In this document: positions 1 to 64,000 of the stretch, piece by piece | How the letters are laid out: the number at the start of each line of letters is the position of its first letter | How positions within the stretch are numbered: the stretch's first letter is position 1 | NCBI GenBank assembly: GCA_965230295.1 | Contig: OZ246001.1 | Span: 2,592,001-2,656,000 of the forward strand | DNA: 64,000 bases | Direction: 5' to 3' | Origin: Marinicella sp. | GTDB lineage: Bacteria > Pseudomonadota > Gammaproteobacteria > Xanthomonadales > Marinicellaceae | The notes under the pieces: generated by a model | The model's database searches: none | What the model saw: only the letters and a program-made list of their open reading frames with translations | Told to the model about the DNA's origin: nothing | Position numbers and translations under genes: made by a program

Positions 1-313
1 CTCGGTGCCTGACGATAAACAGATCGGTTTGCATGGCGTTTAAGGTTAATAAAGTGTCTTTGATGGTTTCGCCTTTCTGGGTTGATGAATGGTCAATGTT
101 CAAAGCCGTGACATCAACACCCAGGCGTTGACAAGCCATCTGAAATGAAGCCAGTGTCCGTGTCGAGTTCTCAAAAAACAAAGCCACGGCTGATCGACCT
201 TGGTGCCACTTTTGACGCTCGATTATTGGGGTGCTCTTGATCTTATTCGCGATTGAAAATAGCTGCTCAATGTCTTGTTTGGACAAAGATTTGATGTCTA
301 ATAAGTGCTTCAT
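1..313 (-). CDS. pyrB: Aspartate carbamoyltransferase catalytic subunit (5' part; runs off window start)
   Basis: Manual translation from ATG 313: MKHLLDIKSLSK...LFFENSTRTLASF...SSTQKGETIKDT...FIVRH, the carbamoyltransferase STRT and KGET motifs. ATGA overlap with the ruvX stop. Confidence 0.93.
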   Translation of the reverse strand, partial: MKHLLDIKSLSKQDIEQLFSIANKIKSTPIIERQKWHQGRSAVALFFENSTRTLASFQMACQRLGVDVTALNIDHSSTQKGETIKDTLLTLNAMQTDLFIVRHR

Positions 314-735
314 AGGTTTGTCGATTGGTCTAACCAGGATTGGAGGATGATTTGTGCTGCCATCGCATCGATTTGCGATTTGTGTTTGGCCTTACTTAAT
401 TGTGATGCCCTTTGATCTTTGAACTGTCTTTCAGCCGCAAAAGAAGTTAATCTTTCATCTACCCAGTGGACGGGTAGCTGGGTATGGTGTTTGACTTTTT
501 TACTGAAATTTTTTACTTGCCGAGTGATTTCTTGTTCTTCTCCATCCATGTCCAGGGGCAAGCCGATAACAATTTGGCCGATGTTCCATTCGGTGATGAT
601 GTGCTTCAATTCATGCCAAAATTGAGGGTTGTTTTTAAGGGTGGACAGGGGGTTGGCCACCTGGGTTAATGTTTGTCCTACTGCCAAGCCAATTCGCTTG
701 CTGCCGAAATCAATGCCCAAAATAAATTCAGGCAT
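310..735 (-). CDS. ruvX: YqgF/RuvX pre-16S rRNA nuclease (resolvase-like)
   Basis: ILGIDFGSKRIGLAVG, VIGLP, VDERLTS and IDAMAAQIILQ motifs. Start placed at ATG 735. Confidence 0.95.
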   Translation of the reverse strand: MPEFILGIDFGSKRIGLAVGQTLTQVANPLSTLKNNPQFWHELKHIITEWNIGQIVIGLPLDMDGEEQEITRQVKNFSKKVKHHTQLPVHWVDERLTSFAAERQFKDQRASQLSKAKHKSQIDAMAAQIILQSWLDQSTNL

Positions 736-1273
736 GGCCAATGTCGCCACTGAGTTGGTGTGCTTGAATTCCCATCAAGGCCAAAGCCAAGTCCCATTTA
801 TCCTGTTGGTGGTTAAAGATTAAACTTTCATCGGCAGGACCCAGCAACCATGCATGGTCAGCAATTTCTTGCTCAAGCTGTCCAGCGTCCCAAGTTGCAC
901 AGCCCAGCGCCATCAACCATCTGGCTTTGACTTTTTGTGATGCAATGGCTTTGATGATGTCTTTTGATGTGGTGAGAAAAACGTTGTCTGATACTTCCAA
1001 AGAACTGTCAAAGTCATGTGCTGATTGGTGCAGAATGAAACCGCATTGGGTGTTGACGGGGCCACCTTCATAGATGGCATGATCAGCACCTTCCAGGGAA
1101 GTTGGTATTTGTAAGCTTTCAAGTATTTCATTAAAGCCCACATCACTGTGCATATTGAGGTTGATCCCCAGTGCACCATGTTCGTTGTGCTCACAGATCA
1201 GGATCACTGCTTGCGCAAAACGTTCATCTTGCATGTCCGGAGTGGCAATGAGCAATTGATTGGTCAGATTCAT
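728..1273 (-). CDS. yqgE: YqgE/AlgH family protein
   Basis: LLIATPDMQDERF, GGPV, LGCATWDAGQLEQEI, C-terminal GHA. Adjacent to ruvX. Confidence 0.95.
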   Translation of the reverse strand: MNLTNQLLIATPDMQDERFAQAVILICEHNEHGALGINLNMHSDVGFNEILESLQIPTSLEGADHAIYEGGPVNTQCGFILHQSAHDFDSSLEVSDNVFLTTSKDIIKAIASQKVKARWLMALGCATWDAGQLEQEIADHAWLLGPADESLIFNHQQDKWDLALALMGIQAHQLSGDIGHA

Positions 1274-1401
1274 GGTTAAATTTTAACTGATTTTAAGATA
1301 AAAAAATGGCCCGCCAGATAAATTATGGAGGGATGTTGATCATATCTCAGTAAATGGGGGCGTTTAAGCCGATTAAAAGTCTGGTTGTTGAATAGGTCTT
1401 G

Positions 1402-2253
1402 TTATTTCTCACGCAGTAAATGACCTGGCAGGAATTGCCAAGTTCGGGTGATGTAAAGAATGTCTACTTTTTCTTTTGTTTCAGGCAACGGGTCAAACGG
1501 TTGGGCCAGTTGGACAATGTGTTTGGCTGCGTCGTCAAGAAATTTATAGTCTGATGGTTTGATGATTTTAATCTCATGGATGCTGCCATCACGTTTGATG
1601 CCTACCGATAACATCACATTACCGATGAATGATTTTTTCTTGGCTTGTTCGGGATAGTTTAAGTCACCGGTTCGTTCAATTTTGGTTACCCAATTGTTGA
1701 TGTAAGGAGCAAACTCATAAGCTTTGGTTTTACTCGAGACGTATTTGCTGCGTGGTTTCTTGGCATAGCGTTCAATTTTTTTAGCAATTTCATCTTGAAT
1801 TTTAGCCAGTCGTTGTTGCTTGGCCAGTTGTTGGTCTTTGGCCACTTCATTTTTTTTGTCTTGCTGTTTTTTGTTGTTGTGGGTTGGGGTACTGGCTGAT
1901 TGTGTGGTGACGACTTGGGTGTCATTTTGCTTGGTTTGTTGCTTGCGTTGTTCCCGGGTCATTTGTTTGGATTTGCCATCTTCGATGGGTGAGGTGGAGC
2001 TGAATGGGTTGGTCGGTCGGCTTTGTTGGTCCTGATTACCACCGCCTAACTGATTGTTGGCCGCCAAAAAATCTGCTTCATCCGGAGCTTCCAAATTTGA
2101 TTTCTTGGACAAGATAACATCCATACTGTGCACCACATCTGGATCTCGATCGGTGTAACTGAATGAAATGCCTAATATCACCACTGACAAAGCCAATATT
2201 GCCAATGTAAAAGTCATGACATTTTTGTCTTTGTTGGTGATTTTAGGTCTCAT
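1402..2253 (-). CDS. TonB-family energy transducer (TonB3-like)
   Basis: N-terminal TM helix, ADFLAANNQLGGG, TonB C-domain (NYPEQA...LDDAAKHIV...ITRTWQF). Position between gshB and yqgE matches Pseudomonas tonB3. Confidence 0.85.
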   Translation of the reverse strand: MRPKITNKDKNVMTFTLAILALSVVILGISFSYTDRDPDVVHSMDVILSKKSNLEAPDEADFLAANNQLGGGNQDQQSRPTNPFSSTSPIEDGKSKQMTREQRKQQTKQNDTQVVTTQSASTPTHNNKKQQDKKNEVAKDQQLAKQQRLAKIQDEIAKKIERYAKKPRSKYVSSKTKAYEFAPYINNWVTKIERTGDLNYPEQAKKKSFIGNVMLSVGIKRDGSIHEIKIIKPSDYKFLDDAAKHIVQLAQPFDPLPETKEKVDILYITRTWQFLPGHLLREK

Positions 2254-3194
2254 AAGATTTCTTGTTCAATACAATCAAATAGATCTCCGGCAATGTCTAA
2301 GTCATAAATCTCATCCAATTCTCTGATGCAGGTAGGGCTGGTGACATTGACTTCGGTGAGGTAGTCGCCAATCACATCAATGCCTGCAAACACGATTCCC
2401 ATGGATTTTAATACAGGACCAACAATTTCAGCAATGCGCCAATCATTGCGTGATAGTGGCACACCTTGACCTGTTCCACCTTTGGCCAGGTTGCCCCTGA
2501 AATCACTGGCAGATGGAATTCTGGCCAAAGCATAAGGAACGGCTTGGCCGTTAATGAGCAATATCCTTTTGTCTCCCTGGGTGATGTCTGGGATGTATTT
2601 CTGAATCATGGTGGTTTTGGTGCCATTTTGTGTCACTGTTTCCAAAATCACACTCAAGTTTTTATCTTGGGCACTTGTTTTGAAAATTGAATTGCCACCC
2701 ATGCCATCCATGGGTTTGACAATCACATCCCCCATATCTTTGACAAAGTCTTTAAGAATATTGGCGTTTCTGGAGATGATGTTTTCCGGGGTGCAATCAG
2801 GGAATGATTCGGTGAAAAATTTCTCATTGGCATCACGCAATGCTTGTGGTTTGTTGATGATGTGCGTGGTGTCAGAACTGGCATGTTCCAGGATGTAAGT
2901 ATCCATGATGTATTCCATGTCAAACGGCGGGTCTTTGCGCATCAGAACGACATCAAACTCATGCAGCGAGGTGGTTTGTCGAGGTGCCAAAGTGAACCAA
3001 TTTTGTGGCTGGTCCTGTACCTGAATGACATGGCTATTGGCTTGGGCCCGGCCATTGGCAATAAACAACTGATCAGCGGTTATGTAGTGGCTTTCATAGC
3101 CGCGTTTTTGGGCGGCTAACAGCATGGCAAAACTGGAATCTTTATGGGGTTTTATGGATTCAATGGGGTCCATGACCACAGCAAGTCTAGGCAT
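2250..3194 (-). CDS. gshB: Glutathione synthetase
   Basis: VVMDPI, MRKDPPFD, KPMDGMGG, GDKRIL, RGNLAKGG, EVNVTSPTC motifs. Confidence 0.97.
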   Translation of the reverse strand: MPRLAVVMDPIESIKPHKDSSFAMLLAAQKRGYESHYITADQLFIANGRAQANSHVIQVQDQPQNWFTLAPRQTTSLHEFDVVLMRKDPPFDMEYIMDTYILEHASSDTTHIINKPQALRDANEKFFTESFPDCTPENIISRNANILKDFVKDMGDVIVKPMDGMGGNSIFKTSAQDKNLSVILETVTQNGTKTTMIQKYIPDITQGDKRILLINGQAVPYALARIPSASDFRGNLAKGGTGQGVPLSRNDWRIAEIVGPVLKSMGIVFAGIDVIGDYLTEVNVTSPTCIRELDEIYDLDIAGDLFDCIEQEIL

Positions 3195-3589
3195 ATTAGG
3201 GCAAGCATTAATTGTGAATTGTAAGGAATTATAATAAGCTAAAGCGTTGGGTTAAATAGCGTAAGTCAATTTATCCGTAAATAATATCATGGTGAATCAT
3301 AAAAAGTGTGTGTATGAATACCTGCAATTCTCTTCCTGGCTCAGGAATAAGCTGTGTTTTGCTTGATGATTTTCGGACAAATGGTTTAATTTTAATTTGT
3401 TTTTCTGACAGCCAACTTATGTCAGGATTTCATTTCGGGATAAAAAATTTTGGCCAATTAGAAAAATATGTTTTGTAATCGTGTGCAAAATGAGTTATTT
3501 TCTTGAGAATGACATACTTACAAAGGTATCCTCATGAATAGTGTGAATAACATTTCAATACATAAGGCAAAATATAGTTTGGAGAAATT

Positions 3590-3970
3590 ATGAATTTAGA
3601 AGGTTTAAAAGTGATGGTGATAGATGACAGTAAGACCATTCGCCGAACCGCAGAAACTTTATTAAAAAAAGAAGGGTGTGATGTCATCACAGTTGATAAT
3701 GGTTATGAAGCCTTGTCGCAAATTTCAGATTTAGAACCTCATATTATTTTTGTCGACATCATGATGCCTCGTTTGGATGGGTATAAAACGTGTGCATTGA
3801 TCAAAATGAACAGTGAACACAAGTCGACACCAGTTATCATGCTTTCGAGTAAAGATGGGTTGTTTGACAAAGCCAAAGGGCGTGTTGTTGGTGCAGAGGA
3901 ATACCTGACCAAACCATTTACCAAAGAAGAGTTAATTGAAGCCATTGAAAAACACGTTAAAAGAGATTAA
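3590..3970 (+). CDS. pilG: Twitching motility response regulator PilG
   Basis: KVMVIDDSKTIRRTAETLL, FVDIMMPRLDGY, MLSSKDGLFDKAKGRVVG: characteristic PilG sequence. Divergent from gshB. Confidence 0.95.
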   Translation: MNLEGLKVMVIDDSKTIRRTAETLLKKEGCDVITVDNGYEALSQISDLEPHIIFVDIMMPRLDGYKTCALIKMNSEHKSTPVIMLSSKDGLFDKAKGRVVGAEEYLTKPFTKEELIEAIEKHVKRD

Positions 3971-3975
3971 TTCAG

Positions 3976-4521
3976 ATGAGTAAACAAATCATTAAACCAT
4001 TTGAGCTGTTGCTTGAATATGAAAAAAGAAGTGTATCTCATGCATTGGGAACTGCCGAGGAAGAAACGGACTTGGGTGATTGGTCTGGAATCGGTTTTAA
4101 GATTGGCGAAATTCACTTGGTTTCAGAAGTGGATGATGTCAATGAGGTGGTCATTTTGCCGGAGTTGGTAAAAATTCCCGGGATAGATAACTGGGTGCTG
4201 GGTTTGGTTAACATCAGAAGTAACTTGATCCCAGCCATTGACTTGCGATCTTATTTAACTGGCGAATCAGCCAAATTGACTAAACATTCAAGGATGTTGG
4301 TGATCAATCAACCTGGAGGCCAAGCTGGTTTGGTGGTTGATGAAGTATTTGGTCAAAGACATTTTAAACAAAGCCAATGGGAAGATGTTGAGGGGGAAGA
4401 CGACTCACGCATATATTCTTATTGTGATAAATTTTTCAGCCATGAAGATGTGGTTTGGAATGTGTTTGCAATGGATCAATTGGTCCAAGATGCAAAATTC
4501 CAAAACGCATCCATTAAGTAA
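3976..4521 (+). CDS. pilI: CheW-like adaptor PilI
   Basis: WSGIGFKIG, WVLGLVNIRSNLIPAIDL, GLVVDEVFGQRHF. Position in the operon. Confidence 0.9.
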   Translation: MSKQIIKPFELLLEYEKRSVSHALGTAEEETDLGDWSGIGFKIGEIHLVSEVDDVNEVVILPELVKIPGIDNWVLGLVNIRSNLIPAIDLRSYLTGESAKLTKHSRMLVINQPGGQAGLVVDEVFGQRHFKQSQWEDVEGEDDSRIYSYCDKFFSHEDVVWNVFAMDQLVQDAKFQNASIK

Positions 4522-4539
4522 AAAACGAGGTAGAATTAT

Positions 4540-6558
4540 ATGAGCAGTTCAGCTGTAGATTTGGATCAAAGAACTCGAACGTTGCCCCTGTGGCAACTGA
4601 TGGTGCTGGTGATACTGGTATTGTCATTCTTTGGGCATTCATATTGGTTAGCCACAATTGAGTCAGACCGAACAGATCATTTGACTGAAACTGACAAAGT
4701 GCGAATTAAGGCACAGCAATTGGCTCAATATGCCAAACAGGCTTCGTCAGGTGATGTTGATGCGTTTGATGAGCTCATCACGGATCGGAGGATCATTGAT
4801 GACACGGTGAGGGCTTTGCGAGATGGTAATGACCAGTACCCGTCCTTGCCCACTGATGTTTTGCCGCGCTTCAATGCGTTGACAGAAAAGTGGTCAAACA
4901 TGAATACCAACGCTTTAACGATCATCAATCAAAGAGATCGAATTGAGGAGTTGACTGACATTTCCGATAAATTTGCTTCAGAAATTCCAATATTACAGGC
5001 CAGTTCTGATGCCGTCGTTAAGCGGTTGGTTGCGATCAATGAAAACAGAAGCTTGATTTATTTAGCCTCACAACAATTGGTATTGGCTGACCGAATGTTG
5101 CGTCGCATGAGCGAGATTTTGAAAGGTGGTGCAGCATCCATTCAAGCTGCAGACAGTTTGGACCGTGATGCCAGGATGTTCCAGGAAGTCATGACGGGTA
5201 TGTTCAATGGTAATGATCAGATCAGAGCCGTGACTGATGACCAGGCCATTGAATCCTTGGGTCGTGTTTATTCTGCTTTCGATAGCGTACAAGCGGATAT
5301 ATCTACAGTATTGGGTGCGATGGAATTGTTTGATGCCCAAACCGCAGCTGCTGATATTGAAATTGATACAGAGTTGTTTGTTGAAGACGCTGAGCAACTC
5401 AGGGAACAGTTAGCCAGCAGAACGCAAAATGTACCTTCAGACATTGTGGGATGGTCAATTGCGGGTTTGTCATTCCTGTGGTTGTTGTGGATCTTCAGGA
5501 CATTGTCAAAAAATGACCGGATTCGGGCAGCTGTTGCGCAAGATCAGAATGAACGAAATCAACAAGCGATTCTGCGTTTGCTTGATGAAATGGGCTCATT
5601 GGCAGATGGTGACTTAACTGTGAATGCGACAGTATCAGAGGACATCACGGGTGCGATCGCTGACTCGGTCAACTTCGCGATTGAAGCATTGAGGTCGTTG
5701 GTGAAAACGATTAATGACGCATCAGTGGGTGTGGCCTCAGCGGCCCAGGAAGCCCAAGCTACAGCGATGCATCTGGCCGAAGCTTCAGAGCATCAGGCAA
5801 CCCAAATTACCAACGCATCTGCAGCCATTAACGAAATTGCCGTTTCCATTGATGAGGTTTCGAAGAACTCACTAGAGTCAGCCGACGTGGCGCAGCGTTC
5901 GGTATTGATCGCACATAACGGCGCTGAGGTAGTGCGAGACACCATTAAGGGCATGAACAACATCCGGACGCAGATCCAAGACACCTCTAAGCGGATTAAG
6001 CGATTAGGTGAGAGTTCGCAAGAAATTGGTAACATCGTAGAATTGATTAATGACATTGCCGAACAAACAAATATTTTGGCCTTGAACGCAGCGATTCAGG
6101 CGGCATCATCTGGTGAATCAGGGCGTGGTTTCGCGGTGGTTGCCGATGAGGTACAGCAGTTGGCTGAAAGGGCTTCCAGTGCGACCAGACAAATTGAGGG
6201 CATTGTGAAAACCATTCAAACCGATACCAATGAAGCGGTACGTTCAATGGAACAAACGACGTCAGAAGTGGTGGGCGGAGCTCGCAAAGCAGAGGATGCG
6301 GGTGAGGCGTTGACCGAAATTGAAACGGTATCGAATGACTTGGCGGAATTGATTCAAAACATCTCAGAAGCAGCACGACAACAATCGGTTGCTGCCACCA
6401 ACATTTCTGGAACGATGAACGTGATTCAAGAAATTACCACCCAAACATCGGCAGGTACACAACAGACCGCTGAATCGATTGGTAACTTAGTGGAATTGGC
6501 GACTGAGTTAAGAAAATCGGTAGAAGACTTTAAATTGCCAGACGACGAATTTTTCTGA
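4540..6558 (+). CDS. pilJ: Methyl-accepting chemotaxis protein PilJ
   Basis: Two TM helices, NQQAILRLLDEMGSLADGDLT, MCP hairpin IAEQTNILALNAAIQAA...GRGFAVVADEVQQLAER. Confidence 0.95.
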   Translation: MSSSAVDLDQRTRTLPLWQLMVLVILVLSFFGHSYWLATIESDRTDHLTETDKVRIKAQQLAQYAKQASSGDVDAFDELITDRRIIDDTVRALRDGNDQYPSLPTDVLPRFNALTEKWSNMNTNALTIINQRDRIEELTDISDKFASEIPILQASSDAVVKRLVAINENRSLIYLASQQLVLADRMLRRMSEILKGGAASIQAADSLDRDARMFQEVMTGMFNGNDQIRAVTDDQAIESLGRVYSAFDSVQADISTVLGAMELFDAQTAAADIEIDTELFVEDAEQLREQLASRTQNVPSDIVGWSIAGLSFLWLLWIFRTLSKNDRIRAAVAQDQNERNQQAILRLLDEMGSLADGDLTVNATVSEDITGAIADSVNFAIEALRSLVKTINDASVGVASAAQEAQATAMHLAEASEHQATQITNASAAINEIAVSIDEVSKNSLESADVAQRSVLIAHNGAEVVRDTIKGMNNIRTQIQDTSKRIKRLGESSQEIGNIVELINDIAEQTNILALNAAIQAASSGESGRGFAVVADEVQQLAERASSATRQIEGIVKTIQTDTNEAVRSMEQTTSEVVGGARKAEDAGEALTEIETVSNDLAELIQNISEAARQQSVAATNISGTMNVIQEITTQTSAGTQQTAESIGNLVELATELRKSVEDFKLPDDEFF

Positions 6559-6584
6559 TTAAAAACGAATAAGTATGCTAACTG

Positions 6585-7445
6585 ATGTACAAAATGTATA
6601 GCAATCAAACTTACATACAAATTTCTCCTTTAACGGAGGAAGAGTATTTGCGTTGGTCCGGATTGTTGGCTGAACGACTGGGCATCATTGTTCCTAAAGA
6701 AAGGAAGATGTTCTTACAATCAAAAATTTGGTCAAGAATGCGGGAAATAGGTTACGAGGACTACGGTAAATATTGGGACTACATCAACTCAGGGATAGAG
6801 GGTAACCTTGAGTGGTCGCAATTGGTTGATCGTTTAACAGTGCATGAAACTTCTTTTTTCCGACACCAGCCTTCATTTGAGTTGGTGCAAGAAGACCTGA
6901 GTGAGAAAATACTGAAGGCCAAAGGAACGCTTAAATACAAAATCTGGTCAGTCAGTTGTGCCACTGGTGAAGAAGCTTATTCATTGGCATTGTTGGCCCA
7001 CCATATTTGTAAACAGAACGAGAAAAAATCCTATTTTGGTGTGACAGCAACCGACGTCAGCAGTCCTGCAGTGGCATTGGCAAAACAGGCTTTTTATTCA
7101 ATGGATAAATTAACAACCATTGACAAATCATTGCATGAGGGGCTAGAAACCCTGAACCATGAAATGTTCACCATCAAAGATGTCATTAAAAAACGAATGG
7201 CTTTTGGGGTGTTTAACTTATTGGACGTCAACAAACCTTCAAATATCAAGTATGACGTTATCTACTGTCAAAATGTATTGATGTATTTTGACAAATCAGT
7301 AAGGGAACAAATTTTGAACGGACTGGTTAACTATCTAAACCGGGATGGTCTTTTGGTACTGGGTCAAACAGAAATTAATGCTTGGTCTCACCAGAAAATG
7401 AAACGTGTCAACAAAAACAGAACTTTGGCATTCAGATTGAAATAA
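6585..7445 (+). CDS. pilK: CheR-type methyltransferase PilK
   Basis: LTVHETSFFRH, IWSVSCATGEEAYS, DVIYCQNVLMYF. Confidence 0.9.
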   Translation: MYKMYSNQTYIQISPLTEEEYLRWSGLLAERLGIIVPKERKMFLQSKIWSRMREIGYEDYGKYWDYINSGIEGNLEWSQLVDRLTVHETSFFRHQPSFELVQEDLSEKILKAKGTLKYKIWSVSCATGEEAYSLALLAHHICKQNEKKSYFGVTATDVSSPAVALAKQAFYSMDKLTTIDKSLHEGLETLNHEMFTIKDVIKKRMAFGVFNLLDVNKPSNIKYDVIYCQNVLMYFDKSVREQILNGLVNYLNRDGLLVLGQTEINAWSHQKMKRVNKNRTLAFRLK

Positions 7446-7446
7446 T

Positions 7447-10400
7447 ATGAGTAATATAGAACAAATAGATTTTTCAACTTTAACATGGGTTAAAACCGAA
7501 CTTGATGAAACATTGAATCGAGCCAAGGAAGCATTAAAAGCTTATGTTGAAGACTCCGAAGACACCAATCAATTGCAATTTTGTGTCACCTATTTGCACC
7601 AAATACAAGGCACATTAAAAATGGTTGAATTGTATGGTGCTGCGATGGTGGCAGAAGAGATGGAGTGGGTGGCCAAAGATTTAATTGATGGCAAAATCAC
7701 CGATGACGATGCCGCTTATGAAGTTTTGATGCAAAGTATTTTGCAATTGCCTGATTACCTCGAGCGCATTGAATTAGGACACAAAGATGTCCCCATTGTC
7801 TTGCTTCCACTGGTCAACGACTTAAGGGCTGTCAGGAGTCAAAAGCTGCTGTCTGAAAGTGCCTTATTTAACCCCAACCTGGAATTAGGAGTTCCTGACC
7901 GGATCAATGAAAATGATGTTTCATTGAAGGGTAATCAGCTGAAAACAGCCTTATTAAAAATCCGTTCTATCTACCAGATCGCTTTATTGAATTGGATCAG
8001 GAACGGTGATGACAGCAAAGGCCTGAATAACATGCAATTGGTTATTTCAAAGCTGCAGATGATTTTGTCTCAGCAGTATTTAAAACAATTGTTTTGGGCG
8101 TTTTCAGGTGTGATAGAAGGTTTGGTAAGCAAAACCATTGACGACAGTTTCTCAGTTAAGCAAATTGCCGGTAAAGTTGATCATTTAATCAAAGAATTGA
8201 TTGATGGCAGCCCCCATACAAAATCGAGCTCACGTGCCATTACACGTAACATGTTGTATTACATTGCGATCAGTGAAGAAAGTGGTCGCATGGCAAAAGA
8301 AATCAAAGAGTTTTTTAATTTAAGCCAGTTCATTCCTGATCAAGATGAAATTAAACATGCGGAAGGGAGCTTGTCTGGTAAGAACAAAGAGCTGTTGCAA
8401 ACTGTTTCTGAAGCCATTAATGATGATGTTTTGGTGGTCCAAGAATCTTTGGACTTATTCATACGTAATAAGTCAGCACAAGTTGATGAATTGGCACCTT
8501 TGTTAGAAAACTTACAGAAGATTGGTGATACTTTGGGCATCCTTGGTTTGGGTGTTGCCCGCGAGTCAGTTAACGAACATCAAGGTAAATTGAAAGAGTT
8601 GGTAGACAACAACACCAGACCATCAGATGATGAGTTGTTAGATGTGGCCAAGACCTTACTACAAATTGAGTCACAATTGGGTGACCACATCCAGTCATTG
8701 GGAGTGGCTGATGAATCGATCAGTGAAGACCAGGATGCCATTCCGAAGTCAGAGCAAAAAGCCATTTTGCAACAATTGGCTAAAGAATCAATCATTAACT
8801 TACAACAAATCAAGACCAATTTCGTGGCTTTCATCGAATCACCATGGGATAAAAACCAGGTTAAAGACAACCCACGCCTGCTAAAAGACATCGCAGGGGC
8901 CATGAAAATTTTGAATTTAAGTGAAGCTGGAAGACACTTAGACCAAATCATCAGTTATGTTAACGAAGATATTTTAGGCAAAAAATCTAAGCCTTCGGCC
9001 ATGCAACTGGAGCAATTGGCTACGGTTATTTCGTCATTAGAGTACTACCTGGAAAACTTGGATCAGGGTAAACGCATCCGTGACAGCCTGTTATCTGAAG
9101 TGGGTGTGCAGATTGAGCAGTTACAACATCAAGCATCACAAGAAACAGACAGACCTGATGAAGATGAGCCTGCTGTGAATGAAGAAGCAACAGAAGAGGT
9201 GTCTGAAACCGTTGAAGATGAAGAGGAAACGGTTACTGAAGAGGCATCTGAGGATCAAGCGACGGTAGAATCTGCGGAAGCTGGTGAAGAACAAGGCGCA
9301 GATACTGACACTGAAACAGGAGCACAAGCTGAAGAATCAACCGCTGAAGAAGTGATTGAAGCATCAACCTTGGTGGTGGATTTTGGTGATGATGTTGATG
9401 AAGAAATCAAGGAAGTGTTCCTGGAAGAGTTCGAAGAAGAACTTGCCAACATGAAGGAAAGACACAGCAGTTGGAAAGAAGACCCGGAAGAAAATGCGGA
9501 TAAATTGGTTGAAATTAGACGCATTTTTCATACTTTGAAAGGCAGTGGTCGTTTGGTGGGTGCTGAAGCCATTGGCGAGTTTGGTTGGCAATTAGAAAAC
9601 ATGTGTAACCGGTTGTTGGATGGTGGCATCAACCATTCAACTGATTTCAGGGAGGTATTGAGCTCAGGGGTGGAGATGGCTGATGGCCTGTTCACAGCAT
9701 TGCAAGAAAAGAGTACCGTGCCAGCTGGATACAACACGGTTCTACAAAATGCTGAAAATGTCAGCAATGGGTCACCGCTGGTAACTGCGATTGAAGTGGT
9801 TAAAGATTCTGAAGATGAGCTTGCAGAAGCGGCTGATACTGCAGAAGAAATGATCGATGAAAGTGTGGTTGATGAGGTGGTTGAAGATTCAGCTGAAGCT
9901 GTTGTTGAGGAAGCAGAAGAAGTGGCAGAAAATGTTGAAGAAGCCGCTACTGAAGATGACCAAGAAGAACTGGAAACGGAAGAGTTGCAACTGGAAGACT
10001 TAGAACTTGATGAGTCAGAACTCGAAGAAGCTGAAGTACCTGTTGATGAGGCAACAGATGTTGAAGTAACCTCCGAAGAAGATCCTGTTGAAGAAGATGC
10101 TGATGAAGACAGTGAAGAGGATTTAAGTTTAGATTTTGTTCAGTATGACCTTGAAGAACTACAGGAAGAAGCCGCAGAAGAACAAGCCGCAGAGGAACAA
10201 GCAGAAGAGGCTGAGTCTCAAGATGAAGATGTCGAAGCCGAAGAGGCTGAGGAAGACATGGCTTTGGAGTTTGACCTGGGAGATATTTCACTTGACCTGG
10301 GTGAGGACATTGAGCCTGAACAAGAATCTGAAGAAGCGGCTGATGTCGCAGAAGAACAGTCAGAAGAAGTTGCTGAGACAGCAGAGCTGGTCAGCAGTGA

Positions 10401-13400
10401 TGTCGACTTAGACGAAGATGAGATTTTAGATTTAGAAGCTGAATTGGCAGAATTTGAAGGTGATGAATCAGCCTTGTTGGATGATGAAAGTCTCCAAGTC
10501 AGTGAAGGTGTTGATGAAGTCAGTGAGGATGCGGATGAAGCATTTGATTTGTCAGACCTGGACATTGATGACAGCATGTTATCAGATGATGAGGATGCAG
10601 GTGCGGAAGCGGTTGATGAAGACATCGAAATTCTGATGAACTTGGCAGACGGTGATGAAGAGATATCATTGGATGAAGACCTTGCAGAGTTGGATGTTGA
10701 AGAGTTGTCAGAAGAGTTAGACTTGACCGTTACTGAAGAAGATGCTGATCAATCTTATGACATGGATGTTGATCCGGTATTTGTCGAAATACTACAAAAA
10801 GAAGTCGGTGGGCATTTAACCGAAATGTCACAGTTCGTTTCTGATTGTATGGAAATGGATGAACCAAAGATTAACGATGATTTTGTCAGGGTTGTGCATA
10901 CTTTAAATGGTGCAGCCAGTATGGCCTCAGTGGATGGCATCACTTCAATGACCACTCCATTAGAGAAAATGTCGATCATGATCATGGATCGTGATCAAAG
11001 TTTGAATGAAGAAGACATTTCTCAAATCGAAGCTGTGGTAACCCATGCCAAAAGCCAATTAAACCTATTAGGAACAGGTGAAGTGCCTGTCGATTCAAGC
11101 ATTGGCGAATATTTCGTCTCACGGATCAACGAACTCAACACCACCGTTGAAGAGATTAAAGATGCAGAGGATCTGGCGGTCGAGAGTAATCAATTAGAAG
11201 AGCAAGAACTCACAGTGGATGCCGCAGAAGAAACAGAAGCAGAGGCAGAAGCAGAGGCAGAAGCAGAAGCAGAGGCAGAAGCAGAGGCAGAAGCAGAAGC
11301 AGAGGCAGAGGCAGAAGCAGAAGCAGAAGCAGAAGCAGAGGCAGAGGCAGAAGCAGAAGCAGAAGCAGAAGCAGAAGCAGAAGCAGAAGCAGAAGCAGAA
11401 GCAGAGGCAGAGGCAGAGGCAGAGGCAGAGGCAGAGGCAGAGGCAGAGGCAGAAGCAGAAGCAGAAGCAGAAGCAAAAGCAGATGTAGAAGAAGAGCCTG
11501 TCTCTCAAGAACCAGCACCCGCGCCATTCCAACAAATGGATGAGACAGAGGTGCAAAATACTTTTGATGCCACTGAAGTGGATTTAGATGATGAGCTGTT
11601 AGAAATATTCAGTGAGGAAGCCACGGAAATTTTTGATCGAGCTGATCATTTATTGGCAGAGTTAGAGGAAAAACCGGACAGTTCTAACATCATTCAAGCC
11701 TTACAGCGTGATTTGCACACCCTGAAAGGTGGTGCAAGAATGGCTGGATTGAACCAAATCGGTGATTTATCACACCAGTTGGAGTCACTGTTTGAATCGA
11801 TTGCAGAAACCAATTCAGAAGTAACATCAGATCAACATGAAGTGATGTCACAAATCATGCATAAACTACATGGCATGGTGAACTCAGATGATTATGGATT
11901 AACCACCAGTATTGAGACAGAAACAAAACAACTGGAGGGCATACTGTCTTCTGATGGTGGTGAGATCAAAGAAAAATCCAAGCTGGATGAAGAGTTCTTT
12001 GATCCGTTGGCACAGGTTGATTCACCGCTGGAAGATACCGGAACGGAATCAGTTGAAGAGACTGTGGTACAGAAGAAGAAAGCCAATGTGTTATCTGGCG
12101 GTCAAATTAAAGTAAATTCAGAGTTGCTTGATAAACTGGTGAACTTCGCTGGTGAGGTAAGTATTTACCGGTCGCGAATGGAACAGCAATCAGCTGAGTT
12201 AAAACTGAACATTGATGAGCTGGAAAATACGGTTGAAAGGGTGCGTCGCCAATTGCGTGAATTAGAGCATGAAACTGAAGCACAAATTATTTCAAATTAC
12301 CAAATGGAAGGTGATGAGTTAGAAGAAGACTTTGATCCATTGGAATTAGACCAATTTTCTACCATCCAACAATTATCACGATCGTTGTCGGAGTCGGTAT
12401 CGGATTTAACCAACATTCAGGCCTATTTACAGGAGTCAGCACGATCTTCTGAGACCTTATTGGTGCAGCAATCTCGGGTAAATACAGAGTTGCAAGAAGG
12501 ATTGATGGAAACTCGATTGGTGACATTCAATTCTTTGGTACCGCGACTGAGGCGGGTATTGCGGACGGCCGGACAAGAACTGAGCAAGAAAGCTAAATTG
12601 ACCGTAAAAGGTGCTGAAGGTGAAATGGACAAAACAGTTCTTGAAGGTATTCAAGCACCCTTAGAGCACATGATTCGTAATGCCATGGTGCATGGAATCG
12701 AAGAAAATCGCAAGAAAGCCAAAAAGCCAGATCAGGGTTCCATCGTCATAGAACTGAGTCGAGAAGCCACCGAGGTGGTGATCACAGTTTCTGATGACGG
12801 TTCCGGCATCAACACCAAGGTGTTGAAGAAAAAAGCTTTGGATAGAGGCATCATTGATAAAAACGACAAGCTGTCAGATGAAGAAATTGCCCAACTGATC
12901 ATTCATTCCGGGTTGTCAGCGGCTGATGAAGTCACCAAACTTGCCGGACGTGGTGTAGGCATGGATGTGGTGAACAACGAAATTAAACGGTTGGGTGGTA
13001 GTATTGAAATCGTCTCAGAGCAGGGCAAAGGCACCACATTTGTGATTCGCTTACCTTATACGCTGGCATTGACGCAAGCCATCATCGTTCAAGTGGCAGA
13101 TCACCGATACGCGATTCCAGCTTCAGGTGTACAAGGTTTGATTCGAATGAACATTGATGAATTCAGACGCCGTATATTGGAAAATGATTTGGGCTATGAC
13201 TATGCCGGTGAACAATACCAAATTCAAGAATTGAACAAGCTGCTCTCAGTGGATTCTGAGGCCATGATTGAAGGTAATCAAGTACCATTGGTGATGATCA
13301 AATCTGGTGATCAGGGCGTTGCCTTGCGGGTCGATCAAACCTTCGGTGGTCGGGAAATCGTGGTTAAATCAGTCGGTACCCAAGTGGCATCAGTCCCTGG

Positions 13401-13917
13401 TATATTCGGTGCAACCATTCTGGGTGATGGTGCAGTTGTTTTGATTCTTGACATCATCCCCATGCACAGGGCCTTCTTACAAAAAATGGAGAAAATGGAA
13501 GCCGAAGGTGTACAAGTGGTTGAAGAGCTTGAAGAAGATCGCTTGACGACCATTATGGTGGTGGATGATTCGATTACAATGCGCCGTGCTGGTGAGCGTA
13601 TGTTAACCAGGAATGAATTCGAGGTGATGACTGCTAAAGATGGTTTGGATGCTTTGAATAAACTACAGGAACAAAAACCTGATTTGATGTTGTTGGATAT
13701 CGAAATGCCTCGAATGGACGGTTTTGAATTGGCAACCAACATGAAGGCTTCTGAAAAATTCAAAGACATACCTATCATCATGATCACATCACGTACCGGT
13801 CAGAAACACAAAGACCGCGCCAAAGAAATTGGTGTTGAAAGGTATTTAGGTAAGCCGTATCAAGAAATTGAATTGTTAGAAAACATCAAAGATTTGTTGC
13901 AATTAGAAGATGCATGA
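7447..13917 (+). CDS. chpA: CheA-like hybrid kinase ChpA (multiple Hpt, HATPase, CheW, receiver)
   Basis: N-terminus WVKTELDETL...LHQIQGTL; Hpt motifs FHTLKGSGR, VHTLNGAA, LHTLKGGAR; HATPase EHMIRNAMVHG, DDGSG, GRGVGMDVV; CheW domain; C-terminal receiver LLDIEMPRMDG. Confidence 0.95.
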   Translation: MSNIEQIDFSTLTWVKTELDETLNRAKEALKAYVEDSEDTNQLQFCVTYLHQIQGTLKMVELYGAAMVAEEMEWVAKDLIDGKITDDDAAYEVLMQSILQLPDYLERIELGHKDVPIVLLPLVNDLRAVRSQKLLSESALFNPNLELGVPDRINENDVSLKGNQLKTALLKIRSIYQIALLNWIRNGDDSKGLNNMQLVISKLQMILSQQYLKQLFWAFSGVIEGLVSKTIDDSFSVKQIAGKVDHLIKELIDGSPHTKSSSRAITRNMLYYIAISEESGRMAKEIKEFFNLSQFIPDQDEIKHAEGSLSGKNKELLQTVSEAINDDVLVVQESLDLFIRNKSAQVDELAPLLENLQKIGDTLGILGLGVARESVNEHQGKLKELVDNNTRPSDDELLDVAKTLLQIESQLGDHIQSLGVADESISEDQDAIPKSEQKAILQQLAKESIINLQQIKTNFVAFIESPWDKNQVKDNPRLLKDIAGAMKILNLSEAGRHLDQIISYVNEDILGKKSKPSAMQLEQLATVISSLEYYLENLDQGKRIRDSLLSEVGVQIEQLQHQASQETDRPDEDEPAVNEEATEEVSETVEDEEETVTEEASEDQATVESAEAGEEQGADTDTETGAQAEESTAEEVIEASTLVVDFGDDVDEEIKEVFLEEFEEELANMKERHSSWKEDPEENADKLVEIRRIFHTLKGSGRLVGAEAIGEFGWQLENMCNRLLDGGINHSTDFREVLSSGVEMADGLFTALQEKSTVPAGYNTVLQNAENVSNGSPLVTAIEVVKDSEDELAEAADTAEEMIDESVVDEVVEDSAEAVVEEAEEVAENVEEAATEDDQEELETEELQLEDLELDESELEEAEVPVDEATDVEVTSEEDPVEEDADEDSEEDLSLDFVQYDLEELQEEAAEEQAAEEQAEEAESQDEDVEAEEAEEDMALEFDLGDISLDLGEDIEPEQESEEAADVAEEQSEEVAETAELVSSDVDLDEDEILDLEAELAEFEGDESALLDDESLQVSEGVDEVSEDADEAFDLSDLDIDDSMLSDDEDAGAEAVDEDIEILMNLADGDEEISLDEDLAELDVEELSEELDLTVTEEDADQSYDMDVDPVFVEILQKEVGGHLTEMSQFVSDCMEMDEPKINDDFVRVVHTLNGAASMASVDGITSMTTPLEKMSIMIMDRDQSLNEEDISQIEAVVTHAKSQLNLLGTGEVPVDSSIGEYFVSRINELNTTVEEIKDAEDLAVESNQLEEQELTVDAAEETEAEAEAEAEAEAEAEAEAEAEAEAEAEAEAEAEAEAEAEAEAEAEAEAEAEAEAEAEAEAEAEAEAEAEAEAEAEAEAEAKADVEEEPVSQEPAPAPFQQMDETEVQNTFDATEVDLDDELLEIFSEEATEIFDRADHLLAELEEKPDSSNIIQALQRDLHTLKGGARMAGLNQIGDLSHQLESLFESIAETNSEVTSDQHEVMSQIMHKLHGMVNSDDYGLTTSIETETKQLEGILSSDGGEIKEKSKLDEEFFDPLAQVDSPLEDTGTESVEETVVQKKKANVLSGGQIKVNSELLDKLVNFAGEVSIYRSRMEQQSAELKLNIDELENTVERVRRQLRELEHETEAQIISNYQMEGDELEEDFDPLELDQFSTIQQLSRSLSESVSDLTNIQAYLQESARSSETLLVQQSRVNTELQEGLMETRLVTFNSLVPRLRRVLRTAGQELSKKAKLTVKGAEGEMDKTVLEGIQAPLEHMIRNAMVHGIEENRKKAKKPDQGSIVIELSREATEVVITVSDDGSGINTKVLKKKALDRGIIDKNDKLSDEEIAQLIIHSGLSAADEVTKLAGRGVGMDVVNNEIKRLGGSIEIVSEQGKGTTFVIRLPYTLALTQAIIVQVADHRYAIPASGVQGLIRMNIDEFRRRILENDLGYDYAGEQYQIQELNKLLSVDSEAMIEGNQVPLVMIKSGDQGVALRVDQTFGGREIVVKSVGTQVASVPGIFGATILGDGAVVLILDIIPMHRAFLQKMEKMEAEGVQVVEELEEDRLTTIMVVDDSITMRRAGERMLTRNEFEVMTAKDGLDALNKLQEQKPDLMLLDIEMPRMDGFELATNMKASEKFKDIPIIMITSRTGQKHKDRAKEIGVERYLGKPYQEIELLENIKDLLQLEDA
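11239..11472 (+). repeat. In-frame hexanucleotide tandem repeat (GCAGAR)x39 encoding (Ala-Glu)n inside chpA
   Basis: 234 nt made only of GCAGAA/GCAGAG units, read directly from the sequence. Confidence 0.97.
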
Positions 13918-14860
13918 TCAACGAGTTGTTGGCCTGATACATATTGGTGAACATCAACCATCAGCTCAGTTTTTGATCAGCCAACTAGAAACGACAGGTT
14001 ACCTGGTCAAACAGTATGATCCTGATGAGATCGAAGACTTAGATACTGAGATTCAGACGTATATTCTGAATTTATATGACAACGAGGTGAATATTGATGC
14101 TTTGATTCATCACTTGAATGATCAAAACGCCAAGATCATCTTTAATGATGCCAGAATTTCAAATGAGCTTGTTGGCTGGAATAAAAATCGCTGGCTCAGG
14201 CACGTGCTGCATAAAATTGACCAGGCCAATGACATTTTGCCCAAGGCAGTATCTGCAGATGAGGACAGTGTTTCTGGTATTGATTTAACAGCACATGGCA
14301 TCAAATCTGTTTGGATTTTAGCAGCATCAATAGGTGGGCCTGAGTCCCTGCTTAAGTTTCTGTCTGAATTCGAAGGTGATGAGCCTTTGTTGTTTCTGAT
14401 TGTGCAACATATGGACAGTGAGTTTGTCAGTATGATGCAAAAACAGTTGGATAAGAATGGTCAAATACCTGTTAAATTGGGACAGGCTGGTGATACAGTC
14501 GGTGCCGGTCAGGCCATTTTGGTGCCAGTAGACGAAGATTTGATTTTGAACTCTAATGCCACTTTAGGCGTTAAAGACATCAACCCAAATCGCATGTCTA
14601 CACCTTGTATCGATGATGTTTGTTTCGATATGTTAGAAAATTTGAATAAAGTGAATATGGCTGTTTTCAGTGGGATGGCCAAAGATGGCATCATAGGAGC
14701 CACCAATGTATTTGAGAATGGTGGAAAGGTCATCACTCAGTCAGCAGAAAGTTGTGTGGTGTCTGCCATCGCTGAAGAAATAAGAAACTTGAATATGTCA
14801 TTGTTTGACGGTGAACCCGCAGCCATGGCACAATATATAAAAGAATCCCTGGTGGATTAG
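13910..14860 (+). CDS. chpB: CheB-like methylesterase ChpB
   Basis: Catalytic-triad motifs AASIGGP (Ser), VQHM (His), SGMAKDG (Asp). Degenerate N-terminal receiver-like region. Overlaps the chpA stop. Confidence 0.85.
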   Translation: MHDQRVVGLIHIGEHQPSAQFLISQLETTGYLVKQYDPDEIEDLDTEIQTYILNLYDNEVNIDALIHHLNDQNAKIIFNDARISNELVGWNKNRWLRHVLHKIDQANDILPKAVSADEDSVSGIDLTAHGIKSVWILAASIGGPESLLKFLSEFEGDEPLLFLIVQHMDSEFVSMMQKQLDKNGQIPVKLGQAGDTVGAGQAILVPVDEDLILNSNATLGVKDINPNRMSTPCIDDVCFDMLENLNKVNMAVFSGMAKDGIIGATNVFENGGKVITQSAESCVVSAIAEEIRNLNMSLFDGEPAAMAQYIKESLVD

Positions 14861-14869
14861 GAAAGCAAT

Positions 14870-15337
14870 ATGTCAAATGAAATTCGTGCGGTATTGATAC
14901 CGATTGAAGAAGACCGAAAATTACTGTTACCCAATGCCATGGTTGCTGAAGTTTTGGGCATGCGCAGCATTGAAAACACCAATCAAGATGTGGATTGGAT
15001 GTTGGGTACGGTGTCATGGCGTGGTTGGGAAATTCCTTTGATTGACTTTGCAGTTCTGACTGGTGCCGATGCAGAAACAGACATCAATACATCGTATAAT
15101 TTGGCTGTATTAAAAAGCATCAACCACCCAGAAGACATGCCCTATTTTGCCGTATTGTCGCGCGGCATTCCAAAATTACAATTGGTATCGCGTGGTGACA
15201 TGCAGTTGCATGAACAAAAGAAAATCAACCACAATGCCATTGCGTCTTTGGTGTCTATTCAAGATGAGATGGCAGATATTCCTAACATGAATTATTTGGA
15301 AACCAACCTCATATCCATCACTCAGTCTGCGGCTTAA
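14870..15337 (+). CDS. chpC: CheW-like protein ChpC
   Basis: LLLPNAMVAEV, WMLGTVSWRGWEIPLI, GIPKL. Last gene of the Pil-Chp operon. Confidence 0.88.
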   Translation: MSNEIRAVLIPIEEDRKLLLPNAMVAEVLGMRSIENTNQDVDWMLGTVSWRGWEIPLIDFAVLTGADAETDINTSYNLAVLKSINHPEDMPYFAVLSRGIPKLQLVSRGDMQLHEQKKINHNAIASLVSIQDEMADIPNMNYLETNLISITQSAA

Positions 15338-16064
15338 AATCGCCGTACAAACTGTGCAGCGCTGACATGATCACCGGGGCAACTGTCTCAGTGCGCAACA
15401 CGCGTTGACCGAGTTGTACCCCCAAATACTTCGCTGCTTCAAAGGCCTCAATTTCAGGAGGAGAAAAACCACCTTCCGGTCCAATAAAGACGCATTGATT
15501 TACCTGCATGTGACCAGGCAGTTGGTTGATGTGTGTAGCTGCACCAGGCTCCAAATAAATGGCTTCTGCTGTATTTGAGATCACTTGGGAAAGATTTAAG
15601 ATGGGCGTCACCTGCATCAGATCAGCTCGACCCGATTGTTCACAAGCACTGACAGCTACTGCCTGCCAATGGGCATGTTTCTTGGCCTGTTTGTGGCTGG
15701 GTATTTTGTGAGAACAAAAATCAGTTAACACCGGCTGCATCAATTGACAGCCCAATTCTGCAGCTTTCTGGATGCTGTAATCCATACGATCACTGCTACT
15801 GATGCCTTGTACCAAGGTGGTATTTAATGTGGACGGTTTGGGTTGTGATGTGATGGCTTCGACTTGATTAAGCGTTACATCATGTTTATTGATGGCCGAA
15901 ATGGTGCCTTGGTATTCGGTGCCTGACGGAGTAAAAAAATTAAGTTTTTGGCCACATTTATTGCGTAAAACATTGCGGATGTAATGGGCTTTGTCACCAT
16001 GAATGGTGATGCATTGTTGAATTTGCTTGGGTTCAAGGGGAAGGTAAATTCTCGAAATTCTCAT
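15318..16064 (-). CDS. rsmE: 16S rRNA m3U1498 methyltransferase
   Basis: HYIRNVLR, IQKAAELG, ACEQSGR, IGPEGGF, LGQRVLRTETVA. Confidence 0.95.
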   Translation of the reverse strand: MRISRIYLPLEPKQIQQCITIHGDKAHYIRNVLRNKCGQKLNFFTPSGTEYQGTISAINKHDVTLNQVEAITSQPKPSTLNTTLVQGISSSDRMDYSIQKAAELGCQLMQPVLTDFCSHKIPSHKQAKKHAHWQAVAVSACEQSGRADLMQVTPILNLSQVISNTAEAIYLEPGAATHINQLPGHMQVNQCVFIGPEGGFSPPEIEAFEAAKYLGVQLGQRVLRTETVAPVIMSALHSLYGDFKPQTE

Positions 16065-16145
16065 ATCGGGTCAATAAATCAGCAGTGCATGGCAGTAGGA
16101 AATGAAATGACATATAATCTTAACCCAAAAACAAGATTGCGAAAC

Positions 16146-16592
16146 ATGAATAAAGTAAATAAATTCAACCCAAGAAAACAATCCAACAACGGTTTTACTT
16201 TGATGGAAATTTTGATTGTTGTGGTCATCCTCAGCATCTTGGCCATCACTGTGGTGCCTCAATTTCTGGACTCTCCTGATACTGCCAGAGTCGCCAGGGC
16301 CCAAGCTGATGTTAAAAACCTGGAAACGGCAATGAGTATGTATAAACTGGATAATTTCAACTTTCCCAGTACTTCACAAGGCATTCAGGCCTTGGTACAG
16401 AAGCCTTCTGGCACCCCAGAAGCGAAAAACTGGAAGCCGGGCGGTTATTTGTCCAAATTACCCAACGACCCATGGGACAACCCCTACCAATACTTGAATC
16501 CGGGTAACAATGGTGTGATTGACATCTATTCATTTGGTGCTGATGGTCAACCTGGTGGTGAAGGCTTGGATGCAGACATTGGCAATTGGTGA
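16146..16592 (+). CDS. gspG: Type II secretion major pseudopilin GspG
   Basis: Prepilin site GF|TLMEILIVVVIL; MYKLDNFNFPST; DPWDNPYQY; SFGADGQPGGEGLDADIGNW. Start placed at ATG 16146. Confidence 0.95.
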   Translation: MNKVNKFNPRKQSNNGFTLMEILIVVVILSILAITVVPQFLDSPDTARVARAQADVKNLETAMSMYKLDNFNFPSTSQGIQALVQKPSGTPEAKNWKPGGYLSKLPNDPWDNPYQYLNPGNNGVIDIYSFGADGQPGGEGLDADIGNW

Positions 16593-17119
16593 TGCCGATC
16601 GGCGGTCAATGTTCGACTTCTGTCATGAGAGCCACAGGATTTACCTTACTTGAAATTCTTTTGGTGGTGCTGATTATCGGTATCATGACAGTGGCTGGTG
16701 CCAACTTGATCAACAGCCAATCAATAGAACGTGTGATCATGAATCAGGCCAAACAATTTGAAACCAATTTACAGTACATTTGTGAGAAAGCAGTGTTTGA
16801 GAATCAGGCATTTGGTATTGAATGGCATGAAAGTGGTTACCAAGTACTGCGCTACCAACAAGCCAGTTGGTTAGCGGTTGAACAACAAGCAACGCAGTTG
16901 CCTGAGCAAGTAGACAGCATACTTTTACTTGATGGCTATCCCCAGAAACTGTCCGTTGAAGCAGAAAATATACCGCACATCATTTGTCAAACCGATGGTT
17001 CGATCAATACTTTTGAATGGCGTTTGTCTGTCAGTAACAATCCGACCAATGACAAAACTCATTATTCACTGCGCAGTTCGTCTCCATGGGAATTGACAGG
17101 AGGCTGGCATCAACCCTAA
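16592..17119 (+). CDS. gspH: Type II secretion minor pseudopilin GspH
   Basis: GFTLLEILLVVLIIG prepilin motif. TGATG coupling with gspG. Confidence 0.85.
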   Translation: MPIGGQCSTSVMRATGFTLLEILLVVLIIGIMTVAGANLINSQSIERVIMNQAKQFETNLQYICEKAVFENQAFGIEWHESGYQVLRYQQASWLAVEQQATQLPEQVDSILLLDGYPQKLSVEAENIPHIICQTDGSINTFEWRLSVSNNPTNDKTHYSLRSSSPWELTGGWHQP

Positions 17120-17120
17120 A

Positions 17121-17477
17121 GTGCACAAAGGGTTCACCCTATTAGAGGTCATGTTGGCTTTGACGATTGTCAGTATTGGCATCATGGCATTGGTCCAATC
17201 TGCCCAAACTGGAGCCCAAACAACCACAGCATTGCAACAAAAAACGGGTGCCTACCACGTTGCAGATCAAGTGATGATGGTGTTGTATCAAAGACCTGGT
17301 TTACAGTTGGGCAGTCATCGGGGTGAAGAATTATTTGCCGGTCAGACTTACTACTGGCAAGCAGAATTGAAAACCACTGATAACATTCGCATCAATCGAA
17401 TTGATTTAATGGTGGGCTTGGATCGAAAATTAGATTATGCCGATGCACGTTTGACTGGATTCAGGAAGCGACAGTGA
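17121..17477 (+). CDS. gspI: Type II secretion minor pseudopilin GspI
   Basis: GFTLLEVMLALTI, 118 aa, C-terminal ARLTGF. Gene order. Confidence 0.88.
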   Translation: MHKGFTLLEVMLALTIVSIGIMALVQSAQTGAQTTTALQQKTGAYHVADQVMMVLYQRPGLQLGSHRGEELFAGQTYYWQAELKTTDNIRINRIDLMVGLDRKLDYADARLTGFRKRQ

Positions 17478-17478
17478 G

Positions 17479-18135
17479 ATGGTAAATTTACACAGAAAAA
17501 ATCAATCCGGCATGACCTTGTTAGAGGTTTTGGTGGCGACTTCAATACTGGCAGTGATTGCCAGCTTGGCTTTTGTTAGCCTGGACAATCTGGCAGGTTC
17601 TAAGCAAACCCTTGATGCCAAAACCAAACAACTGAATCAAGCCAACCTGGCTCAATATATTTTACAAACAGATTTACAAATGGCAGTAGGAAGTGTGGCT
17701 CCCTTACCATCAAATACCCCCAATGAATTTGTGGGCAGCAGTCAGGGGTTCTCTTTGGTCAGATACCGCAATGCCCTGGTCCAATCAGGCAGAAGCTCAA
17801 AACGCCAAACCAGTCAGTATACAAGGGGCAGTCAACTGCAAGATCAACCGATGATACGGGTCAGGTGGTACATGCGTAACAACCAGTGGTTTCGAGCCAC
17901 TCAAAGTGCATTCAGTCCTGTGAATAGTAATCAATGGTCTGAACGCCCCATGATGACTTTGAAGTCTTTGAATTGCAGTTACCAAAATGTGGCCGGATTG
18001 ATACAGCCCAGTTGGCCAAACAGTCCCATTGAGCAGGGCAAACTTCCAGAATTAATCAGTTGTCAGATACATTCAGATGAAGACCTCAAGAGTGTCATCA
18101 AGGTGGTACCTTGGCAAAAAATGGGATTCCTGTGA
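17479..18135 (+). CDS. gspJ: Type II secretion minor pseudopilin GspJ
   Basis: GMTLLEVLVATSILAVI, LQTDLQMA, RVRWY, LPELI. Gene order. Confidence 0.85.
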   Translation: MVNLHRKNQSGMTLLEVLVATSILAVIASLAFVSLDNLAGSKQTLDAKTKQLNQANLAQYILQTDLQMAVGSVAPLPSNTPNEFVGSSQGFSLVRYRNALVQSGRSSKRQTSQYTRGSQLQDQPMIRVRWYMRNNQWFRATQSAFSPVNSNQWSERPMMTLKSLNCSYQNVAGLIQPSWPNSPIEQGKLPELISCQIHSDEDLKSVIKVVPWQKMGFL

Positions 18136-18143
18136 GGCAATCA

Positions 18144-19115
18144 ATGCAGGACAATCAAGGCATGGCCTTATTGATGGCATTGGTGATGTTGGCCATAGCC
18201 AGCACCTTAGCCGTAAGTATTTGGTATAACAGTCAATTGTCGGTGGCCAGAATCAACAACTTACAACAAACTTACCAAGCCAAGCATTACAGCCAAGGCA
18301 TGTTGTTGTGGGCCAGTGATCTGTTGCGAGAAGATTATGCTCAAGACGAATACACCCATGACAGTTCATTGGATGCTTGGCAGCAAGTTATCCAGGGCAT
18401 GTTGGTTGAAGATGCCATTTTATCAGGCACTTTGGTTGGTTTAAGTGGCCGTTTCAATGTCAATAATGTGGTCATTAATGGGGTGCAGAACTCTGATCAG
18501 TTGGCTTATTTACGTCGTTTGTTAATGGCCCTCGAATTGGATGTGAACATAGCTGCAAAAATCATTGATTGGATCGACACCGATCAGGTACCCGAACCCA
18601 ATGGCGCTGAAGATTTTATCTATTTGGCCAAAAGCCCAGCTTATCAAACCAGTGGCGGCCCCTTTCGACACATCGAAGAACTGGCGTTGTTGGATGGCAT
18701 GGATGCAGAAACGCATCAAATTCTGTCACAATATTTAGTGGCTTTACCCCCGATAAACGATCAACCCACTCGAATGAACGTTAACACCATGCCACCAGTG
18801 ATGATCAAAGCTCTGAGTCCATTAATCAGCAATGATATGGCAGTGCGCTTATACCAAAGCGGCCAAGCTGACTTTTTACGATTGGAAGATTTTTTTACGC
18901 ATGAGTCGATCAGGTACAAATTGAACGATGATGTTAAACAATCGATCAGGCCCATGTTGAGTGTGCAGACCCGTCATTTCCAAGCCAGTGCTTTGGTGCA
19001 AATGGAAGCCAGCAGTTTTGTGATGTACGCCATGCTCAATCGAAGAACAGATGGCAGCGCTCGGGTCATAAGTCGTTCATTAAGTCCATATATGCCCAAT
19101 CCTTTGGTAAACTAA
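18144..19115 (+). CDS. gspK: Type II secretion minor pseudopilin GspK
   Basis: GMALLMALVML (no Glu5, as typical of GspK), GRFNVNN, IIDWIDTD, GAEDFIY, MNVNT. Start could also be GTG 18132. Confidence 0.92.
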   Translation: MQDNQGMALLMALVMLAIASTLAVSIWYNSQLSVARINNLQQTYQAKHYSQGMLLWASDLLREDYAQDEYTHDSSLDAWQQVIQGMLVEDAILSGTLVGLSGRFNVNNVVINGVQNSDQLAYLRRLLMALELDVNIAAKIIDWIDTDQVPEPNGAEDFIYLAKSPAYQTSGGPFRHIEELALLDGMDAETHQILSQYLVALPPINDQPTRMNVNTMPPVMIKALSPLISNDMAVRLYQSGQADFLRLEDFFTHESIRYKLNDDVKQSIRPMLSVQTRHFQASALVQMEASSFVMYAMLNRRTDGSARVISRSLSPYMPNPLVN

Positions 19116-19119
19116 GCCC

Positions 19120-19875
19120 ATGAAAATTGCCTTTTTAGCCAGCGAAACCGCCAAAGCTCAACAATCTTTATCCGACATGACCAAGCAATACGGTCAGCAC
19201 GATCCTTTGACTGCAGATGTGATGGTGGTGTTGGGTGGTGATGGCTTCATGTTGCAATGTTTGCATCAATACATGCATCATGGCACGCCTGTGTTTGGAT
19301 TGCGTCGTGGCACAGTTGGTTTTTTAATGAATGATTATGCCGATGACGACTTGATCGGTCGGATTGAATCTGCACAAGAAACGGTGTTGCATCCATTGGT
19401 GATGCAGGCCACCAATGTTGAAGGGCAAATGTTGGAGTCATTGGCCATCAATGAAGTATCCTTGTTGCGACAGACCAAACAGTCTGCTCATATTCAGATC
19501 AAAATCAATGGCCAAACCAAAATTGAAACTTTGGTAGGTGATGGGGTTATGGTGGCAACACCTGCTGGTAGCACAGCCTACAATCTATCTGTCCATGGTC
19601 CAGTCATTCCACTGGGCAGTGAAATTTTGGCCCTCACTCCGATCAGTCCATTCAGACCGAGGCGCTGGCGAGGTGCCATCATTCCATCACATGCAGAGGT
19701 GAGTTTTGAGATTTTGAACCATGAAAAAAGGCCTGTTTCCGCCACGGCAGACAACACCGAAGTTCGTGATGTTAAGCAGGTACTGATCAAAGAATCTCAA
19801 GACGTTAAAATTCATGCTTTGTATGATCCAATGCATAATTTAGAAGACCGCATCATCAACGAGCAGTTTTCCTGA
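19120..19875 (+). CDS. nadK: NAD kinase (short form)
   Basis: LGGDGFML, GTVGFLMN, AINEV, DGVMVATPAGSTAYNLS. Confidence 0.95.
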   Translation: MKIAFLASETAKAQQSLSDMTKQYGQHDPLTADVMVVLGGDGFMLQCLHQYMHHGTPVFGLRRGTVGFLMNDYADDDLIGRIESAQETVLHPLVMQATNVEGQMLESLAINEVSLLRQTKQSAHIQIKINGQTKIETLVGDGVMVATPAGSTAYNLSVHGPVIPLGSEILALTPISPFRPRRWRGAIIPSHAEVSFEILNHEKRPVSATADNTEVRDVKQVLIKESQDVKIHALYDPMHNLEDRIINEQFS

Positions 19876-20756
19876 TGCTGACCTTGGCCATTTCTTCAAG
19901 GACTTTATTTGATCTGAACGAAGCTCATCAGGTCTACCTCAGTGAGGGAGTGGATGCTTACCGTTCATACCAGCTTAAACATGAAGAAGTCCCGTTAGAT
20001 CCTGGGGTCGCTTTTCCTTTGGTCAATAAGTTGTTGAACATTGTCGATCCACACACACAAGAACCATTGGTTGAAGTGGTACTGGTCTCAAGAAACAATG
20101 GTGATACCGGTTTACGCATATTCAATTCCATTGAGCACCATAAGCTCAACATTTCCAGAGCCGTGTTCAGTAATGGCGGTTCACCCTATGATTATTTATC
20201 AGCATTGGGTGTCGAACTGTTTTTATCAGCCCACCATGCTGATGTAATTGGGGCCATCAAAGCGGGGTACGCTGCAGCACATCTGATGACACGAAAAGCG
20301 GCCACACCAACAGACGATCAAGTGCGGGTGGCTTTTGATGGTGATGCCGTGCTGTTCTCTGATGAATCTGAACAAATTTATCAGTCTGGCGGATTAGAAG
20401 CCTTCAGGGAAAATGAGCATGCCAAACGGTTCGAGCCTTTAAATCCAGGACCCTTCAGTGCCTTTCTTAAAAAACTACACGACCTACAAGGCATGTTTCC
20501 TCCGGGTGAATCGCCGATCCGGACGGCTCTGGTCACGGCCCGATCAGCACCGTCACACAAACGGGTGATCTTGACCTTAAGAGGTTGGGGTATCCGGATC
20601 GATGAAGCCTTGTTCCTTGGTGGGCAAGACAAAGCCAAGTTTTTACAATCATTCAAGGCCGATATCTTCTTTGAAGACCAGTTAACCTATGTGAAAACCG
20701 CTTCAGAACACACCGCCACTGGCCATGTGCCATATGGCATCACCAATGAGAAGTAA
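19875..20756 (+). CDS. 5'-nucleotidase (cN-I-like HAD family)
   Basis: LAISSRTLFDL, VAFDGDAVLFSDESE, LVTARSAPSH, DEALFLGG, GHVPYG. TGATG coupling with nadK. Confidence 0.9.
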   Translation: MLTLAISSRTLFDLNEAHQVYLSEGVDAYRSYQLKHEEVPLDPGVAFPLVNKLLNIVDPHTQEPLVEVVLVSRNNGDTGLRIFNSIEHHKLNISRAVFSNGGSPYDYLSALGVELFLSAHHADVIGAIKAGYAAAHLMTRKAATPTDDQVRVAFDGDAVLFSDESEQIYQSGGLEAFRENEHAKRFEPLNPGPFSAFLKKLHDLQGMFPPGESPIRTALVTARSAPSHKRVILTLRGWGIRIDEALFLGGQDKAKFLQSFKADIFFEDQLTYVKTASEHTATGHVPYGITNEK

Positions 20757-20853
20757 AAAATGGTATTAAAATTTTTGTTTGTGGTGTTTCACCACAGACA
20801 GACACATGCCTCTTATGGTATAACCGTGCCAGGAATTTTTGGAGAATAATAAA

Positions 20854-21909
20854 ATGAGAATAACAACATTGATCATTACCATGTTGATCACCTGCCAATC
20901 TTTTGCCACTGTGGTCAGGTTTGAAACCAATGTCGGCAACATTGATATTGAGCTGTATGAAGATGTAGCGCCCATAACGGTTGCTAACTTCATCACTTAC
21001 GTTAATGATGGTGACTATGATGACACAGTCATTCACCGTTCTGTTCCTGGATTTGTCATACAAGGCGGCGGTTATAGGTATTTAGGTGGTAATAATTTTG
21101 AAGATGTGCCCAATAATTCGCCCATTGTCAACGAATCACAACTTTCTAATGCCGAAGGCACCATTTCAATGGCCCGATTAACTGATCCAAACAGCGCAAC
21201 CAACGAATGGTTTATCAATCTGGTCGACAACACAGAGTTGGATGCCGGGGGTGGTGATGCAGGCTTCGCGGTGTTCGGGAAAGTGGTCAGGGGCATGGAT
21301 GTGGTGAAAGTGATTGAATCCTTTTTGCGCATTAATTTTTCTTCCAGTAACATTGGTGCTGCGGCCAACACATTCCCTATTTACGGCTTTTTTTCGGGCA
21401 CAGCCGTCACTTTAAATAACACTGTAAAAATAAATCGCGCCTATGTTTTATCGGAAACTTTTCAGATCACCGAAGGGTTATCTGGTGCATGGTTCAATCC
21501 GGCAACCAGTGGTCAAGGGGTCTATTTTGAAGTGTTGCCGGCAGCTGGTGTGATCGTGATGGCATGGTTTACCTTTGATAATGCCGATCCTGATTCTGAT
21601 GTACCCTCTGTGATTGGTGATGCGAGCAACCGCTGGTTAACCGCCTCAGGTACATTCCAAGGCAACCAATTCACTGGTAGTGTCTTTAAAACCGGTGGCG
21701 GCTTGTTTGATAACACCCAAACCGTTTCAACCTCACAAATCGGTTCAGTCATCATTGATTTTAACGACTGTGCAACAGCTGTGATGTCATATGTGCTTGA
21801 CGATTCAAATTTGGCCAACACCATCAATTTGCAACGTGTTTCTGGGGTCAATGTTGATTTCTGTGAAAACTTAGCGATTGAACAAAACCCAGGTGTTTCT
21901 GCTCAATAA
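20854..21909 (+). CDS. Exported cyclophilin-type peptidyl-prolyl isomerase with an extra C-terminal domain
   Basis: Signal peptide MRITTLIITMLITCQSFA; APITVANF, IHRSVPGFVIQGGG, GTISMAR, SATNEWFIN, FAVFGKV; about 150 additional C-terminal residues. SD GGAG precedes ATG 20854. Confidence 0.9.
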   Translation: MRITTLIITMLITCQSFATVVRFETNVGNIDIELYEDVAPITVANFITYVNDGDYDDTVIHRSVPGFVIQGGGYRYLGGNNFEDVPNNSPIVNESQLSNAEGTISMARLTDPNSATNEWFINLVDNTELDAGGGDAGFAVFGKVVRGMDVVKVIESFLRINFSSSNIGAAANTFPIYGFFSGTAVTLNNTVKINRAYVLSETFQITEGLSGAWFNPATSGQGVYFEVLPAAGVIVMAWFTFDNADPDSDVPSVIGDASNRWLTASGTFQGNQFTGSVFKTGGGLFDNTQTVSTSQIGSVIIDFNDCATAVMSYVLDDSNLANTINLQRVSGVNVDFCENLAIEQNPGVSAQ

Positions 21910-22781
21910 ACCACTGATGTTAATCTGTGCATTTTTTCTGGTTGCCAATGGGTTACAGCATGCTTGAGTAACTCAACTTGTGATTTAACAGCCAAGACAG
22001 GGACGTCTTGTTGCAACAACTTCAGTGCCAACGCAGTCACTGTATAGGGGTCTTCATGGGCGATGGGTTTGGCGTGGTTTTGCTTGCTTAATTTTCGTTG
22101 GTACTGATTGATGACTACAGGGAAGTGGGCATAGTTAGGCTGGCTTAATCCCAATAACTTAATCAAGTGCATTTGCCTGGAAGTTGAATCCATGATGTCT
22201 ATGCCTCTGACCACATCAGTGATACCCTGATCGGCATCGTCAATCACCACAGCCAATTGGTAACAAAAGAGACCGTCCTTTCGTTTGATGTTGAAGTCAC
22301 CTGATTGTTCAGCAATACATTGTTGTTGCTGGCCTTGAAACTGGTCATTAAAACCATAAACTTCATTTCGGGTTTTCAAACGAATTGAGTGCATTTGATC
22401 TGGGTTTGCAGCCAATTGGCGACAGGTGCCTGGGTATACTTGATGGCCTGCCAGTTGTTTTCGGGTGCAGGTACAAGGATAGGTCAGGTTTTGTGCTTGC
22501 AAAAAATCAAGCGCTGATTGGTATGCTTGTTGGCGCTCTGGACTGGTTTGATAAATCACTGGTCCATCAGGGTGTAGGCCGAAACGGTTCAATGTCTCAA
22601 GAATTTGCTGATCCGCACCTGCCACGGTGCGGGTTTCATCGACATCTTCAATCCTAACCAACCATTCGCCTTGTTTGGATTTTGCTTCACAGTAGCTGGC
22701 AATGGCAGCCACCAGAGAACCCAGATGTAAATTGCCGCTGGGGGAAGGGGCGAAACGGCCCCGGTGTGGTGCCTCGCTCAT
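21903..22781 (-). CDS. gluQ: tRNA glutamyl-Q(34) synthetase
   Basis: GRFAPSPSGNLHLGSL, CTC...YPGTC, YQLAVVIDD, KLSKQ. No anticodon-binding domain. Confidence 0.93.
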   Translation of the reverse strand: MSEAPHRGRFAPSPSGNLHLGSLVAAIASYCEAKSKQGEWLVRIEDVDETRTVAGADQQILETLNRFGLHPDGPVIYQTSPERQQAYQSALDFLQAQNLTYPCTCTRKQLAGHQVYPGTCRQLAANPDQMHSIRLKTRNEVYGFNDQFQGQQQQCIAEQSGDFNIKRKDGLFCYQLAVVIDDADQGITDVVRGIDIMDSTSRQMHLIKLLGLSQPNYAHFPVVINQYQRKLSKQNHAKPIAHEDPYTVTALALKLLQQDVPVLAVKSQVELLKHAVTHWQPEKMHRLTSVVY

Positions 22782-22792
22782 GGGGATTGTGT

Positions 22793-24847
22793 CTATTCGA
22801 CTTGTTCCATGTTTTCACTGGGTTCAGCGATGAAGTTACCTTGTACAAAGTTAACAGACATTTTCCACATGATGCTCATGGTGGAGGCGTCTTCGATGAA
22901 CTCGCAAATGACTTGTTTGCCTTGGTTGTGTGCTTTATCAACAATGGTTTTGACTTTTTCCTGGTTTTCTTCGTTGTTACCCAAGTCCTGCATGAAGCTG
23001 GAATCAACCTTAAGTAAATCAACGGGAAAATGTTTCAAAATGCTGAATGAATTCAACCCGGAACCAAATTTTTCAACCACAATTTTACAATGTGTGGCTT
23101 TGATGGATTTGATGATGGGTTTCATTTGGGTTGCATAGGTAACCAACTCACTTTCCCTGATTTCGAAAGCCAATTTGTCACCAGTAACGCCAATGGCTTT
23201 CAATTGTCCTGCCAACCAATTGGGAAAGCCAGGATCCGTTAATGTTTGGTGAGACAGTTTGACAAAAAGCATCACATCATTTTTTGCTGCTTTGATGGCC
23301 ATCAATGACTTTTTGACCACCCAATGATCAATTTCAGTGATGAAACCATATTTAGTGGCCACTGGTATAAATTGCTGAGGATAGATGAGTTGATCGTCTT
23401 CAGCATTTAACCTGATCAAAACCTCATAGTGCTCTTTTTCTTCACCATCAATGTTGACCACTGGTTGGTAGTGAATGACAAATTTGTCATTTTCCAAGCC
23501 TTCAGTGATGCGATCAATCCAGGCTTTAGATGCTGCCCGGGCTTGTTTCTCTTCTTCAGCCGGGTCAAAAGTTTTGACTTGGTTTCCTCCAGCTTCTTGC
23601 AGTGCATTTAAGTTATCAGTCAACGTTTTAATGACTTCAGTATCAGACTCACTTTGTGGTGTCAACTGGGTCACCGAGATACTGGCGGAACAATTAACAG
23701 AAGTGTTGCCGGCACTGAATATTTGTTCAGAAATCATTCCTCGCAGTTTTTCTGCCACTTTTTCAGCGTTTTCAATCGATGTTTTCAACTTCAGCACAAA
23801 ACTGGTGTCGGCATAGCGGCAATAGACCACGTCTTTACCCAGTTTGTTTTCAAGGAATTCGGCGATGCTGACGATGAATAAATCTAAATTACCTATGCCT
23901 AATTCTTTCTCGTGTTTATCAGCCTCATCAATACCGATCATTAACAAGCTGTCACCGGCTTTGTTTTTGGCCGCATCCAGAGATTCAGACAACAGCTGAT
24001 GGAAATAGGTGCGGTTGAAGAATTTAGTCAGCAGGTCTTTGTTTTTGATTTCAAACAATTCCTTCTCAACTTCCGGATCGGCGGAAGGGATGTTGATGAT
24101 GAACTGGGCACATGACTCACCATTGATCGTGGCTTTTGATACATTAACGATGCCATCAAACTTTTCCCCGGCTGAAGTGATGAGTTTAAACTCTAAATCA
24201 TCTTCCGGCATGATGTTCTTATTGAGGTCGCGCAAAGTTTGCTTGGCCCTGGCCAAATCATCCTTGGCAATCATGTTCAAAAATGGCGTGACTTCTAATT
24301 CTTCGAAATCATCGTATTGAAACAATTCCTGATACGACTGATTGGAGTACACATGCATACCGTCATGGATGTAAGCAATGGCTTGTTTTGATGAGTCAAG
24401 CAATAAATTGCAGCGCTTTTCAGTGTTTTTCAGTTCCATTGAAAGCCCAATGATTTTGCGTCGATCATTCAGAGATTTTACATCGCGCTGAATCACGTGT
24501 TTCATGTGATCGGGCAGTTTAGGCGTGCAGTAAGATGTGGCGCCAGCTTCTATGGCTTCATGGATTAAGTCTGGGTCAAAGTTATCTAATAAGGCAATCA
24601 CTGGTAGGTCAATACCCATGCGCTTGATGTGATCAATCACAGTTTGACTCGGTAAATCACTTTGCAACTGTTGACACAGGACCAAGTCCAAGGGCTTGCG
24701 CTCTAAGATGCCTAGTAAATCTTCTTCGTTGGTACAACGTGTGGGTCTGACCGCAATCTGGTAATTTCTGAGCAAAGACAAGATGCGCTCAGCTTCCTCT
24801 TCAGATTGGTGTATGATCAATAGGTTGATGGATTTTTCAGTTGCCAA
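22793..24847 (-). CDS. fimX: FimX-like REC-PAS-GGDEF-EAL c-di-GMP receptor (degenerate catalytic sites)
   Basis: Receiver without the phospho-Asp; AIAYIHDGMHVYSN PAS; GGDEF replaced by YADTS; EVL and EKFGSGLNS in the EAL domain. TTG start with AAGGA SD. Confidence 0.85.
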   Translation of the reverse strand: MATEKSINLLIIHQSEEEAERILSLLRNYQIAVRPTRCTNEEDLLGILERKPLDLVLCQQLQSDLPSQTVIDHIKRMGIDLPVIALLDNFDPDLIHEAIEAGATSYCTPKLPDHMKHVIQRDVKSLNDRRKIIGLSMELKNTEKRCNLLLDSSKQAIAYIHDGMHVYSNQSYQELFQYDDFEELEVTPFLNMIAKDDLARAKQTLRDLNKNIMPEDDLEFKLITSAGEKFDGIVNVSKATINGESCAQFIINIPSADPEVEKELFEIKNKDLLTKFFNRTYFHQLLSESLDAAKNKAGDSLLMIGIDEADKHEKELGIGNLDLFIVSIAEFLENKLGKDVVYCRYADTSFVLKLKTSIENAEKVAEKLRGMISEQIFSAGNTSVNCSASISVTQLTPQSESDTEVIKTLTDNLNALQEAGGNQVKTFDPAEEEKQARAASKAWIDRITEGLENDKFVIHYQPVVNIDGEEKEHYEVLIRLNAEDDQLIYPQQFIPVATKYGFITEIDHWVVKKSLMAIKAAKNDVMLFVKLSHQTLTDPGFPNWLAGQLKAIGVTGDKLAFEIRESELVTYATQMKPIIKSIKATHCKIVVEKFGSGLNSFSILKHFPVDLLKVDSSFMQDLGNNEENQEKVKTIVDKAHNQGKQVICEFIEDASTMSIMWKMSVNFVQGNFIAEPSENMEQVE

Positions 24848-25052
24848 TTTATTTTTCCTTTGTGGATGAATTGCTAAACCGGACCCAAAGTTGAGTCAGA
24901 TCAATAATATACCAATAAATGTCACTATCGCCCAACATTATAAGGGCATTCAGCTGTGCTGAACAGACCCAGTGGGGCAGATATGGTGTGAACAATCGTT
25001 AAACGGGTGAAAATCTTCAATATTAATTGACTTTTGTGCCGTAATGCATGGC

Positions 25053-26027
25053 TTATATGTGGGTAAATATAGGGGTTTTGTACTGCTCACCAGCAACCTC
25101 TTTGACCAGTTTTGGGACCAAATACCCAGGAAGTTCAGCCATGAGCTGATTGTATATGTTCTTGGCCTCCACCTCTTCAACCTCAAAATGTGCGGCATTT
25201 TGTACCGGATCCATTTGATGTAAGTAGTAGGGGATGACTCCACAGGAGAACAGCTCGTTAGACAATCGTTTCAAGGTGAAGACATCATCGTTCACGTTTT
25301 TCAATAATACACTTTGGTTAAGTAACAGGAAACCATTAGATTTCAATTGGATGATCGCGTGGCGTGCATTTCTGCTGAGCTCTGTGTGATGATTAACATG
25401 TAATACCATGACCTTTTGTAATTTTAATTGACTGGCCCAGGCTGTGAACTCGGTATCAATTCGTTCAGGTAAGACCACTGGTATGCGGCTGTGGATGCGC
25501 AGGGTGTTGACATGAGGCAGCTTTTCTAATTGTGCTGTTAAGGTTTTTAACGAATGGGTTTCCATCGTCAAGGGATCACCACCACTGAGTATCACTTCAT
25601 GGATGTCGGGGTGAGCTGTTATGTATTCAATGCTGGATTGCCACTGATTTCGAGGTGCAAAACTCTGACGATAAGGGAAATGTCTTCTGAAGCAATACCG
25701 GCAATTGACTGCACAACTGCCGCTGGCAATCAACAATACCCGACTTTTGTACTTGTGAATCAGGCCTGGAACTTGTGTGGCATCTTTATCTCCCACCGGG
25801 TCAGGTACAAACCCTGTGGTTACAAGGTTTTCCTCTTCTGTGGGTAAAAATTGGGCCAATATGGGGTCATTCTGATCTTGCCAATCAATCAGCTTTAAAA
25901 TTTCAGCAGTGATGACAGGCGCAAATTTTTCACCTGCGTCGCTGGAGAATCGTGGGCTGGTTTGTAAACCGTTTGAATGGCTGTTGCGCAGTGCTTGTTT
26001 AAGTTGTGACTGCCAGTTGGATGTCAT
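25053..26027 (-). CDS. epmB: EF-P beta-lysylation lysine 2,3-aminomutase (radical SAM)
   Basis: HKYKSRVL, CAVNCRYCFRRHFPY, EVILSGGDPL, PYYLH, LPGYLVPKLV. Divergent from efp. Confidence 0.95.
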   Translation of the reverse strand: MTSNWQSQLKQALRNSHSNGLQTSPRFSSDAGEKFAPVITAEILKLIDWQDQNDPILAQFLPTEEENLVTTGFVPDPVGDKDATQVPGLIHKYKSRVLLIASGSCAVNCRYCFRRHFPYRQSFAPRNQWQSSIEYITAHPDIHEVILSGGDPLTMETHSLKTLTAQLEKLPHVNTLRIHSRIPVVLPERIDTEFTAWASQLKLQKVMVLHVNHHTELSRNARHAIIQLKSNGFLLLNQSVLLKNVNDDVFTLKRLSNELFSCGVIPYYLHQMDPVQNAAHFEVEEVEAKNIYNQLMAELPGYLVPKLVKEVAGEQYKTPIFTHI

Positions 26028-26127
26028 TTGATTATTTTGTAGCCTGGGTAAAGCTGAGGAATTTTAACACATGCACAACAAAGGTCACTGGATGATGGCT
26101 TCTGGTCATAATGTGCACAATTGGGTG

Positions 26128-26142
26128 TGCTATAATGCCGCG
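26128..26142 (+). promoter_or_regulatory. Extended -10 promoter of efp with a GC-rich discriminator
   Basis: TGcTATAAT followed by GCCGCG, about 30 nt upstream of the efp ATG. Confidence 0.6.
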
Positions 26143-26167
26143 TTTTAGTATTCTCTCAGGAGTCTTC

Positions 26168-26737
26168 ATGTCTGTATACAGCACATCTCAATTTAAGAAT
26201 GGATTAAAGATTTTGCTTGATGGTGACCCATACACCATAGTTGAAAACACCGAAGTCAAACCGGGTAAAGGTCAGGCCTTTAATCGAGTTAAGATTCGTA
26301 ACTTAAAGACGGGCCGGGTGATAGAAAAAACGTTCAAATCTAATGAAAAAGTAGAAGCTGCAGATGTCATGGACACTGAGATGCAATACCTGTACACCGA
26401 TGGTGAGTTTTATCATTTCATGGACCCCAATTCATTTGAGCAGTTTGAGGCCAGTCAGGCGGCCGTGGCCGACAGCGCCAAGTGGTTGAAAGAAGAAGAC
26501 ATGTGTATGGTTACTTTGTGGAACAATGTGCCTTTAACCATAGACCCACCCAATTTTGTTGAATTAAAAATTACCGAAACCGATCCAGGTGTCCGTGGTG
26601 ACACTTCTGGAGGTGGCAGTAAGCCAGCCACCCTTGAAACGGGAGCAGTGGTCAGTGTGCCGTTGTTTGTTCCAGAAGGTGAAATCATCAAAGTAGATAC
26701 AAGATCAGGTGAATACGTGGGCCGTGTCAAAAAATAA
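26168..26737 (+). CDS. efp: Elongation factor P
   Basis: VKPGKGQAF (modifiable Lys), [25 protein letters not shown]. Start at ATG 26168 after the AGGAG SD. Confidence 0.97.
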
Positions 26738-27716
26738 CACCCCTCCATGGCGTTTCAAGGGCCCGATGCAGCTGTTGCAGCAACGGGCCTTTTTATTGGC
26801 TGAAATCAGGCGGTTTTTCCACCAACGAAAAGTGATGGAAGTCGAGACGCCGATTTTATCTGAGTTTGGCAACACCGATGTTCAGATCGATATGTTTTCC
26901 AGCCAGCCCTTGCTGGCGGAACAGCACCGATCATTCTTGCGTACTTCACCTGAGTTCTTTCACAAGCGTTTGTTGGCTGGCGGTTCTGGTGACCTCTTTG
27001 AAATCGCTAAAGTGTTTCGCAGGGGTGAGCGAAGTCACTTGCATAACCCTGAATTCACTTTGCTGGAATGGTACAGGGAGGGCTTTGATTGGGCAGAATT
27101 GATGACTGAAGTGATTGATTTGGTTCAATTCTTACAAATGCAGCTGGCGGGTGAGGAGGTGGCTGTTGAAACCATTGCCTATCAGGACTTGTTCATCAAG
27201 TGCGCGGCAGTGGATCCCTTTGCAGTGGAACTTGAAGCATTGCAAGCGATCTGTGAAAACCACGGGTATACGGGTTCAGCATTGAATCGAACCACAGCAC
27301 TGGACTACATCTTTGCTTTGATCATTCAACCACAACTGATAGATGCTGATTCATTCGCAACTGGTTTAATGGTACATGATTTCCCCATCGAAATGGCAGC
27401 CTTGTCGCAAATGCATCCCACCAAACCAGACCGTTGTTTGCGCTTTGAGTTTTTGTGGCATGGTGTTGAATTGGCCAATGGTTATCAAGAATTGAGTGAT
27501 CCGATAGAACAGCACCAAAGGTTTATCGCTGATAACCAAATGCGCTGCCAAATGGGTAAAACAGAGTTGCCCATTGATGATCATTTATTGGCAGCCTTGT
27601 CACATGGATTGCCCGCTTGTTCGGGTGTGGCCATGGGTGTTGAGCGATTGATGATGTGTTTGCTGGGTTATGAAAGCATTGATCAGGTCATGGGTTTTCA
27701 GGCCGAAAACAGTTAA
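26724..27716 (+). CDS. epmA: EF-P lysine aminoacylase
   Basis: [44 protein letters not shown]. Start uncertain (GTG 26724 or ATG 26766). Confidence 0.93.
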
Positions 27717-27738
27717 TTACATCCTCAATCATCAAGTC

Positions 27739-29109
27739 TTACAGCCACCATGTGGCCATTGAAGCAATGATGATGGCGCCCATTAAATTCAATTTAAAAC
27801 CCTGTTTGATCATGCTTTTTATGGGCACTTGTTCTGAGCCAAAAACGATGGCGTTGGGGGCGGTAGCAACCGGCAGCATAAAAGCACAACTGGCACTGAT
27901 GGCTGCCGGCACCATGATCTTGATGGGATCGATACCCATGGCAGTAGCTGCTGACATAAGAACCGGCATCAAGATGGCCGTTGTGGCGGTGTTGCTGGTT
28001 ATCTCTGTTAAAAATGTGATGGACAAACAAATGGCCAAGATCAACACGAACACATGCAAATCTTTTAAAAACATCAATTGATCAGCCAACAAAGCACTGA
28101 GTCCTGTATTTTTGAAGGCGGCGGCAATGACCATGCCGCCAGAAAACAGCAACAACACCCCCCAAGGGATGCTGTTGGCAGTTTGCCAGTTCAACAGTTT
28201 GTTTTGTTTGCCGTCTGAAATCATGAATAACGCCACCACCCCCAACAAAGCCACCGAAGCGTCATTGGCAAAAGGTAAATCAAGCCATGTTTTCCAACCA
28301 CCAAAGGGCGCGGTGCGTGTCACCCACAACAAGGCAGTGATGGCAAATACCCATAACGTGCGTTTTTGTGCGGTGTTCAGGGATTTTTGCTCGATACCGG
28401 TATTTTCAATGTTCATATGGGAGCTGACTTGTTTGGTCATCAGCCACACCATCACTGGAAAAAATACCAACACCATGGGGAAGACTTGTTGCATCCATGG
28501 TAAAAATCCAAGTTCAGTGCCAGTACCAATTTGGTAATTCTGAATCATGATTAAATTGGGTGGCGTTCCAACCGGAGTCATGGTACCACCAATACTGGCT
28601 GCATAAGCGATGCCTAATAACAGCAAAGTGGCAAACTTTTTATCCGGATTGCTGCTTAATATGGCCAATGCTATGGGTAATAACATCAATGTGGTGGCGG
28701 TGTTTGATATCCACATGCTGAGTAAGAAAGCAGTCAACATAAATCCCACAATGATTCGCTTCGGGTTGTTGGTGCCAATGACATGCAAAACTTTATGAGC
28801 CAAATATCGATGGGTGTTGCTGTGGGCCATGGCTGTAGAAAGGAGGAAACCACCCAGTAGCAGAATAATCAAAGGGCTACCGTAAGCTTGACCTACTTCA
28901 TTGGGACTGATGATGCCTAACAGCGGAAACAGGGCCACAGGCAGCAATGAAGCCACAGGGATTGGTAGCCATTCTGTGACCCAAAATATGGCGGTGGTGC
29001 TGGTGATCAGTAAAGTGATGAATTGGCCATGGTCGATCAGATTTTGCCATTTAAGTACAATGATTAAGGAATAAACTACCAGGAATGTGCTGATTTTTTT
29101 GATGGTCAT
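27739..29109 (-). CDS. SLC13/DASS family anion:sodium symporter
   Basis: Multi-TM protein with MWISNTATT, GTPPN, TEITSNTATT, AFMLPVATAPNAIV. Confidence 0.93.
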   Translation of the reverse strand: MTIKKISTFLVVYSLIIVLKWQNLIDHGQFITLLITSTTAIFWVTEWLPIPVASLLPVALFPLLGIISPNEVGQAYGSPLIILLLGGFLLSTAMAHSNTHRYLAHKVLHVIGTNNPKRIIVGFMLTAFLLSMWISNTATTLMLLPIALAILSSNPDKKFATLLLLGIAYAASIGGTMTPVGTPPNLIMIQNYQIGTGTELGFLPWMQQVFPMVLVFFPVMVWLMTKQVSSHMNIENTGIEQKSLNTAQKRTLWVFAITALLWVTRTAPFGGWKTWLDLPFANDASVALLGVVALFMISDGKQNKLLNWQTANSIPWGVLLLFSGGMVIAAAFKNTGLSALLADQLMFLKDLHVFVLILAICLSITFLTEITSNTATTAILMPVLMSAATAMGIDPIKIMVPAAISASCAFMLPVATAPNAIVFGSEQVPIKSMIKQGFKLNLMGAIIIASMATWWL

Positions 29110-29170
29110 AGAAGTCGATACTGTTGCGTATGTTTTGGAGCAAAAATTAATGTTTTTTTAATATTTAAGC

Positions 29171-29200
29171 TTGTAATTTTACCCGAATAAAATTTATGAT
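29171..29200 (+). promoter_or_regulatory. Candidate sigma70 promoter of the lipase operon with an overlapping inverted repeat
   Basis: TTGTAA-18nt-TATGAT; AATTTTA-N6-TAAAATT at 29175-29194. Confidence 0.4.
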
Positions 29201-29228
29201 GTTAGGGTTTATAATTTTGGGGATACAA

Positions 29229-31337
29229 ATGAAACTAAAACCATTCCTTTTGACTTTAACATCTATTGTTTTGCTACAAGCATGTAGTAGCAGCAGTAAC
29301 TCACCCCGGGCAGTTGATGCTCCGCCAGCGACCAATCCTGGTGGTGGTGTGGTTACAGGTGTTATTGAAGCCATCTATAACCCGGCTTCAGGTGATCCAG
29401 CACAGGTACCCATTCCAACCAATTTATTCTTGCTGGGTACCACTGATCTGACCATGAACATCCCAGTGGCAGACCCCACTGATTTTTCTGATCCCTTGGT
29501 TGCCATCAATGCCTTAGACGGTTTCAGTACTGTGGCTCCATGGTCTACCAACTTTTCAGTACCCGTAGCTGCTGCTTCAGTTAACCCAGGCAGTGTCAAA
29601 GTTTACGAAGTGGCCTTGAGTGGTCCAGGTGGTGCTGTGATAGGTGTTAATGCTGAATTGACATTTGGTGTGGATTTCGTAGCGGTTGCTAATGGCAGCA
29701 GTATTGCCATCGTGCCGATTAAGCCATTGAAACAATTGACCTCATATATGGCCATCGTCACCAACGGCATTCAAGATGACAACGGCAACGCCGCCACTCC
29801 ATCACAAACTTATTTCTTATCTCAGCGCACATCCCCATTGGTGGACGGAACCGGCAACAGTACCGATCCGTTGATTGACAACGCCACCGCAGCGGCCTTA
29901 GAGCCACTGCGACAATTGACCAACTTCAGAGAAGCGGCTGCGGCTTCACAAGGTGTGGACCCCAGCACAATTGTGGTGTCTTGGACCATGACCACACAAT
30001 CCATCACTCCGGTCTTATCTGCAGTGAAAGACATCACTGGCCCTGGTGCTTCAACCTTGGCACCAACCGGGTTGTCTACAGCGGCGGTTGGCGGTTTTGG
30101 TTTAGCTGATATTTACATCGGTACCATGACTTCGCCTTACTACTTGACGGCTCCCAGTGCAACCAATCCATTGGCTCCATTGAATGAGTTTTGGCGAGCG
30201 GCTCCTGGTGCTTATGTAGGACCATTTGCAGGCTTGGGTTTAGACCCAACATCTACCAATCTGACATTGGCGAACCCCATTCCGGTAGCCACCAGTATGC
30301 AGAATTTACCTGTGTTGATGACCGTACCTAACGCGAGTTCCGGTATGACCAAACCAGCAGCTGGCTGGCCTATCATGATCTTCCAACATGGCATCACGCG
30401 TGACCGAACTGACATGCTGGCAGTGGCAGATACCATGGCGTCCATTGGGTTTGCAGTGGTGGCCATTGATTTAGCCATGCACGGCATCACAGATCCGACC
30501 AATCCCTTCTACATTGAAAATACACCGTTTGCACCGATTGCCAGTGAACGAACTTTTGATGTCGATTACGTTAACAACGTAACAGGTGCTCCTGGCCCTG
30601 ATGGCGTGATTGATTCATCGGCTGCTCATTTCATCAACCTGGCCAATTTATTGGTCTCCAGAGACAACACCAGACAAGGCATAGCTGATTTGTTTACCCT
30701 GACAGAATCAATTCCTTTGATGGACATTGATGGTGATGCTGCTGGTGACTTCAACGAAGCCAACATCACATTCGCTGGACAGTCATTGGGCGCAATCACA
30801 GGTACCGGTTACCTGGCATTTGCACCCAACGTACAAAGTGCTGTGTTGTCAGCCCCAGGTGGTGGTATCGCCAATCTGTTGATTGGTTCTCCAACTTTCG
30901 GTCCTCGCATCATTGCTGGTCTACAAGCAGCAGGTGTGGAACAAGGTACCACTACATTTAATTTATTCGTTTTGGCCACACAAACCACCGTTGATGCGGC
31001 TGACCCGATAAACCTGGGTGGATTTGCGGCCTTGCAAAACAATATTTTGTTGCATGAAATCTTAGGTGATCAAGTGGTTACCAATACGGTTCCAGGTGCG
31101 CCATTGTCGGGTACAGAACCTTTGATTGCAGCCATGGGTTTGACTTCTTATTCAGAGTCAGCCTTCAATCCTGAAGGTTTAGATGCTGCAGTCAGATTCA
31201 CCGCAGGTGATCACGGCAGCTTATTGAGTCCAGCTGCTTCTCCTGAAGCCACGGCTGAAATGCAAGGCCAGATGGCTGCATTCCAGGCCACAGGTGGTAC
31301 GACCTTGAATGTCACTAACACCGATGTGATTCAATAA
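29229..31337 (+). CDS. Lipoprotein lipase/phospholipase, Pla-1/Cef/VolA-like
   Basis: Lipobox LQA|C with Ser at +2; AINALDGFST N-domain; WPIMIFQHGIT, AIDLAMHG, FINLANLLVSRDNTRQ; nucleophile GQSLG; GDQVV; GDHGSLL. Confidence 0.88.
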   Translation: MKLKPFLLTLTSIVLLQACSSSSNSPRAVDAPPATNPGGGVVTGVIEAIYNPASGDPAQVPIPTNLFLLGTTDLTMNIPVADPTDFSDPLVAINALDGFSTVAPWSTNFSVPVAAASVNPGSVKVYEVALSGPGGAVIGVNAELTFGVDFVAVANGSSIAIVPIKPLKQLTSYMAIVTNGIQDDNGNAATPSQTYFLSQRTSPLVDGTGNSTDPLIDNATAAALEPLRQLTNFREAAAASQGVDPSTIVVSWTMTTQSITPVLSAVKDITGPGASTLAPTGLSTAAVGGFGLADIYIGTMTSPYYLTAPSATNPLAPLNEFWRAAPGAYVGPFAGLGLDPTSTNLTLANPIPVATSMQNLPVLMTVPNASSGMTKPAAGWPIMIFQHGITRDRTDMLAVADTMASIGFAVVAIDLAMHGITDPTNPFYIENTPFAPIASERTFDVDYVNNVTGAPGPDGVIDSSAAHFINLANLLVSRDNTRQGIADLFTLTESIPLMDIDGDAAGDFNEANITFAGQSLGAITGTGYLAFAPNVQSAVLSAPGGGIANLLIGSPTFGPRIIAGLQAAGVEQGTTTFNLFVLATQTTVDAADPINLGGFAALQNNILLHEILGDQVVTNTVPGAPLSGTEPLIAAMGLTSYSESAFNPEGLDAAVRFTAGDHGSLLSPAASPEATAEMQGQMAAFQATGGTTLNVTNTDVIQ

Positions 31338-31384
31338 GGGAGATGACAATGAAAAATACAAATAAAAAGCGTGGAGTACAACAG

Positions 31385-33283
31385 ATGGCTCAAAACAACA
31401 CCAGATTGAAATTAACACCTTTGAAAGCTGCCATGCTGGCAGTTGCCATGGGTGCAACAGGCTCGGCCACAGCGGCCGAACTGTGGAACAATGGTGATTA
31501 TTCATTGAATATTGATACCACCGTTTCATACGGTGCGGCTTGGCGGATTGCTGACCGTGATGACCGTTTGATCGGTAAATCCAACCTCAATCCTTTCGTT
31601 GGTGTGGATTTGGCAACCGGCCAGTCTTCATCTCTGGCGCAAAGAATTGCGGCACCTGGTCGATGGTCAATCAACTCTGACAATGGTAACTTGAACTATG
31701 ACCAAGGGGATTTGATTTCTAATGCCATTAAATTCACTTCAGACATTGCATTCAGTGGGCCTACATGGGGCGCCTTCTTCCGTGTTAACGGATTTTATGA
31801 CTTTGAAAATGCTGACAACGACGATTTATCAAGAACTGCCAAAGAATTTGTCGGTGAAGACTTCAGGTTGTTAGATGCCTATGTCTATAAAGATTTTGAT
31901 ATTGGTAACCAGATTGCTTCAGTTCGATTAGGACGACAAGTGGTTTCATGGGGTGAATCCACATTCATCCAGCAAGGCATCAACGTCATCAACCCCATCG
32001 ACGTTTCGAAGATTCGTGTGGCTGGTGCTGAGCTGAAAGAAGCCTTCTTACCGATTGACATGATTTCATTCTCATCCAGTATCACCGATAACCTATCGGT
32101 AGAAGCTGTCTATATGTTTGAGTTTGAACAGACCGACCCAGATCCAGCAGGTACTTATTTCGCAACCAACGATTTCGCCACTCCAGGTGGTGAATATGTG
32201 GCCTTGGGTTTTGGTATTGTGCCTGAGTTGGCCAATGCTGGCGCGATTGCGCAATTGCCATTACCGCCATCATTGATTGCGGCTACTTTGGGTAACATCA
32301 ACAACTTCTCAATATTGAGGACTTCAACCCCCGCCACCGATGATGATGGCCAGTATGGCATCGCTTTCCGTTACTATGCAGAGCAATTGAACAACACTGA
32401 ATTTGGCTTGTACTACTTGAACTATCATTCAAGATTACCCATGATCAGTGGTAATGCACTGGGGCAACCTGGCGTAGGATTGGGTGTTTCTTCGCCCAGT
32501 TCAGGTTCCTATTTCACTGAATACCCGGAAGACATTGAATTGTATGGTTTGAGCTTCAATACCACCATCAATTCGTTGGGTGTTTCCTTACAAGGTGAGT
32601 TGTCTTACCGTCCTAATGTACCTTTACAAATTGACGATGTGGAAGTGTTGTTTGCAGCCCTTTCTCCATTGAATCCATTGATTCCGGCGGAATATGATCG
32701 ATTCGTGTCACAATTAGGTAATTTTGCACCAGGTGAATACATCCGTGGTTGGGAACGGCATGAAGTGTCTCAGTTACAGTTCACAGCAACCAAGTTATTT
32801 GGCCCAGGTTTTATGGGCAGTGACCAAATTGTGTTACTGGGCGAAGTGGGTTTCACCAATGTATGGGATTTACCTGATCAAAGTGTGTTGAGGTACAACG
32901 GCCCAGGCACCGATACCGGTGGCGGCCCCAGTACTTTGACTGGTGGCACCAGCAGGAATCCTGTGACTGAAAGCTCAGATTTCTTCGCCACATCATTCTC
33001 TTGGGGATATCGTTTGGTTACCCGTTTTGAATACAATTCAGTGTTCGGTTCATCTTGGAACATTGCCCCAAGACTGGCCTTTAACCATGATGTTAACGGC
33101 ACCACTCCAGGACCTGGTGGGAACTTTATTGAAGGCAGGAAGTCTTGGACTGTAGGTGTCAACGGTACTTATTTGGAAAAATGGAGTGCTGATGTCAGCT
33201 ACACCAACTTCTCCGGAGCAGGTATCCACAACTTGATATCTGACCGAGATTTTGCTTCTATCAACATTAAATATTCGTTCTAA
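31385..33283 (+). CDS. DUF1302 family outer-membrane protein
   Basis: Signal peptide; IDTTVSYG, NSDNGNLNY, LLDAYV, RLGRQVVSWGESTF, NYHSRLP; C-terminal DRDFASINIKYSF (beta-signal Phe). SD GGAG precedes ATG 31385. Confidence 0.9.
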   Translation: MAQNNTRLKLTPLKAAMLAVAMGATGSATAAELWNNGDYSLNIDTTVSYGAAWRIADRDDRLIGKSNLNPFVGVDLATGQSSSLAQRIAAPGRWSINSDNGNLNYDQGDLISNAIKFTSDIAFSGPTWGAFFRVNGFYDFENADNDDLSRTAKEFVGEDFRLLDAYVYKDFDIGNQIASVRLGRQVVSWGESTFIQQGINVINPIDVSKIRVAGAELKEAFLPIDMISFSSSITDNLSVEAVYMFEFEQTDPDPAGTYFATNDFATPGGEYVALGFGIVPELANAGAIAQLPLPPSLIAATLGNINNFSILRTSTPATDDDGQYGIAFRYYAEQLNNTEFGLYYLNYHSRLPMISGNALGQPGVGLGVSSPSSGSYFTEYPEDIELYGLSFNTTINSLGVSLQGELSYRPNVPLQIDDVEVLFAALSPLNPLIPAEYDRFVSQLGNFAPGEYIRGWERHEVSQLQFTATKLFGPGFMGSDQIVLLGEVGFTNVWDLPDQSVLRYNGPGTDTGGGPSTLTGGTSRNPVTESSDFFATSFSWGYRLVTRFEYNSVFGSSWNIAPRLAFNHDVNGTTPGPGGNFIEGRKSWTVGVNGTYLEKWSADVSYTNFSGAGIHNLISDRDFASINIKYSF

Positions 33284-33301
33284 GAACAGAGAGGACATTA
33301 C

Positions 33302-34666
33302 ATGAAGTTATTAAAGAAAACACTTATTTCAACTTTAATTGGATTGACAGTCGTCGCTGGTTCAGCACAAGCAGGCCCCAAACCTGATGAATTGGAACGG
33401 TTATCAACTGATTTAACGCCAATGGGTTCTGTAAGGGCGGGAAACTCTGATGGCACCATTCCAGCTTGGACAGGTGGTATCACTTCAGCACCGGCAGGTT
33501 ATCAAGTGGGTGATCACCACCCGGATCCCTTTGCAGACGACAATGTGTTATTCACCATTGACAGCAGCAATTACCAGGAACATGCTGCGAAGTTAACACC
33601 CGGTCAAATTGCCATGTTTGAGCGTTATCCAGAAACGTTTAAAATGGACATCTATCCAACCAGACGATCAGCATCATTCCCACAACGTATCTATGACAAA
33701 ACGCGTGAGAATGGTCGTACCGGTACATTGGTTGCTGATGGTGAAGGTGTGGCCAGTGTTGCAGAGGGCTTTCCATTCCCGTTTCCTGAAAATGCCTATG
33801 AATTGATTCTGAATCATAAATTGAAGTTCAAAGGTTCAGGCGGGGTACGCTACAACAATCAAGTGGCGCCGAGTACCAAAGGTAAATACACATTGGTCCG
33901 TCTTCGTGAAGAATTGTATGGTAAATACTATGTGCCAGGTAACACCATTGATGACATAGACAACATCCTGTTGTATTTCTATCAAGTGGTTGAGTCACCA
34001 GCTCGTTTGGCAGGTCGTGTGTTGTTGGTCCATGAAACCATGAACCAGAAAGAAACACCTCGTCAAGCCTGGATTTATAACCCAGGTCAGCGCCGTGTAA
34101 GACGCGCACCTAATGTGGCTTATGACAATCCTGGAACTGCATCTGATGGTTTGAGAACCAATGACATGACCGACATGTTCAATGGAGCCATGGATCGATT
34201 TACATGGGATTGGACTGAAACCAAAGAAATGTATGTCCCTTATAACTCATACAAGGCTCACAGTTTTGATTCAAAATTGGCTGACATGGTCAAGCCGGGT
34301 CACCTAGACTCCAGTTACATGCGTTATGAGTTACATCGTGTTCATGTGATTGAAGCCAATTTACGTGATGGCTTCAGACACATCAACAGCCGACGTACTT
34401 TCTACTTAGATGAAGACAGTTATCAAATTTTGTTGACCGACCATTACGACAGACGTGGTGAGTTGTGGCGCTTTTCTGAAGCACACAGCATCAATTACTA
34501 CGAAGTTCCAACATTCTGGTCTACCATCGAAACCCACCATGACTTACAGTCAGGCCGTTATGTGGCAGTGGGCTTAGATAACCAGGATCAGGTCAACACC
34601 TTCAACACGCCTTTGAGCGAAAACAATTACACACCAAGTGCTTTGCGTAAACGCGGAAGACGCTGA
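33302..34666 (+). CDS. DUF1329 family periplasmic protein
   Basis: Signal peptide; LTPMGSVRAGNSDGTIPAWTGG, AWIYNPGQRRVRRAP, YVPYNSY, RYELHRV, FYLDEDS, YTPSALR. Confidence 0.92.
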   Translation: MKLLKKTLISTLIGLTVVAGSAQAGPKPDELERLSTDLTPMGSVRAGNSDGTIPAWTGGITSAPAGYQVGDHHPDPFADDNVLFTIDSSNYQEHAAKLTPGQIAMFERYPETFKMDIYPTRRSASFPQRIYDKTRENGRTGTLVADGEGVASVAEGFPFPFPENAYELILNHKLKFKGSGGVRYNNQVAPSTKGKYTLVRLREELYGKYYVPGNTIDDIDNILLYFYQVVESPARLAGRVLLVHETMNQKETPRQAWIYNPGQRRVRRAPNVAYDNPGTASDGLRTNDMTDMFNGAMDRFTWDWTETKEMYVPYNSYKAHSFDSKLADMVKPGHLDSSYMRYELHRVHVIEANLRDGFRHINSRRTFYLDEDSYQILLTDHYDRRGELWRFSEAHSINYYEVPTFWSTIETHHDLQSGRYVAVGLDNQDQVNTFNTPLSENNYTPSALRKRGRR

Positions 34667-34695
34667 TCTGTGTTAATCAGTTGAAGTTTTAATTC

Positions 34696-34736
34696 AATGG
34701 CTGTGGGTATTTTTGATACTCATGGCCATTTTTTTT
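34696..34736 (+). terminator. Internal terminator/attenuator after DUF1329
   Basis: 15-bp stem AATGGCTGTGGGTAT / ATACTCATGGCCATT (with G-U pairs) followed by a T run. Confidence 0.65.
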
Positions 34737-34746
34737 GGTAGAAATT

Positions 34747-35679
34747 ATGATGAAAATGAAATTTAAAATTGTGGCATTGATCTGCTTTTCTATGGTGTGT
34801 TCATCTGCCTGGTCCCAACAACCAGCAGAAGTGATGCCATTGGCAGATGAGTCCTTGGTGTTGTCCATAACAAAAGTAGGTGCCTCACTGCTCATGGTAG
34901 GTGAAAGAGGCCACATCCTGAAAAGTAAAGACGAAGGGAAAACGTGGTATCAGATTGAAGGTGTACCGGTCGATGTGGTGTTGACCAAAGTGGTGGCCTA
35001 CAACAACCATGTATGGGCAGTAGGACATGATGCAGTCATCATACACAGTGATGATGCTGGCGAGACATGGGAATTACAATTTTATGATGCCGACCGAGAA
35101 GTACCATTTTTATCAGCTTATTTCATGAGCGAAACCACCGGGTTTGTGGTGGGTGCTTATGGGACCATCTTCTCAACCACTGACAGTGGTGAAACTTGGG
35201 AAGACAATTTAATTGATGAGGAATTGGATTACCATTTGAATGACATCACCCAAGCTGCAGATGGGAACTTATACATTGCTGCAGAAGCCGGATACTTTTT
35301 CCGAAGTTTAGATCAGGGCGCCACGTGGGAAGCCATAGAGCTACCTTACATGGGTTCTATGTTTGGTGTTGTCTCCTTACCTGAACAAGTGGTGTTGTTT
35401 GGTTTAAGGGGCAATATTTTGGTCTCGGCTGACCAAGGTGAAACGTGGGAAGAAGTCTATACTGATTTAGCCAATAATTTATTTGGAGCAGATTTACTGA
35501 GTGAAAACAAAGTCTTGATGGTGGGTGCCAATGGTGCCCGTTTGATTTATGAAAATAATTCAGTAGAAATTTTTCCCGGAGCGGATTCTGGTGACGACTA
35601 TGCCGATGTCCTGGTGTTGGGCAACCAAGCTATCTTGGTTGGCGAGACTGGACTTAAATCACAATCAATTGGACAATAA
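34747..35679 (+). CDS. YCF48/BNR-repeat beta-propeller protein
   Basis: Signal peptide; repeated Asp-boxes SKDEGKTW, SDDAGETW, TTDSGETW, SLDQGATW, SADQGETW; VGERGHIL; GLRGNIL. Confidence 0.9.
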   Translation: MMKMKFKIVALICFSMVCSSAWSQQPAEVMPLADESLVLSITKVGASLLMVGERGHILKSKDEGKTWYQIEGVPVDVVLTKVVAYNNHVWAVGHDAVIIHSDDAGETWELQFYDADREVPFLSAYFMSETTGFVVGAYGTIFSTTDSGETWEDNLIDEELDYHLNDITQAADGNLYIAAEAGYFFRSLDQGATWEAIELPYMGSMFGVVSLPEQVVLFGLRGNILVSADQGETWEEVYTDLANNLFGADLLSENKVLMVGANGARLIYENNSVEIFPGADSGDDYADVLVLGNQAILVGETGLKSQSIGQ

Positions 35680-35690
35680 AGGAAGCGACT

Positions 35691-38072
35691 ATGAATCAAA
35701 ATACAAATAAAAATGGCTTCGCGGCCTTTTGTGAATCCATCCTTTTTAAGAACAAGAAAATAATCATTTTCTTATTGGCCTTTATGACTGGTGCCTTGGG
35801 TTACTTTGCCAGTCAATTGAAAGTGGATGCCGGTTTTGAAAAGCAACTTCCCCTCGATCATGAATACATGAAAACATTCATGGAGCATGAAAAATTCAGG
35901 GGTGCCAATCGCATATTGGTGTCAGTGATGGATGACAGTGGCAACATGTTCAATGAGCAGTTTTTTGACAAACTTGAAGAAGTGACCGATGCCGTGGTGT
36001 TTATTCCCGGGGTCAATCGGGCCAGTGTCAAATCCATTTTCACACCTAATGTCAGGTTTGTTGAAGTGGTTGAAGATGGTTTTGCTGGTGGTAATGTGAT
36101 TCCAGCAGATTACAGTCCTTCGCAAACCATGTTCGAAACCATTCGTGGCAACATTGTGAAAGCGGGTGTCTTGGGGCGCCTGGTGGCTGAAGATTTTAAT
36201 GGTGCCATGGTCTGGGCTGATCTCCAGGAAAGAGACCCGCAAACGGGTGAAAAAGTGGATTACCAGGAGATCGCCAAAGAGTTGGAAGCGATCAGAACCA
36301 AATTTGAAGGCGAAGGGCAAACCGTTCATATCATCGGCTTCGCCAAGATCGTTGGCGACATTGCAGACGGTGCCAAATCCGTGTTGTACTTCTTTGCTTT
36401 AGCCATACTGATCACTGCCATCTTGCTTTATGGTTATTCGAAGAATTGGAAACTGACACTTTACCCCATTCTCTGTTCCTTAGTGGCTGTCGTTTGGCAA
36501 ATGGGCTTTTTGAAATTGATGGGCATGGGTATAGACCCCATGAATATCTTGACGCCTTTTTTGGTCTTTGCCATCGGAGTCAGTCATGGTGTGCAGATGA
36601 TATCAGGCTGGACTGACCAAATGGTTAAACAGCCGACAGGTGAGAAAAGCGCTGACTCTGCAGCACGTGCAGCCTTTTGTGCCTTATTGGCGCCAGGTGT
36701 GATTGCCTTGTTGTCAGATACGATTGGTTTTGCAACCATCTATTTTATCAACATAGAAATTATTCAGGAATTGGCCATCACTGCTACAGTTGGTGTGGCA
36801 TTGATTATCATCACTAATTTGATTTTATTACCGTTGTTATTATCCGGTATCAAAATGAAAAAAGTCGATGCATTCTGTGCCAAATTCAGTGGCAAGCAAG
36901 AAGTGGGCGGCATTTGGAAAGGCATTGCGGGATTTGCCAAGACGCCTTTGGCGTCATTGTCTGTATTGGTCGCCATTGGCTTGTTTACATTTGGTTACAT
37001 CAAAAGCCAGGACATGCAAATAGGTGATTCCCAAGCCGGTGTGCCAGAATTGCGACCGGATTCCAGATACAACACCGATGCCATGACCATCAGTAATGAA
37101 TTTTCGTTGGGTGTGGATATGATCAATGTGATAGCAGAAACTTCATCCAATGCCTGTACTGAAAGTTTCAAAGCCATGAAGAACATTGATCGTTTTGCGT
37201 GGCATATGGCGAATGTTGAAGGCGTACAAAAAGTCATAACCTTGTCTCAATTTGCAAAAATCATTACCGCTGGTTGGAATGAAGGTAACATCAAGTGGCG
37301 AGAGCTGTCGCGCAACAATTACGTGATGCGCCAATCCTTATCAGGGATTGAAACCGATACTGGTTTGTTGAATCAGGATTGTAGTGTCATGCCGATCACG
37401 ATATTCACTGAAGACCACAAAGCCACCACCATCAATACTGTCATTGCCGCAGTTAAAGCTTATCAAGCGGATGCGCCACCTGCATTGGATGACACCGGCG
37501 GGTTGCTTGAAGGTGAAGTTAAATTCAGGTTGGCCACAGGTAATGCGGGTGTAATGGCCTCAACCAATGATGTGGTGAAAGGGGCACAAATGCCGATGCT
37601 GATCATGGTTTATGGCGCCATTATTCTGTTGTGTTTGTTGACCTTCAGATCAATCACGGGCACCATCGCCATTGTCACGCCATTGGCACTGGTTTCATTG
37701 TTGGCCTATGCACTGATGGCCTATCTGGGCATTGGCTTGAAAGTAAACACCTTGCCAGTAGTGGCATTGGGTGTAGGTATTGGTGTTGATTATGGAATTT
37801 ATATTTTCAGCAGACTGCAATCTTTACTTAAATCTGGGTTTAATCTGTATGATGCATATAAAGAAACCTTGCGACTAACTGGTAAGGCTGTGGTATTTAC
37901 CGCATTGACTTTAGGTATCGGTGTGGGGACTTGGATGTTCAGTGACTTGCAGTTCCAGGCAGACATGGGTATCTTGTTGGCCTTTATGTTTGTATTGAAC
38001 ATGGTTGGGGCCATGTTGTTGCTACCTGCATTGGCATATTGGTTGATGCCAAAATACAGAAAAGGTTTATAA
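35691..38072 (+). CDS. RND/MMPL family transporter
   Basis: Two-repeat multi-TM protein with large periplasmic loops; FAIGVSHGVQ, GIGVDYGIY, TGKAV, FQADMG. Confidence 0.92.
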   Translation: MNQNTNKNGFAAFCESILFKNKKIIIFLLAFMTGALGYFASQLKVDAGFEKQLPLDHEYMKTFMEHEKFRGANRILVSVMDDSGNMFNEQFFDKLEEVTDAVVFIPGVNRASVKSIFTPNVRFVEVVEDGFAGGNVIPADYSPSQTMFETIRGNIVKAGVLGRLVAEDFNGAMVWADLQERDPQTGEKVDYQEIAKELEAIRTKFEGEGQTVHIIGFAKIVGDIADGAKSVLYFFALAILITAILLYGYSKNWKLTLYPILCSLVAVVWQMGFLKLMGMGIDPMNILTPFLVFAIGVSHGVQMISGWTDQMVKQPTGEKSADSAARAAFCALLAPGVIALLSDTIGFATIYFINIEIIQELAITATVGVALIIITNLILLPLLLSGIKMKKVDAFCAKFSGKQEVGGIWKGIAGFAKTPLASLSVLVAIGLFTFGYIKSQDMQIGDSQAGVPELRPDSRYNTDAMTISNEFSLGVDMINVIAETSSNACTESFKAMKNIDRFAWHMANVEGVQKVITLSQFAKIITAGWNEGNIKWRELSRNNYVMRQSLSGIETDTGLLNQDCSVMPITIFTEDHKATTINTVIAAVKAYQADAPPALDDTGGLLEGEVKFRLATGNAGVMASTNDVVKGAQMPMLIMVYGAIILLCLLTFRSITGTIAIVTPLALVSLLAYALMAYLGIGLKVNTLPVVALGVGIGVDYGIYIFSRLQSLLKSGFNLYDAYKETLRLTGKAVVFTALTLGIGVGTWMFSDLQFQADMGILLAFMFVLNMVGAMLLLPALAYWLMPKYRKGL

Positions 38073-38099
38073 TAAAGCCCTTTATCAGTTAATACATGC

Positions 38100-39275
38100 A
38101 TGGCTAAAAATCATATTTTGCGCATCGGCGAGGATGGCAACCCCATATCCTTGTATACCTACGATGCGCAAAACAATGCCTGTACCATCACAGCTGTTCC
38201 TCAATGGACAGATGGTGCACTGAAACAAATTGAGTTGGTGTTGTTGGTGCCTGCAACCTGGGTGTATCACAGTCAGACCCAAGTGGCATCTAAAAACATG
38301 GACTTGTTGGCTAAATCAATCCCATTTGCTATAGAAGAAGAATTGAGCAATGAGGTAGAGGATAACTATTTTGCATTCAAGCTGAATGAAAATGGCTCAC
38401 AAGCAGTCATAGCGATTGAAAAAAACCATTTAGACCAACTGAATCTGGCCATCGATAAAAACAACTTAACAATCAGTTCCATTCACAGTGAAGTGGATTG
38501 GTTGCCAGAAATAAAGGATTCAGTGGTCATTTGGAGTGATACAGAAACATCTTTAGTTCGGTTTGGTGAAGAACAAACCATGCGGATTGCCAACCACCAA
38601 ATCAAGCAATTACTCACCGTCTTTGCACAAGACATGAAAAAAATTGTTTGTAACGATGTTGAAAAGGTGACAGGTGTCGATTTACCGGTTTCTTCGACTT
38701 TAGATGCCAGTGCCTGCTGTGCTCATTTGATCAATCAGGAAGCCATTGATTTGTATGTGGACGAATTAAAAACCACTACAGATACTGAAGACACTAAACA
38801 ATGGTTCCTACCTAAGGTTCTGGGTTTGTTGCTGGTGGTAAGTTGGGTAGCCATCCAAGGGATTCAGTGGCTGAATCTGCAGCAATCAATTGATGAGCTA
38901 AAAACTCAACAGGAAGATATGCTGAAAAGCCAGTTTGGTGATGTGGCACCCGTTGAGTTGGTCGATCCATTTGCAGCCTTTCAATCCAGATTGAAATTGC
39001 AAGATTCTCAATCTGGTTCTGGTACCGATATCCTGTTAGATGTTGTTGACTACATCGGGCAAACAACACAGCAACACAAGTCAGTCAGGCTGGGTGGTTT
39101 GCGCTTGGTTGAACAGAAGATGGAAATACAAATCACGGCCCCCAACATTGCTTTTATCAATGAATTTCATCAGTCCTTGCAGCAGCGAGCCTATGAATAC
39201 AATGTTCAAATAGGCGTCAATGAATTGTCTGATGACAATTCATTTCGGTCGATCTTAACAGTGGTGCCCCGATGA
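38100..39275 (+). CDS. gspL: Type II secretion protein GspL
   Basis: LLVPA...SIPFAIEEEL actin-like cytoplasmic domain, single TM helix, periplasmic domain. Followed by gspM and gspN. Confidence 0.85.
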   Translation: MAKNHILRIGEDGNPISLYTYDAQNNACTITAVPQWTDGALKQIELVLLVPATWVYHSQTQVASKNMDLLAKSIPFAIEEELSNEVEDNYFAFKLNENGSQAVIAIEKNHLDQLNLAIDKNNLTISSIHSEVDWLPEIKDSVVIWSDTETSLVRFGEEQTMRIANHQIKQLLTVFAQDMKKIVCNDVEKVTGVDLPVSSTLDASACCAHLINQEAIDLYVDELKTTTDTEDTKQWFLPKVLGLLLVVSWVAIQGIQWLNLQQSIDELKTQQEDMLKSQFGDVAPVELVDPFAAFQSRLKLQDSQSGSGTDILLDVVDYIGQTTQQHKSVRLGGLRLVEQKMEIQITAPNIAFINEFHQSLQQRAYEYNVQIGVNELSDDNSFRSILTVVPR

Positions 39276-39751
39276 AAAACTGGTTACAAAATTTATCTGA
39301 CAATGAACGCCGGCTGTTATGGGTTGGTGGATTGTTAATTGCAGTGGCTTTGGTATGGGTGTTGGTTTATCGACCAGTGACAGCACACATAGATAAACAA
39401 GTCAGTTTGAAAAACCGCTTAACCAATCAATTGGCACAGATGCAAGAAATGTCAAGGTCAACTCCTGGAAACCCAGGTCAGCAGATCATTCCCATTCCTG
39501 TTGGCATGACGTTTTCATCCTGGGTAGACCAACAGTTGCGTTTGGTCAACCTACAAAACAATGTCAATCGAACAGAACCCATTGACCAAAGCAGTTTGTC
39601 AATTTGGCTACAAGGTGCTTCTTTCGATCAGGTGATAGATTGGTTACATATGTTATCAAGTACTTATGCTGTTAAAGTGGATCAGATTGACGTAAACGCG
39701 GTTGATGCTTCTTTGGGATTGACCAACATCAGAATGAGGTTAGTGAAGTAA
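39272..39751 (+). CDS. gspM: Type II secretion protein GspM
   Basis: WLQNLSDNERRLL plus TM helix; IWLQGASFDQVIDWL. ATGA overlap with gspL. Confidence 0.88.
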   Translation: MKNWLQNLSDNERRLLWVGGLLIAVALVWVLVYRPVTAHIDKQVSLKNRLTNQLAQMQEMSRSTPGNPGQQIIPIPVGMTFSSWVDQQLRLVNLQNNVNRTEPIDQSSLSIWLQGASFDQVIDWLHMLSSTYAVKVDQIDVNAVDASLGLTNIRMRLVK

Positions 39752-40512
39752 TGTTAAGTACCGGAGACAGACTGGGTAAGCTGTTCAAGCTTATCTTTAT
39801 CTTATTGTTGTTGTCCATTTTAGCCATAGCAGTGACTCCTTTGAGTTTCTACTATGATTATGTAAAAAAACACCTCAATCCTGTGAGTTTAACGGGCATC
39901 AGTGGCAGTGCCGTGAAAGGCAGTGCAGATTCACTTTCATACATGTCAGCACCCTTGGGTAAAACGGAATGGCTCTTGTATCCAAAAACTTTTAAAGGGT
40001 TGGGTGGTAAAGTCAGGGTCTATCAACAGAACTACGATTTGACTTTTGATATGCGTGAGTTGTCAGCAGATTCGCATTCATTCAACAACGTCAAAGGCTT
40101 TATTGATTGGCAGTTAATCAAACCATTCATGCAAATGCGATATGGTCAGATTGATGGGTATGCCCAAGTTAATTTACATTCTGTGGAATATAACAACAGC
40201 ACCGGTTTTGACAGAATGGAAGGTGAAGTGGTGTTGCAAGATTTTAAACTGATCACACCAACCGCCAAAGACCTCGGTGAAGTCAAAGTAACGTTCGAGA
40301 CCAAAAATAACGGGATGATAGTGGGCAACTTCACCAGTCAATCCAATGCCTTGAGTGTGTCGGGAGTTCTGGTCATACAACCGCGTCGTTGGCAACTGAA
40401 CTTAGACATCATTCCTAAAGCCGGACATTTTGAGCTGGATGCCGTATTGAATTCAGTCGGAGATGCACGTCGTGGTGGTGGCAGGCGCTTGAATTTAGCT
40501 GGCTTCTATTGA
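39751..40512 (+). CDS. gspN: Type II secretion protein GspN
   Basis: N-terminal TM helix, LTGISGSAVKGSA, DLGEV. Follows gspM with TAATG coupling. Confidence 0.75.
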   Translation: MLSTGDRLGKLFKLIFILLLLSILAIAVTPLSFYYDYVKKHLNPVSLTGISGSAVKGSADSLSYMSAPLGKTEWLLYPKTFKGLGGKVRVYQQNYDLTFDMRELSADSHSFNNVKGFIDWQLIKPFMQMRYGQIDGYAQVNLHSVEYNNSTGFDRMEGEVVLQDFKLITPTAKDLGEVKVTFETKNNGMIVGNFTSQSNALSVSGVLVIQPRRWQLNLDIIPKAGHFELDAVLNSVGDARRGGGRRLNLAGFY

Positions 40513-41412
40513 TGGCTGTTTGATCACTGGTCTTTTACTGATCAGGATCCATATGCCAAAACCGATGATAGGTAGCGTCAGCAGGTGGCCCATGGTCATC
40601 CATTCAAATGCAATGTAACCACGATTGGCATCCGGTTCACGGAAAAATTCTACGATAAATCTGGTGATGCCATAACTGAGCAAGAAGGCGGCTGAAACTG
40701 TGCCTCGTCGTTTGGCTTTATTGGCCACAATCCATACCACAAAGAAAGTAACCAATCCTTCACCGAAGGCTTCATAGAGTGTTGAAGGGTGTCTGGCAAA
40801 AGCGGCCAATTGTCCCTGTTCATAGAGTTCCTGCCAAGCACCTTCAGGCATATTGGCAGCTTGTAGGTGCACGGGTAATGAATCTGGAAAAATCATGGCC
40901 CATGGATGTTGGGTCAGGCGGCCCCATAATTCGCCATTGAGAAAGTTACCCATGCGTACAGCCAGTATACCAGTGGGTACCAAAGGTGCAATAAAATCAC
41001 TGATCTCAAAGAATGTCTTCTGGCTTTTCTTTTTAAAATATAGCATGGCCACCAGGACTCCAGTTAAGCCACCATGGAATGACATGCCACCTTCCCAAAC
41101 CCGCAATGGCAACATAGGATCATCAAATAAAGATGTGTCATTATAAAACATCACCCAACCCAGTCTGCCGCCAACAATGATGCCGATGGCGCCATAAAAA
41201 AGAAAATCAGAGAGCTGTTCGGAGTTCCAAGAAGAAGGGTACTTTTTGATGCGGTACTTACCCAACAGGTAATAAAAAGCAAAGCCGATTAAGTAGGTGA
41301 TGCCATACCAATGAATGTTAAATGGCCCAACCACACCCAGTAAGGGAAGATCAAAGGGGCCCAGTGAAAAAAACACAGGATCAAAGTCAATAATCGGAAA
41401 ATGGTTAGACAT
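40495..41412 (-). CDS. lgt: Prolipoprotein diacylglyceryl transferase
   Basis: HWYG, GGRLG, WEGGMSFHGG, RMGNFLNGELWGR, RHPSTLYE, RFIVEFFREPD. Confidence 0.96.
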   Translation of the reverse strand: MSNHFPIIDFDPVFFSLGPFDLPLLGVVGPFNIHWYGITYLIGFAFYYLLGKYRIKKYPSSWNSEQLSDFLFYGAIGIIVGGRLGWVMFYNDTSLFDDPMLPLRVWEGGMSFHGGLTGVLVAMLYFKKKSQKTFFEISDFIAPLVPTGILAVRMGNFLNGELWGRLTQHPWAMIFPDSLPVHLQAANMPEGAWQELYEQGQLAAFARHPSTLYEAFGEGLVTFFVVWIVANKAKRRGTVSAAFLLSYGITRFIVEFFREPDANRGYIAFEWMTMGHLLTLPIIGFGIWILISKRPVIKQPSIEAS

Positions 41413-41660
41413 GTATTCGAGAAAATTTTTAACAACTTCTGCATTATATGCATTTGTTACTTGGATGGTTAATCTTTATTGAATCAGGGTCACTTGGGTT
41501 GTTGATTATCGACCAGGTGAAAATGGCTTAATAACGGCTAAAAGTAACGAGTTTGTAGGATTTCACAAGGAAAAAATACCTAACAATATGTTAAGATTAA
41601 TGGGATGTGTGCTGTGGCATGCAGCAATCAATAATAATCAAGCAAAATAGAGGAATTTAT

Positions 41661-43706
41661 ATGAATCAAGAGTTGATCCCACTGATCGTGGGTGGTGTTG
41701 GGTTGCTTATGGCATTGATCATTTTTATGATGGTAAACAAAATGCCTTCAGGTGAAGGCAAGGTCAAAGACATTGCCCAACAAATTCACGAGGGCGCCAT
41801 GGTTTTCATGCGACGAGAATACAGTTTGTTGTTGCTGTTCGTGGTGGTGTTGGTCATTGGCCTGTATGTGGGTTTTGGCGATTGGCACACCCCATTTGCA
41901 TTTTTGGTGGGTGCATTTTGTTCTGGCGTTGCCGGTTACTTTGGTATGTTTTCGGCCACCAAAGCCAACGTTCGAACTACGGTAGCTGCCAATGAGCATG
42001 GTGCAGCCAAAGCTTTATCTGTGGCTTTTTATGGTGGTTCTATCATGGGCCTTACCGTAGCTGCCATGGGTTTACTCGGTTTAGGGACATTGTATATGTT
42101 GTTTGGCGGTGATCCGCACACTGTTGAATCAATACATGGCTTTGGTATGGGTGCCTCTGTGGTGGCCTTGTTCTCTCGTGTGGGCGGCGGCATTTTCACC
42201 AAGAGTGCTGATGTGGGCGCTGATTTGGTGGGCAAAGTAGAAGCGGGTATCCCAGAAGATGACCCCAGAAATCCAGGTGTGATTGCTGATAATGTGGGAG
42301 ACAATGTCGGTGATGTTGCGGGTATGGGTTCTGACATCTTTGAATCATATTGTGGGTCAATGATTGCCTGTATAGCCATTGCCTCGACCATGAGTATGGG
42401 CTTGTACTCACAAATTGCTGAACGCCAGCAAGATCTGATGTTCTTGCCATTGGCCTTGGCATCAACCGGATTGATTTGTTCTGTTCTGGGAATTTTCCTG
42501 GTGAAAATGTTCTCTGGTAAGAAACCAGATGTGGCATTGCGATTTGGTACCATTGGTGCCACGTTGTTGTTCATTGTCGCTGCCTATTTCACCACCCAAA
42601 CTTTGGGCATCCAAAGTGCTGTTTGGCAGTGTGTTTTATTGGGTGCTGTGGGCGGCATGGTCATCGGATTGGTGACCGAATACTACACAGGCGGTAAGCC
42701 AGTGAGAGACATCGCTAAAGGTGGTGAAACTGGACCAGCAACTGTGATGATTTCTGGATTGGCGGTAGGTATGGAATCGGTCGTGATTCCAGTCATGACC
42801 TTGGCAGCCATTATTTTTGGTACTTCTTTGTTATTGCCAGAAGGTGCCGGCGTATATGGTGTCGGAATAGGTGCTGTAGGTATGTTGGCCACTGTAGGCA
42901 TCACCATGGCCATTGATGCTTATGGACCGGTTGCAGATAACGCAGGCGGGATTGCTGAAATGGCAGAGTTGGGGCCTGAGACCAGAGAAATTACTGACGG
43001 CTTGGACGAAGTGGGGAACACCACAGCGGCCATTGGTAAAGGTTTTGCTATCGGTGCAGCAGGTTTGGCCGCCTTGGCCATCATTGCGGCATTTATCCAG
43101 GTGATTTCCAGCCAAGTTGCAGGGTTTTCACTGGACATAGGGAACCCGAAAGTCCTGATGGGCATGTTTTTGGGTGGTATTTTCCCATTCATTGTATCGG
43201 CCATGACCATGCGTGCTGTTGGCGATGCCGCTTTTGATATGATCAAAGAGATCCGTCGACAGTTCAAAGAAATTCCGGGGTTGATGGAAGGAAAGGCCCA
43301 GCCAGACAGCAAAAAATGTGTTGATATTGCCACCAAGGCAGCTTTGAAACGGATGATGGGCCCAGGCGCTTTGGCTGTTTTGGCGCCGATGGTGGTTGGT
43401 TTTGGGCTGGGTGCAGCTTCACTGGGTGGCATGCTCGGTGGTGCATTGATCACTTGCGTTCTGTTGGCCCTGACCATGGCCAATGCCGGTGGTGCTTGGG
43501 ACAATGCCAAAAAATATGTTGAAAAAGGCAACCTGGGTGGTAAAGGATCAGACGTTCACAAAGCGGCTGTGGTTGGTGACACAGTAGGTGACCCATTCAA
43601 AGACACATCAGGTCCAGCGATGAATATCTTAATCAATGTGATGGCTATTGTTTCTTTGGTCATTGCACCCTTGTTGGCCAAAATGCCAAATGGTTTTTTT
43701 AGTTAA
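41661..43706 (+). CDS. hppA: Membrane-bound K+-dependent, probably Na+-translocating pyrophosphatase
   Basis: [49 protein letters not shown]. Start at ATG 41661 after the GAGG SD. Confidence 0.95.
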
Positions 43707-43726
43707 GAATCAGGCTTTTATCCGCC

Positions 43727-43752
43727 AAAAAGCCCCGAAAGGGGCTTTTTTT
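43727..43752 (+). terminator. Intrinsic terminator after hppA
   Basis: AAAAAGCCCC-GAAA-GGGGCTTTTTTT. Confidence 0.9.
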
Positions 43753-43809
43753 ATCGCTATCAAAAAAAACATGGGTTAAGATTATTGGACTGGAGGAAGA
43801 GTTCTGTCT

Positions 43810-44958
43810 ATGAGTTACCACATCAAACAATACAAACAAGGAGAGGTTATTTTCCATGGTGGAGACAGTTCACATTGCGCTTATATCATCGAAGAAGGCC
43901 AGGTTGAAATTTTTGTGGCAGCCAATGACACGATCATTGATATCCTGAATGAAGGCGAGTTGTTTGGTGAAATGGGGGTGTTGGACCAATCACCCAGGTC
44001 AACATCAGCCAGGGCTTTAACGCCAGTGACTTTATTAGAAGTCAAAACGGAACAGATCACCAATCGTTTGGCTGAGAGCGACCCCATTGTAAAAGCTTTG
44101 GTGGGTGTGCTACTGAAAAGATTCAGGTCGATGTTACCCAGCCAACAACTCAAAGACAGTAAAAACAGTTTGTTGGATCAGGTGGCCTCTGTGATTGAAC
44201 AAGCTGGCTTATCAAAATTTAAACTAGAAAGTGAGCTACGAACAGCCATAAACAATGGTGATGTACAGACAGTGCTGCAGCCATTGAATGACATCCAAAC
44301 CAACCAAATTGCAGGCTTTGAAGCGTTGAGTCGTTGGACACATCCTGAGCGTGGTTTCATTTCTCCCGTTGAATTCATTGCCTTGGCCGAAGAAACTGAT
44401 TTAATTATTGAAGTGGGTGATTTGGTGTTTACTCGAGCCATTGAAACATTGACAAAATTGCCTGATCACGTTTTCATCAACATCAACGTGTCTTCGCGAC
44501 AGCTTGATGATGACCAATTCCTCAATCGTGTACTAGATAAAGTGAAAGCCAACCACATCAACCCTCAACGTCTGAAGCTTGAAATAACCGAAACCATGGT
44601 GGTGGATTTTGAATTGGCTAAAAAGTGGTTGGAAAAATGCAGGAAGATTGGCTTTCCTGTGTGTGCAGATGATTTTGGTACCGGGCATTCGGGAATGGAA
44701 CAATTGGTTGAATTGAATTTTGATGTGCTTAAAGTGGATCAAGTGTTCATCCGCAACATGTTCAAGAATGAGCGATATCAGACCATTTTGGAGTCCATTG
44801 CCAGCATTGCCAAACAATTGAAAACCAAGCTGGTGGCTGAAGGTGTGGAAAGTGATGCTGAATATGAAGTGTTGAAAAACCTCAATTTTGATTTTGGCCA
44901 AGGTTATTATTTTGGCAAACCCATGTCCATTGATGATGTCTTGAAGTTAAAGTTTTAA
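43810..44958 (+). CDS. cNMP-binding/EAL domain c-di-GMP phosphodiesterase
   Basis: cNMP cassette LFGEMGVLDQSPRSTSA; EAL motifs GFEALSRW, INVS, LEITE, DDFGTGHS, KVDQ, AEGVE, QGY. Confidence 0.9.
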   Translation: MSYHIKQYKQGEVIFHGGDSSHCAYIIEEGQVEIFVAANDTIIDILNEGELFGEMGVLDQSPRSTSARALTPVTLLEVKTEQITNRLAESDPIVKALVGVLLKRFRSMLPSQQLKDSKNSLLDQVASVIEQAGLSKFKLESELRTAINNGDVQTVLQPLNDIQTNQIAGFEALSRWTHPERGFISPVEFIALAEETDLIIEVGDLVFTRAIETLTKLPDHVFININVSSRQLDDDQFLNRVLDKVKANHINPQRLKLEITETMVVDFELAKKWLEKCRKIGFPVCADDFGTGHSGMEQLVELNFDVLKVDQVFIRNMFKNERYQTILESIASIAKQLKTKLVAEGVESDAEYEVLKNLNFDFGQGYYFGKPMSIDDVLKLKF

Positions 44959-45077
44959 GGCTCAAAATCCATTCCGCAACAAACATCTTTTATCAATGTG
45001 AGTGGATAATCTTTCAATCCTAAGATTTAAATAATAAAGAACTTCTCATTTTAAAAATAATTGCTTACAATATTAGT

Positions 45078-45199
45078 GTGGGTAAGAAGTCGCTACATCT
45101 GTGGGATATGGTCAAAGTCCCGGTAGCGACATTAGGTGAATTCATATCAATATGAAGACACCTTTGTTGGCCGGGTTTTTGAACTCGGCCAACCTTTTC
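45078..45199 (+). ncRNA. Candidate small RNA with three stem-loops (unassigned family)
   Basis: Upstream TTCTCA-17-TACAAT; hairpins at 45089-45130, 45134-45163 and 45166-45193, then CTTTT. G-U pairs favour the + strand. Confidence 0.5.
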
Positions 45200-45243
45200 T
45201 CAGAACCATCTCAACCTAAACCCAAACTGAACACCGTCATTTG

Positions 45244-45277
45244 ATTCATATTGTGTTCATTCTTTCTTGCATACAAT
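45244..45277 (+). promoter_or_regulatory. Direct-repeat (OmpR/PhoB/PhoP-type) box and -10 element upstream of the glycine-zipper gene
   Basis: ATTCAT-N5-GTTCAT ending 11 nt before TACAAT. Confidence 0.35.
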
Positions 45278-45306
45278 CAAGTCATTGAATCCAACAGGAG
45301 TACACA

Positions 45307-45801
45307 ATGAAAAAATTAATACTCGGTATTTTTATTATGGGCGTTCCTTTGATGGCTTCGGCCAATCGCTACAACAACATCAATTACGGCAAGGTGGTCG
45401 ATGTTGAACCCGTATACCAAACCATTTCAATTCCTGAAGAAAGACAGGTGTGTGAGCGTCACAGAGATGACCGCTACACCCGGCGAAAATCTAATGCAGG
45501 CAAAGCCATCCTGGGCGGAATCATTGGCGGTGCAATCGGAAATAAATTTGGTCGGGGTCGCGGCCGTGATGCATCAACGGCATTAGGAATCCTGATCGGT
45601 GCTGGTGTGGGAGCCAATTCAGCAGACAGGCATCGTTATGGCAATTCATGTTACATAGAAACCCACTACCGTGAAGAAAATCGATTCATGGGCTATGATG
45701 TAACCTATGAATACAACGGGGATTTGTACCATACACAAATGCAAGAACATCCAGGGGATCGTGTCAGGTTACGTGTTTCGGTTGATGTGTTAGATCATTG
45801 A
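45307..45801 (+). CDS. Glycine zipper 2TM envelope protein (YcfJ-like)
   Basis: Signal peptide; GKVVDVEP; GAILGGIIGGAIGNKFGRGRGR-like zipper; GYDVTYEYNG...PGDRVRLRV. Confidence 0.88.
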   Translation: MKKLILGIFIMGVPLMASANRYNNINYGKVVDVEPVYQTISIPEERQVCERHRDDRYTRRKSNAGKAILGGIIGGAIGNKFGRGRGRDASTALGILIGAGVGANSADRHRYGNSCYIETHYREENRFMGYDVTYEYNGDLYHTQMQEHPGDRVRLRVSVDVLDH

Positions 45802-45822
45802 CCGACCCTGAAATGAGTCCAA

Positions 45823-45849
45823 AAAAATGGCGCCCAGTGCGCCATTTTT
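45823..45849 (+). terminator. Intrinsic terminator
   Basis: AAAAATGGCGC-CCAGT-GCGCCATTTTT. Confidence 0.85.
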
Positions 45850-45878
45850 AGTTTTAAAGGTATTTTGGAGTCATTAAA

Positions 45879-45892
45879 TTGACAGAAGTCAA
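45879..45892. promoter_or_regulatory. FNR/Anr-like palindrome upstream of ppk2
   Basis: TTGAC-AGAA-GTCAA, close to the FNR consensus TTGAT-N4-ATCAA. Confidence 0.45.
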
Positions 45893-46043
45893 TAAATCAT
45901 TTGCTTGTAACCAAATTGTTACTTTATTTAACTCAAAGAATTATCCATTCGGGTTAAAATATATAGGTGAAGGGAAGCCTATCTCAAATAGATATGCACA
46001 ACATCAAGCCACTTGATGTGGAACATTTGACTTTTAAAAAATT

Positions 46044-46973
46044 ATGACTGAAGAAAAACACATAAATATCGAACAAGCCAAAAAGCTGTTAAAGAAATTT
46101 ACAGACCATAAATATGTGATGAAGCAAAAACGCAACATCTCTGGCAAACAACTGATGCAATTGACCCACGCTGCCGGTGAGTTTCCTTATGATCAGAAAA
46201 TGGACTTGATTGACTATGAAACCGAAAAGCACTTGTTACAAACAGAACTGCTGAAAGTTCAAAGCTGGGTTAAAGAAACTGGTCAGAGGATTGTTTGTTT
46301 GTTTGAAGGCAGAGATGCTGCTGGTAAAGGAGGTACCATCAAACGGTTCATGGAACATTTAAATCCACGTGCTGCCCACGTAGTGGCTTTGGAGAAACCG
46401 ACTGAAAGAGAACGTGGTCAGTGGTATTTTCAGAGATACATTGCCCAGTTGCCAACCAAAGGAGAAATGGTGTTTTTTGACCGCTCCTGGTATAACAGGG
46501 CCGGTGTTGAAAGGGTGATGAATTTTTGTACCGAAGATGAATATCAAGAATTTATTCGACAAGTATTTCCCTATGAACAAATGCTGGTCAATTCAGGCAT
46601 TATCTTGTTTAAATTTTGGTTTTCAGTCACTCGACAGGAACAACTCCGGAGGTTTCACAGCCGCAAAAATGATCCATTAAAACATTGGAAGCTCAGTCCT
46701 GTGGATGTTGAATCTTTAGATAAATGGGATGATTACACCAAAGCCAAAAAAGACATGTTTTTTCACACGGATAATCCGCTGACGCCATGGACTGTGATTA
46801 AATCTGATGACAAAAAACGTGCCAGAATAAATTGCATGCGTTATTTCTTACACAACTTAGATTATCCGAACAAGAGTCTATCGATTGTCAAAGACTACGA
46901 TGCCAACATTGTTGGATCTGTCAATAAAATGTACCCTTATGCAACCTTGAAGGCCATCAGCAATGAAGGATGA
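46044..46973 (+). CDS. ppk2: Polyphosphate kinase 2 (single domain)
   Basis: FEGRDAAGKGGTIKRF, QWYFQRY, FDRSWYNRAGVERVM, WKLSPVD, SDDKKRARIN. Confidence 0.96.
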   Translation: MTEEKHINIEQAKKLLKKFTDHKYVMKQKRNISGKQLMQLTHAAGEFPYDQKMDLIDYETEKHLLQTELLKVQSWVKETGQRIVCLFEGRDAAGKGGTIKRFMEHLNPRAAHVVALEKPTERERGQWYFQRYIAQLPTKGEMVFFDRSWYNRAGVERVMNFCTEDEYQEFIRQVFPYEQMLVNSGIILFKFWFSVTRQEQLRRFHSRKNDPLKHWKLSPVDVESLDKWDDYTKAKKDMFFHTDNPLTPWTVIKSDDKKRARINCMRYFLHNLDYPNKSLSIVKDYDANIVGSVNKMYPYATLKAISNEG

Positions 46974-47238
46974 AAAAGTGATTGAAATGGTGGCGAAATG
47001 TGAAGCCATTCTTGAGCAAGTACAGTCTCATGCTTCATCGGTTAAGCAGATGCATGATCACATGCAGTACATGATTGAACACAACAAAAAGCTGCAAGAG
47101 GAAATTAAACTGATTGAACGCAAAGAGATGCAAAAGGAAATCATTGCCATGGCCAGTAAAGCAGCCAAAAAGGCTGCAAAAAAGAGTATTGCCAAAGCAA
47201 AAATCAGAGAACAGTTACATCCTGATAACAGCGAATAA
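46963..47238 (+). CDS. Hypothetical coiled-coil protein with a basic C-terminus
   Basis: 91-aa ORF overlapping the ppk2 stop and ending just before the terminator; helical/heptad composition. Confidence 0.7.
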   Translation: MKDEKVIEMVAKCEAILEQVQSHASSVKQMHDHMQYMIEHNKKLQEEIKLIERKEMQKEIIAMASKAAKKAAKKSIAKAKIREQLHPDNSE

Positions 47239-47255
47239 AATTCCTTTCACCCATC

Positions 47256-47287
47256 AAAAAAGGGTTGTGTAAAACAACCCTTTTTTT
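47256..47287. terminator. Bidirectional intrinsic terminator between the ppk2 unit and tkt
   Basis: AAAAAAGGGTTG-TGTAAAA-CAACCCTTTTTTT. Confidence 0.88.
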
Positions 47288-47301
47288 AAGTCATACACTC
47301 A

Positions 47302-49302
47302 TCAGCCTTTGAGCAGGTCTTTTGCCGTATTCACTATGCGTTCAGTGGTGAAACCAAAGTGTTCAAACAGTTGGTTGCCAGGAGCTGATTCACCAAAGGT
47401 GTTCTGGGCAATGATTTGCCCCTTTAATCCCACATATTTATACCAGAAGTCACCTTGTGCCGCTTCAACAGCGATGCGTTTTTCACATGTAGGAGGCAAT
47501 ACCGAATCTTGGTAAGCTTGATCTTGTTGAGCAAATATTTCTGCACATGGCATAGAGACCAATCGCACAGAGTGACCAGAGGCGTTGAGCTGCTTGGCAG
47601 CTTCGGCAGCAATGCCCACTTCAGAACCGGTGGCGATCACTATCAACTCAGGTGTACCATCGGTATCGATCAAGGTGTATGCGCCTCGGTAGATGTTGTT
47701 GATTTGTTCAGAGCTTCTTGGTTGGTGTTGTACGCCTTGACGAGTAAATAACAAACAAGAGGGGCCATCCATTTTCTCTACAGCTGACTGCCAGGCAGCC
47801 ACAGATTCAACGGCATCACAGGGGCGCCATACATGCATGTTTGGGATCATCCTCAGGGTCGGCGTTTGTTCTACGGGCTGGTGGGTTGGGCCGTCCTCTC
47901 CAACACCAATGGAATCATGGGTATAAACAAAAATATTGCGGATCTTCATCAAAGCTGCCATGCGCAATGCATTTCGTGCATACTCAGAAAACATCAAGAA
48001 AGTGGCACTGTAAGGAATGAATCCGCCATGCAGGGCCATGCCATTGGTGATGGCGCTCATGGCAAATTCTCGTACCCCATAAGAAATATAATTACCGCTG
48101 AAGTCACCATCATTGATGGACTGAGAACCTGACCAAAAGGTATTGTTTGATGGGGTTAAGTCTGCAGATCCACCAAAAAACTCTGGCAACAAGGGGCCCA
48201 GACCCTCCAAGGCCAGTTTCGAAGCTTTTCTGGTGGCCATCTGTGGCGCATCATCAGCAGTTTGCTGTAAGTAGTTTTGTACAGACTCGGACCAATTGGT
48301 CGGTAGTTCACCGTGCATGCGTCGTTGTAATTCACTGGCTAACTCTGGGTGATCAGTGGCATATGCTGCCATGGCATTGTTCCAGTTTTGTTCAGCTGCT
48401 TGACCTGTTTCTTTGGCATCCCAAGCGGCATAAATTTCAGCCGGGATTTCAAATGGTGCATGCGGCCAATTCAACGCTTCACGGGTGGCCGCAATTTCAT
48501 CTTCGCCCAATGGGGCGCCATGACAATCATGTGATCCCGCTTTGTTGGGTGCGCCATCACCAATGTTGGTTTTGGCACAAATGAGGGTGGGTTGATCCGG
48601 GTTGTCCAAAGCACTTTGTATGGCTTCCTTGACCGCATGGGCATCATGGCCATCAACGGCTTCAATCACTTGCCAGCCATATGCTTTGAATCGTTGTGGC
48701 GTGTTGTCTGTGAACCAGCCATCAACTTCACCATCAATTGAAATGTTATTGTCGTCATAAATGGCAATCAGTTTCCCCAATTTCAGGGTGCCAGCTAAAG
48801 AGCAAGCTTCATGAGAAATGCCTTCCATTAAGCAACCATCACCTAAGAATACATAAGTGTTGTGGTTGATGATCTGGTGACCTGGTTTGTTGAATTGTTT
48901 AGCCAATAACTTTTCTGCCAATGCCATGCCCACTGCGTTGGCGATGCCTTGTCCCAAAGGGCCCGTGGTGGTTTCAATGCCTGGCGTGTAGCCATATTCT
49001 GGATGGCCTGGGGTTTTTGAATGTAGCTGCCTGAAATTTTTCAGGTCATTCATGGTTAAATCATAGCCACTCAAATGTAATGCGGAATAAGGCAACATCG
49101 AACCGTGACCATTAGACATCACAAATCGATCCCGATTGATCCATTGGGGGTTTTGTGGGTTGTGTTGTAGGAAGTCGTTGAACAAGACTTCAGCTATGTC
49201 GGCCATTCCCATTGGGGCACCCGGGTGTCCGGAATTGGCTTGTTGAACGGCATCCATTGCGAGGAATCGAATGGCATCAGCCAGGATTTTTCTGTCTGTC
49301 AT
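47302..49302 (-). CDS. tkt: Transketolase
   Basis: [54 protein letters not shown]. Start placed at ATG 49302. Confidence 0.97.
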
Positions 49303-49555
49303 GGTGTTATCTAAGTGGTTGGTTTTGAATGGCCAAATGGCATCCTTACGGGGATTGTATTTTATTGACATTCGTGCCTATAAACAACGACTAATAGGAG
49401 TTTTAACGATTTTGTCATGATCAACCACAACTTATTGAATGTTAACAGACCCCAATCAAATTCTGGCTTTAGAAAAAAGCAGGCAAGACAGCTCTAGTGT
49501 GTTTGCTCTATAATGCTGTGGATAATAGGCAAAGTAAAATAACTGTGAGGAATTT

Positions 49556-50230
49556 ATGGCTAAGAAAAAAACTTTGAAAAAATCAGCATCAACTGAAAAA
49601 AAACCAGCCAAGCTGGCAGAATCGCTGGTTGGTTCAGCCAATGAGATTTGGCTGGCCGGTTTGGGTGCTTTTGCAAAAGCACAATCAGAAGGCAAAAAGA
49701 TTTACGATAAATTAATTGATGAAGGCAAAGACTTTGAAAAATTATTTAAGTCTGTGCCACAAAAAGCTGTCAGTGATGTGAAATCAACTGTCAGCTCTAC
49801 TGTCAGTACGGCCAAGAAAAGGGCTTCAGACAGCTGGGACAAGTTGGAAGATGTGTTCGAAAAACGTGTTGAAAAATCTTTGAAAAGTTTAGGTGTGCCA
49901 ACCAGTAATGAATTGGGTGAGTTGATGAAGCGCATTGATGCGTTGACGAAGGAAGTCACTAAAATAGCCAAAGACACTGGTTCAGCTACTAAGAAGACGG
50001 TCAGTAAAGCGGCTAATGACGCCAAAAAAACTGTCACTAAAGCTGCCAAAGACACCAAAAAGGCTGTAGCAAAAGCCACTGCAAAGAAGAAAGCAGCACC
50101 CAAAAAAGCTGCACACAAGAAAGCAACTGCTAAAAAAGCACCGGTTAAGAAAGCCGTGGCCAAAAAAGCACCAGCAAAAAAACCAGTGGCTAAGAAAGCC
50201 ACAACCAAAAAGAAGACCACCAAAAAGTGA
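49556..50230 (+). CDS. Phasin (PHA-granule-associated protein, PhaF-like) with a histone-like tail
   Basis: IWLAGLGAFAKAQSEG, WDKLEDVFEKRV...LGVPT, followed by a Lys/Ala-rich tail. Confidence 0.88.
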   Translation: MAKKKTLKKSASTEKKPAKLAESLVGSANEIWLAGLGAFAKAQSEGKKIYDKLIDEGKDFEKLFKSVPQKAVSDVKSTVSSTVSTAKKRASDSWDKLEDVFEKRVEKSLKSLGVPTSNELGELMKRIDALTKEVTKIAKDTGSATKKTVSKAANDAKKTVTKAAKDTKKAVAKATAKKKAAPKKAAHKKATAKKAPVKKAVAKKAPAKKPVAKKATTKKKTTKK

Positions 50231-50253
50231 TCCGATTCAGGTTTGTTTAATTG

Positions 50254-50281
50254 AAAAGCCACCCGAGAGGTGGCTTTTTTT
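50254..50281. terminator. Intrinsic terminator between the phasin and patatin genes
   Basis: AAAAGCCACC-CGAGA-GGTGGCTTTTTTT. Confidence 0.88.
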
Positions 50282-50303
50282 ATGCAGTTAAAAAAGATCG
50301 GTA

Positions 50304-51512
50304 TTAAATACTGCGGATGCTTCTTTCTAATGCGTCTAAAGACTCATTCAAATGATCGGTCCATTTGGTGTGTTGTCCGTCTTGTCGTATAAAATCACGG
50401 ATGTGGCGATCTTTCTGAGCAAGTTTGTATTGATTCAGGTATAAGCCATGGCGAGCCAAGACTGGTTTCAATTCATCTTGCTGGTCAATCAAATGTTGTC
50501 TGGTTGACTGGTAAGCATAGTCACACAGTTGGTCGCGTTTCGAATAGCTGAACAAGTTTGATTTGAACAGGGTTTCGTCATTGGCGTCAGGTTCTGCCAA
50601 GATGATGTCAGAGTGGGGGAATAAGCTTTCGTATTTATCCAGGCCCGATTTCAACCTGGATTGTACGATGGATCTGAATGTTTGTGACAACACCAATGGC
50701 AAACCGCCGCTGACCAAACCCTTTTCATCTAATTTCAATGTCCGTTCAAATGGCACAATCGGGTTGACAGCAAACAGTAAATGGGTGTCTTTTTTCAAGG
50801 CAGCCGATGCATTCATGGTTCTGCGCAGGGCGCCATCGACATAAAATTTACCATTGATCTTTACTGGTGAATACAAACCAGGTAATGCGGAAGATGCTTG
50901 AACTGCTTTAGAAATGGGTACCGTGTTGTGGTCGTTGTTGCCAAAGCCGGCAATTTTTCCGCTGTTCAATTCACAGGCAACAATGTACAGTTCTTTTTTT
51001 AGTTTTCTGAAATCATTGGTGAGGCCATGTTTCTTGATGATGGTCTTTAAAAAGTGTTCAAGTTTTTCATTGTTAAAAACGCCAGCTGGTAAAACTTTAC
51101 CAGTCATCTCCAACACATCAACCACACTTGTTTTCAAGGGTTTTTTGGCCCATCTGAGTATGGTTTTGCTGAGCAAAGTGGGTGTTTTGGCCAAATTCAA
51201 CAGGTATTCTTTATAGGCTGGCTGGAGGAAGTGGTCAGGATTGAATGGTGTCTCATTCTTTTTACTGAAGGCGAAGATTTTTGACATCGTTCTTAAATCA
51301 ATGCCATTGGCCAAGCCGGCAGCTATGAATGCGCCAGCACTGACACCCACATAAACATCCAGTTCAGTTACTTTCAGTGGCTCCAAAGAGTCTTCAATGG
51401 CACACAGTGCACCCAGTTCATAAAAGCCACCCAATGGGCCGCCACCGGCTAAAGCCAAACCGAACTTTTGGTTGCTTCTGATGGGCTCTTTTGCTGCTTT
51501 AACAGTTATCAT
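50304..51512 (-). CDS. Patatin-like phospholipase/esterase
   Basis: LAGGGPLGG, GVSAG nucleophile, ASSALPG, VDGA. Confidence 0.9.
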   Translation of the reverse strand: MITVKAAKEPIRSNQKFGLALAGGGPLGGFYELGALCAIEDSLEPLKVTELDVYVGVSAGAFIAAGLANGIDLRTMSKIFAFSKKNETPFNPDHFLQPAYKEYLLNLAKTPTLLSKTILRWAKKPLKTSVVDVLEMTGKVLPAGVFNNEKLEHFLKTIIKKHGLTNDFRKLKKELYIVACELNSGKIAGFGNNDHNTVPISKAVQASSALPGLYSPVKINGKFYVDGALRRTMNASAALKKDTHLLFAVNPIVPFERTLKLDEKGLVSGGLPLVLSQTFRSIVQSRLKSGLDKYESLFPHSDIILAEPDANDETLFKSNLFSYSKRDQLCDYAYQSTRQHLIDQQDELKPVLARHGLYLNQYKLAQKDRHIRDFIRQDGQHTKWTDHLNESLDALERSIRSI

Positions 51513-51757
51513 GTGGCTATTATAGCCATGTACTTTTATTTAGCTACGTTGTAAGAATAAATAGACTGGTTTTTTTATGCAATTGGCATCATAGTTGGGG
51601 TTCTGGAGAAGGCATATTCTGTCGGTTCTGTTGAATGACTGATATTGGACTGGCAGGTGCTAATTTTTGACATAAATAAATGAACAGGTAGATTCTCATT
51701 GGTTATAATGCTTTACTGTTTTAAGCCAAAAGAACTGGCCTGAGAAGGAGGATTCAA

Positions 51758-52417
51758 ATGATCAAAGTAATGTTGGTAGATGACCATGACATAGTCAGGA
51801 CTGGCATCAGGCTGGTGTTGGAAAAAATGTCAGGTATCAGTATTGTAGGGGAGTGCAATGATGGCTACCAAGCATTGGCAATGGTTGAAAAGGAAAAACC
51901 AGATGTGGTGTTGATGGATGTCAATATGCCACGCATGAGTGGCCTTGAAGCCACCAAAAAAATTACTGACATAGATCCTTATGTAAAAATCATCATCCTC
52001 ACCATCCACGCAAAAAACCCTTATCCCAAACAATTGTTAGATGCCGGTGCCAATGGGTACTTAACCAAAGGTTGTGCGGCCCAAGAGCTAGAAGATTCTA
52101 TCAGGAAAGTCTATGCGGGCCAGCGGTATGTGGGTGCGGACATTGCCCAGCAAATGGCATTGTCGATGTTGCCTGGTGGTCAGAAAGATTCTCCATTTGA
52201 TGCTTTGACCAGTCGAGAAATGGAAGTGATGATGTTGTTGGTGAGGGGGAAGAAGGCCAAAGAAATTGGCAACATCCTTGGGTTGAATGATAAAACAGTG
52301 GCCACTTATAAGTACCGCATTCTAGAAAAGCTTGAAATCAAGAATGACGTTAAATTGACTCATTTAGCCATTCGTCATGGCATCCTGGATCCTAAAGAAA
52401 TTGGTTCTATTGATTAA
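51758..52417 (+). CDS. uvrY: UvrY/GacA-family (NarL-type) response regulator
   Basis: VMLVDDHDIVRTG, LMDVNMP, GYLTKG, SPFDALTSRE, KTVATYKYRILEKL...DVKLTHLAIRHG. Confidence 0.85.
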   Translation: MIKVMLVDDHDIVRTGIRLVLEKMSGISIVGECNDGYQALAMVEKEKPDVVLMDVNMPRMSGLEATKKITDIDPYVKIIILTIHAKNPYPKQLLDAGANGYLTKGCAAQELEDSIRKVYAGQRYVGADIAQQMALSMLPGGQKDSPFDALTSREMEVMMLLVRGKKAKEIGNILGLNDKTVATYKYRILEKLEIKNDVKLTHLAIRHGILDPKEIGSID

Positions 52418-52434
52418 GAACCCAATATCAGTCG

Positions 52435-52470
52435 TTGATTAATCCTGTTAAAGCGTTATAATGCGCGCCC
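52435..52470 (+). promoter_or_regulatory. Stringent-type sigma70 promoter of the rpsP operon
   Basis: TTGATT-16nt-TATAAT followed by the GC-rich discriminator GCGCGCCC. Confidence 0.75.
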
Positions 52471-52615
52471 TTTGCATGAATTAACACCGTTGAAGTGTGG
52501 TTGGTAGCTTGTGCATGAAAAACAGCAAAAAAAGCTTAAATAATGCTGTTATATTAAGGCGATTTCCTATAAAATTGCCCGTCTTTTTTAGTGCCCTGAA
52601 TTTTAGAGGTAAATT

Positions 52616-52864
52616 ATGGTAAAGATTAAGTTAGTTAGGCATGGCGCCAAGCGTTCGCCTTTCTATAAAGTTGTGGCGACTGATTCACGCTATGCAGGTG
52701 ATGGTAAAGCATTGGAGCGCTTGGGTTTTTTCAATCCCATGGCTCGTGGCCAAGAAGTTAAATTGAACTTGAACTTGGAAAGAATCAACCACTGGGTTGG
52801 TGAAGGTGCACAATTATCTGATCGTGTAGGATCGTTGATTAAACAAGCACAAAAATCTGCTTAA
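52616..52864 (+). CDS. rpsP: 30S ribosomal protein S16
   Basis: [17 protein letters not shown]...ERLGFFNP...GAQLSDRV. Confidence 0.97.
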
Positions 52865-52871
52865 TATTAAA

Positions 52872-53369
52872 GTGGACAATGACTTGATAACGGTAGGTAA
52901 GGTTACCGGTCATTATGGTGTAAAAGGTTGGTTGAAAGTGTATTCATTCACCCAACCCATGGAAAACATTGCGACCTATACCACTTGGGTGGTTGGTGGT
53001 CAGGCAATCAAAGGAATCAAAGCCAAGCGTCATGGTAAAACCATGGTGGCTTATTTTAAAGGTTCGGACAACAGGGAAACTTCGCAACAATACATTGGTG
53101 CGCAGATTCAAATCAACAGTCAGGATCTGCAAGATTTAAAAAGCAACGAGTACTACTGGCACCAGCTGATTGGCCTGTCAGTGGTTGACACCCACGGCTT
53201 GGAGATGGGTGAAGTGGCCTCATTGTTTGAAACTGGCGCCAATGATGTGTTGGTGGTTAAAGATCCAAAGGGTAATGAGCTACTGATACCTTATATATTA
53301 GATCAATACATCATGAATATTGATTTAAGTGCTGGTCAAATGGTGGTGGATTGGGAAGTTGAAGCTTGA
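52872..53369 (+). CDS. rimM: Ribosome maturation factor RimM
   Basis: [34 protein letters not shown]. Confidence 0.96.
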
Positions 53370-54061
53370 TGCGAATTAATGTCATCACCTTATTTCCTGA
53401 AATGGTTAAAGACAGTTTGGCTTATGGCGTGATTGGAAAAGCCATCGACAAGGGATTGTTGGAATTGAACTGTATCAATCCACGTGATTTTGCAGAAAAT
53501 AAGCACAATCGCGTTGATGATAAGCCATTTGGCGGCGGCCCGGGAATGGTGATGATGTACGATCCTTTGCACCGTGCCATGGAATCCATAGGGGATTCAG
53601 GTCAGCAAGGTGATGTGGTGTATATGTCACCACAAGGTAAACAACTGAATCAGAGTCTATGTAATGAATGGGCAAAAAAGTCCTGTTTGACTTTGGTTTG
53701 CGGTCGATATGAAGGCATTGATCAACGATTTGTTGATGAATATGTAGACCAGGAAATTTCTATTGGTGATTATGTCATCAGTGGAGGAGAAATGGCCGCC
53801 TGTGTGGTCATTGATGCCATAGGACGCCAAATTGATGGGGTTCTTGGTGATGGTGAATCAGCTGAAACTGATTCATTCATGAACGGTTTGTTGGGCATTC
53901 CTCAATACACCCGTTCAGAATTGTTGGGACAATCAGGCGTCCCTGATGTTTTGTTGAGTGGTCATCACCAGGCGATAGAAGCTTGGCGACAAGAACAGGC
54001 CATGAAATCAACTCAACTGAAAAGGCCTGATTTATTGGCAGGCACCTCTGAGAGCGAATAG
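53369..54061 (+). CDS. trmD: tRNA (guanine37-N1)-methyltransferase
   Basis: VDDKPFGGGPGM, SPQG, CGRYEGIDQR, SIGDYVISGGE, VPDVLLSGHH. Confidence 0.97.
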   Translation: MRINVITLFPEMVKDSLAYGVIGKAIDKGLLELNCINPRDFAENKHNRVDDKPFGGGPGMVMMYDPLHRAMESIGDSGQQGDVVYMSPQGKQLNQSLCNEWAKKSCLTLVCGRYEGIDQRFVDEYVDQEISIGDYVISGGEMAACVVIDAIGRQIDGVLGDGESAETDSFMNGLLGIPQYTRSELLGQSGVPDVLLSGHHQAIEAWRQEQAMKSTQLKRPDLLAGTSESE

Positions 54062-54104
54062 GCTACTCATGTACCCATAAGAAGATTGTTTAAGAGAAAA
54101 AATC

Positions 54105-54461
54105 ATGAGTGACATCATTAAACAAATTGAAGCTGCCCAGCTGCGCAGTGATTTACCAACATTCAGCCCCGGTGATACCGTTGTGGTTGGTGTTAAAGTT
54201 ATCGACGGCTCACGTGAGCGTGTTCAGAATTATGAAGGCGTTGTGATTGCTGTTAAAAACCGTGGAATCAACTCTGCATTCACAGTAAGGAAAATTTCTT
54301 ATGGTGAAGGTGTTGAGCGTGTGTTCCAAACCCACAGCCCAATGATTGACAATGTGACCGTTAAACGTCGCGGTAAAGTCAGAAGAGCGAAGTTGTACTA
54401 CTTGCGTGGATTGGAAGGTAAGGCTGCTCGTATTACCGAGAAGTTGGATTCTAAAAAGTAA
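54105..54461 (+). CDS. rplS: 50S ribosomal protein L19
   Basis: [35 protein letters not shown]. Confidence 0.98.
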
Positions 54462-54482
54462 TCACTGATAGAGAGAAATATT

Positions 54483-54719
54483 ATGTCAAGAGTATGCCAG
54501 GTTACTGGAAAGAAAACCGCCGTCGGAAACAATGTTTCGCACGCGATGAACAAAACCCGCAGAAGGTTTTTACCTAATTTACAAAACCACCGTTTTTGGG
54601 TGGAAAGCGAAAATAAATGGGTTAAGTTGAGAGTCTCAGCCAAAGGCATGAGAATCATTGATAAAAAAGGTATTGATGCTGTATTGGCTGAAATGCGTCA
54701 TCGTGGTGAGAAGGTGTAA
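54483..54719 (+). CDS. rpmB: 50S ribosomal protein L28
   Basis: [10 protein letters not shown]...GNNVSHA...RRFLPNL. Confidence 0.98.
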
Positions 54720-54721
54720 TC

Positions 54722-54889
54722 ATGAGTAACAGCAAAAGAGATAAAATCAAGTTGGTTTCAAGTGCCGGTACCGGTCACTACTACACCACTGATAAAAACA
54801 AGAAAAACACGCCTGACAAAATGGAAATCAAAAAATACGATCCTGTTGTCAGAAAACACGTTGTTTATAAAGAAAAGAAAATCAAGTAA
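54722..54889 (+). CDS. rpmG: 50S ribosomal protein L33 (not in the ORF track)
   Basis: Manual translation: [55 protein letters not shown]. Confidence 0.97.
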
Positions 54890-54933
54890 TTGATTGTAGT
54901 GTTTGAAGCCAAGTTGCCTTCAAGCTAAAAGTC

Positions 54934-55011
54934 TATCAGGTTCAGAATTCACAGCAGGGTGCTTGTTTGCGAACAAGTTTGCTGTGATTGAATTTGATAT
55001 TGTAATAACCC
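54934..55011 (+). promoter_or_regulatory. rpsB (S2) autoregulatory leader RNA, t44-like
   Basis: Long hairpin TATCAGG...TTGATA containing CACAGCA/TGCTGTG with an internal GGGTGC, plus downstream TAACCC able to pair with it, as in gammaproteobacterial rpsB leaders. Confidence 0.7.
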
Positions 55012-55030
55012 TAAATACAGGAAAATTAAA

Positions 55031-56032
55031 ATGGCAAAAGTTAATGTCAAACAGCTGCTGGAAGCTGGTGCTCATTTCGGGCACAACACCAGATATTGGA
55101 ATCCTAAAATGGCCCCGTACATCTTTGGCGCCAGAAATAAAATTCATATCATCGATTTAAGAAAAACCGAAGAAATGATGAATGATGCCATGAACTTCAT
55201 GGGCAAAATTGCATCACGTCGCGGTAAAGTGATGTTTGTTGGTACCAAACGCGCAGCCAGCAAAGCGGTTAAAGAAGAAGCCTTGCGTTGTGGCATGCCA
55301 TTTGTCTCTCACCGTTGGTTGGGTGGCATGTTGACCAACTACAAAACGGTCAAAGCTTCGATCAACCGATTGAAAGACATTGAGTCTATGCAAGCTGACG
55401 GCCGCATTGAACGCTTTGTTAAAAAAGAACAACTGAACATGGAACGCGAACGGGTTAAATTGGAAAAAACCCTGGGTGGTATTAAAGACATGAAAGGTTT
55501 GCCGGATGCGTTGTTCATTTTGGATACACGTTATGAGTCAATCGCCATCAATGAAGCCAAAAAGTTGGGTATCCCTGTGGTTGCAGTGGTAGACACCAAC
55601 AACAGCTTCAATGACATTGACTATGTCATCCCGGCCAATGACGATGCCATGAAAGCCATTCGCTTGTATGCGGCCACAGCTGCCGATTCTATTTTAGAAG
55701 GCAAAGCAGCCATGCAAATCAATGTCAAAGAAGAAGCACCTGCCAAAAAAGCCAAACCAGCTGTAAAAGCTGAAGAGGCACCTGCTAAAGAAGCACCAGC
55801 CAAGGAAGCGCCTGCAGCTGAAGAGAAAGTGGTTGAAGAAGCAGCACCTGAAGCGAAAGCAGAAGAAGTTGAAGTTGAAGCGGTTGAAGCAGCAGTTAAA
55901 GAAGAAGCTCCTGCTGAGAAAGTGACCAAGAAAGTCACCAAGAAAAAAACCACTAAAAAGAAAACTACCAAGAAGAAAACAACCAAGAAGAAAACCACTA
56001 AAAAGAAAGTGGCCAAAAAAACTGACGATTAA
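55031..56032 (+). CDS. rpsB: 30S ribosomal protein S2 with a long C-terminal extension
   Basis: [36 protein letters not shown]; about 105 extra low-complexity residues. Confidence 0.97.
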
Positions 56033-56059
56033 TTTTCAACCAGTTTGAGATAAATTGAG

Positions 56060-56108
56060 AGTCCGGTCCTTAGTTGAGGAAAGTCTAAACTAAGGGCCGG
56101 ACTATTTT
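56060..56108 (+). terminator. rpsB-tsf intergenic hairpin (attenuator-like)
   Basis: 16-bp stem AGTCCGGTCCTTAGTT / AACTAAGGGCCGGACT followed by ATTTT. Confidence 0.65.
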
Positions 56109-56132
56109 CACATATTGAATGAGGAAAAAAAC

Positions 56133-57011
56133 ATGAGCATTACAGCTTCAATGGTTAAAGAATTACGTGAAATCACCGGTGCCGGCATGATGGAATGTAA
56201 AAAGGCATTGGTGGAAACCAATGGCAATATAGAAGTGGCAATTGAAAACATGAGAAAATCAGGTGCAGCCAAAGCTGCCAAGAAATCTGGTCGTGTTGCT
56301 GCTGATGGTATCATCAAAGTGGCTGCTTCAACAGACCAAAAAACAGCGGTTCTGGTTGAAGTAAACTGCGAAACTGATTTTGTTGCCAAAGACGAAAACT
56401 TTTTGGCATTTACTGATGCCGTGGTCAACACAGCCTTGGCCATTAATGCCACTGATGTAGAGTCAGTCATGGCTGCTGATGTGGACGGCAAAACTTTAGA
56501 ACAGTTAAGAACTGATTTGGTGGCAAAGATTGGTGAGAACATTCAAGTCAGGCGTGTCCAATTGGTAGAAAATGCAAACGGTACTGTTGGTTTTTATTCA
56601 CATGGTAAAAACATCGGTGTTGTGGTTGCAGCCAACGGCGCTGATGAAGAATTGATCAAGGACCTGGCTATGCACATCGCTGCAGCCAACCCTGAGTATG
56701 TTTCAGAAGAGCAAGTACCAGCTGCGCAATTGGAAAAAGAAAAAGAAATTTTGATTGCTCAAGCACAAGATTCGGGTAAGCCTGCAGAAATCATTGAGAA
56801 AATGGTGGGCGGCAGAATCAGAAAGTATTTGGCTGAAATCACTTTGAAAGGTCAGCCTTTTGTGAAAGATCCAGACGTGACTGTTGAGAAATTATTGAGT
56901 GCTAAAAACGCAGATGTGGTAGAATTTGTGCGTTTTGAAGTTGGCGAAGGTATCGAGAAGAAAGAAGATAACTTCGTTGAGGAAGTAATGGCTCAAGCAC
57001 GTGGAAACTGA
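56133..57011 (+). CDS. tsf: Elongation factor Ts
   Basis: [46 protein letters not shown]. Confidence 0.98.
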
Positions 57012-57726
57012 ATCGATTAAGTACAAAAGAATTCTGCTGAAACTCAGCGGAGAAGCATTGATGGGCGCTGAGGACTATGGTATTGACCCTGAGGTCATCA
57101 ATCGGCTTTCACAAGAAATCGCCCAGGTTCACCGCCTGGGCGTTGAAATAGGTATCGTCATTGGTGGTGGCAACATTTTCCGTGGTGCCGGCTTAAGTAA
57201 GTCAGGCATTGACCGTGTGACTGGTGATCACATGGGGATGCTGGCCACTGTGATGAATTCATTGGCCCTACAAAATGCCTTGGAAAAGCAAGACATAAAA
57301 GTCAGGGTCATGTCAGCCATTGGCATTCACGAAGTATGTGAAGACTACATCCGAAGACGTGCCATCAGGCATCTACAAAAGGGCAACATTACGGTTTTTG
57401 CAGCCGGTATTGGAAACCCGTTTTTCACCACCGACTCTGCGGCCAGCCTGAGGGCCATTGAGATCAATGCCGACATCGTCCTCAAAGCCACTAAAGTGGA
57501 TGGCATTTATTCGGCAGACCCAGTCAAAGACCCCACAGCATTTAAATATGATCATTTGACGTACGATGAAGTGATTGAAAAAAAGTTAGCCGTGATGGAT
57601 ACTTCAGCAGTGGTGCTGTGCCGAGACAGAAAAATGCCCATACGCATCTTCAATATGAATCAAGAGAATGCCCTGATGGAGATCGTCCAGGGTAGCAATA
57701 TTGGTACCGTAGTGACTGCAGAATAA
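57001..57726 (+). CDS. pyrH: UMP kinase
   Basis: [40 protein letters not shown]. Confidence 0.97.
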
Positions 57727-57736
57727 GGAGAACCCG

Positions 57737-58294
57737 ATGATAGATGAAGTGATTAAAGAAGCTGATCAACGCATGAGTAAAACCATTGAAGCTTTGCACA
57801 ATGAGTTGAAAGGTGTGCGAACAGGCCGTGCCAATACCAGCCTGTTAGATGGTATTATGGTTGATTATTATGGTTCCGCTTCGGCTTTAAACCAAGTGGC
57901 CAATGTGGCGGTACAAGACTCCAGAACTTTGACTGTGACACCCTGGGAAAAAACCATGATTGAGCCCATTGAGAAAGCCATCATGTCCTCTAACCTGGGA
58001 TTGAACCCTGTCAGTGCAGGCATGGTTATCCGCATTCCACTGCCTCCATTGACTGAAGAGAGAAGAAAGGATTTGGTTAAGTTGGTGGGGCAAATTGCAG
58101 AAAACAGCAAGATCGCATTGCGCAACATCCGTCGTGATGCCAATACCCACTTAAAACATATGTTGAATGACAAGGACATCACTGAAGATGATTTACGTGG
58201 TGCCGAGAAAGGTGTACAGGATGTTACCGATAAATTTGTCAAGCAAGTCGATGACGTCATTGCCGACAAAGAAAAGGACCTGATGGAAATCTAA
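57737..58294 (+). CDS. frr: Ribosome recycling factor
   Basis: [29 protein letters not shown]. Confidence 0.98.
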
Positions 58295-58323
58295 ACTTTT
58301 GCATTTGACGAATCTATAACTTT

Positions 58324-59037
58324 ATGAGTATTCAGCACATCGCCATAATCATGGATGGAAACGGGCGATGGGCCACTCAAAGAAAAAGACCACGAACTTT
58401 TGGCCATCAGGCTGGTGTCAAAACTGTCCGTTCAACCATTGAGACCTGTGTTGGTTTAGGGATTCCTTCCCTGACATTATTTGCCTTCAGCAGTGAGAAC
58501 TGGTCAAGACCTGAAAAGGAAGTGCAGCGCTTAATGGATTTATTTATGCGGTCTTTAACCAAAGAAACCCCTGAATTATTGCAACAAGGCGTGCAGCAGA
58601 ACTTCATCGGGGACTTGACTAAATTTTCCAACAAGTTACAGCAAAAAATGGCTGATGTTTCTGAGTTAAAACCTGCCCAACATCGCATGAATCTGAACAT
58701 TGCGGTCAATTATGGTGGCAAGTGGGATGTGGTTCAGGCGGCTAAAAAAATGGCCATTGATCTTGAGACCCAAAAAATTGATTTGGAAACAGTGGATGAA
58801 GCACATTTTGGTTCATACCTGAGTTTGGCGGGTCAGCCAGCAGTGGATATGTTGATCAGAACCGGCGGTGAGCACCGCATATCAAACTTTTTGTTGTGGC
58901 AGATAGCTTATGCCGAAGTCTTCTTTGAAGATGTCTTATGGCCGGATTTCAATGCTGAAGAATTACTCAGGGTGATCGAAAGATTCAACCAACGAGAACG
59001 TCGTTTTGGCCAAACCAGTGAGCAAGTCAATGCTTAA
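58324..59037 (+). CDS. uppS: Undecaprenyl diphosphate synthase
   Basis: HIAIIMDGNGRWA, FAFSSENWSRP, RTGGEHRISNFLLWQ, RERRFG. Confidence 0.97.
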   Translation: MSIQHIAIIMDGNGRWATQRKRPRTFGHQAGVKTVRSTIETCVGLGIPSLTLFAFSSENWSRPEKEVQRLMDLFMRSLTKETPELLQQGVQQNFIGDLTKFSNKLQQKMADVSELKPAQHRMNLNIAVNYGGKWDVVQAAKKMAIDLETQKIDLETVDEAHFGSYLSLAGQPAVDMLIRTGGEHRISNFLLWQIAYAEVFFEDVLWPDFNAEELLRVIERFNQRERRFGQTSEQVNA

Positions 59038-59827
59038 ACAGAGGATCATAACTGCCGTTCTATTGGCGCCCATATTGTTGTCTTTGGTCATTTACGGTAA
59101 CACCTATTGGTTTGCCTTTTTGATTGCTGTGATTCAATTGGCAGCTACTTGGGAATGGTTAAAAATTTCACAACTACAATCCGGATTGGCTGCTGTTAAT
59201 GCATTGATGCTGACGGTGTTAACACTGTTGTTGGTATTGCTGTGGCCCATCAATCCAATGATATGGGTGGTTATCAATGGAATCATTTGGATGTTGGCCT
59301 TGTTGTGGTTGATGAACCATCGCTGGGGTTATGCAAACACCACCAGCCAGACATTGATCAAAGGACTTTTGGGTGTGATTGCCATCATGGTATTTGCCAT
59401 CTGCATCAACCAAATTCATGCGCTGCCTGATGGTCAATGGCTGACACTTTCATTGTTTTTCTTGATCTGGGTGGCCGACATTGGTGCTTATGTCAGCGGT
59501 AAAACCTTGGGTAAAAACAAGTTAGCCATCAACATCTCCCCAGGAAAAACATGGGAAGGGGTCTTTGGCGCAATGGTCTTCGTCGCCTTGTATGCATTCA
59601 TCATCAGTGGATTCATAGACATTAAATGGTGGCACGCCATATTGATGATGGTTCCAATTGCCCTGTTTTCTGTGGTTGGTGATTTGGCTGCCAGTTTGGG
59701 AAAAAGGCAAGCACAGATTAAGGACAGTTCTAATCTATTACCAGGGCATGGAGGATTTATTGATCGTTTTGACAGCCTCATTGCCGCGGCACCCTTGTTT
59801 GCATTTTTGTTGCCCTTTGTGAAATAA
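59030..59827 (+). CDS. cdsA: Phosphatidate cytidylyltransferase
   Basis: MLKQRIITA, ISPGKTWEG, KDSSNLLPGHGGFIDRFDS. Confidence 0.96.
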   Translation: MLKQRIITAVLLAPILLSLVIYGNTYWFAFLIAVIQLAATWEWLKISQLQSGLAAVNALMLTVLTLLLVLLWPINPMIWVVINGIIWMLALLWLMNHRWGYANTTSQTLIKGLLGVIAIMVFAICINQIHALPDGQWLTLSLFFLIWVADIGAYVSGKTLGKNKLAINISPGKTWEGVFGAMVFVALYAFIISGFIDIKWWHAILMMVPIALFSVVGDLAASLGKRQAQIKDSSNLLPGHGGFIDRFDSLIAAAPLFAFLLPFVK

Positions 59828-59832
59828 CTGAC

Positions 59833-61002
59833 ATGCAAAATGTAGCGGTTTTAGGTGCAACAGGTTCAATAGGTGATTCTACACTGGCGGTTATTCGCAA
59901 GCATCCGGATAAGTTTCAAGTACACACCCTCACCGCCCACAGAAATTCTGAAAAAATCATTCGGTTGATCAATGAGTTCAATCCAAATCATGTGGTCATA
60001 ACTGATCAGAAGGCTTTCGAGCATGTTAGCGATGCAGTTAAAACCCGTTCAAACATTCATTTTGGTGCAGCACAGTTAGATGTCGCTGTCAGTGAGCCTG
60101 AGGTGGATTTGGTGATCGCAGGTATTGTTGGCAATGCCGGCATGTCATCTGTTCTGGCGGCTGTGGTGGCAGGCAAGACTTTGTTATTGGCTAACAAGGA
60201 ATCCATTGTTGCTGCCGGTGAATTGGTCATGCCAATGGCCAAAGAAACAGGTGCCCAAATCATCCCGCTGGATTCAGAACACAATGCCATATATCAATGC
60301 CTGGACAGCCGATATGTGACTGGCAGTAGGCCTGATTATGTCAAAAACATCACTTTGACTGCATCTGGTGGCCCTTTTTGGGAAACACCATACGCCTCAT
60401 TCAGCACCATTACGCCAGCTCAAGCTGTGGCTCATCCCAAATGGGATATGGGGGCTAAGATTTCTGTTGATTCTGCAACCTTGATGAATAAAGGCTTGGA
60501 AGTGATTGAGGCTCATTGGTTGTTTGCGATGCCCAATGCGGACATCAATGTTTTGGTGCACCCACAAAGTATTATCCATTCTATGGTCAATTTCATTGAT
60601 GGTTCAGTGTTGGCACAAATGGGCTGCCCTGACATGCAAATACCCATTGCCCATGGTTTGGGTTTGGGACAACGGTTGGAAAACGATGCGCCATTCCTTG
60701 ATTTAATACAGCACCATCAGTTGACTTTTTACCAGGCAGACACCAATAAGTTCAAATGCCTGCAATTAGCCAGAGAAGCGATCAAAGCGGGTGGCACAGC
60801 ACCAGCTGTTTTGAATGCGGCCAATGAGGTCACGGTGGCGGCATTTTTGGCTGGTCAAATACGATTTGACCAGATTCCTTCATTCAATGATAAAATGATG
60901 AATGAGATAGAATTTGAATCCGTTGAATCCTTACAACAGCTACAATTATTAGATTTGGAAGTGAGGCAAGCCACTTTGGCAGGCATCAAATCGAGCAGTT
61001 AA
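59833..61002 (+). CDS. dxr: 1-deoxy-D-xylulose-5-phosphate reductoisomerase
   Basis: LGATGSIG, LANKES, DSEHNAIYQ, TASGGPF, HPKWDMGAKISVDSATLMNKGLEVIEA. Confidence 0.97.
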   Translation: MQNVAVLGATGSIGDSTLAVIRKHPDKFQVHTLTAHRNSEKIIRLINEFNPNHVVITDQKAFEHVSDAVKTRSNIHFGAAQLDVAVSEPEVDLVIAGIVGNAGMSSVLAAVVAGKTLLLANKESIVAAGELVMPMAKETGAQIIPLDSEHNAIYQCLDSRYVTGSRPDYVKNITLTASGGPFWETPYASFSTITPAQAVAHPKWDMGAKISVDSATLMNKGLEVIEAHWLFAMPNADINVLVHPQSIIHSMVNFIDGSVLAQMGCPDMQIPIAHGLGLGQRLENDAPFLDLIQHHQLTFYQADTNKFKCLQLAREAIKAGGTAPAVLNAANEVTVAAFLAGQIRFDQIPSFNDKMMNEIEFESVESLQQLQLLDLEVRQATLAGIKSSS

Positions 61003-61008
61003 GAAATT

Positions 61009-62376
61009 ATGACAACAGTATTAGGCAGTATTTTTTGGTTGATCATCACTTTAGGGGTGCTGGTGACTTTTCATGAGTTAGGTCATTTTTGGGTGGCTCG
61101 ACTGTTTAAAGTGAGGGTGATTCGATTCTGTGTTGGATTTGGCAAGCCCATATGGTCCAGATTTGATAAGCAGGGCACAGAAATAGCAGTGGCCCCAATT
61201 CCTTTGGGAGGTTATGTCAAACTACTGGATGTGCGCGATTGTGACGTGCCTGCCGATCAAATACATGAAACCTATAACCACAAACCCTTCTGGCAAAAGT
61301 TTTCGATCATGATAGCTGGTCCAGCATTTAATTTTATCTTGGCATTTTTCTTGTATTGGTTGATGTTTGTGGTTGGCAAAAATGAGATTCAACCCACCTT
61401 AGGAGAGCCCACAAAATTGATGCACGTGGCTGGGTTCACTAACAAGGACCAGTTGAAAGTCATTGATGACCAAGCCATCAGAACCTGGTCAGATGTGTCT
61501 TTAAGTCTGATAACGGCTGGTATTGACAGGCGAGACGTTGCTGTTGAAGTATTGACCGAGTCGGGTACTATTTTGAATCGAACCTTGCCTTTGTCAATGT
61601 TGGCTGACGATGTGGCTGAAGAAGATATGATTGCGGCCATTGGCTTGCAACCTTATCGCATCCCTGCGCCGGCCATTATGGCGGAATTAGATGCCGATCT
61701 GCCTGCCGCCAAAGCTGGCTTACAGGCTGGTGATGAAATCATCAGAATCAATGATGATCAAGTGACCGATTGGTATGATGTGGCTGAAATTGTTGGCCAA
61801 ATCACCGAAGGCCCCATTCGAGTGGAATTCATTCGAAACCAGACTGTTCAAGCCATTTCAGTGCCTAATTTGATGTCAGATCCTGATGACAGCAGCCGGA
61901 AAGTATTGGGCATCAGACCACAAAGCCCAAGCGAGCAAGACCGCGCTTATTACCGCAGTTTATTCTTTAACTTATCTTATGGGCCCATGGAGTCGGTGCC
62001 TCAGGCTTTTTATCAAATTGGGAAAATCACCAGCAAATCTTTGGAAATGATGTGGAAATTGGTGACCGGAAAAGCTTCAGTAAAGAATTTATCTGGTCCA
62101 ATCACCATTGCTCAAGTGGCCAATGATTCGGCGGCCAGAGGATTTTCTTGGTACCTGTCTTTTTTGGCATTGGTGAGCCTTTCATTAGGCATAATTAACC
62201 TCATGCCCATACCCATGTTGGATGGTGGACAGATGCTATTTTTGATATTTGAAAAAATAAAAGGATCACCTTTGAGTGAGCAATTCGAGATGAAGGCTCA
62301 GTTTATTGGGATGTTTCTGCTAATTTCTTTGATGTCTTTAGCTTTTTATAACGACATTTTAAGGTCAGTGTCTTAA
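61009..62376 (+). CDS. rseP: RIP metalloprotease RseP
   Basis: HELGH, PLGGYVK, AGPAFN, PDZ region, NLMPIPMLDGG. Confidence 0.96.
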   Translation: MTTVLGSIFWLIITLGVLVTFHELGHFWVARLFKVRVIRFCVGFGKPIWSRFDKQGTEIAVAPIPLGGYVKLLDVRDCDVPADQIHETYNHKPFWQKFSIMIAGPAFNFILAFFLYWLMFVVGKNEIQPTLGEPTKLMHVAGFTNKDQLKVIDDQAIRTWSDVSLSLITAGIDRRDVAVEVLTESGTILNRTLPLSMLADDVAEEDMIAAIGLQPYRIPAPAIMAELDADLPAAKAGLQAGDEIIRINDDQVTDWYDVAEIVGQITEGPIRVEFIRNQTVQAISVPNLMSDPDDSSRKVLGIRPQSPSEQDRAYYRSLFFNLSYGPMESVPQAFYQIGKITSKSLEMMWKLVTGKASVKNLSGPITIAQVANDSAARGFSWYLSFLALVSLSLGIINLMPIPMLDGGQMLFLIFEKIKGSPLSEQFEMKAQFIGMFLLISLMSLAFYNDILRSVS

Positions 62377-62405
62377 AATACAAAAAAATAATAAATCAAA
62401 CCTTT

Positions 62406-64000
62406 ATGCGAAATCTAATTTTACTCTTGGTGCTTTTATCGTTTAATGTGAAAGCAATGGACCCATTCACGGTCAATGACATCCGGATCATAGGTGCAGA
62501 CAGAATCTCTCACGGGACCATATTTTCTTACTTGCCGATTGAAAGGGGAGATGTGGTTGATGCCGATGCCATCAGGGCGGGGATCAAAGGGGTTTTCTCG
62601 ACCGGTTATTTTCATGATGTGAAAATGCTCAAAGATGGTGATGTGCTGATCATCAAAGTTGAAGAACGACCAGCCATTGCCACCATCCGTATCAACGGTA
62701 ACAAAAGTATCAAGACCGAAGAGTTGATGTCTGGCTTGAACAGCATAGGTTTGTCTGAAGGTGAGGTGTTTGATAAGCTTGAATTGGATAAAGTGAAAAA
62801 TGAGTTGGTACAGCAGTTTTTCTCTCGAGGAAAATACAACGTTGATATCGATACCAATGTCAAAGAGCTGGACCGCAACAGGGTACTGGTTAACATCAAC
62901 ATCGATGAAGGTAAATCAGCCAAAATCAAGCACATCAAAATTGTAGGCAATACGGTATTTACTGATGAAGAGTTGATTGAAGCTTTTGAGTCTGACACCA
63001 CCAACTGGCTGTCTTGGTATTCACAGGATGATCAGTACTCAAAAGAGAAGTTAAACGGTGATTTAGAAAAGCTGAAGTCTTATTATCTGGATCGTGGTTA
63101 TGTGAATGCTGAAGTTGAGTCGGTTCAAGTGACCATCAGTAACGACAAAAAAGACATCTACATCACTGCCAACATTCAAGAAGGTGAACAATACAAATTC
63201 GGCAAACAAGAGCTGACTGGTAATTTAATTTTTGATAAGGATATTTTAGAGAAATATTTACTGACCGCAGAAAATCAAACGTTTTCACAAAATAAGATAG
63301 AGCTCACCAACAACACATTGAAAGCTGTGCTGTCTAACCGGGGTTATGCTTTTGCTGAAATTCAACCGGTGACAGAAATCAATGATGATGATAAAACTGT
63401 TGATGTGACCTTTTTCGTGATCCCTGGCAAAAAAGTTTATGTCCGCAGGATCAATTTCATTGGTAACACCAAAACCAAAGACGAGGTGTTGCGTCGAGAA
63501 ATGAGGCAATTTGAAGGTGCCTGGTTTTCACAAGCCCTGATTGATCGTTCAAAGCTCAGACTTCAACAAAAACCCTACTTTGAAGAAGTTGAAATTGAAA
63601 CCGAGCAAGTGCCTGGTACCGAAGACCAAATTGACGTTAATGTGACCGTCAAAGAACGCAACTCAGGTCAGTTTACCTTTGGTTTGGGTTATTCCCAGGT
63701 CAGTGGTTTGAATTTTTCTACCAGTGTTTCATTACAAAATTTGTTAGGTACAGGTAATACCTTGTCTGTGGCCGTCAATACCTCTGACTTTTATAAACGA
63801 TTAAACCTGCTGTACGAAAACCCCTATTTCACTGATGATGGCATTTCTTTGGGATACAGCTTGAACTTCACCAACATTGACCAAGGTGATGCAAACATTG
63901 CTCAGTACAACTCAACCAATGGTTCTTTGGGCATACAAGCCAGTTTCCCAATCACTGAGTTTGATCGCATCTATACCAATCTGGCTTATGAGCGCATTTC
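62406..64000 (+). CDS. bamA: Outer membrane protein assembly factor BamA (runs off window end; not in the ORF track)
   Basis: Manual translation MRNLILLLVLLSFNVKAMDPFTVNDIRIIG...FSYLP; POTRA motifs VEERPAI and GNTKTKDEVLRREMRQ; NLLGTG. Follows rseP. Confidence 0.95.
   Translation, partial: MRNLILLLVLLSFNVKAMDPFTVNDIRIIGADRISHGTIFSYLPIERGDVVDADAIRAGIKGVFSTGYFHDVKMLKDGDVLIIKVEERPAIATIRINGNKSIKTEELMSGLNSIGLSEGEVFDKLELDKVKNELVQQFFSRGKYNVDIDTNVKELDRNRVLVNINIDEGKSAKIKHIKIVGNTVFTDEELIEAFESDTTNWLSWYSQDDQYSKEKLNGDLEKLKSYYLDRGYVNAEVESVQVTISNDKKDIYITANIQEGEQYKFGKQELTGNLIFDKDILEKYLLTAENQTFSQNKIELTNNTLKAVLSNRGYAFAEIQPVTEINDDDKTVDVTFFVIPGKKVYVRRINFIGNTKTKDEVLRREMRQFEGAWFSQALIDRSKLRLQQKPYFEEVEIETEQVPGTEDQIDVNVTVKERNSGQFTFGLGYSQVSGLNFSTSVSLQNLLGTGNTLSVAVNTSDFYKRLNLLYENPYFTDDGISLGYSLNFTNIDQGDANIAQYNSTNGSLGIQASFPITEFDRIYTNLAYERI

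Follow-up and report, generated by a model that had tools for sequence, protein, structure and literature searches.

A VolA-Type Lipase Gene in One Row with a DUF1302/DUF1329/BNR/RND Quartet in Marinicella sp.: A Candidate Lipid-Harvesting Module with the Quartet in the Place of FadL

Described systems with related parts

In Vibrio cholerae the gene of the lipoprotein lipase VolA is tied to that of an outer-membrane channel (vca0863/vca0862). The two genes are co-transcribed in the order FadL, then lipase, and in the model put forward, lysophosphatidylcholine is hydrolysed at the surface and uptake of fatty acids is coupled to this step, as described in PMC3656444. A tetrapartite HAE3 RND system, AmeABCD of Castellaniella defragrans, is encoded in the order DUF1302, DUF1329, COG4447 BNR and HAE3 RND within a monoterpene island that has no lipase (PMC6394551). 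AmeABCD is the only quartet of this kind with a published functional study, whose authors conclude efflux: the deletion strain showed decreased monoterpene tolerance and increased Nile Red accumulation, and it grew poorly on limonene as sole carbon source and normally on oxidised terpenoids, with partial rescue by acetate (PMC6394551). In our reading, the growth data would also fit an uptake defect.

The same four families are found in Pseudomonas putida (PP_0765/PP_0766 and PP_2018/PP_2019) and in co-fit clusters of Shewanella and Kangiella. Co-folding predicted barrel–DUF1329 and DUF1329–BNR–RND complexes, and "a novel transport system" was suggested (PMC10866462); a DUF1302–DUF1329 model reached an ipTM of 0.84 (PMC13499233). 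That the quartet transports substrates and is required for the use of fatty esters has already been proposed in print (Thompson 2020 preprint; Foldy PMC10866462). A link between lipase and quartet, or a complementarity of quartet and FadL, was not found in print, and the tie between lipase and quartet is the new part of the present analysis.

The gene row in the Marinicella window

The window, that is, the whole stretch of 64,000 nucleotides analysed, comes from a marine bacterium of the genus Marinicella and contains at positions 29229–38072 (+) five co-directional ORFs coding for lipase, DUF1302, DUF1329, BNR and RND proteins. The intergenic gaps from lipase to RND are 5, 18, 68 (or 56 when counted to the ATG) and 11 bp, in agreement with the five closely spaced genes of the first-pass annotation. 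The features of the region are as follows.

27739–29109, minus strand: CitMHS/DASS-type Na+ symporter gene, divergent (PF03600, 211 bits; PF00939, 176 bits)
29171–29200, plus strand: sigma-70-like promoter match 5′ of the lipase gene (consensus scan, 9/12)
29229–31337, plus strand: VolA/Pla-1 family lipoprotein lipase, 702 aa (TIGR03502, PF12262)
31343–33283, plus strand: DUF1302 outer-membrane barrel, 646 aa (PF06980, 583.8 bits)
33302–34666, plus strand: DUF1329 periplasmic protein with LolA-like fold, 454 aa (PF07044, 467.3 bits)
34696–34738, plus strand: terminator-like hairpin and T-run between the DUF1329 and BNR genes (16-pair stem, then T8)
34747–35679, plus strand: BNR/Ycf48-like beta-propeller with signal peptide (PSII_BNR, 83.5 bits)
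35691–38072, plus strand: RND-superfamily inner-membrane transporter, HAE3/MMPL type, 793 aa (MMPL, 88.1 bits)
38100–40512, plus strand: gspL, gspM and gspN, type II secretion (T2SSL, T2SSM and T2SSN families)

The lipase, encoded by a single-copy gene, reached 409.5 bits with TIGR03502 (VolA/Pla-1; cut-off 383.9) and 80.7 bits with PF12262, and shares with VolA the lipoprotein signal and the GxSxG serine hydrolase motif. An N-terminal tether and an Ig-like Lipase_bact_N domain are followed by a C-terminal alpha/beta hydrolase domain. The N-terminus, MKLKPFLLTLTSIVLLQAC|SSS, carries the lipobox LLQAC with Ser at +2, signal peptides and lipobox being judged by eye against the usual sequence rules. 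The GQSLG motif occupies residues 517–521, and among 47 homologues S519 and H387 were conserved in 100%, D614 in 98% and H662 in 96%. The protein thus has the features of an outer-membrane-sorted lipoprotein hydrolase with intact GQSLG and His motifs, as previously annotated, and by homology to VolA it is predicted to be surface-exposed. Its enzymatic activity is likewise a prediction. Unlike in the VolA–FadL pair, the genome is devoid of FadL, and the lipase is partnered by a DUF1302 barrel of 18 strands together with three more envelope proteins, encoded 3′ of the lipase gene.

The DUF1302 protein, also encoded by a single-copy gene, has a signal peptide and the C-terminal end ...KYSF, and its AlphaFold model (pLDDT 73, pTM 0.73) contained 18 long strands, consistent with the beta-barrel with terminal Phe expected for it. 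Foldseek matched it best to AlgE and to the OccK/OccAB channels (E values around 1e-11 to 1e-10, TM 0.50–0.57). A LolA-like fold, for which structure prediction had been proposed, was found in DUF1329: the LolA_like profile gave 35.3 bits, and the model (pLDDT 82, pTM 0.85) matched LolA3 9tp6 (E 5e-15, target TM 0.83) and 4z48, a DUF1329 protein (E 2e-14), with further matches to LolA, RseB and MucB. Its signal peptide ends in AQA|G; reading of the N-termini by eye gave a signal peptide for BNR as well. The BNR protein matched solved Ycf48 (8am5) by sequence with 85 bits. Its start is given as TTG 34735 in the ORF list; ATG 34747 is the more likely one.

The RND protein is an MMPL-type inner-membrane transporter by its profile matches, which besides MMPL included the Patched SSD (29.4 bits) and HAE3 TIGR00921 (139.7 bits, under its cut-off of 351.9). 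It belongs to the same superfamily as MmpL3/HpnN and the NPC2–NPC1 system, and membrane-embedded Asp and Tyr are conserved in it (D282 and D700-Y701, 20 orthologues); a putative soluble lipid-binding partner is a further likeness. In contrast, MmpL3 and HpnN export lipids, and the match of the RND protein to MmpL3 and MmpL4 structures was weak (MmpL3, 34 bits).

The hairpin between the DUF1329 and BNR genes had a free energy of −20.6 kcal/mol (z −2.89), and a stem with T-run was present at the equivalent position in 11 Marinicella-type loci, with altered loop and upper stem. It is possibly an internal attenuator dividing the row into lipase–barrel–DUF1329 and BNR–RND. The Pseudomonas quartet, which occupies two loci and for which no esterase partner was identified, is split at this same position, whereas here a candidate hydrolase lies in the row. 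The promoter match upstream of the lipase is weak evidence, since such sites are overall rarer than in shuffled sequences.

At the borders of the row, gspL-gspM-gspN start 27 bp past the RND gene as neighbours with only putative membership in the module, and gsp genes occur at this place only in Marinicella-type loci. Many Lysobacterales loci likewise have a homologue of the symporter upstream of their lipase.

Distribution of lipase, quartet and FadL

Within the order, the lipase was present in 38 relatives spanning 12 GTDB families. DUF1302 came directly 3′ of it and in the same orientation in 35 of these, the locus being cut by a contig edge in the other three (G011, G019, G039), and two relatives devoid of the lipase (G025, G036) were also devoid of DUF1302. 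In a set of 79 lipase loci DUF1302 came directly next in 48, seven were cut by the contig end right past the lipase, and 24 were Competibacteraceae-type loci without the quartet, where the lipase stands alone adjoining an ABC-F gene. Conservation of the adjacency across loci indicates more than chance. Four Lysobacterales lipase loci (L169, L170 Dokdonella soli, L175 and L200) had no quartet within the flanks seen.

A class-level sample of 249 genomes contained 26 with the lipase, 29 with strong DUF1302 and eight with both. Outside the order, lipase and quartet were linked in five of these eight, as lipase-quartet (twice), lipase-ECH-quartet, lipase-ECH-SDR-x-quartet and quartet-lipase, counted as three arrangements; in two lineages, enoyl-CoA hydratase genes separate the lipase from the quartet. 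A sixth genome (L125) had a solitary DUF1302 followed 12 bp on by the lipase. Among 71 new named loci, the quartet was found in 30, DUF1302 and then the contig end in four, FadL directly upstream in 18, neither partner in ten, and nine were cut. The quartet-linked loci include MAGs labelled Chromatiaceae, Ectothiorhodospiraceae, Thiotrichaceae, Deferrisomatales and Geopsychrobacter. The lipase is therefore co-conserved with the quartet (35/38 relatives, 5/8 outside the order).

These data bear on whether lipase and quartet are neighbours merely through shared ancestry in one order, with no functional tie. The 17 quartet-linked Xanthomonadales lipases form one clade in the lipase tree, and a single event therefore accounts for the majority of linked cases. 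However, the quartet label requires six changes on this tree, at least three of them forced by well-supported branches, and partner swaps therefore happened repeatedly; with the recurrence of the linkage outside the order and in loci titled as other phyla, the stand-alone barrel-lipase pair and the joint absence from two relatives, this already disfavoured explanation is hardly credible. The quartet also extends beyond lipolysis: 21 of the 29 quartet genomes of the class-level sample had no VolA-type lipase (search at E≤1e-5), and the nearest neighbours in 24 lipase-free quartet loci were mixed (AMP-binding in 4/81 proteins, LuxR-type in 3/81).

No match to PF03349 (FadL) was found at E≤1e-3 in the genome of the window, a 97.9%-complete single contig, which does encode, for beta-oxidation, a dehydrogenase of the FadE type (346 bits) and a FadB-like protein of full length (442 bits). 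In the class-level sample, FadL was immediately upstream of the lipase and co-directional in 9 of 21 lipase loci without the quartet, and the Vibrio order is kept in these nine and in the 18 named loci. With canonical FadL defined as E≤1e-60, the 26 lipase genomes comprised 17 with FadL only, six with the quartet only, two with both and one with neither. Either channel was present in 25/26 lipase genomes versus 98/223 others (Fisher p=9e-8), and canonical FadL in 4/29 quartet genomes versus 94/220 others (Fisher p=0.002), both tests overstating significance owing to relatedness among the genomes. FadL and the quartet occurred together in four genomes (G048, G224, G254, G267), and in one of these the lipase was linked.

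Adjacency, the presence of either channel in 25/26 lipase genomes, the FadL depletion and the lack of FadL in the genome of the window thus give good support to the first-pass proposal that the quartet stands in FadL's place beside a VolA-type lipase, and the comparison across genomes suggests that it does FadL's job, the intake of fat-digestion products. Unlike AmeABCD, read as an exporter, the quartet is distributed here as the alternative to an importer. The remainder of that proposal, import through barrel, shuttle and MMPL protein with a fixed direction of the RND transporter, we infer only.

Modelled docking and direction of transport

A complex model of barrel residues 45–646 with lipase residues 20–300 scored 0.83, the best of three controls 0.00; one of three runs scored 0.00, contact agreement between runs was at least 0%, and the partner pLDDT was at least 62. 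The 0.83 mark was met by 58/80 solved complexes and 2/110 mismatched pairs, counts that hold only roughly because own alignments were used. In the model the N-terminal part of the lipase sits at the outer loops of the barrel, with every barrel contact confined to three long loops, L5, L6 and L7; the tether in the modelled interface is conserved but specific to the Xanthomonadales clade. A search of solved structures by sequence gave no relative of the lipase or barrel chain. Physical docking of the lipase on the barrel is therefore a prediction of the model.

On balance, the best explanation of the row is a module for lipid harvesting, with the quartet probably replacing FadL as the entry route for hydrophobic products. 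The surface lipase would cleave exogenous acyl esters (lysophospholipids, phospholipids or other fatty esters) while docked via tether and Ig-like domain on extracellular L5–L7; the hydrophobic cargo would cross the barrel, be picked up in the periplasm by LolA-like DUF1329, pass to the BNR-propeller/RND pair at the inner membrane and end in beta-oxidation or membrane synthesis. The identity of the cargo and its inward direction are presumed, and the RND protein may serve in energising the transport or in accepting the cargo.

To our knowledge, all bacterial RND, HAE3 and MmpL transporters of known direction are exporters. Eukaryotic NPC1 takes sterol from the soluble carrier NPC2 and inserts it into a membrane; the analogy demonstrates no more than that inward transport is possible within the superfamily. 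An AmeABCD-like quartet could act in self-protection, pumping lipase-made, membrane-active free fatty acids and lysolipids from the inner membrane and periplasm, with uptake by another route. The exporter interpretation of AmeABCD (PMC6394551), the MmpL3-like Asp/Tyr relay retained at D282 and D700-Y701, the exporters MmpL3 and MmpL4 as nearest solved relatives and the exporter AlgE as top fold match of the barrel are in line with such efflux, and a detergent-making lipase would favour a linked pump. Yet the barrel matches Occ uptake channels equally well, the quartet shares its lipase-adjacent place with the importer FadL and tends to exclude it, the genome has beta-oxidation genes and no FadL, and enoyl-CoA hydratase genes intervene in two lineages. 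Moreover, P. putida quartet mutants are described as failing only on esters (Tween 20, butyl stearate) and as doing well on free laurate and myristate, which would be the toxic compounds under this reading (Thompson preprint, bioRxiv 10.1101/2020.07.04.188060). Efflux is thus considered unlikely.

Outward traffic of another kind, i.e., export of an envelope lipid or surfactant precursor that the docked lipase trims or releases, or remodelling of the outer leaflet by it, would accommodate the modelled docking just as well, which fits either direction. "Export of a cell wall component" was proposed by Price et al. from pleiotropic co-fitness phenotypes (as given in bioRxiv 10.1101/072470), and the HAE3 relatives HpnN and MmpL3 move lipids outward (cited in PMC6394551). 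This reading is quite improbable, since the only characterised member of the lipase family is described as catabolic and paired with an importer (PMC3656444), FadL complementarity and neighbouring beta-oxidation genes point to nutrient use, and most quartets have no lipase nearby.

Finally, LolA-like DUF1329 and the barrel might carry the lipase itself to the surface with energy from the RND protein. DUF1329 shares its fold with lipoprotein carriers, the conserved post-Cys tether touches the barrel in the model, and the route of VolA to the surface is left unexplained in its description (PMC3656444). According to the same source, however, VolA is surface-located in V. cholerae and also when made in E. 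coli, which had no DUF1302 in a control panel (0/14 genomes). Such a display function is very improbable also in view of the 17 lipase genomes with canonical FadL and no quartet, the varied contexts of the mostly lipase-free quartets, and the modelled contacts, which lie on the outer loops and not in the lumen.

Anatomy and modelled folds of the five-gene row

Five co-directional, tightly spaced genes make up the row studied here, and their description in the first-pass annotation (ORFs, family matches, motifs and signal peptides) was right in every detail checked.

29229-38072, forward strand: five-gene row of lipase, DUF1302 barrel, DUF1329, BNR and RND genes, the last four being called the quartet
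29229-31337, forward strand: VolA/Pla-1-type lipoprotein lipase gene (the lipase)
34696-34738: 16-pair terminator-like hairpin followed by T8, between the DUF1329 and BNR genes

The source genome is a single contig of 4.0 Mb, 97.9% complete, with one lipase and one DUF1302 gene, and the nearest named loci to the lipase are those of Marinicella species (72-93% lipase identity). The 702-aa lipase passed the whole-protein VolA/Pla-1 model of NCBIfam (TIGR03502, 409.5 bits against a cut-off of 383.9) and has an N-terminal Lipase_bact_N domain (PF12262, 80.7 bits against 22.3). Using the lipobox/+2 sorting rule, its N-terminus was recognized as a lipoprotein signal peptide with a lipobox Cys (MKLKPFLLTLTSIVLLQAC followed by SSS), the +2 residue, read by eye, being other than Asp. 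The catalytic Ser, Asp and His of a serine hydrolase appear to be present: in 47 homologues S519 of the GQSLG motif was 100% conserved, and the putative catalytic D614 (98%) and H662 (96%) were assigned by conservation alone; an H387-G motif is also conserved. Surface exposure and (lyso)phospholipase activity have been demonstrated only for Vibrio cholerae VolA (PMC3656444).

The DUF1302 product (583.8 bits) is a barrel candidate with a signal peptide and the C-terminal end KYSF. Cleavable signal peptides were found in the DUF1329 protein (467.3 bits, plus 35.3 bits to Pfam LolA_like) and in the BNR/Ycf48-like protein, for whose gene ATG 34747 is a more likely start than TTG 34735 of the ORF list. 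The RND protein matched Pfam MMPL above the cut-off, its best NCBIfam match being TIGR00921 (HAE3) with 139.7 bits, under the cut-off of 351.9. The order barrel, DUF1329, BNR, RND recurred in 20 of 24 further loci.

Intergenic gaps of 5 and 18 bp join the lipase, barrel and DUF1329 genes, and from the gene gaps the row would be co-transcribed. The hairpin (-20.6 kcal/mol, z -2.89) is kept in 11 Marinicella-type loci, with the loop and upper stem changed, and may attenuate transcription into BNR-RND. At this same DUF1329/BNR boundary the quartet of Pseudomonas is divided into two loci, as described in the Price and Thompson preprints.

Sequence searches of the PDB gave no match for DUF1329, the lipase or the barrel; DUF1329 and the barrel could be placed by fold search alone. 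The DUF1329 model (pLDDT 82) matched LolA3 (9tp6), a solved DUF1329 protein (4z48), 3bk5, 3buu and LolA, each with a Foldseek probability of 1.00, as well as RseB and MucB. The modelled DUF1329 protein is an open beta-barrel of the LolA/LolB superfamily. In the DUF1302 model (pLDDT 73) 18 long strands were counted, with short turns alternating with long loops; it resembles AlgE and the OccK/OccD/OccAB channels (TM 0.50-0.57), in agreement with the structural picture in PMC13499233. Membership of the FadL/TodX family (PF03349) was rejected, the barrel being of the DUF1302 family with 18 modelled strands instead of 14 with a hatch; a FadL-like mode of action is possible without such membership. 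The BNR protein matched solved Ycf48. Membrane-embedded D282 and a D700-Y701 pair of the RND protein are kept in 20 orthologues, which by analogy with MmpL3 suggests proton coupling.

Distribution of the lipase-quartet linkage

The 40 relatives compared within the order Xanthomonadales/Lysobacterales, from 12 GTDB families, include 38 with the lipase and 37 with DUF1302. In 35 of them the lipase match is followed, on the same strand and contig and after about 100-150 bp, by the start of DUF1302, and in the remaining three lipase-bearing relatives (G011, G019 and G039) the contig stops at the lipase. G025 and G036, which have no lipase, have no DUF1302 either. In a set of 79 named lipase loci DUF1302 directly followed the lipase in 48, with DUF1329, BNR and RND next wherever the contig continues; Marinicella, Aquimonas, Dokdonella, Denitratimonas, Chiayiivirga, Pseudomarimonas and Wenzhouxiangellaceae are among them. 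A contig end cut seven of the 79, and no quartet was present in the other 24, all of the Competibacteraceae type, at most 49% identical and with an ABC-F gene after the lipase. Four Lysobacterales lipase loci with full flanks (L169, L170 Dokdonella soli, L175 and L200) also had no quartet nearby, the neighbours of the first three being uninformative. Chance adjacency of lipase and quartet is ranked low as an explanation of the row.

Outside the order, an even sample of 249 other gammaproteobacterial genomes contained the lipase in 26 and strong DUF1302 (E<1e-100) in 29; both were present in eight, and they were linked in five of those eight as follows. The class-level sample and the two sets of named loci were drawn from overlapping collections, and their counts are not additive.

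Lipase-quartet linkage in the sample of 249 genomes
L087, L089: lipase-quartet arrangement
L098: lipase, enoyl-CoA hydratase, quartet
L100: lipase, hydratase, short-chain dehydrogenase, one further ORF, quartet
L106: quartet first, lipase 17 bp after the RND gene

Seeding a further scan with lipases from outside the order yielded another 71 loci, with the quartet in 30, DUF1302 and then a contig end in four, FadL in 18, neither in ten, and nine cut. The titles of the quartet-linked loci included Chromatiaceae, Ectothiorhodospiraceae, Thiotrichaceae and Chromatiales, together with MAGs labelled Deltaproteobacteria, Geopsychrobacter and Deferrisomatales, in which the binning is possibly wrong. 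Around 24 quartet loci without lipase, the nearest two ORFs on each side (81 proteins) were heterogeneous, the AMP-binding acyl-CoA-synthetase type being the commonest with only four.

Two observations on outside-order lipases are added. At L125:6991-11219 a solitary DUF1302 paralogue, with DUF1329, BNR and RND absent, has an 848-aa lipase of the VolA family 12 bp downstream; this minimal barrel-lipase pair shows the gene order of FadL-VolA and lies between yidC-mnmE on one side and mnmG on the other. In L087, L098, L100, L095, L096 and L104 the lipobox Cys is followed directly by Asp, which by the sorting rule of E. coli would imply retention in the inner membrane; many N-termini in the alignment are incomplete, coming from tblastn segments.

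FadL, the quartet and the direction of transport

VolA of V. cholerae is a surface-exposed lysophospholipase whose product was proposed to enter through FadL, and the fadL and lipase genes are co-transcribed (PMC3656444). The lipase of the row has no such pairing: fadL was found neither in the window nor in the genome (no FadL at E<=1e-3), and DUF1302 adjoins the lipase instead. The genome does carry a FadE-type acyl-CoA dehydrogenase and a full-length FadB-like protein. With an HMM built from lipase-linked FadLs, FadL was absent from the window and from every named lipase locus of the first set, and the same HMM detected the 18 FadLs of the second-scan loci, always directly upstream of the lipase. 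At class level, full-length FadL (279-368 bits) was immediately upstream and co-directional in nine of 21 quartet-less lipase loci; four of the 12 loci with neither (L093, L096, L097 and L101) are cut by contig ends on one side. Other lipase neighbours were beta-oxidation genes, namely a thiolase, a FadE-type dehydrogenase with a hydratase, and an acyl-CoA synthetase.

The first-pass annotation had inferred that the quartet stands in FadL's place, which would point to import of lipolysis products via the barrel, a periplasmic shuttle and the MMPL protein. A survey of canonical FadL (PF03349 at E<=1e-60) and the quartet agrees with the substitution: 17 of the 26 lipase genomes had FadL only, and the other nine were distributed as follows.

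Channel genes in the lipase genomes other than those with FadL only
Quartet only (6): G087, G111, G112, G121, G171, G204
Both FadL and quartet (2): G224, G254
Neither (1): G144, a 780-contig assembly

FadL or the quartet was thus present in 25 of the 26 lipase genomes against 98 of 223 others (p=9e-8), and FadL in four of 29 quartet genomes against 94 of 220 others, the 94 including unpublished G078 and G180 (odds ratio 0.21, p=0.002); since the genomes are related, these p-values are upper bounds on the strength of the evidence. Within the order, strong FadL (317-329 bits) was found only in the two genomes without lipase and quartet and in G035, and the Marinicella genomes are without FadL except for one 51-bit match. 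In a quick maximum-likelihood tree of 47 lipases the 17 Xanthomonadales sequences formed one well-supported clade, and five outside-order quartet-linked lipases were interleaved with FadL-linked and unlinked ones. Since the quartet label requires six changes on this tree, at least three of them forced by well-supported branches, the partners have been swapped repeatedly, as expected if FadL and the quartet are alternatives for one job. The lipase of L050, a locus titled Rhodothermales, nests in the Lysobacterales clade beside L051, so that the MAG label is probably a binning error; the DUF1302 stretch of L050 has one stop codon.

Complex prediction was performed with barrel residues 45-646 and the N-terminal part of the lipase (residues 20-300), in three runs with three controls. 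The runs scored 0.00, 0.83 and 0.83 (median 0.83; best control 0.00), a mark that 58 of 80 solved complexes attained, as did 2 of 110 mismatched pairs; this calibration is only rough, since our own alignments were used for the prediction. The runs agreed in at least 0% of contacts, with a partner pLDDT of at least 62. All barrel contacts (374-383, 442-463, 471-474, 509-516 and 528-537) are in loops L5, L6 and L7, two of which were of low confidence in the barrel modelled alone. Outer-membrane barrels have both termini in the periplasm and the long loops outside, and by this topology L5-L7 would face outward. On the lipase side the contacts take in the tether that follows the lipidated Cys (residues 23-47); this tether is unusually conserved across the Xanthomonadales clade (SSSSNSPRAV..PA.N..G..VTGVITA) and differs in outside-order lipases. 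As no structure related in sequence to either chain has been solved, the predictor is unlikely to have passed by reproducing a known complex. The lipase N-terminal part is thus predicted to sit on the outer loops of the barrel, which is a model and not evidence of binding in the cell. When loop L6 was compared in 22 lipase-linked and 18 lipase-less barrels, those of Xanthomonadales shared a motif; outside the order no clean signature separated linked from unlinked barrels, and for this reason no barrel-lipase co-evolution is claimed.

The reading with the best support is that the row is a harvesting module of the VolA type, with the quartet in place of FadL. Its weak point is the direction of transport. 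To our knowledge, bacterial RND proteins of known direction export, and efflux of self-made detergents by the quartet is possible; the distribution of FadL and the quartet argues for uptake instead. AmeABCD, the quartet of Castellaniella defragrans, was published as an exporter, with efflux of hydrophobic compounds claimed for it (PMC6394551); in our view a defect in uptake would be compatible with its growth data as well. Outward lipid traffic with trimming at the surface by the lipase is likewise possible, and so is display of the lipase by the quartet, which is ranked low. As to the cargo of a harvesting module, P. putida quartet mutants fail on Tween 20 and butyl stearate and not on laurate or myristate, according to the Thompson preprint, and since the failure is on esters only, the cargo may by analogy be an ester, a lysolipid or a fatty acid freed at the mouth of the barrel, rather than free fatty acid in bulk. 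We put forward tentatively, and with some doubt, that the quartet is an energised envelope-spanning importer of lipids and other hydrophobic nutrients, and that in this lineage a surface lipase has been recruited onto the outer loops of its barrel, so that hydrolysis and capture are physically coupled and FadL is dispensable. If so, inward transport would for the first time be shown for an RND system of bacteria.

The quartet itself, its ester phenotype, the predicted contacts between its subunits and the idea of a transport system have already been published. The literature searched on DUF1302 contained no report of the lipase link, and in that on VolA and FadL the VolA paper was the one relevant item. 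Also absent from the literature searched were complementarity with FadL, both in gene position and across genomes, and docking of the lipase on the barrel as modelled here; the same holds for a conserved row of the quartet with a lipase of the VolA type. DUF1302/DUF1329 are widespread (29 of the 249 sampled genomes here, and 629 of 635 P. aeruginosa strains in PMC13499233) and recur in terpene, aromatic, steroid and ester catabolic islands, with export, esterase and transport proposed as roles. A conserved lipase partner of known chemistry suggests a substrate class for this system, and mutual substitution with FadL a likely direction. FadL-less organisms offer a simple growth or uptake test with the phenotype unmasked, making the function and direction of the quartet directly testable. 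Confirmed import would give hydrophobic nutrients a second way across the Gram-negative envelope, an energised one, would overturn the view of bacterial RND systems as export-only, and would bear on bioremediation, on feeding esters or plastics-derived monomers to production strains, and on lipid scavenging by pathogens.

Other genes of the window

15984-19115: gspG, a following ORF, gspJ and gspK (type II secretion)
38100-40512: gspL, gspM and gspN (type II secretion)
27739-29109, reverse strand: CitMHS/DASS-type Na+ symporter gene, divergent from the lipase
3590-15337: chemosensory cluster of CheY-like, CheW, PilJ-type MCP, CheR, a 2156-aa ORF (7447-13917), CheB and CheW
40495-41412: lgt, convergent
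41607-43706: membrane pyrophosphatase

The type II secretion genes are split, gspL starting 27 bp after the RND gene and about 19 kb from gspK; between the two parts are NAD kinase-like, 5'-nucleotidase, PPIase, gluQ-like, GGDEF-EAL, epmB, efp, epmA and DASS transporter genes and the lipase with the quartet. This layout is common to other Marinicella loci and was not seen in other Lysobacterales. The gspL, gspM and gspN genes were rejected as members of the module, as they follow the RND gene only in Marinicella-type loci. In many Lysobacterales loci the lipase has a homologue of the symporter (45-82% identity) upstream of it; a role such as head-group uptake would be pure speculation. From its context, the 2156-aa ORF could be a ChpA-like kinase, which is only a guess. 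The membrane pyrophosphatase scored 1079 bits against the cut-off of 926 of the sodium-translocating equivalog.
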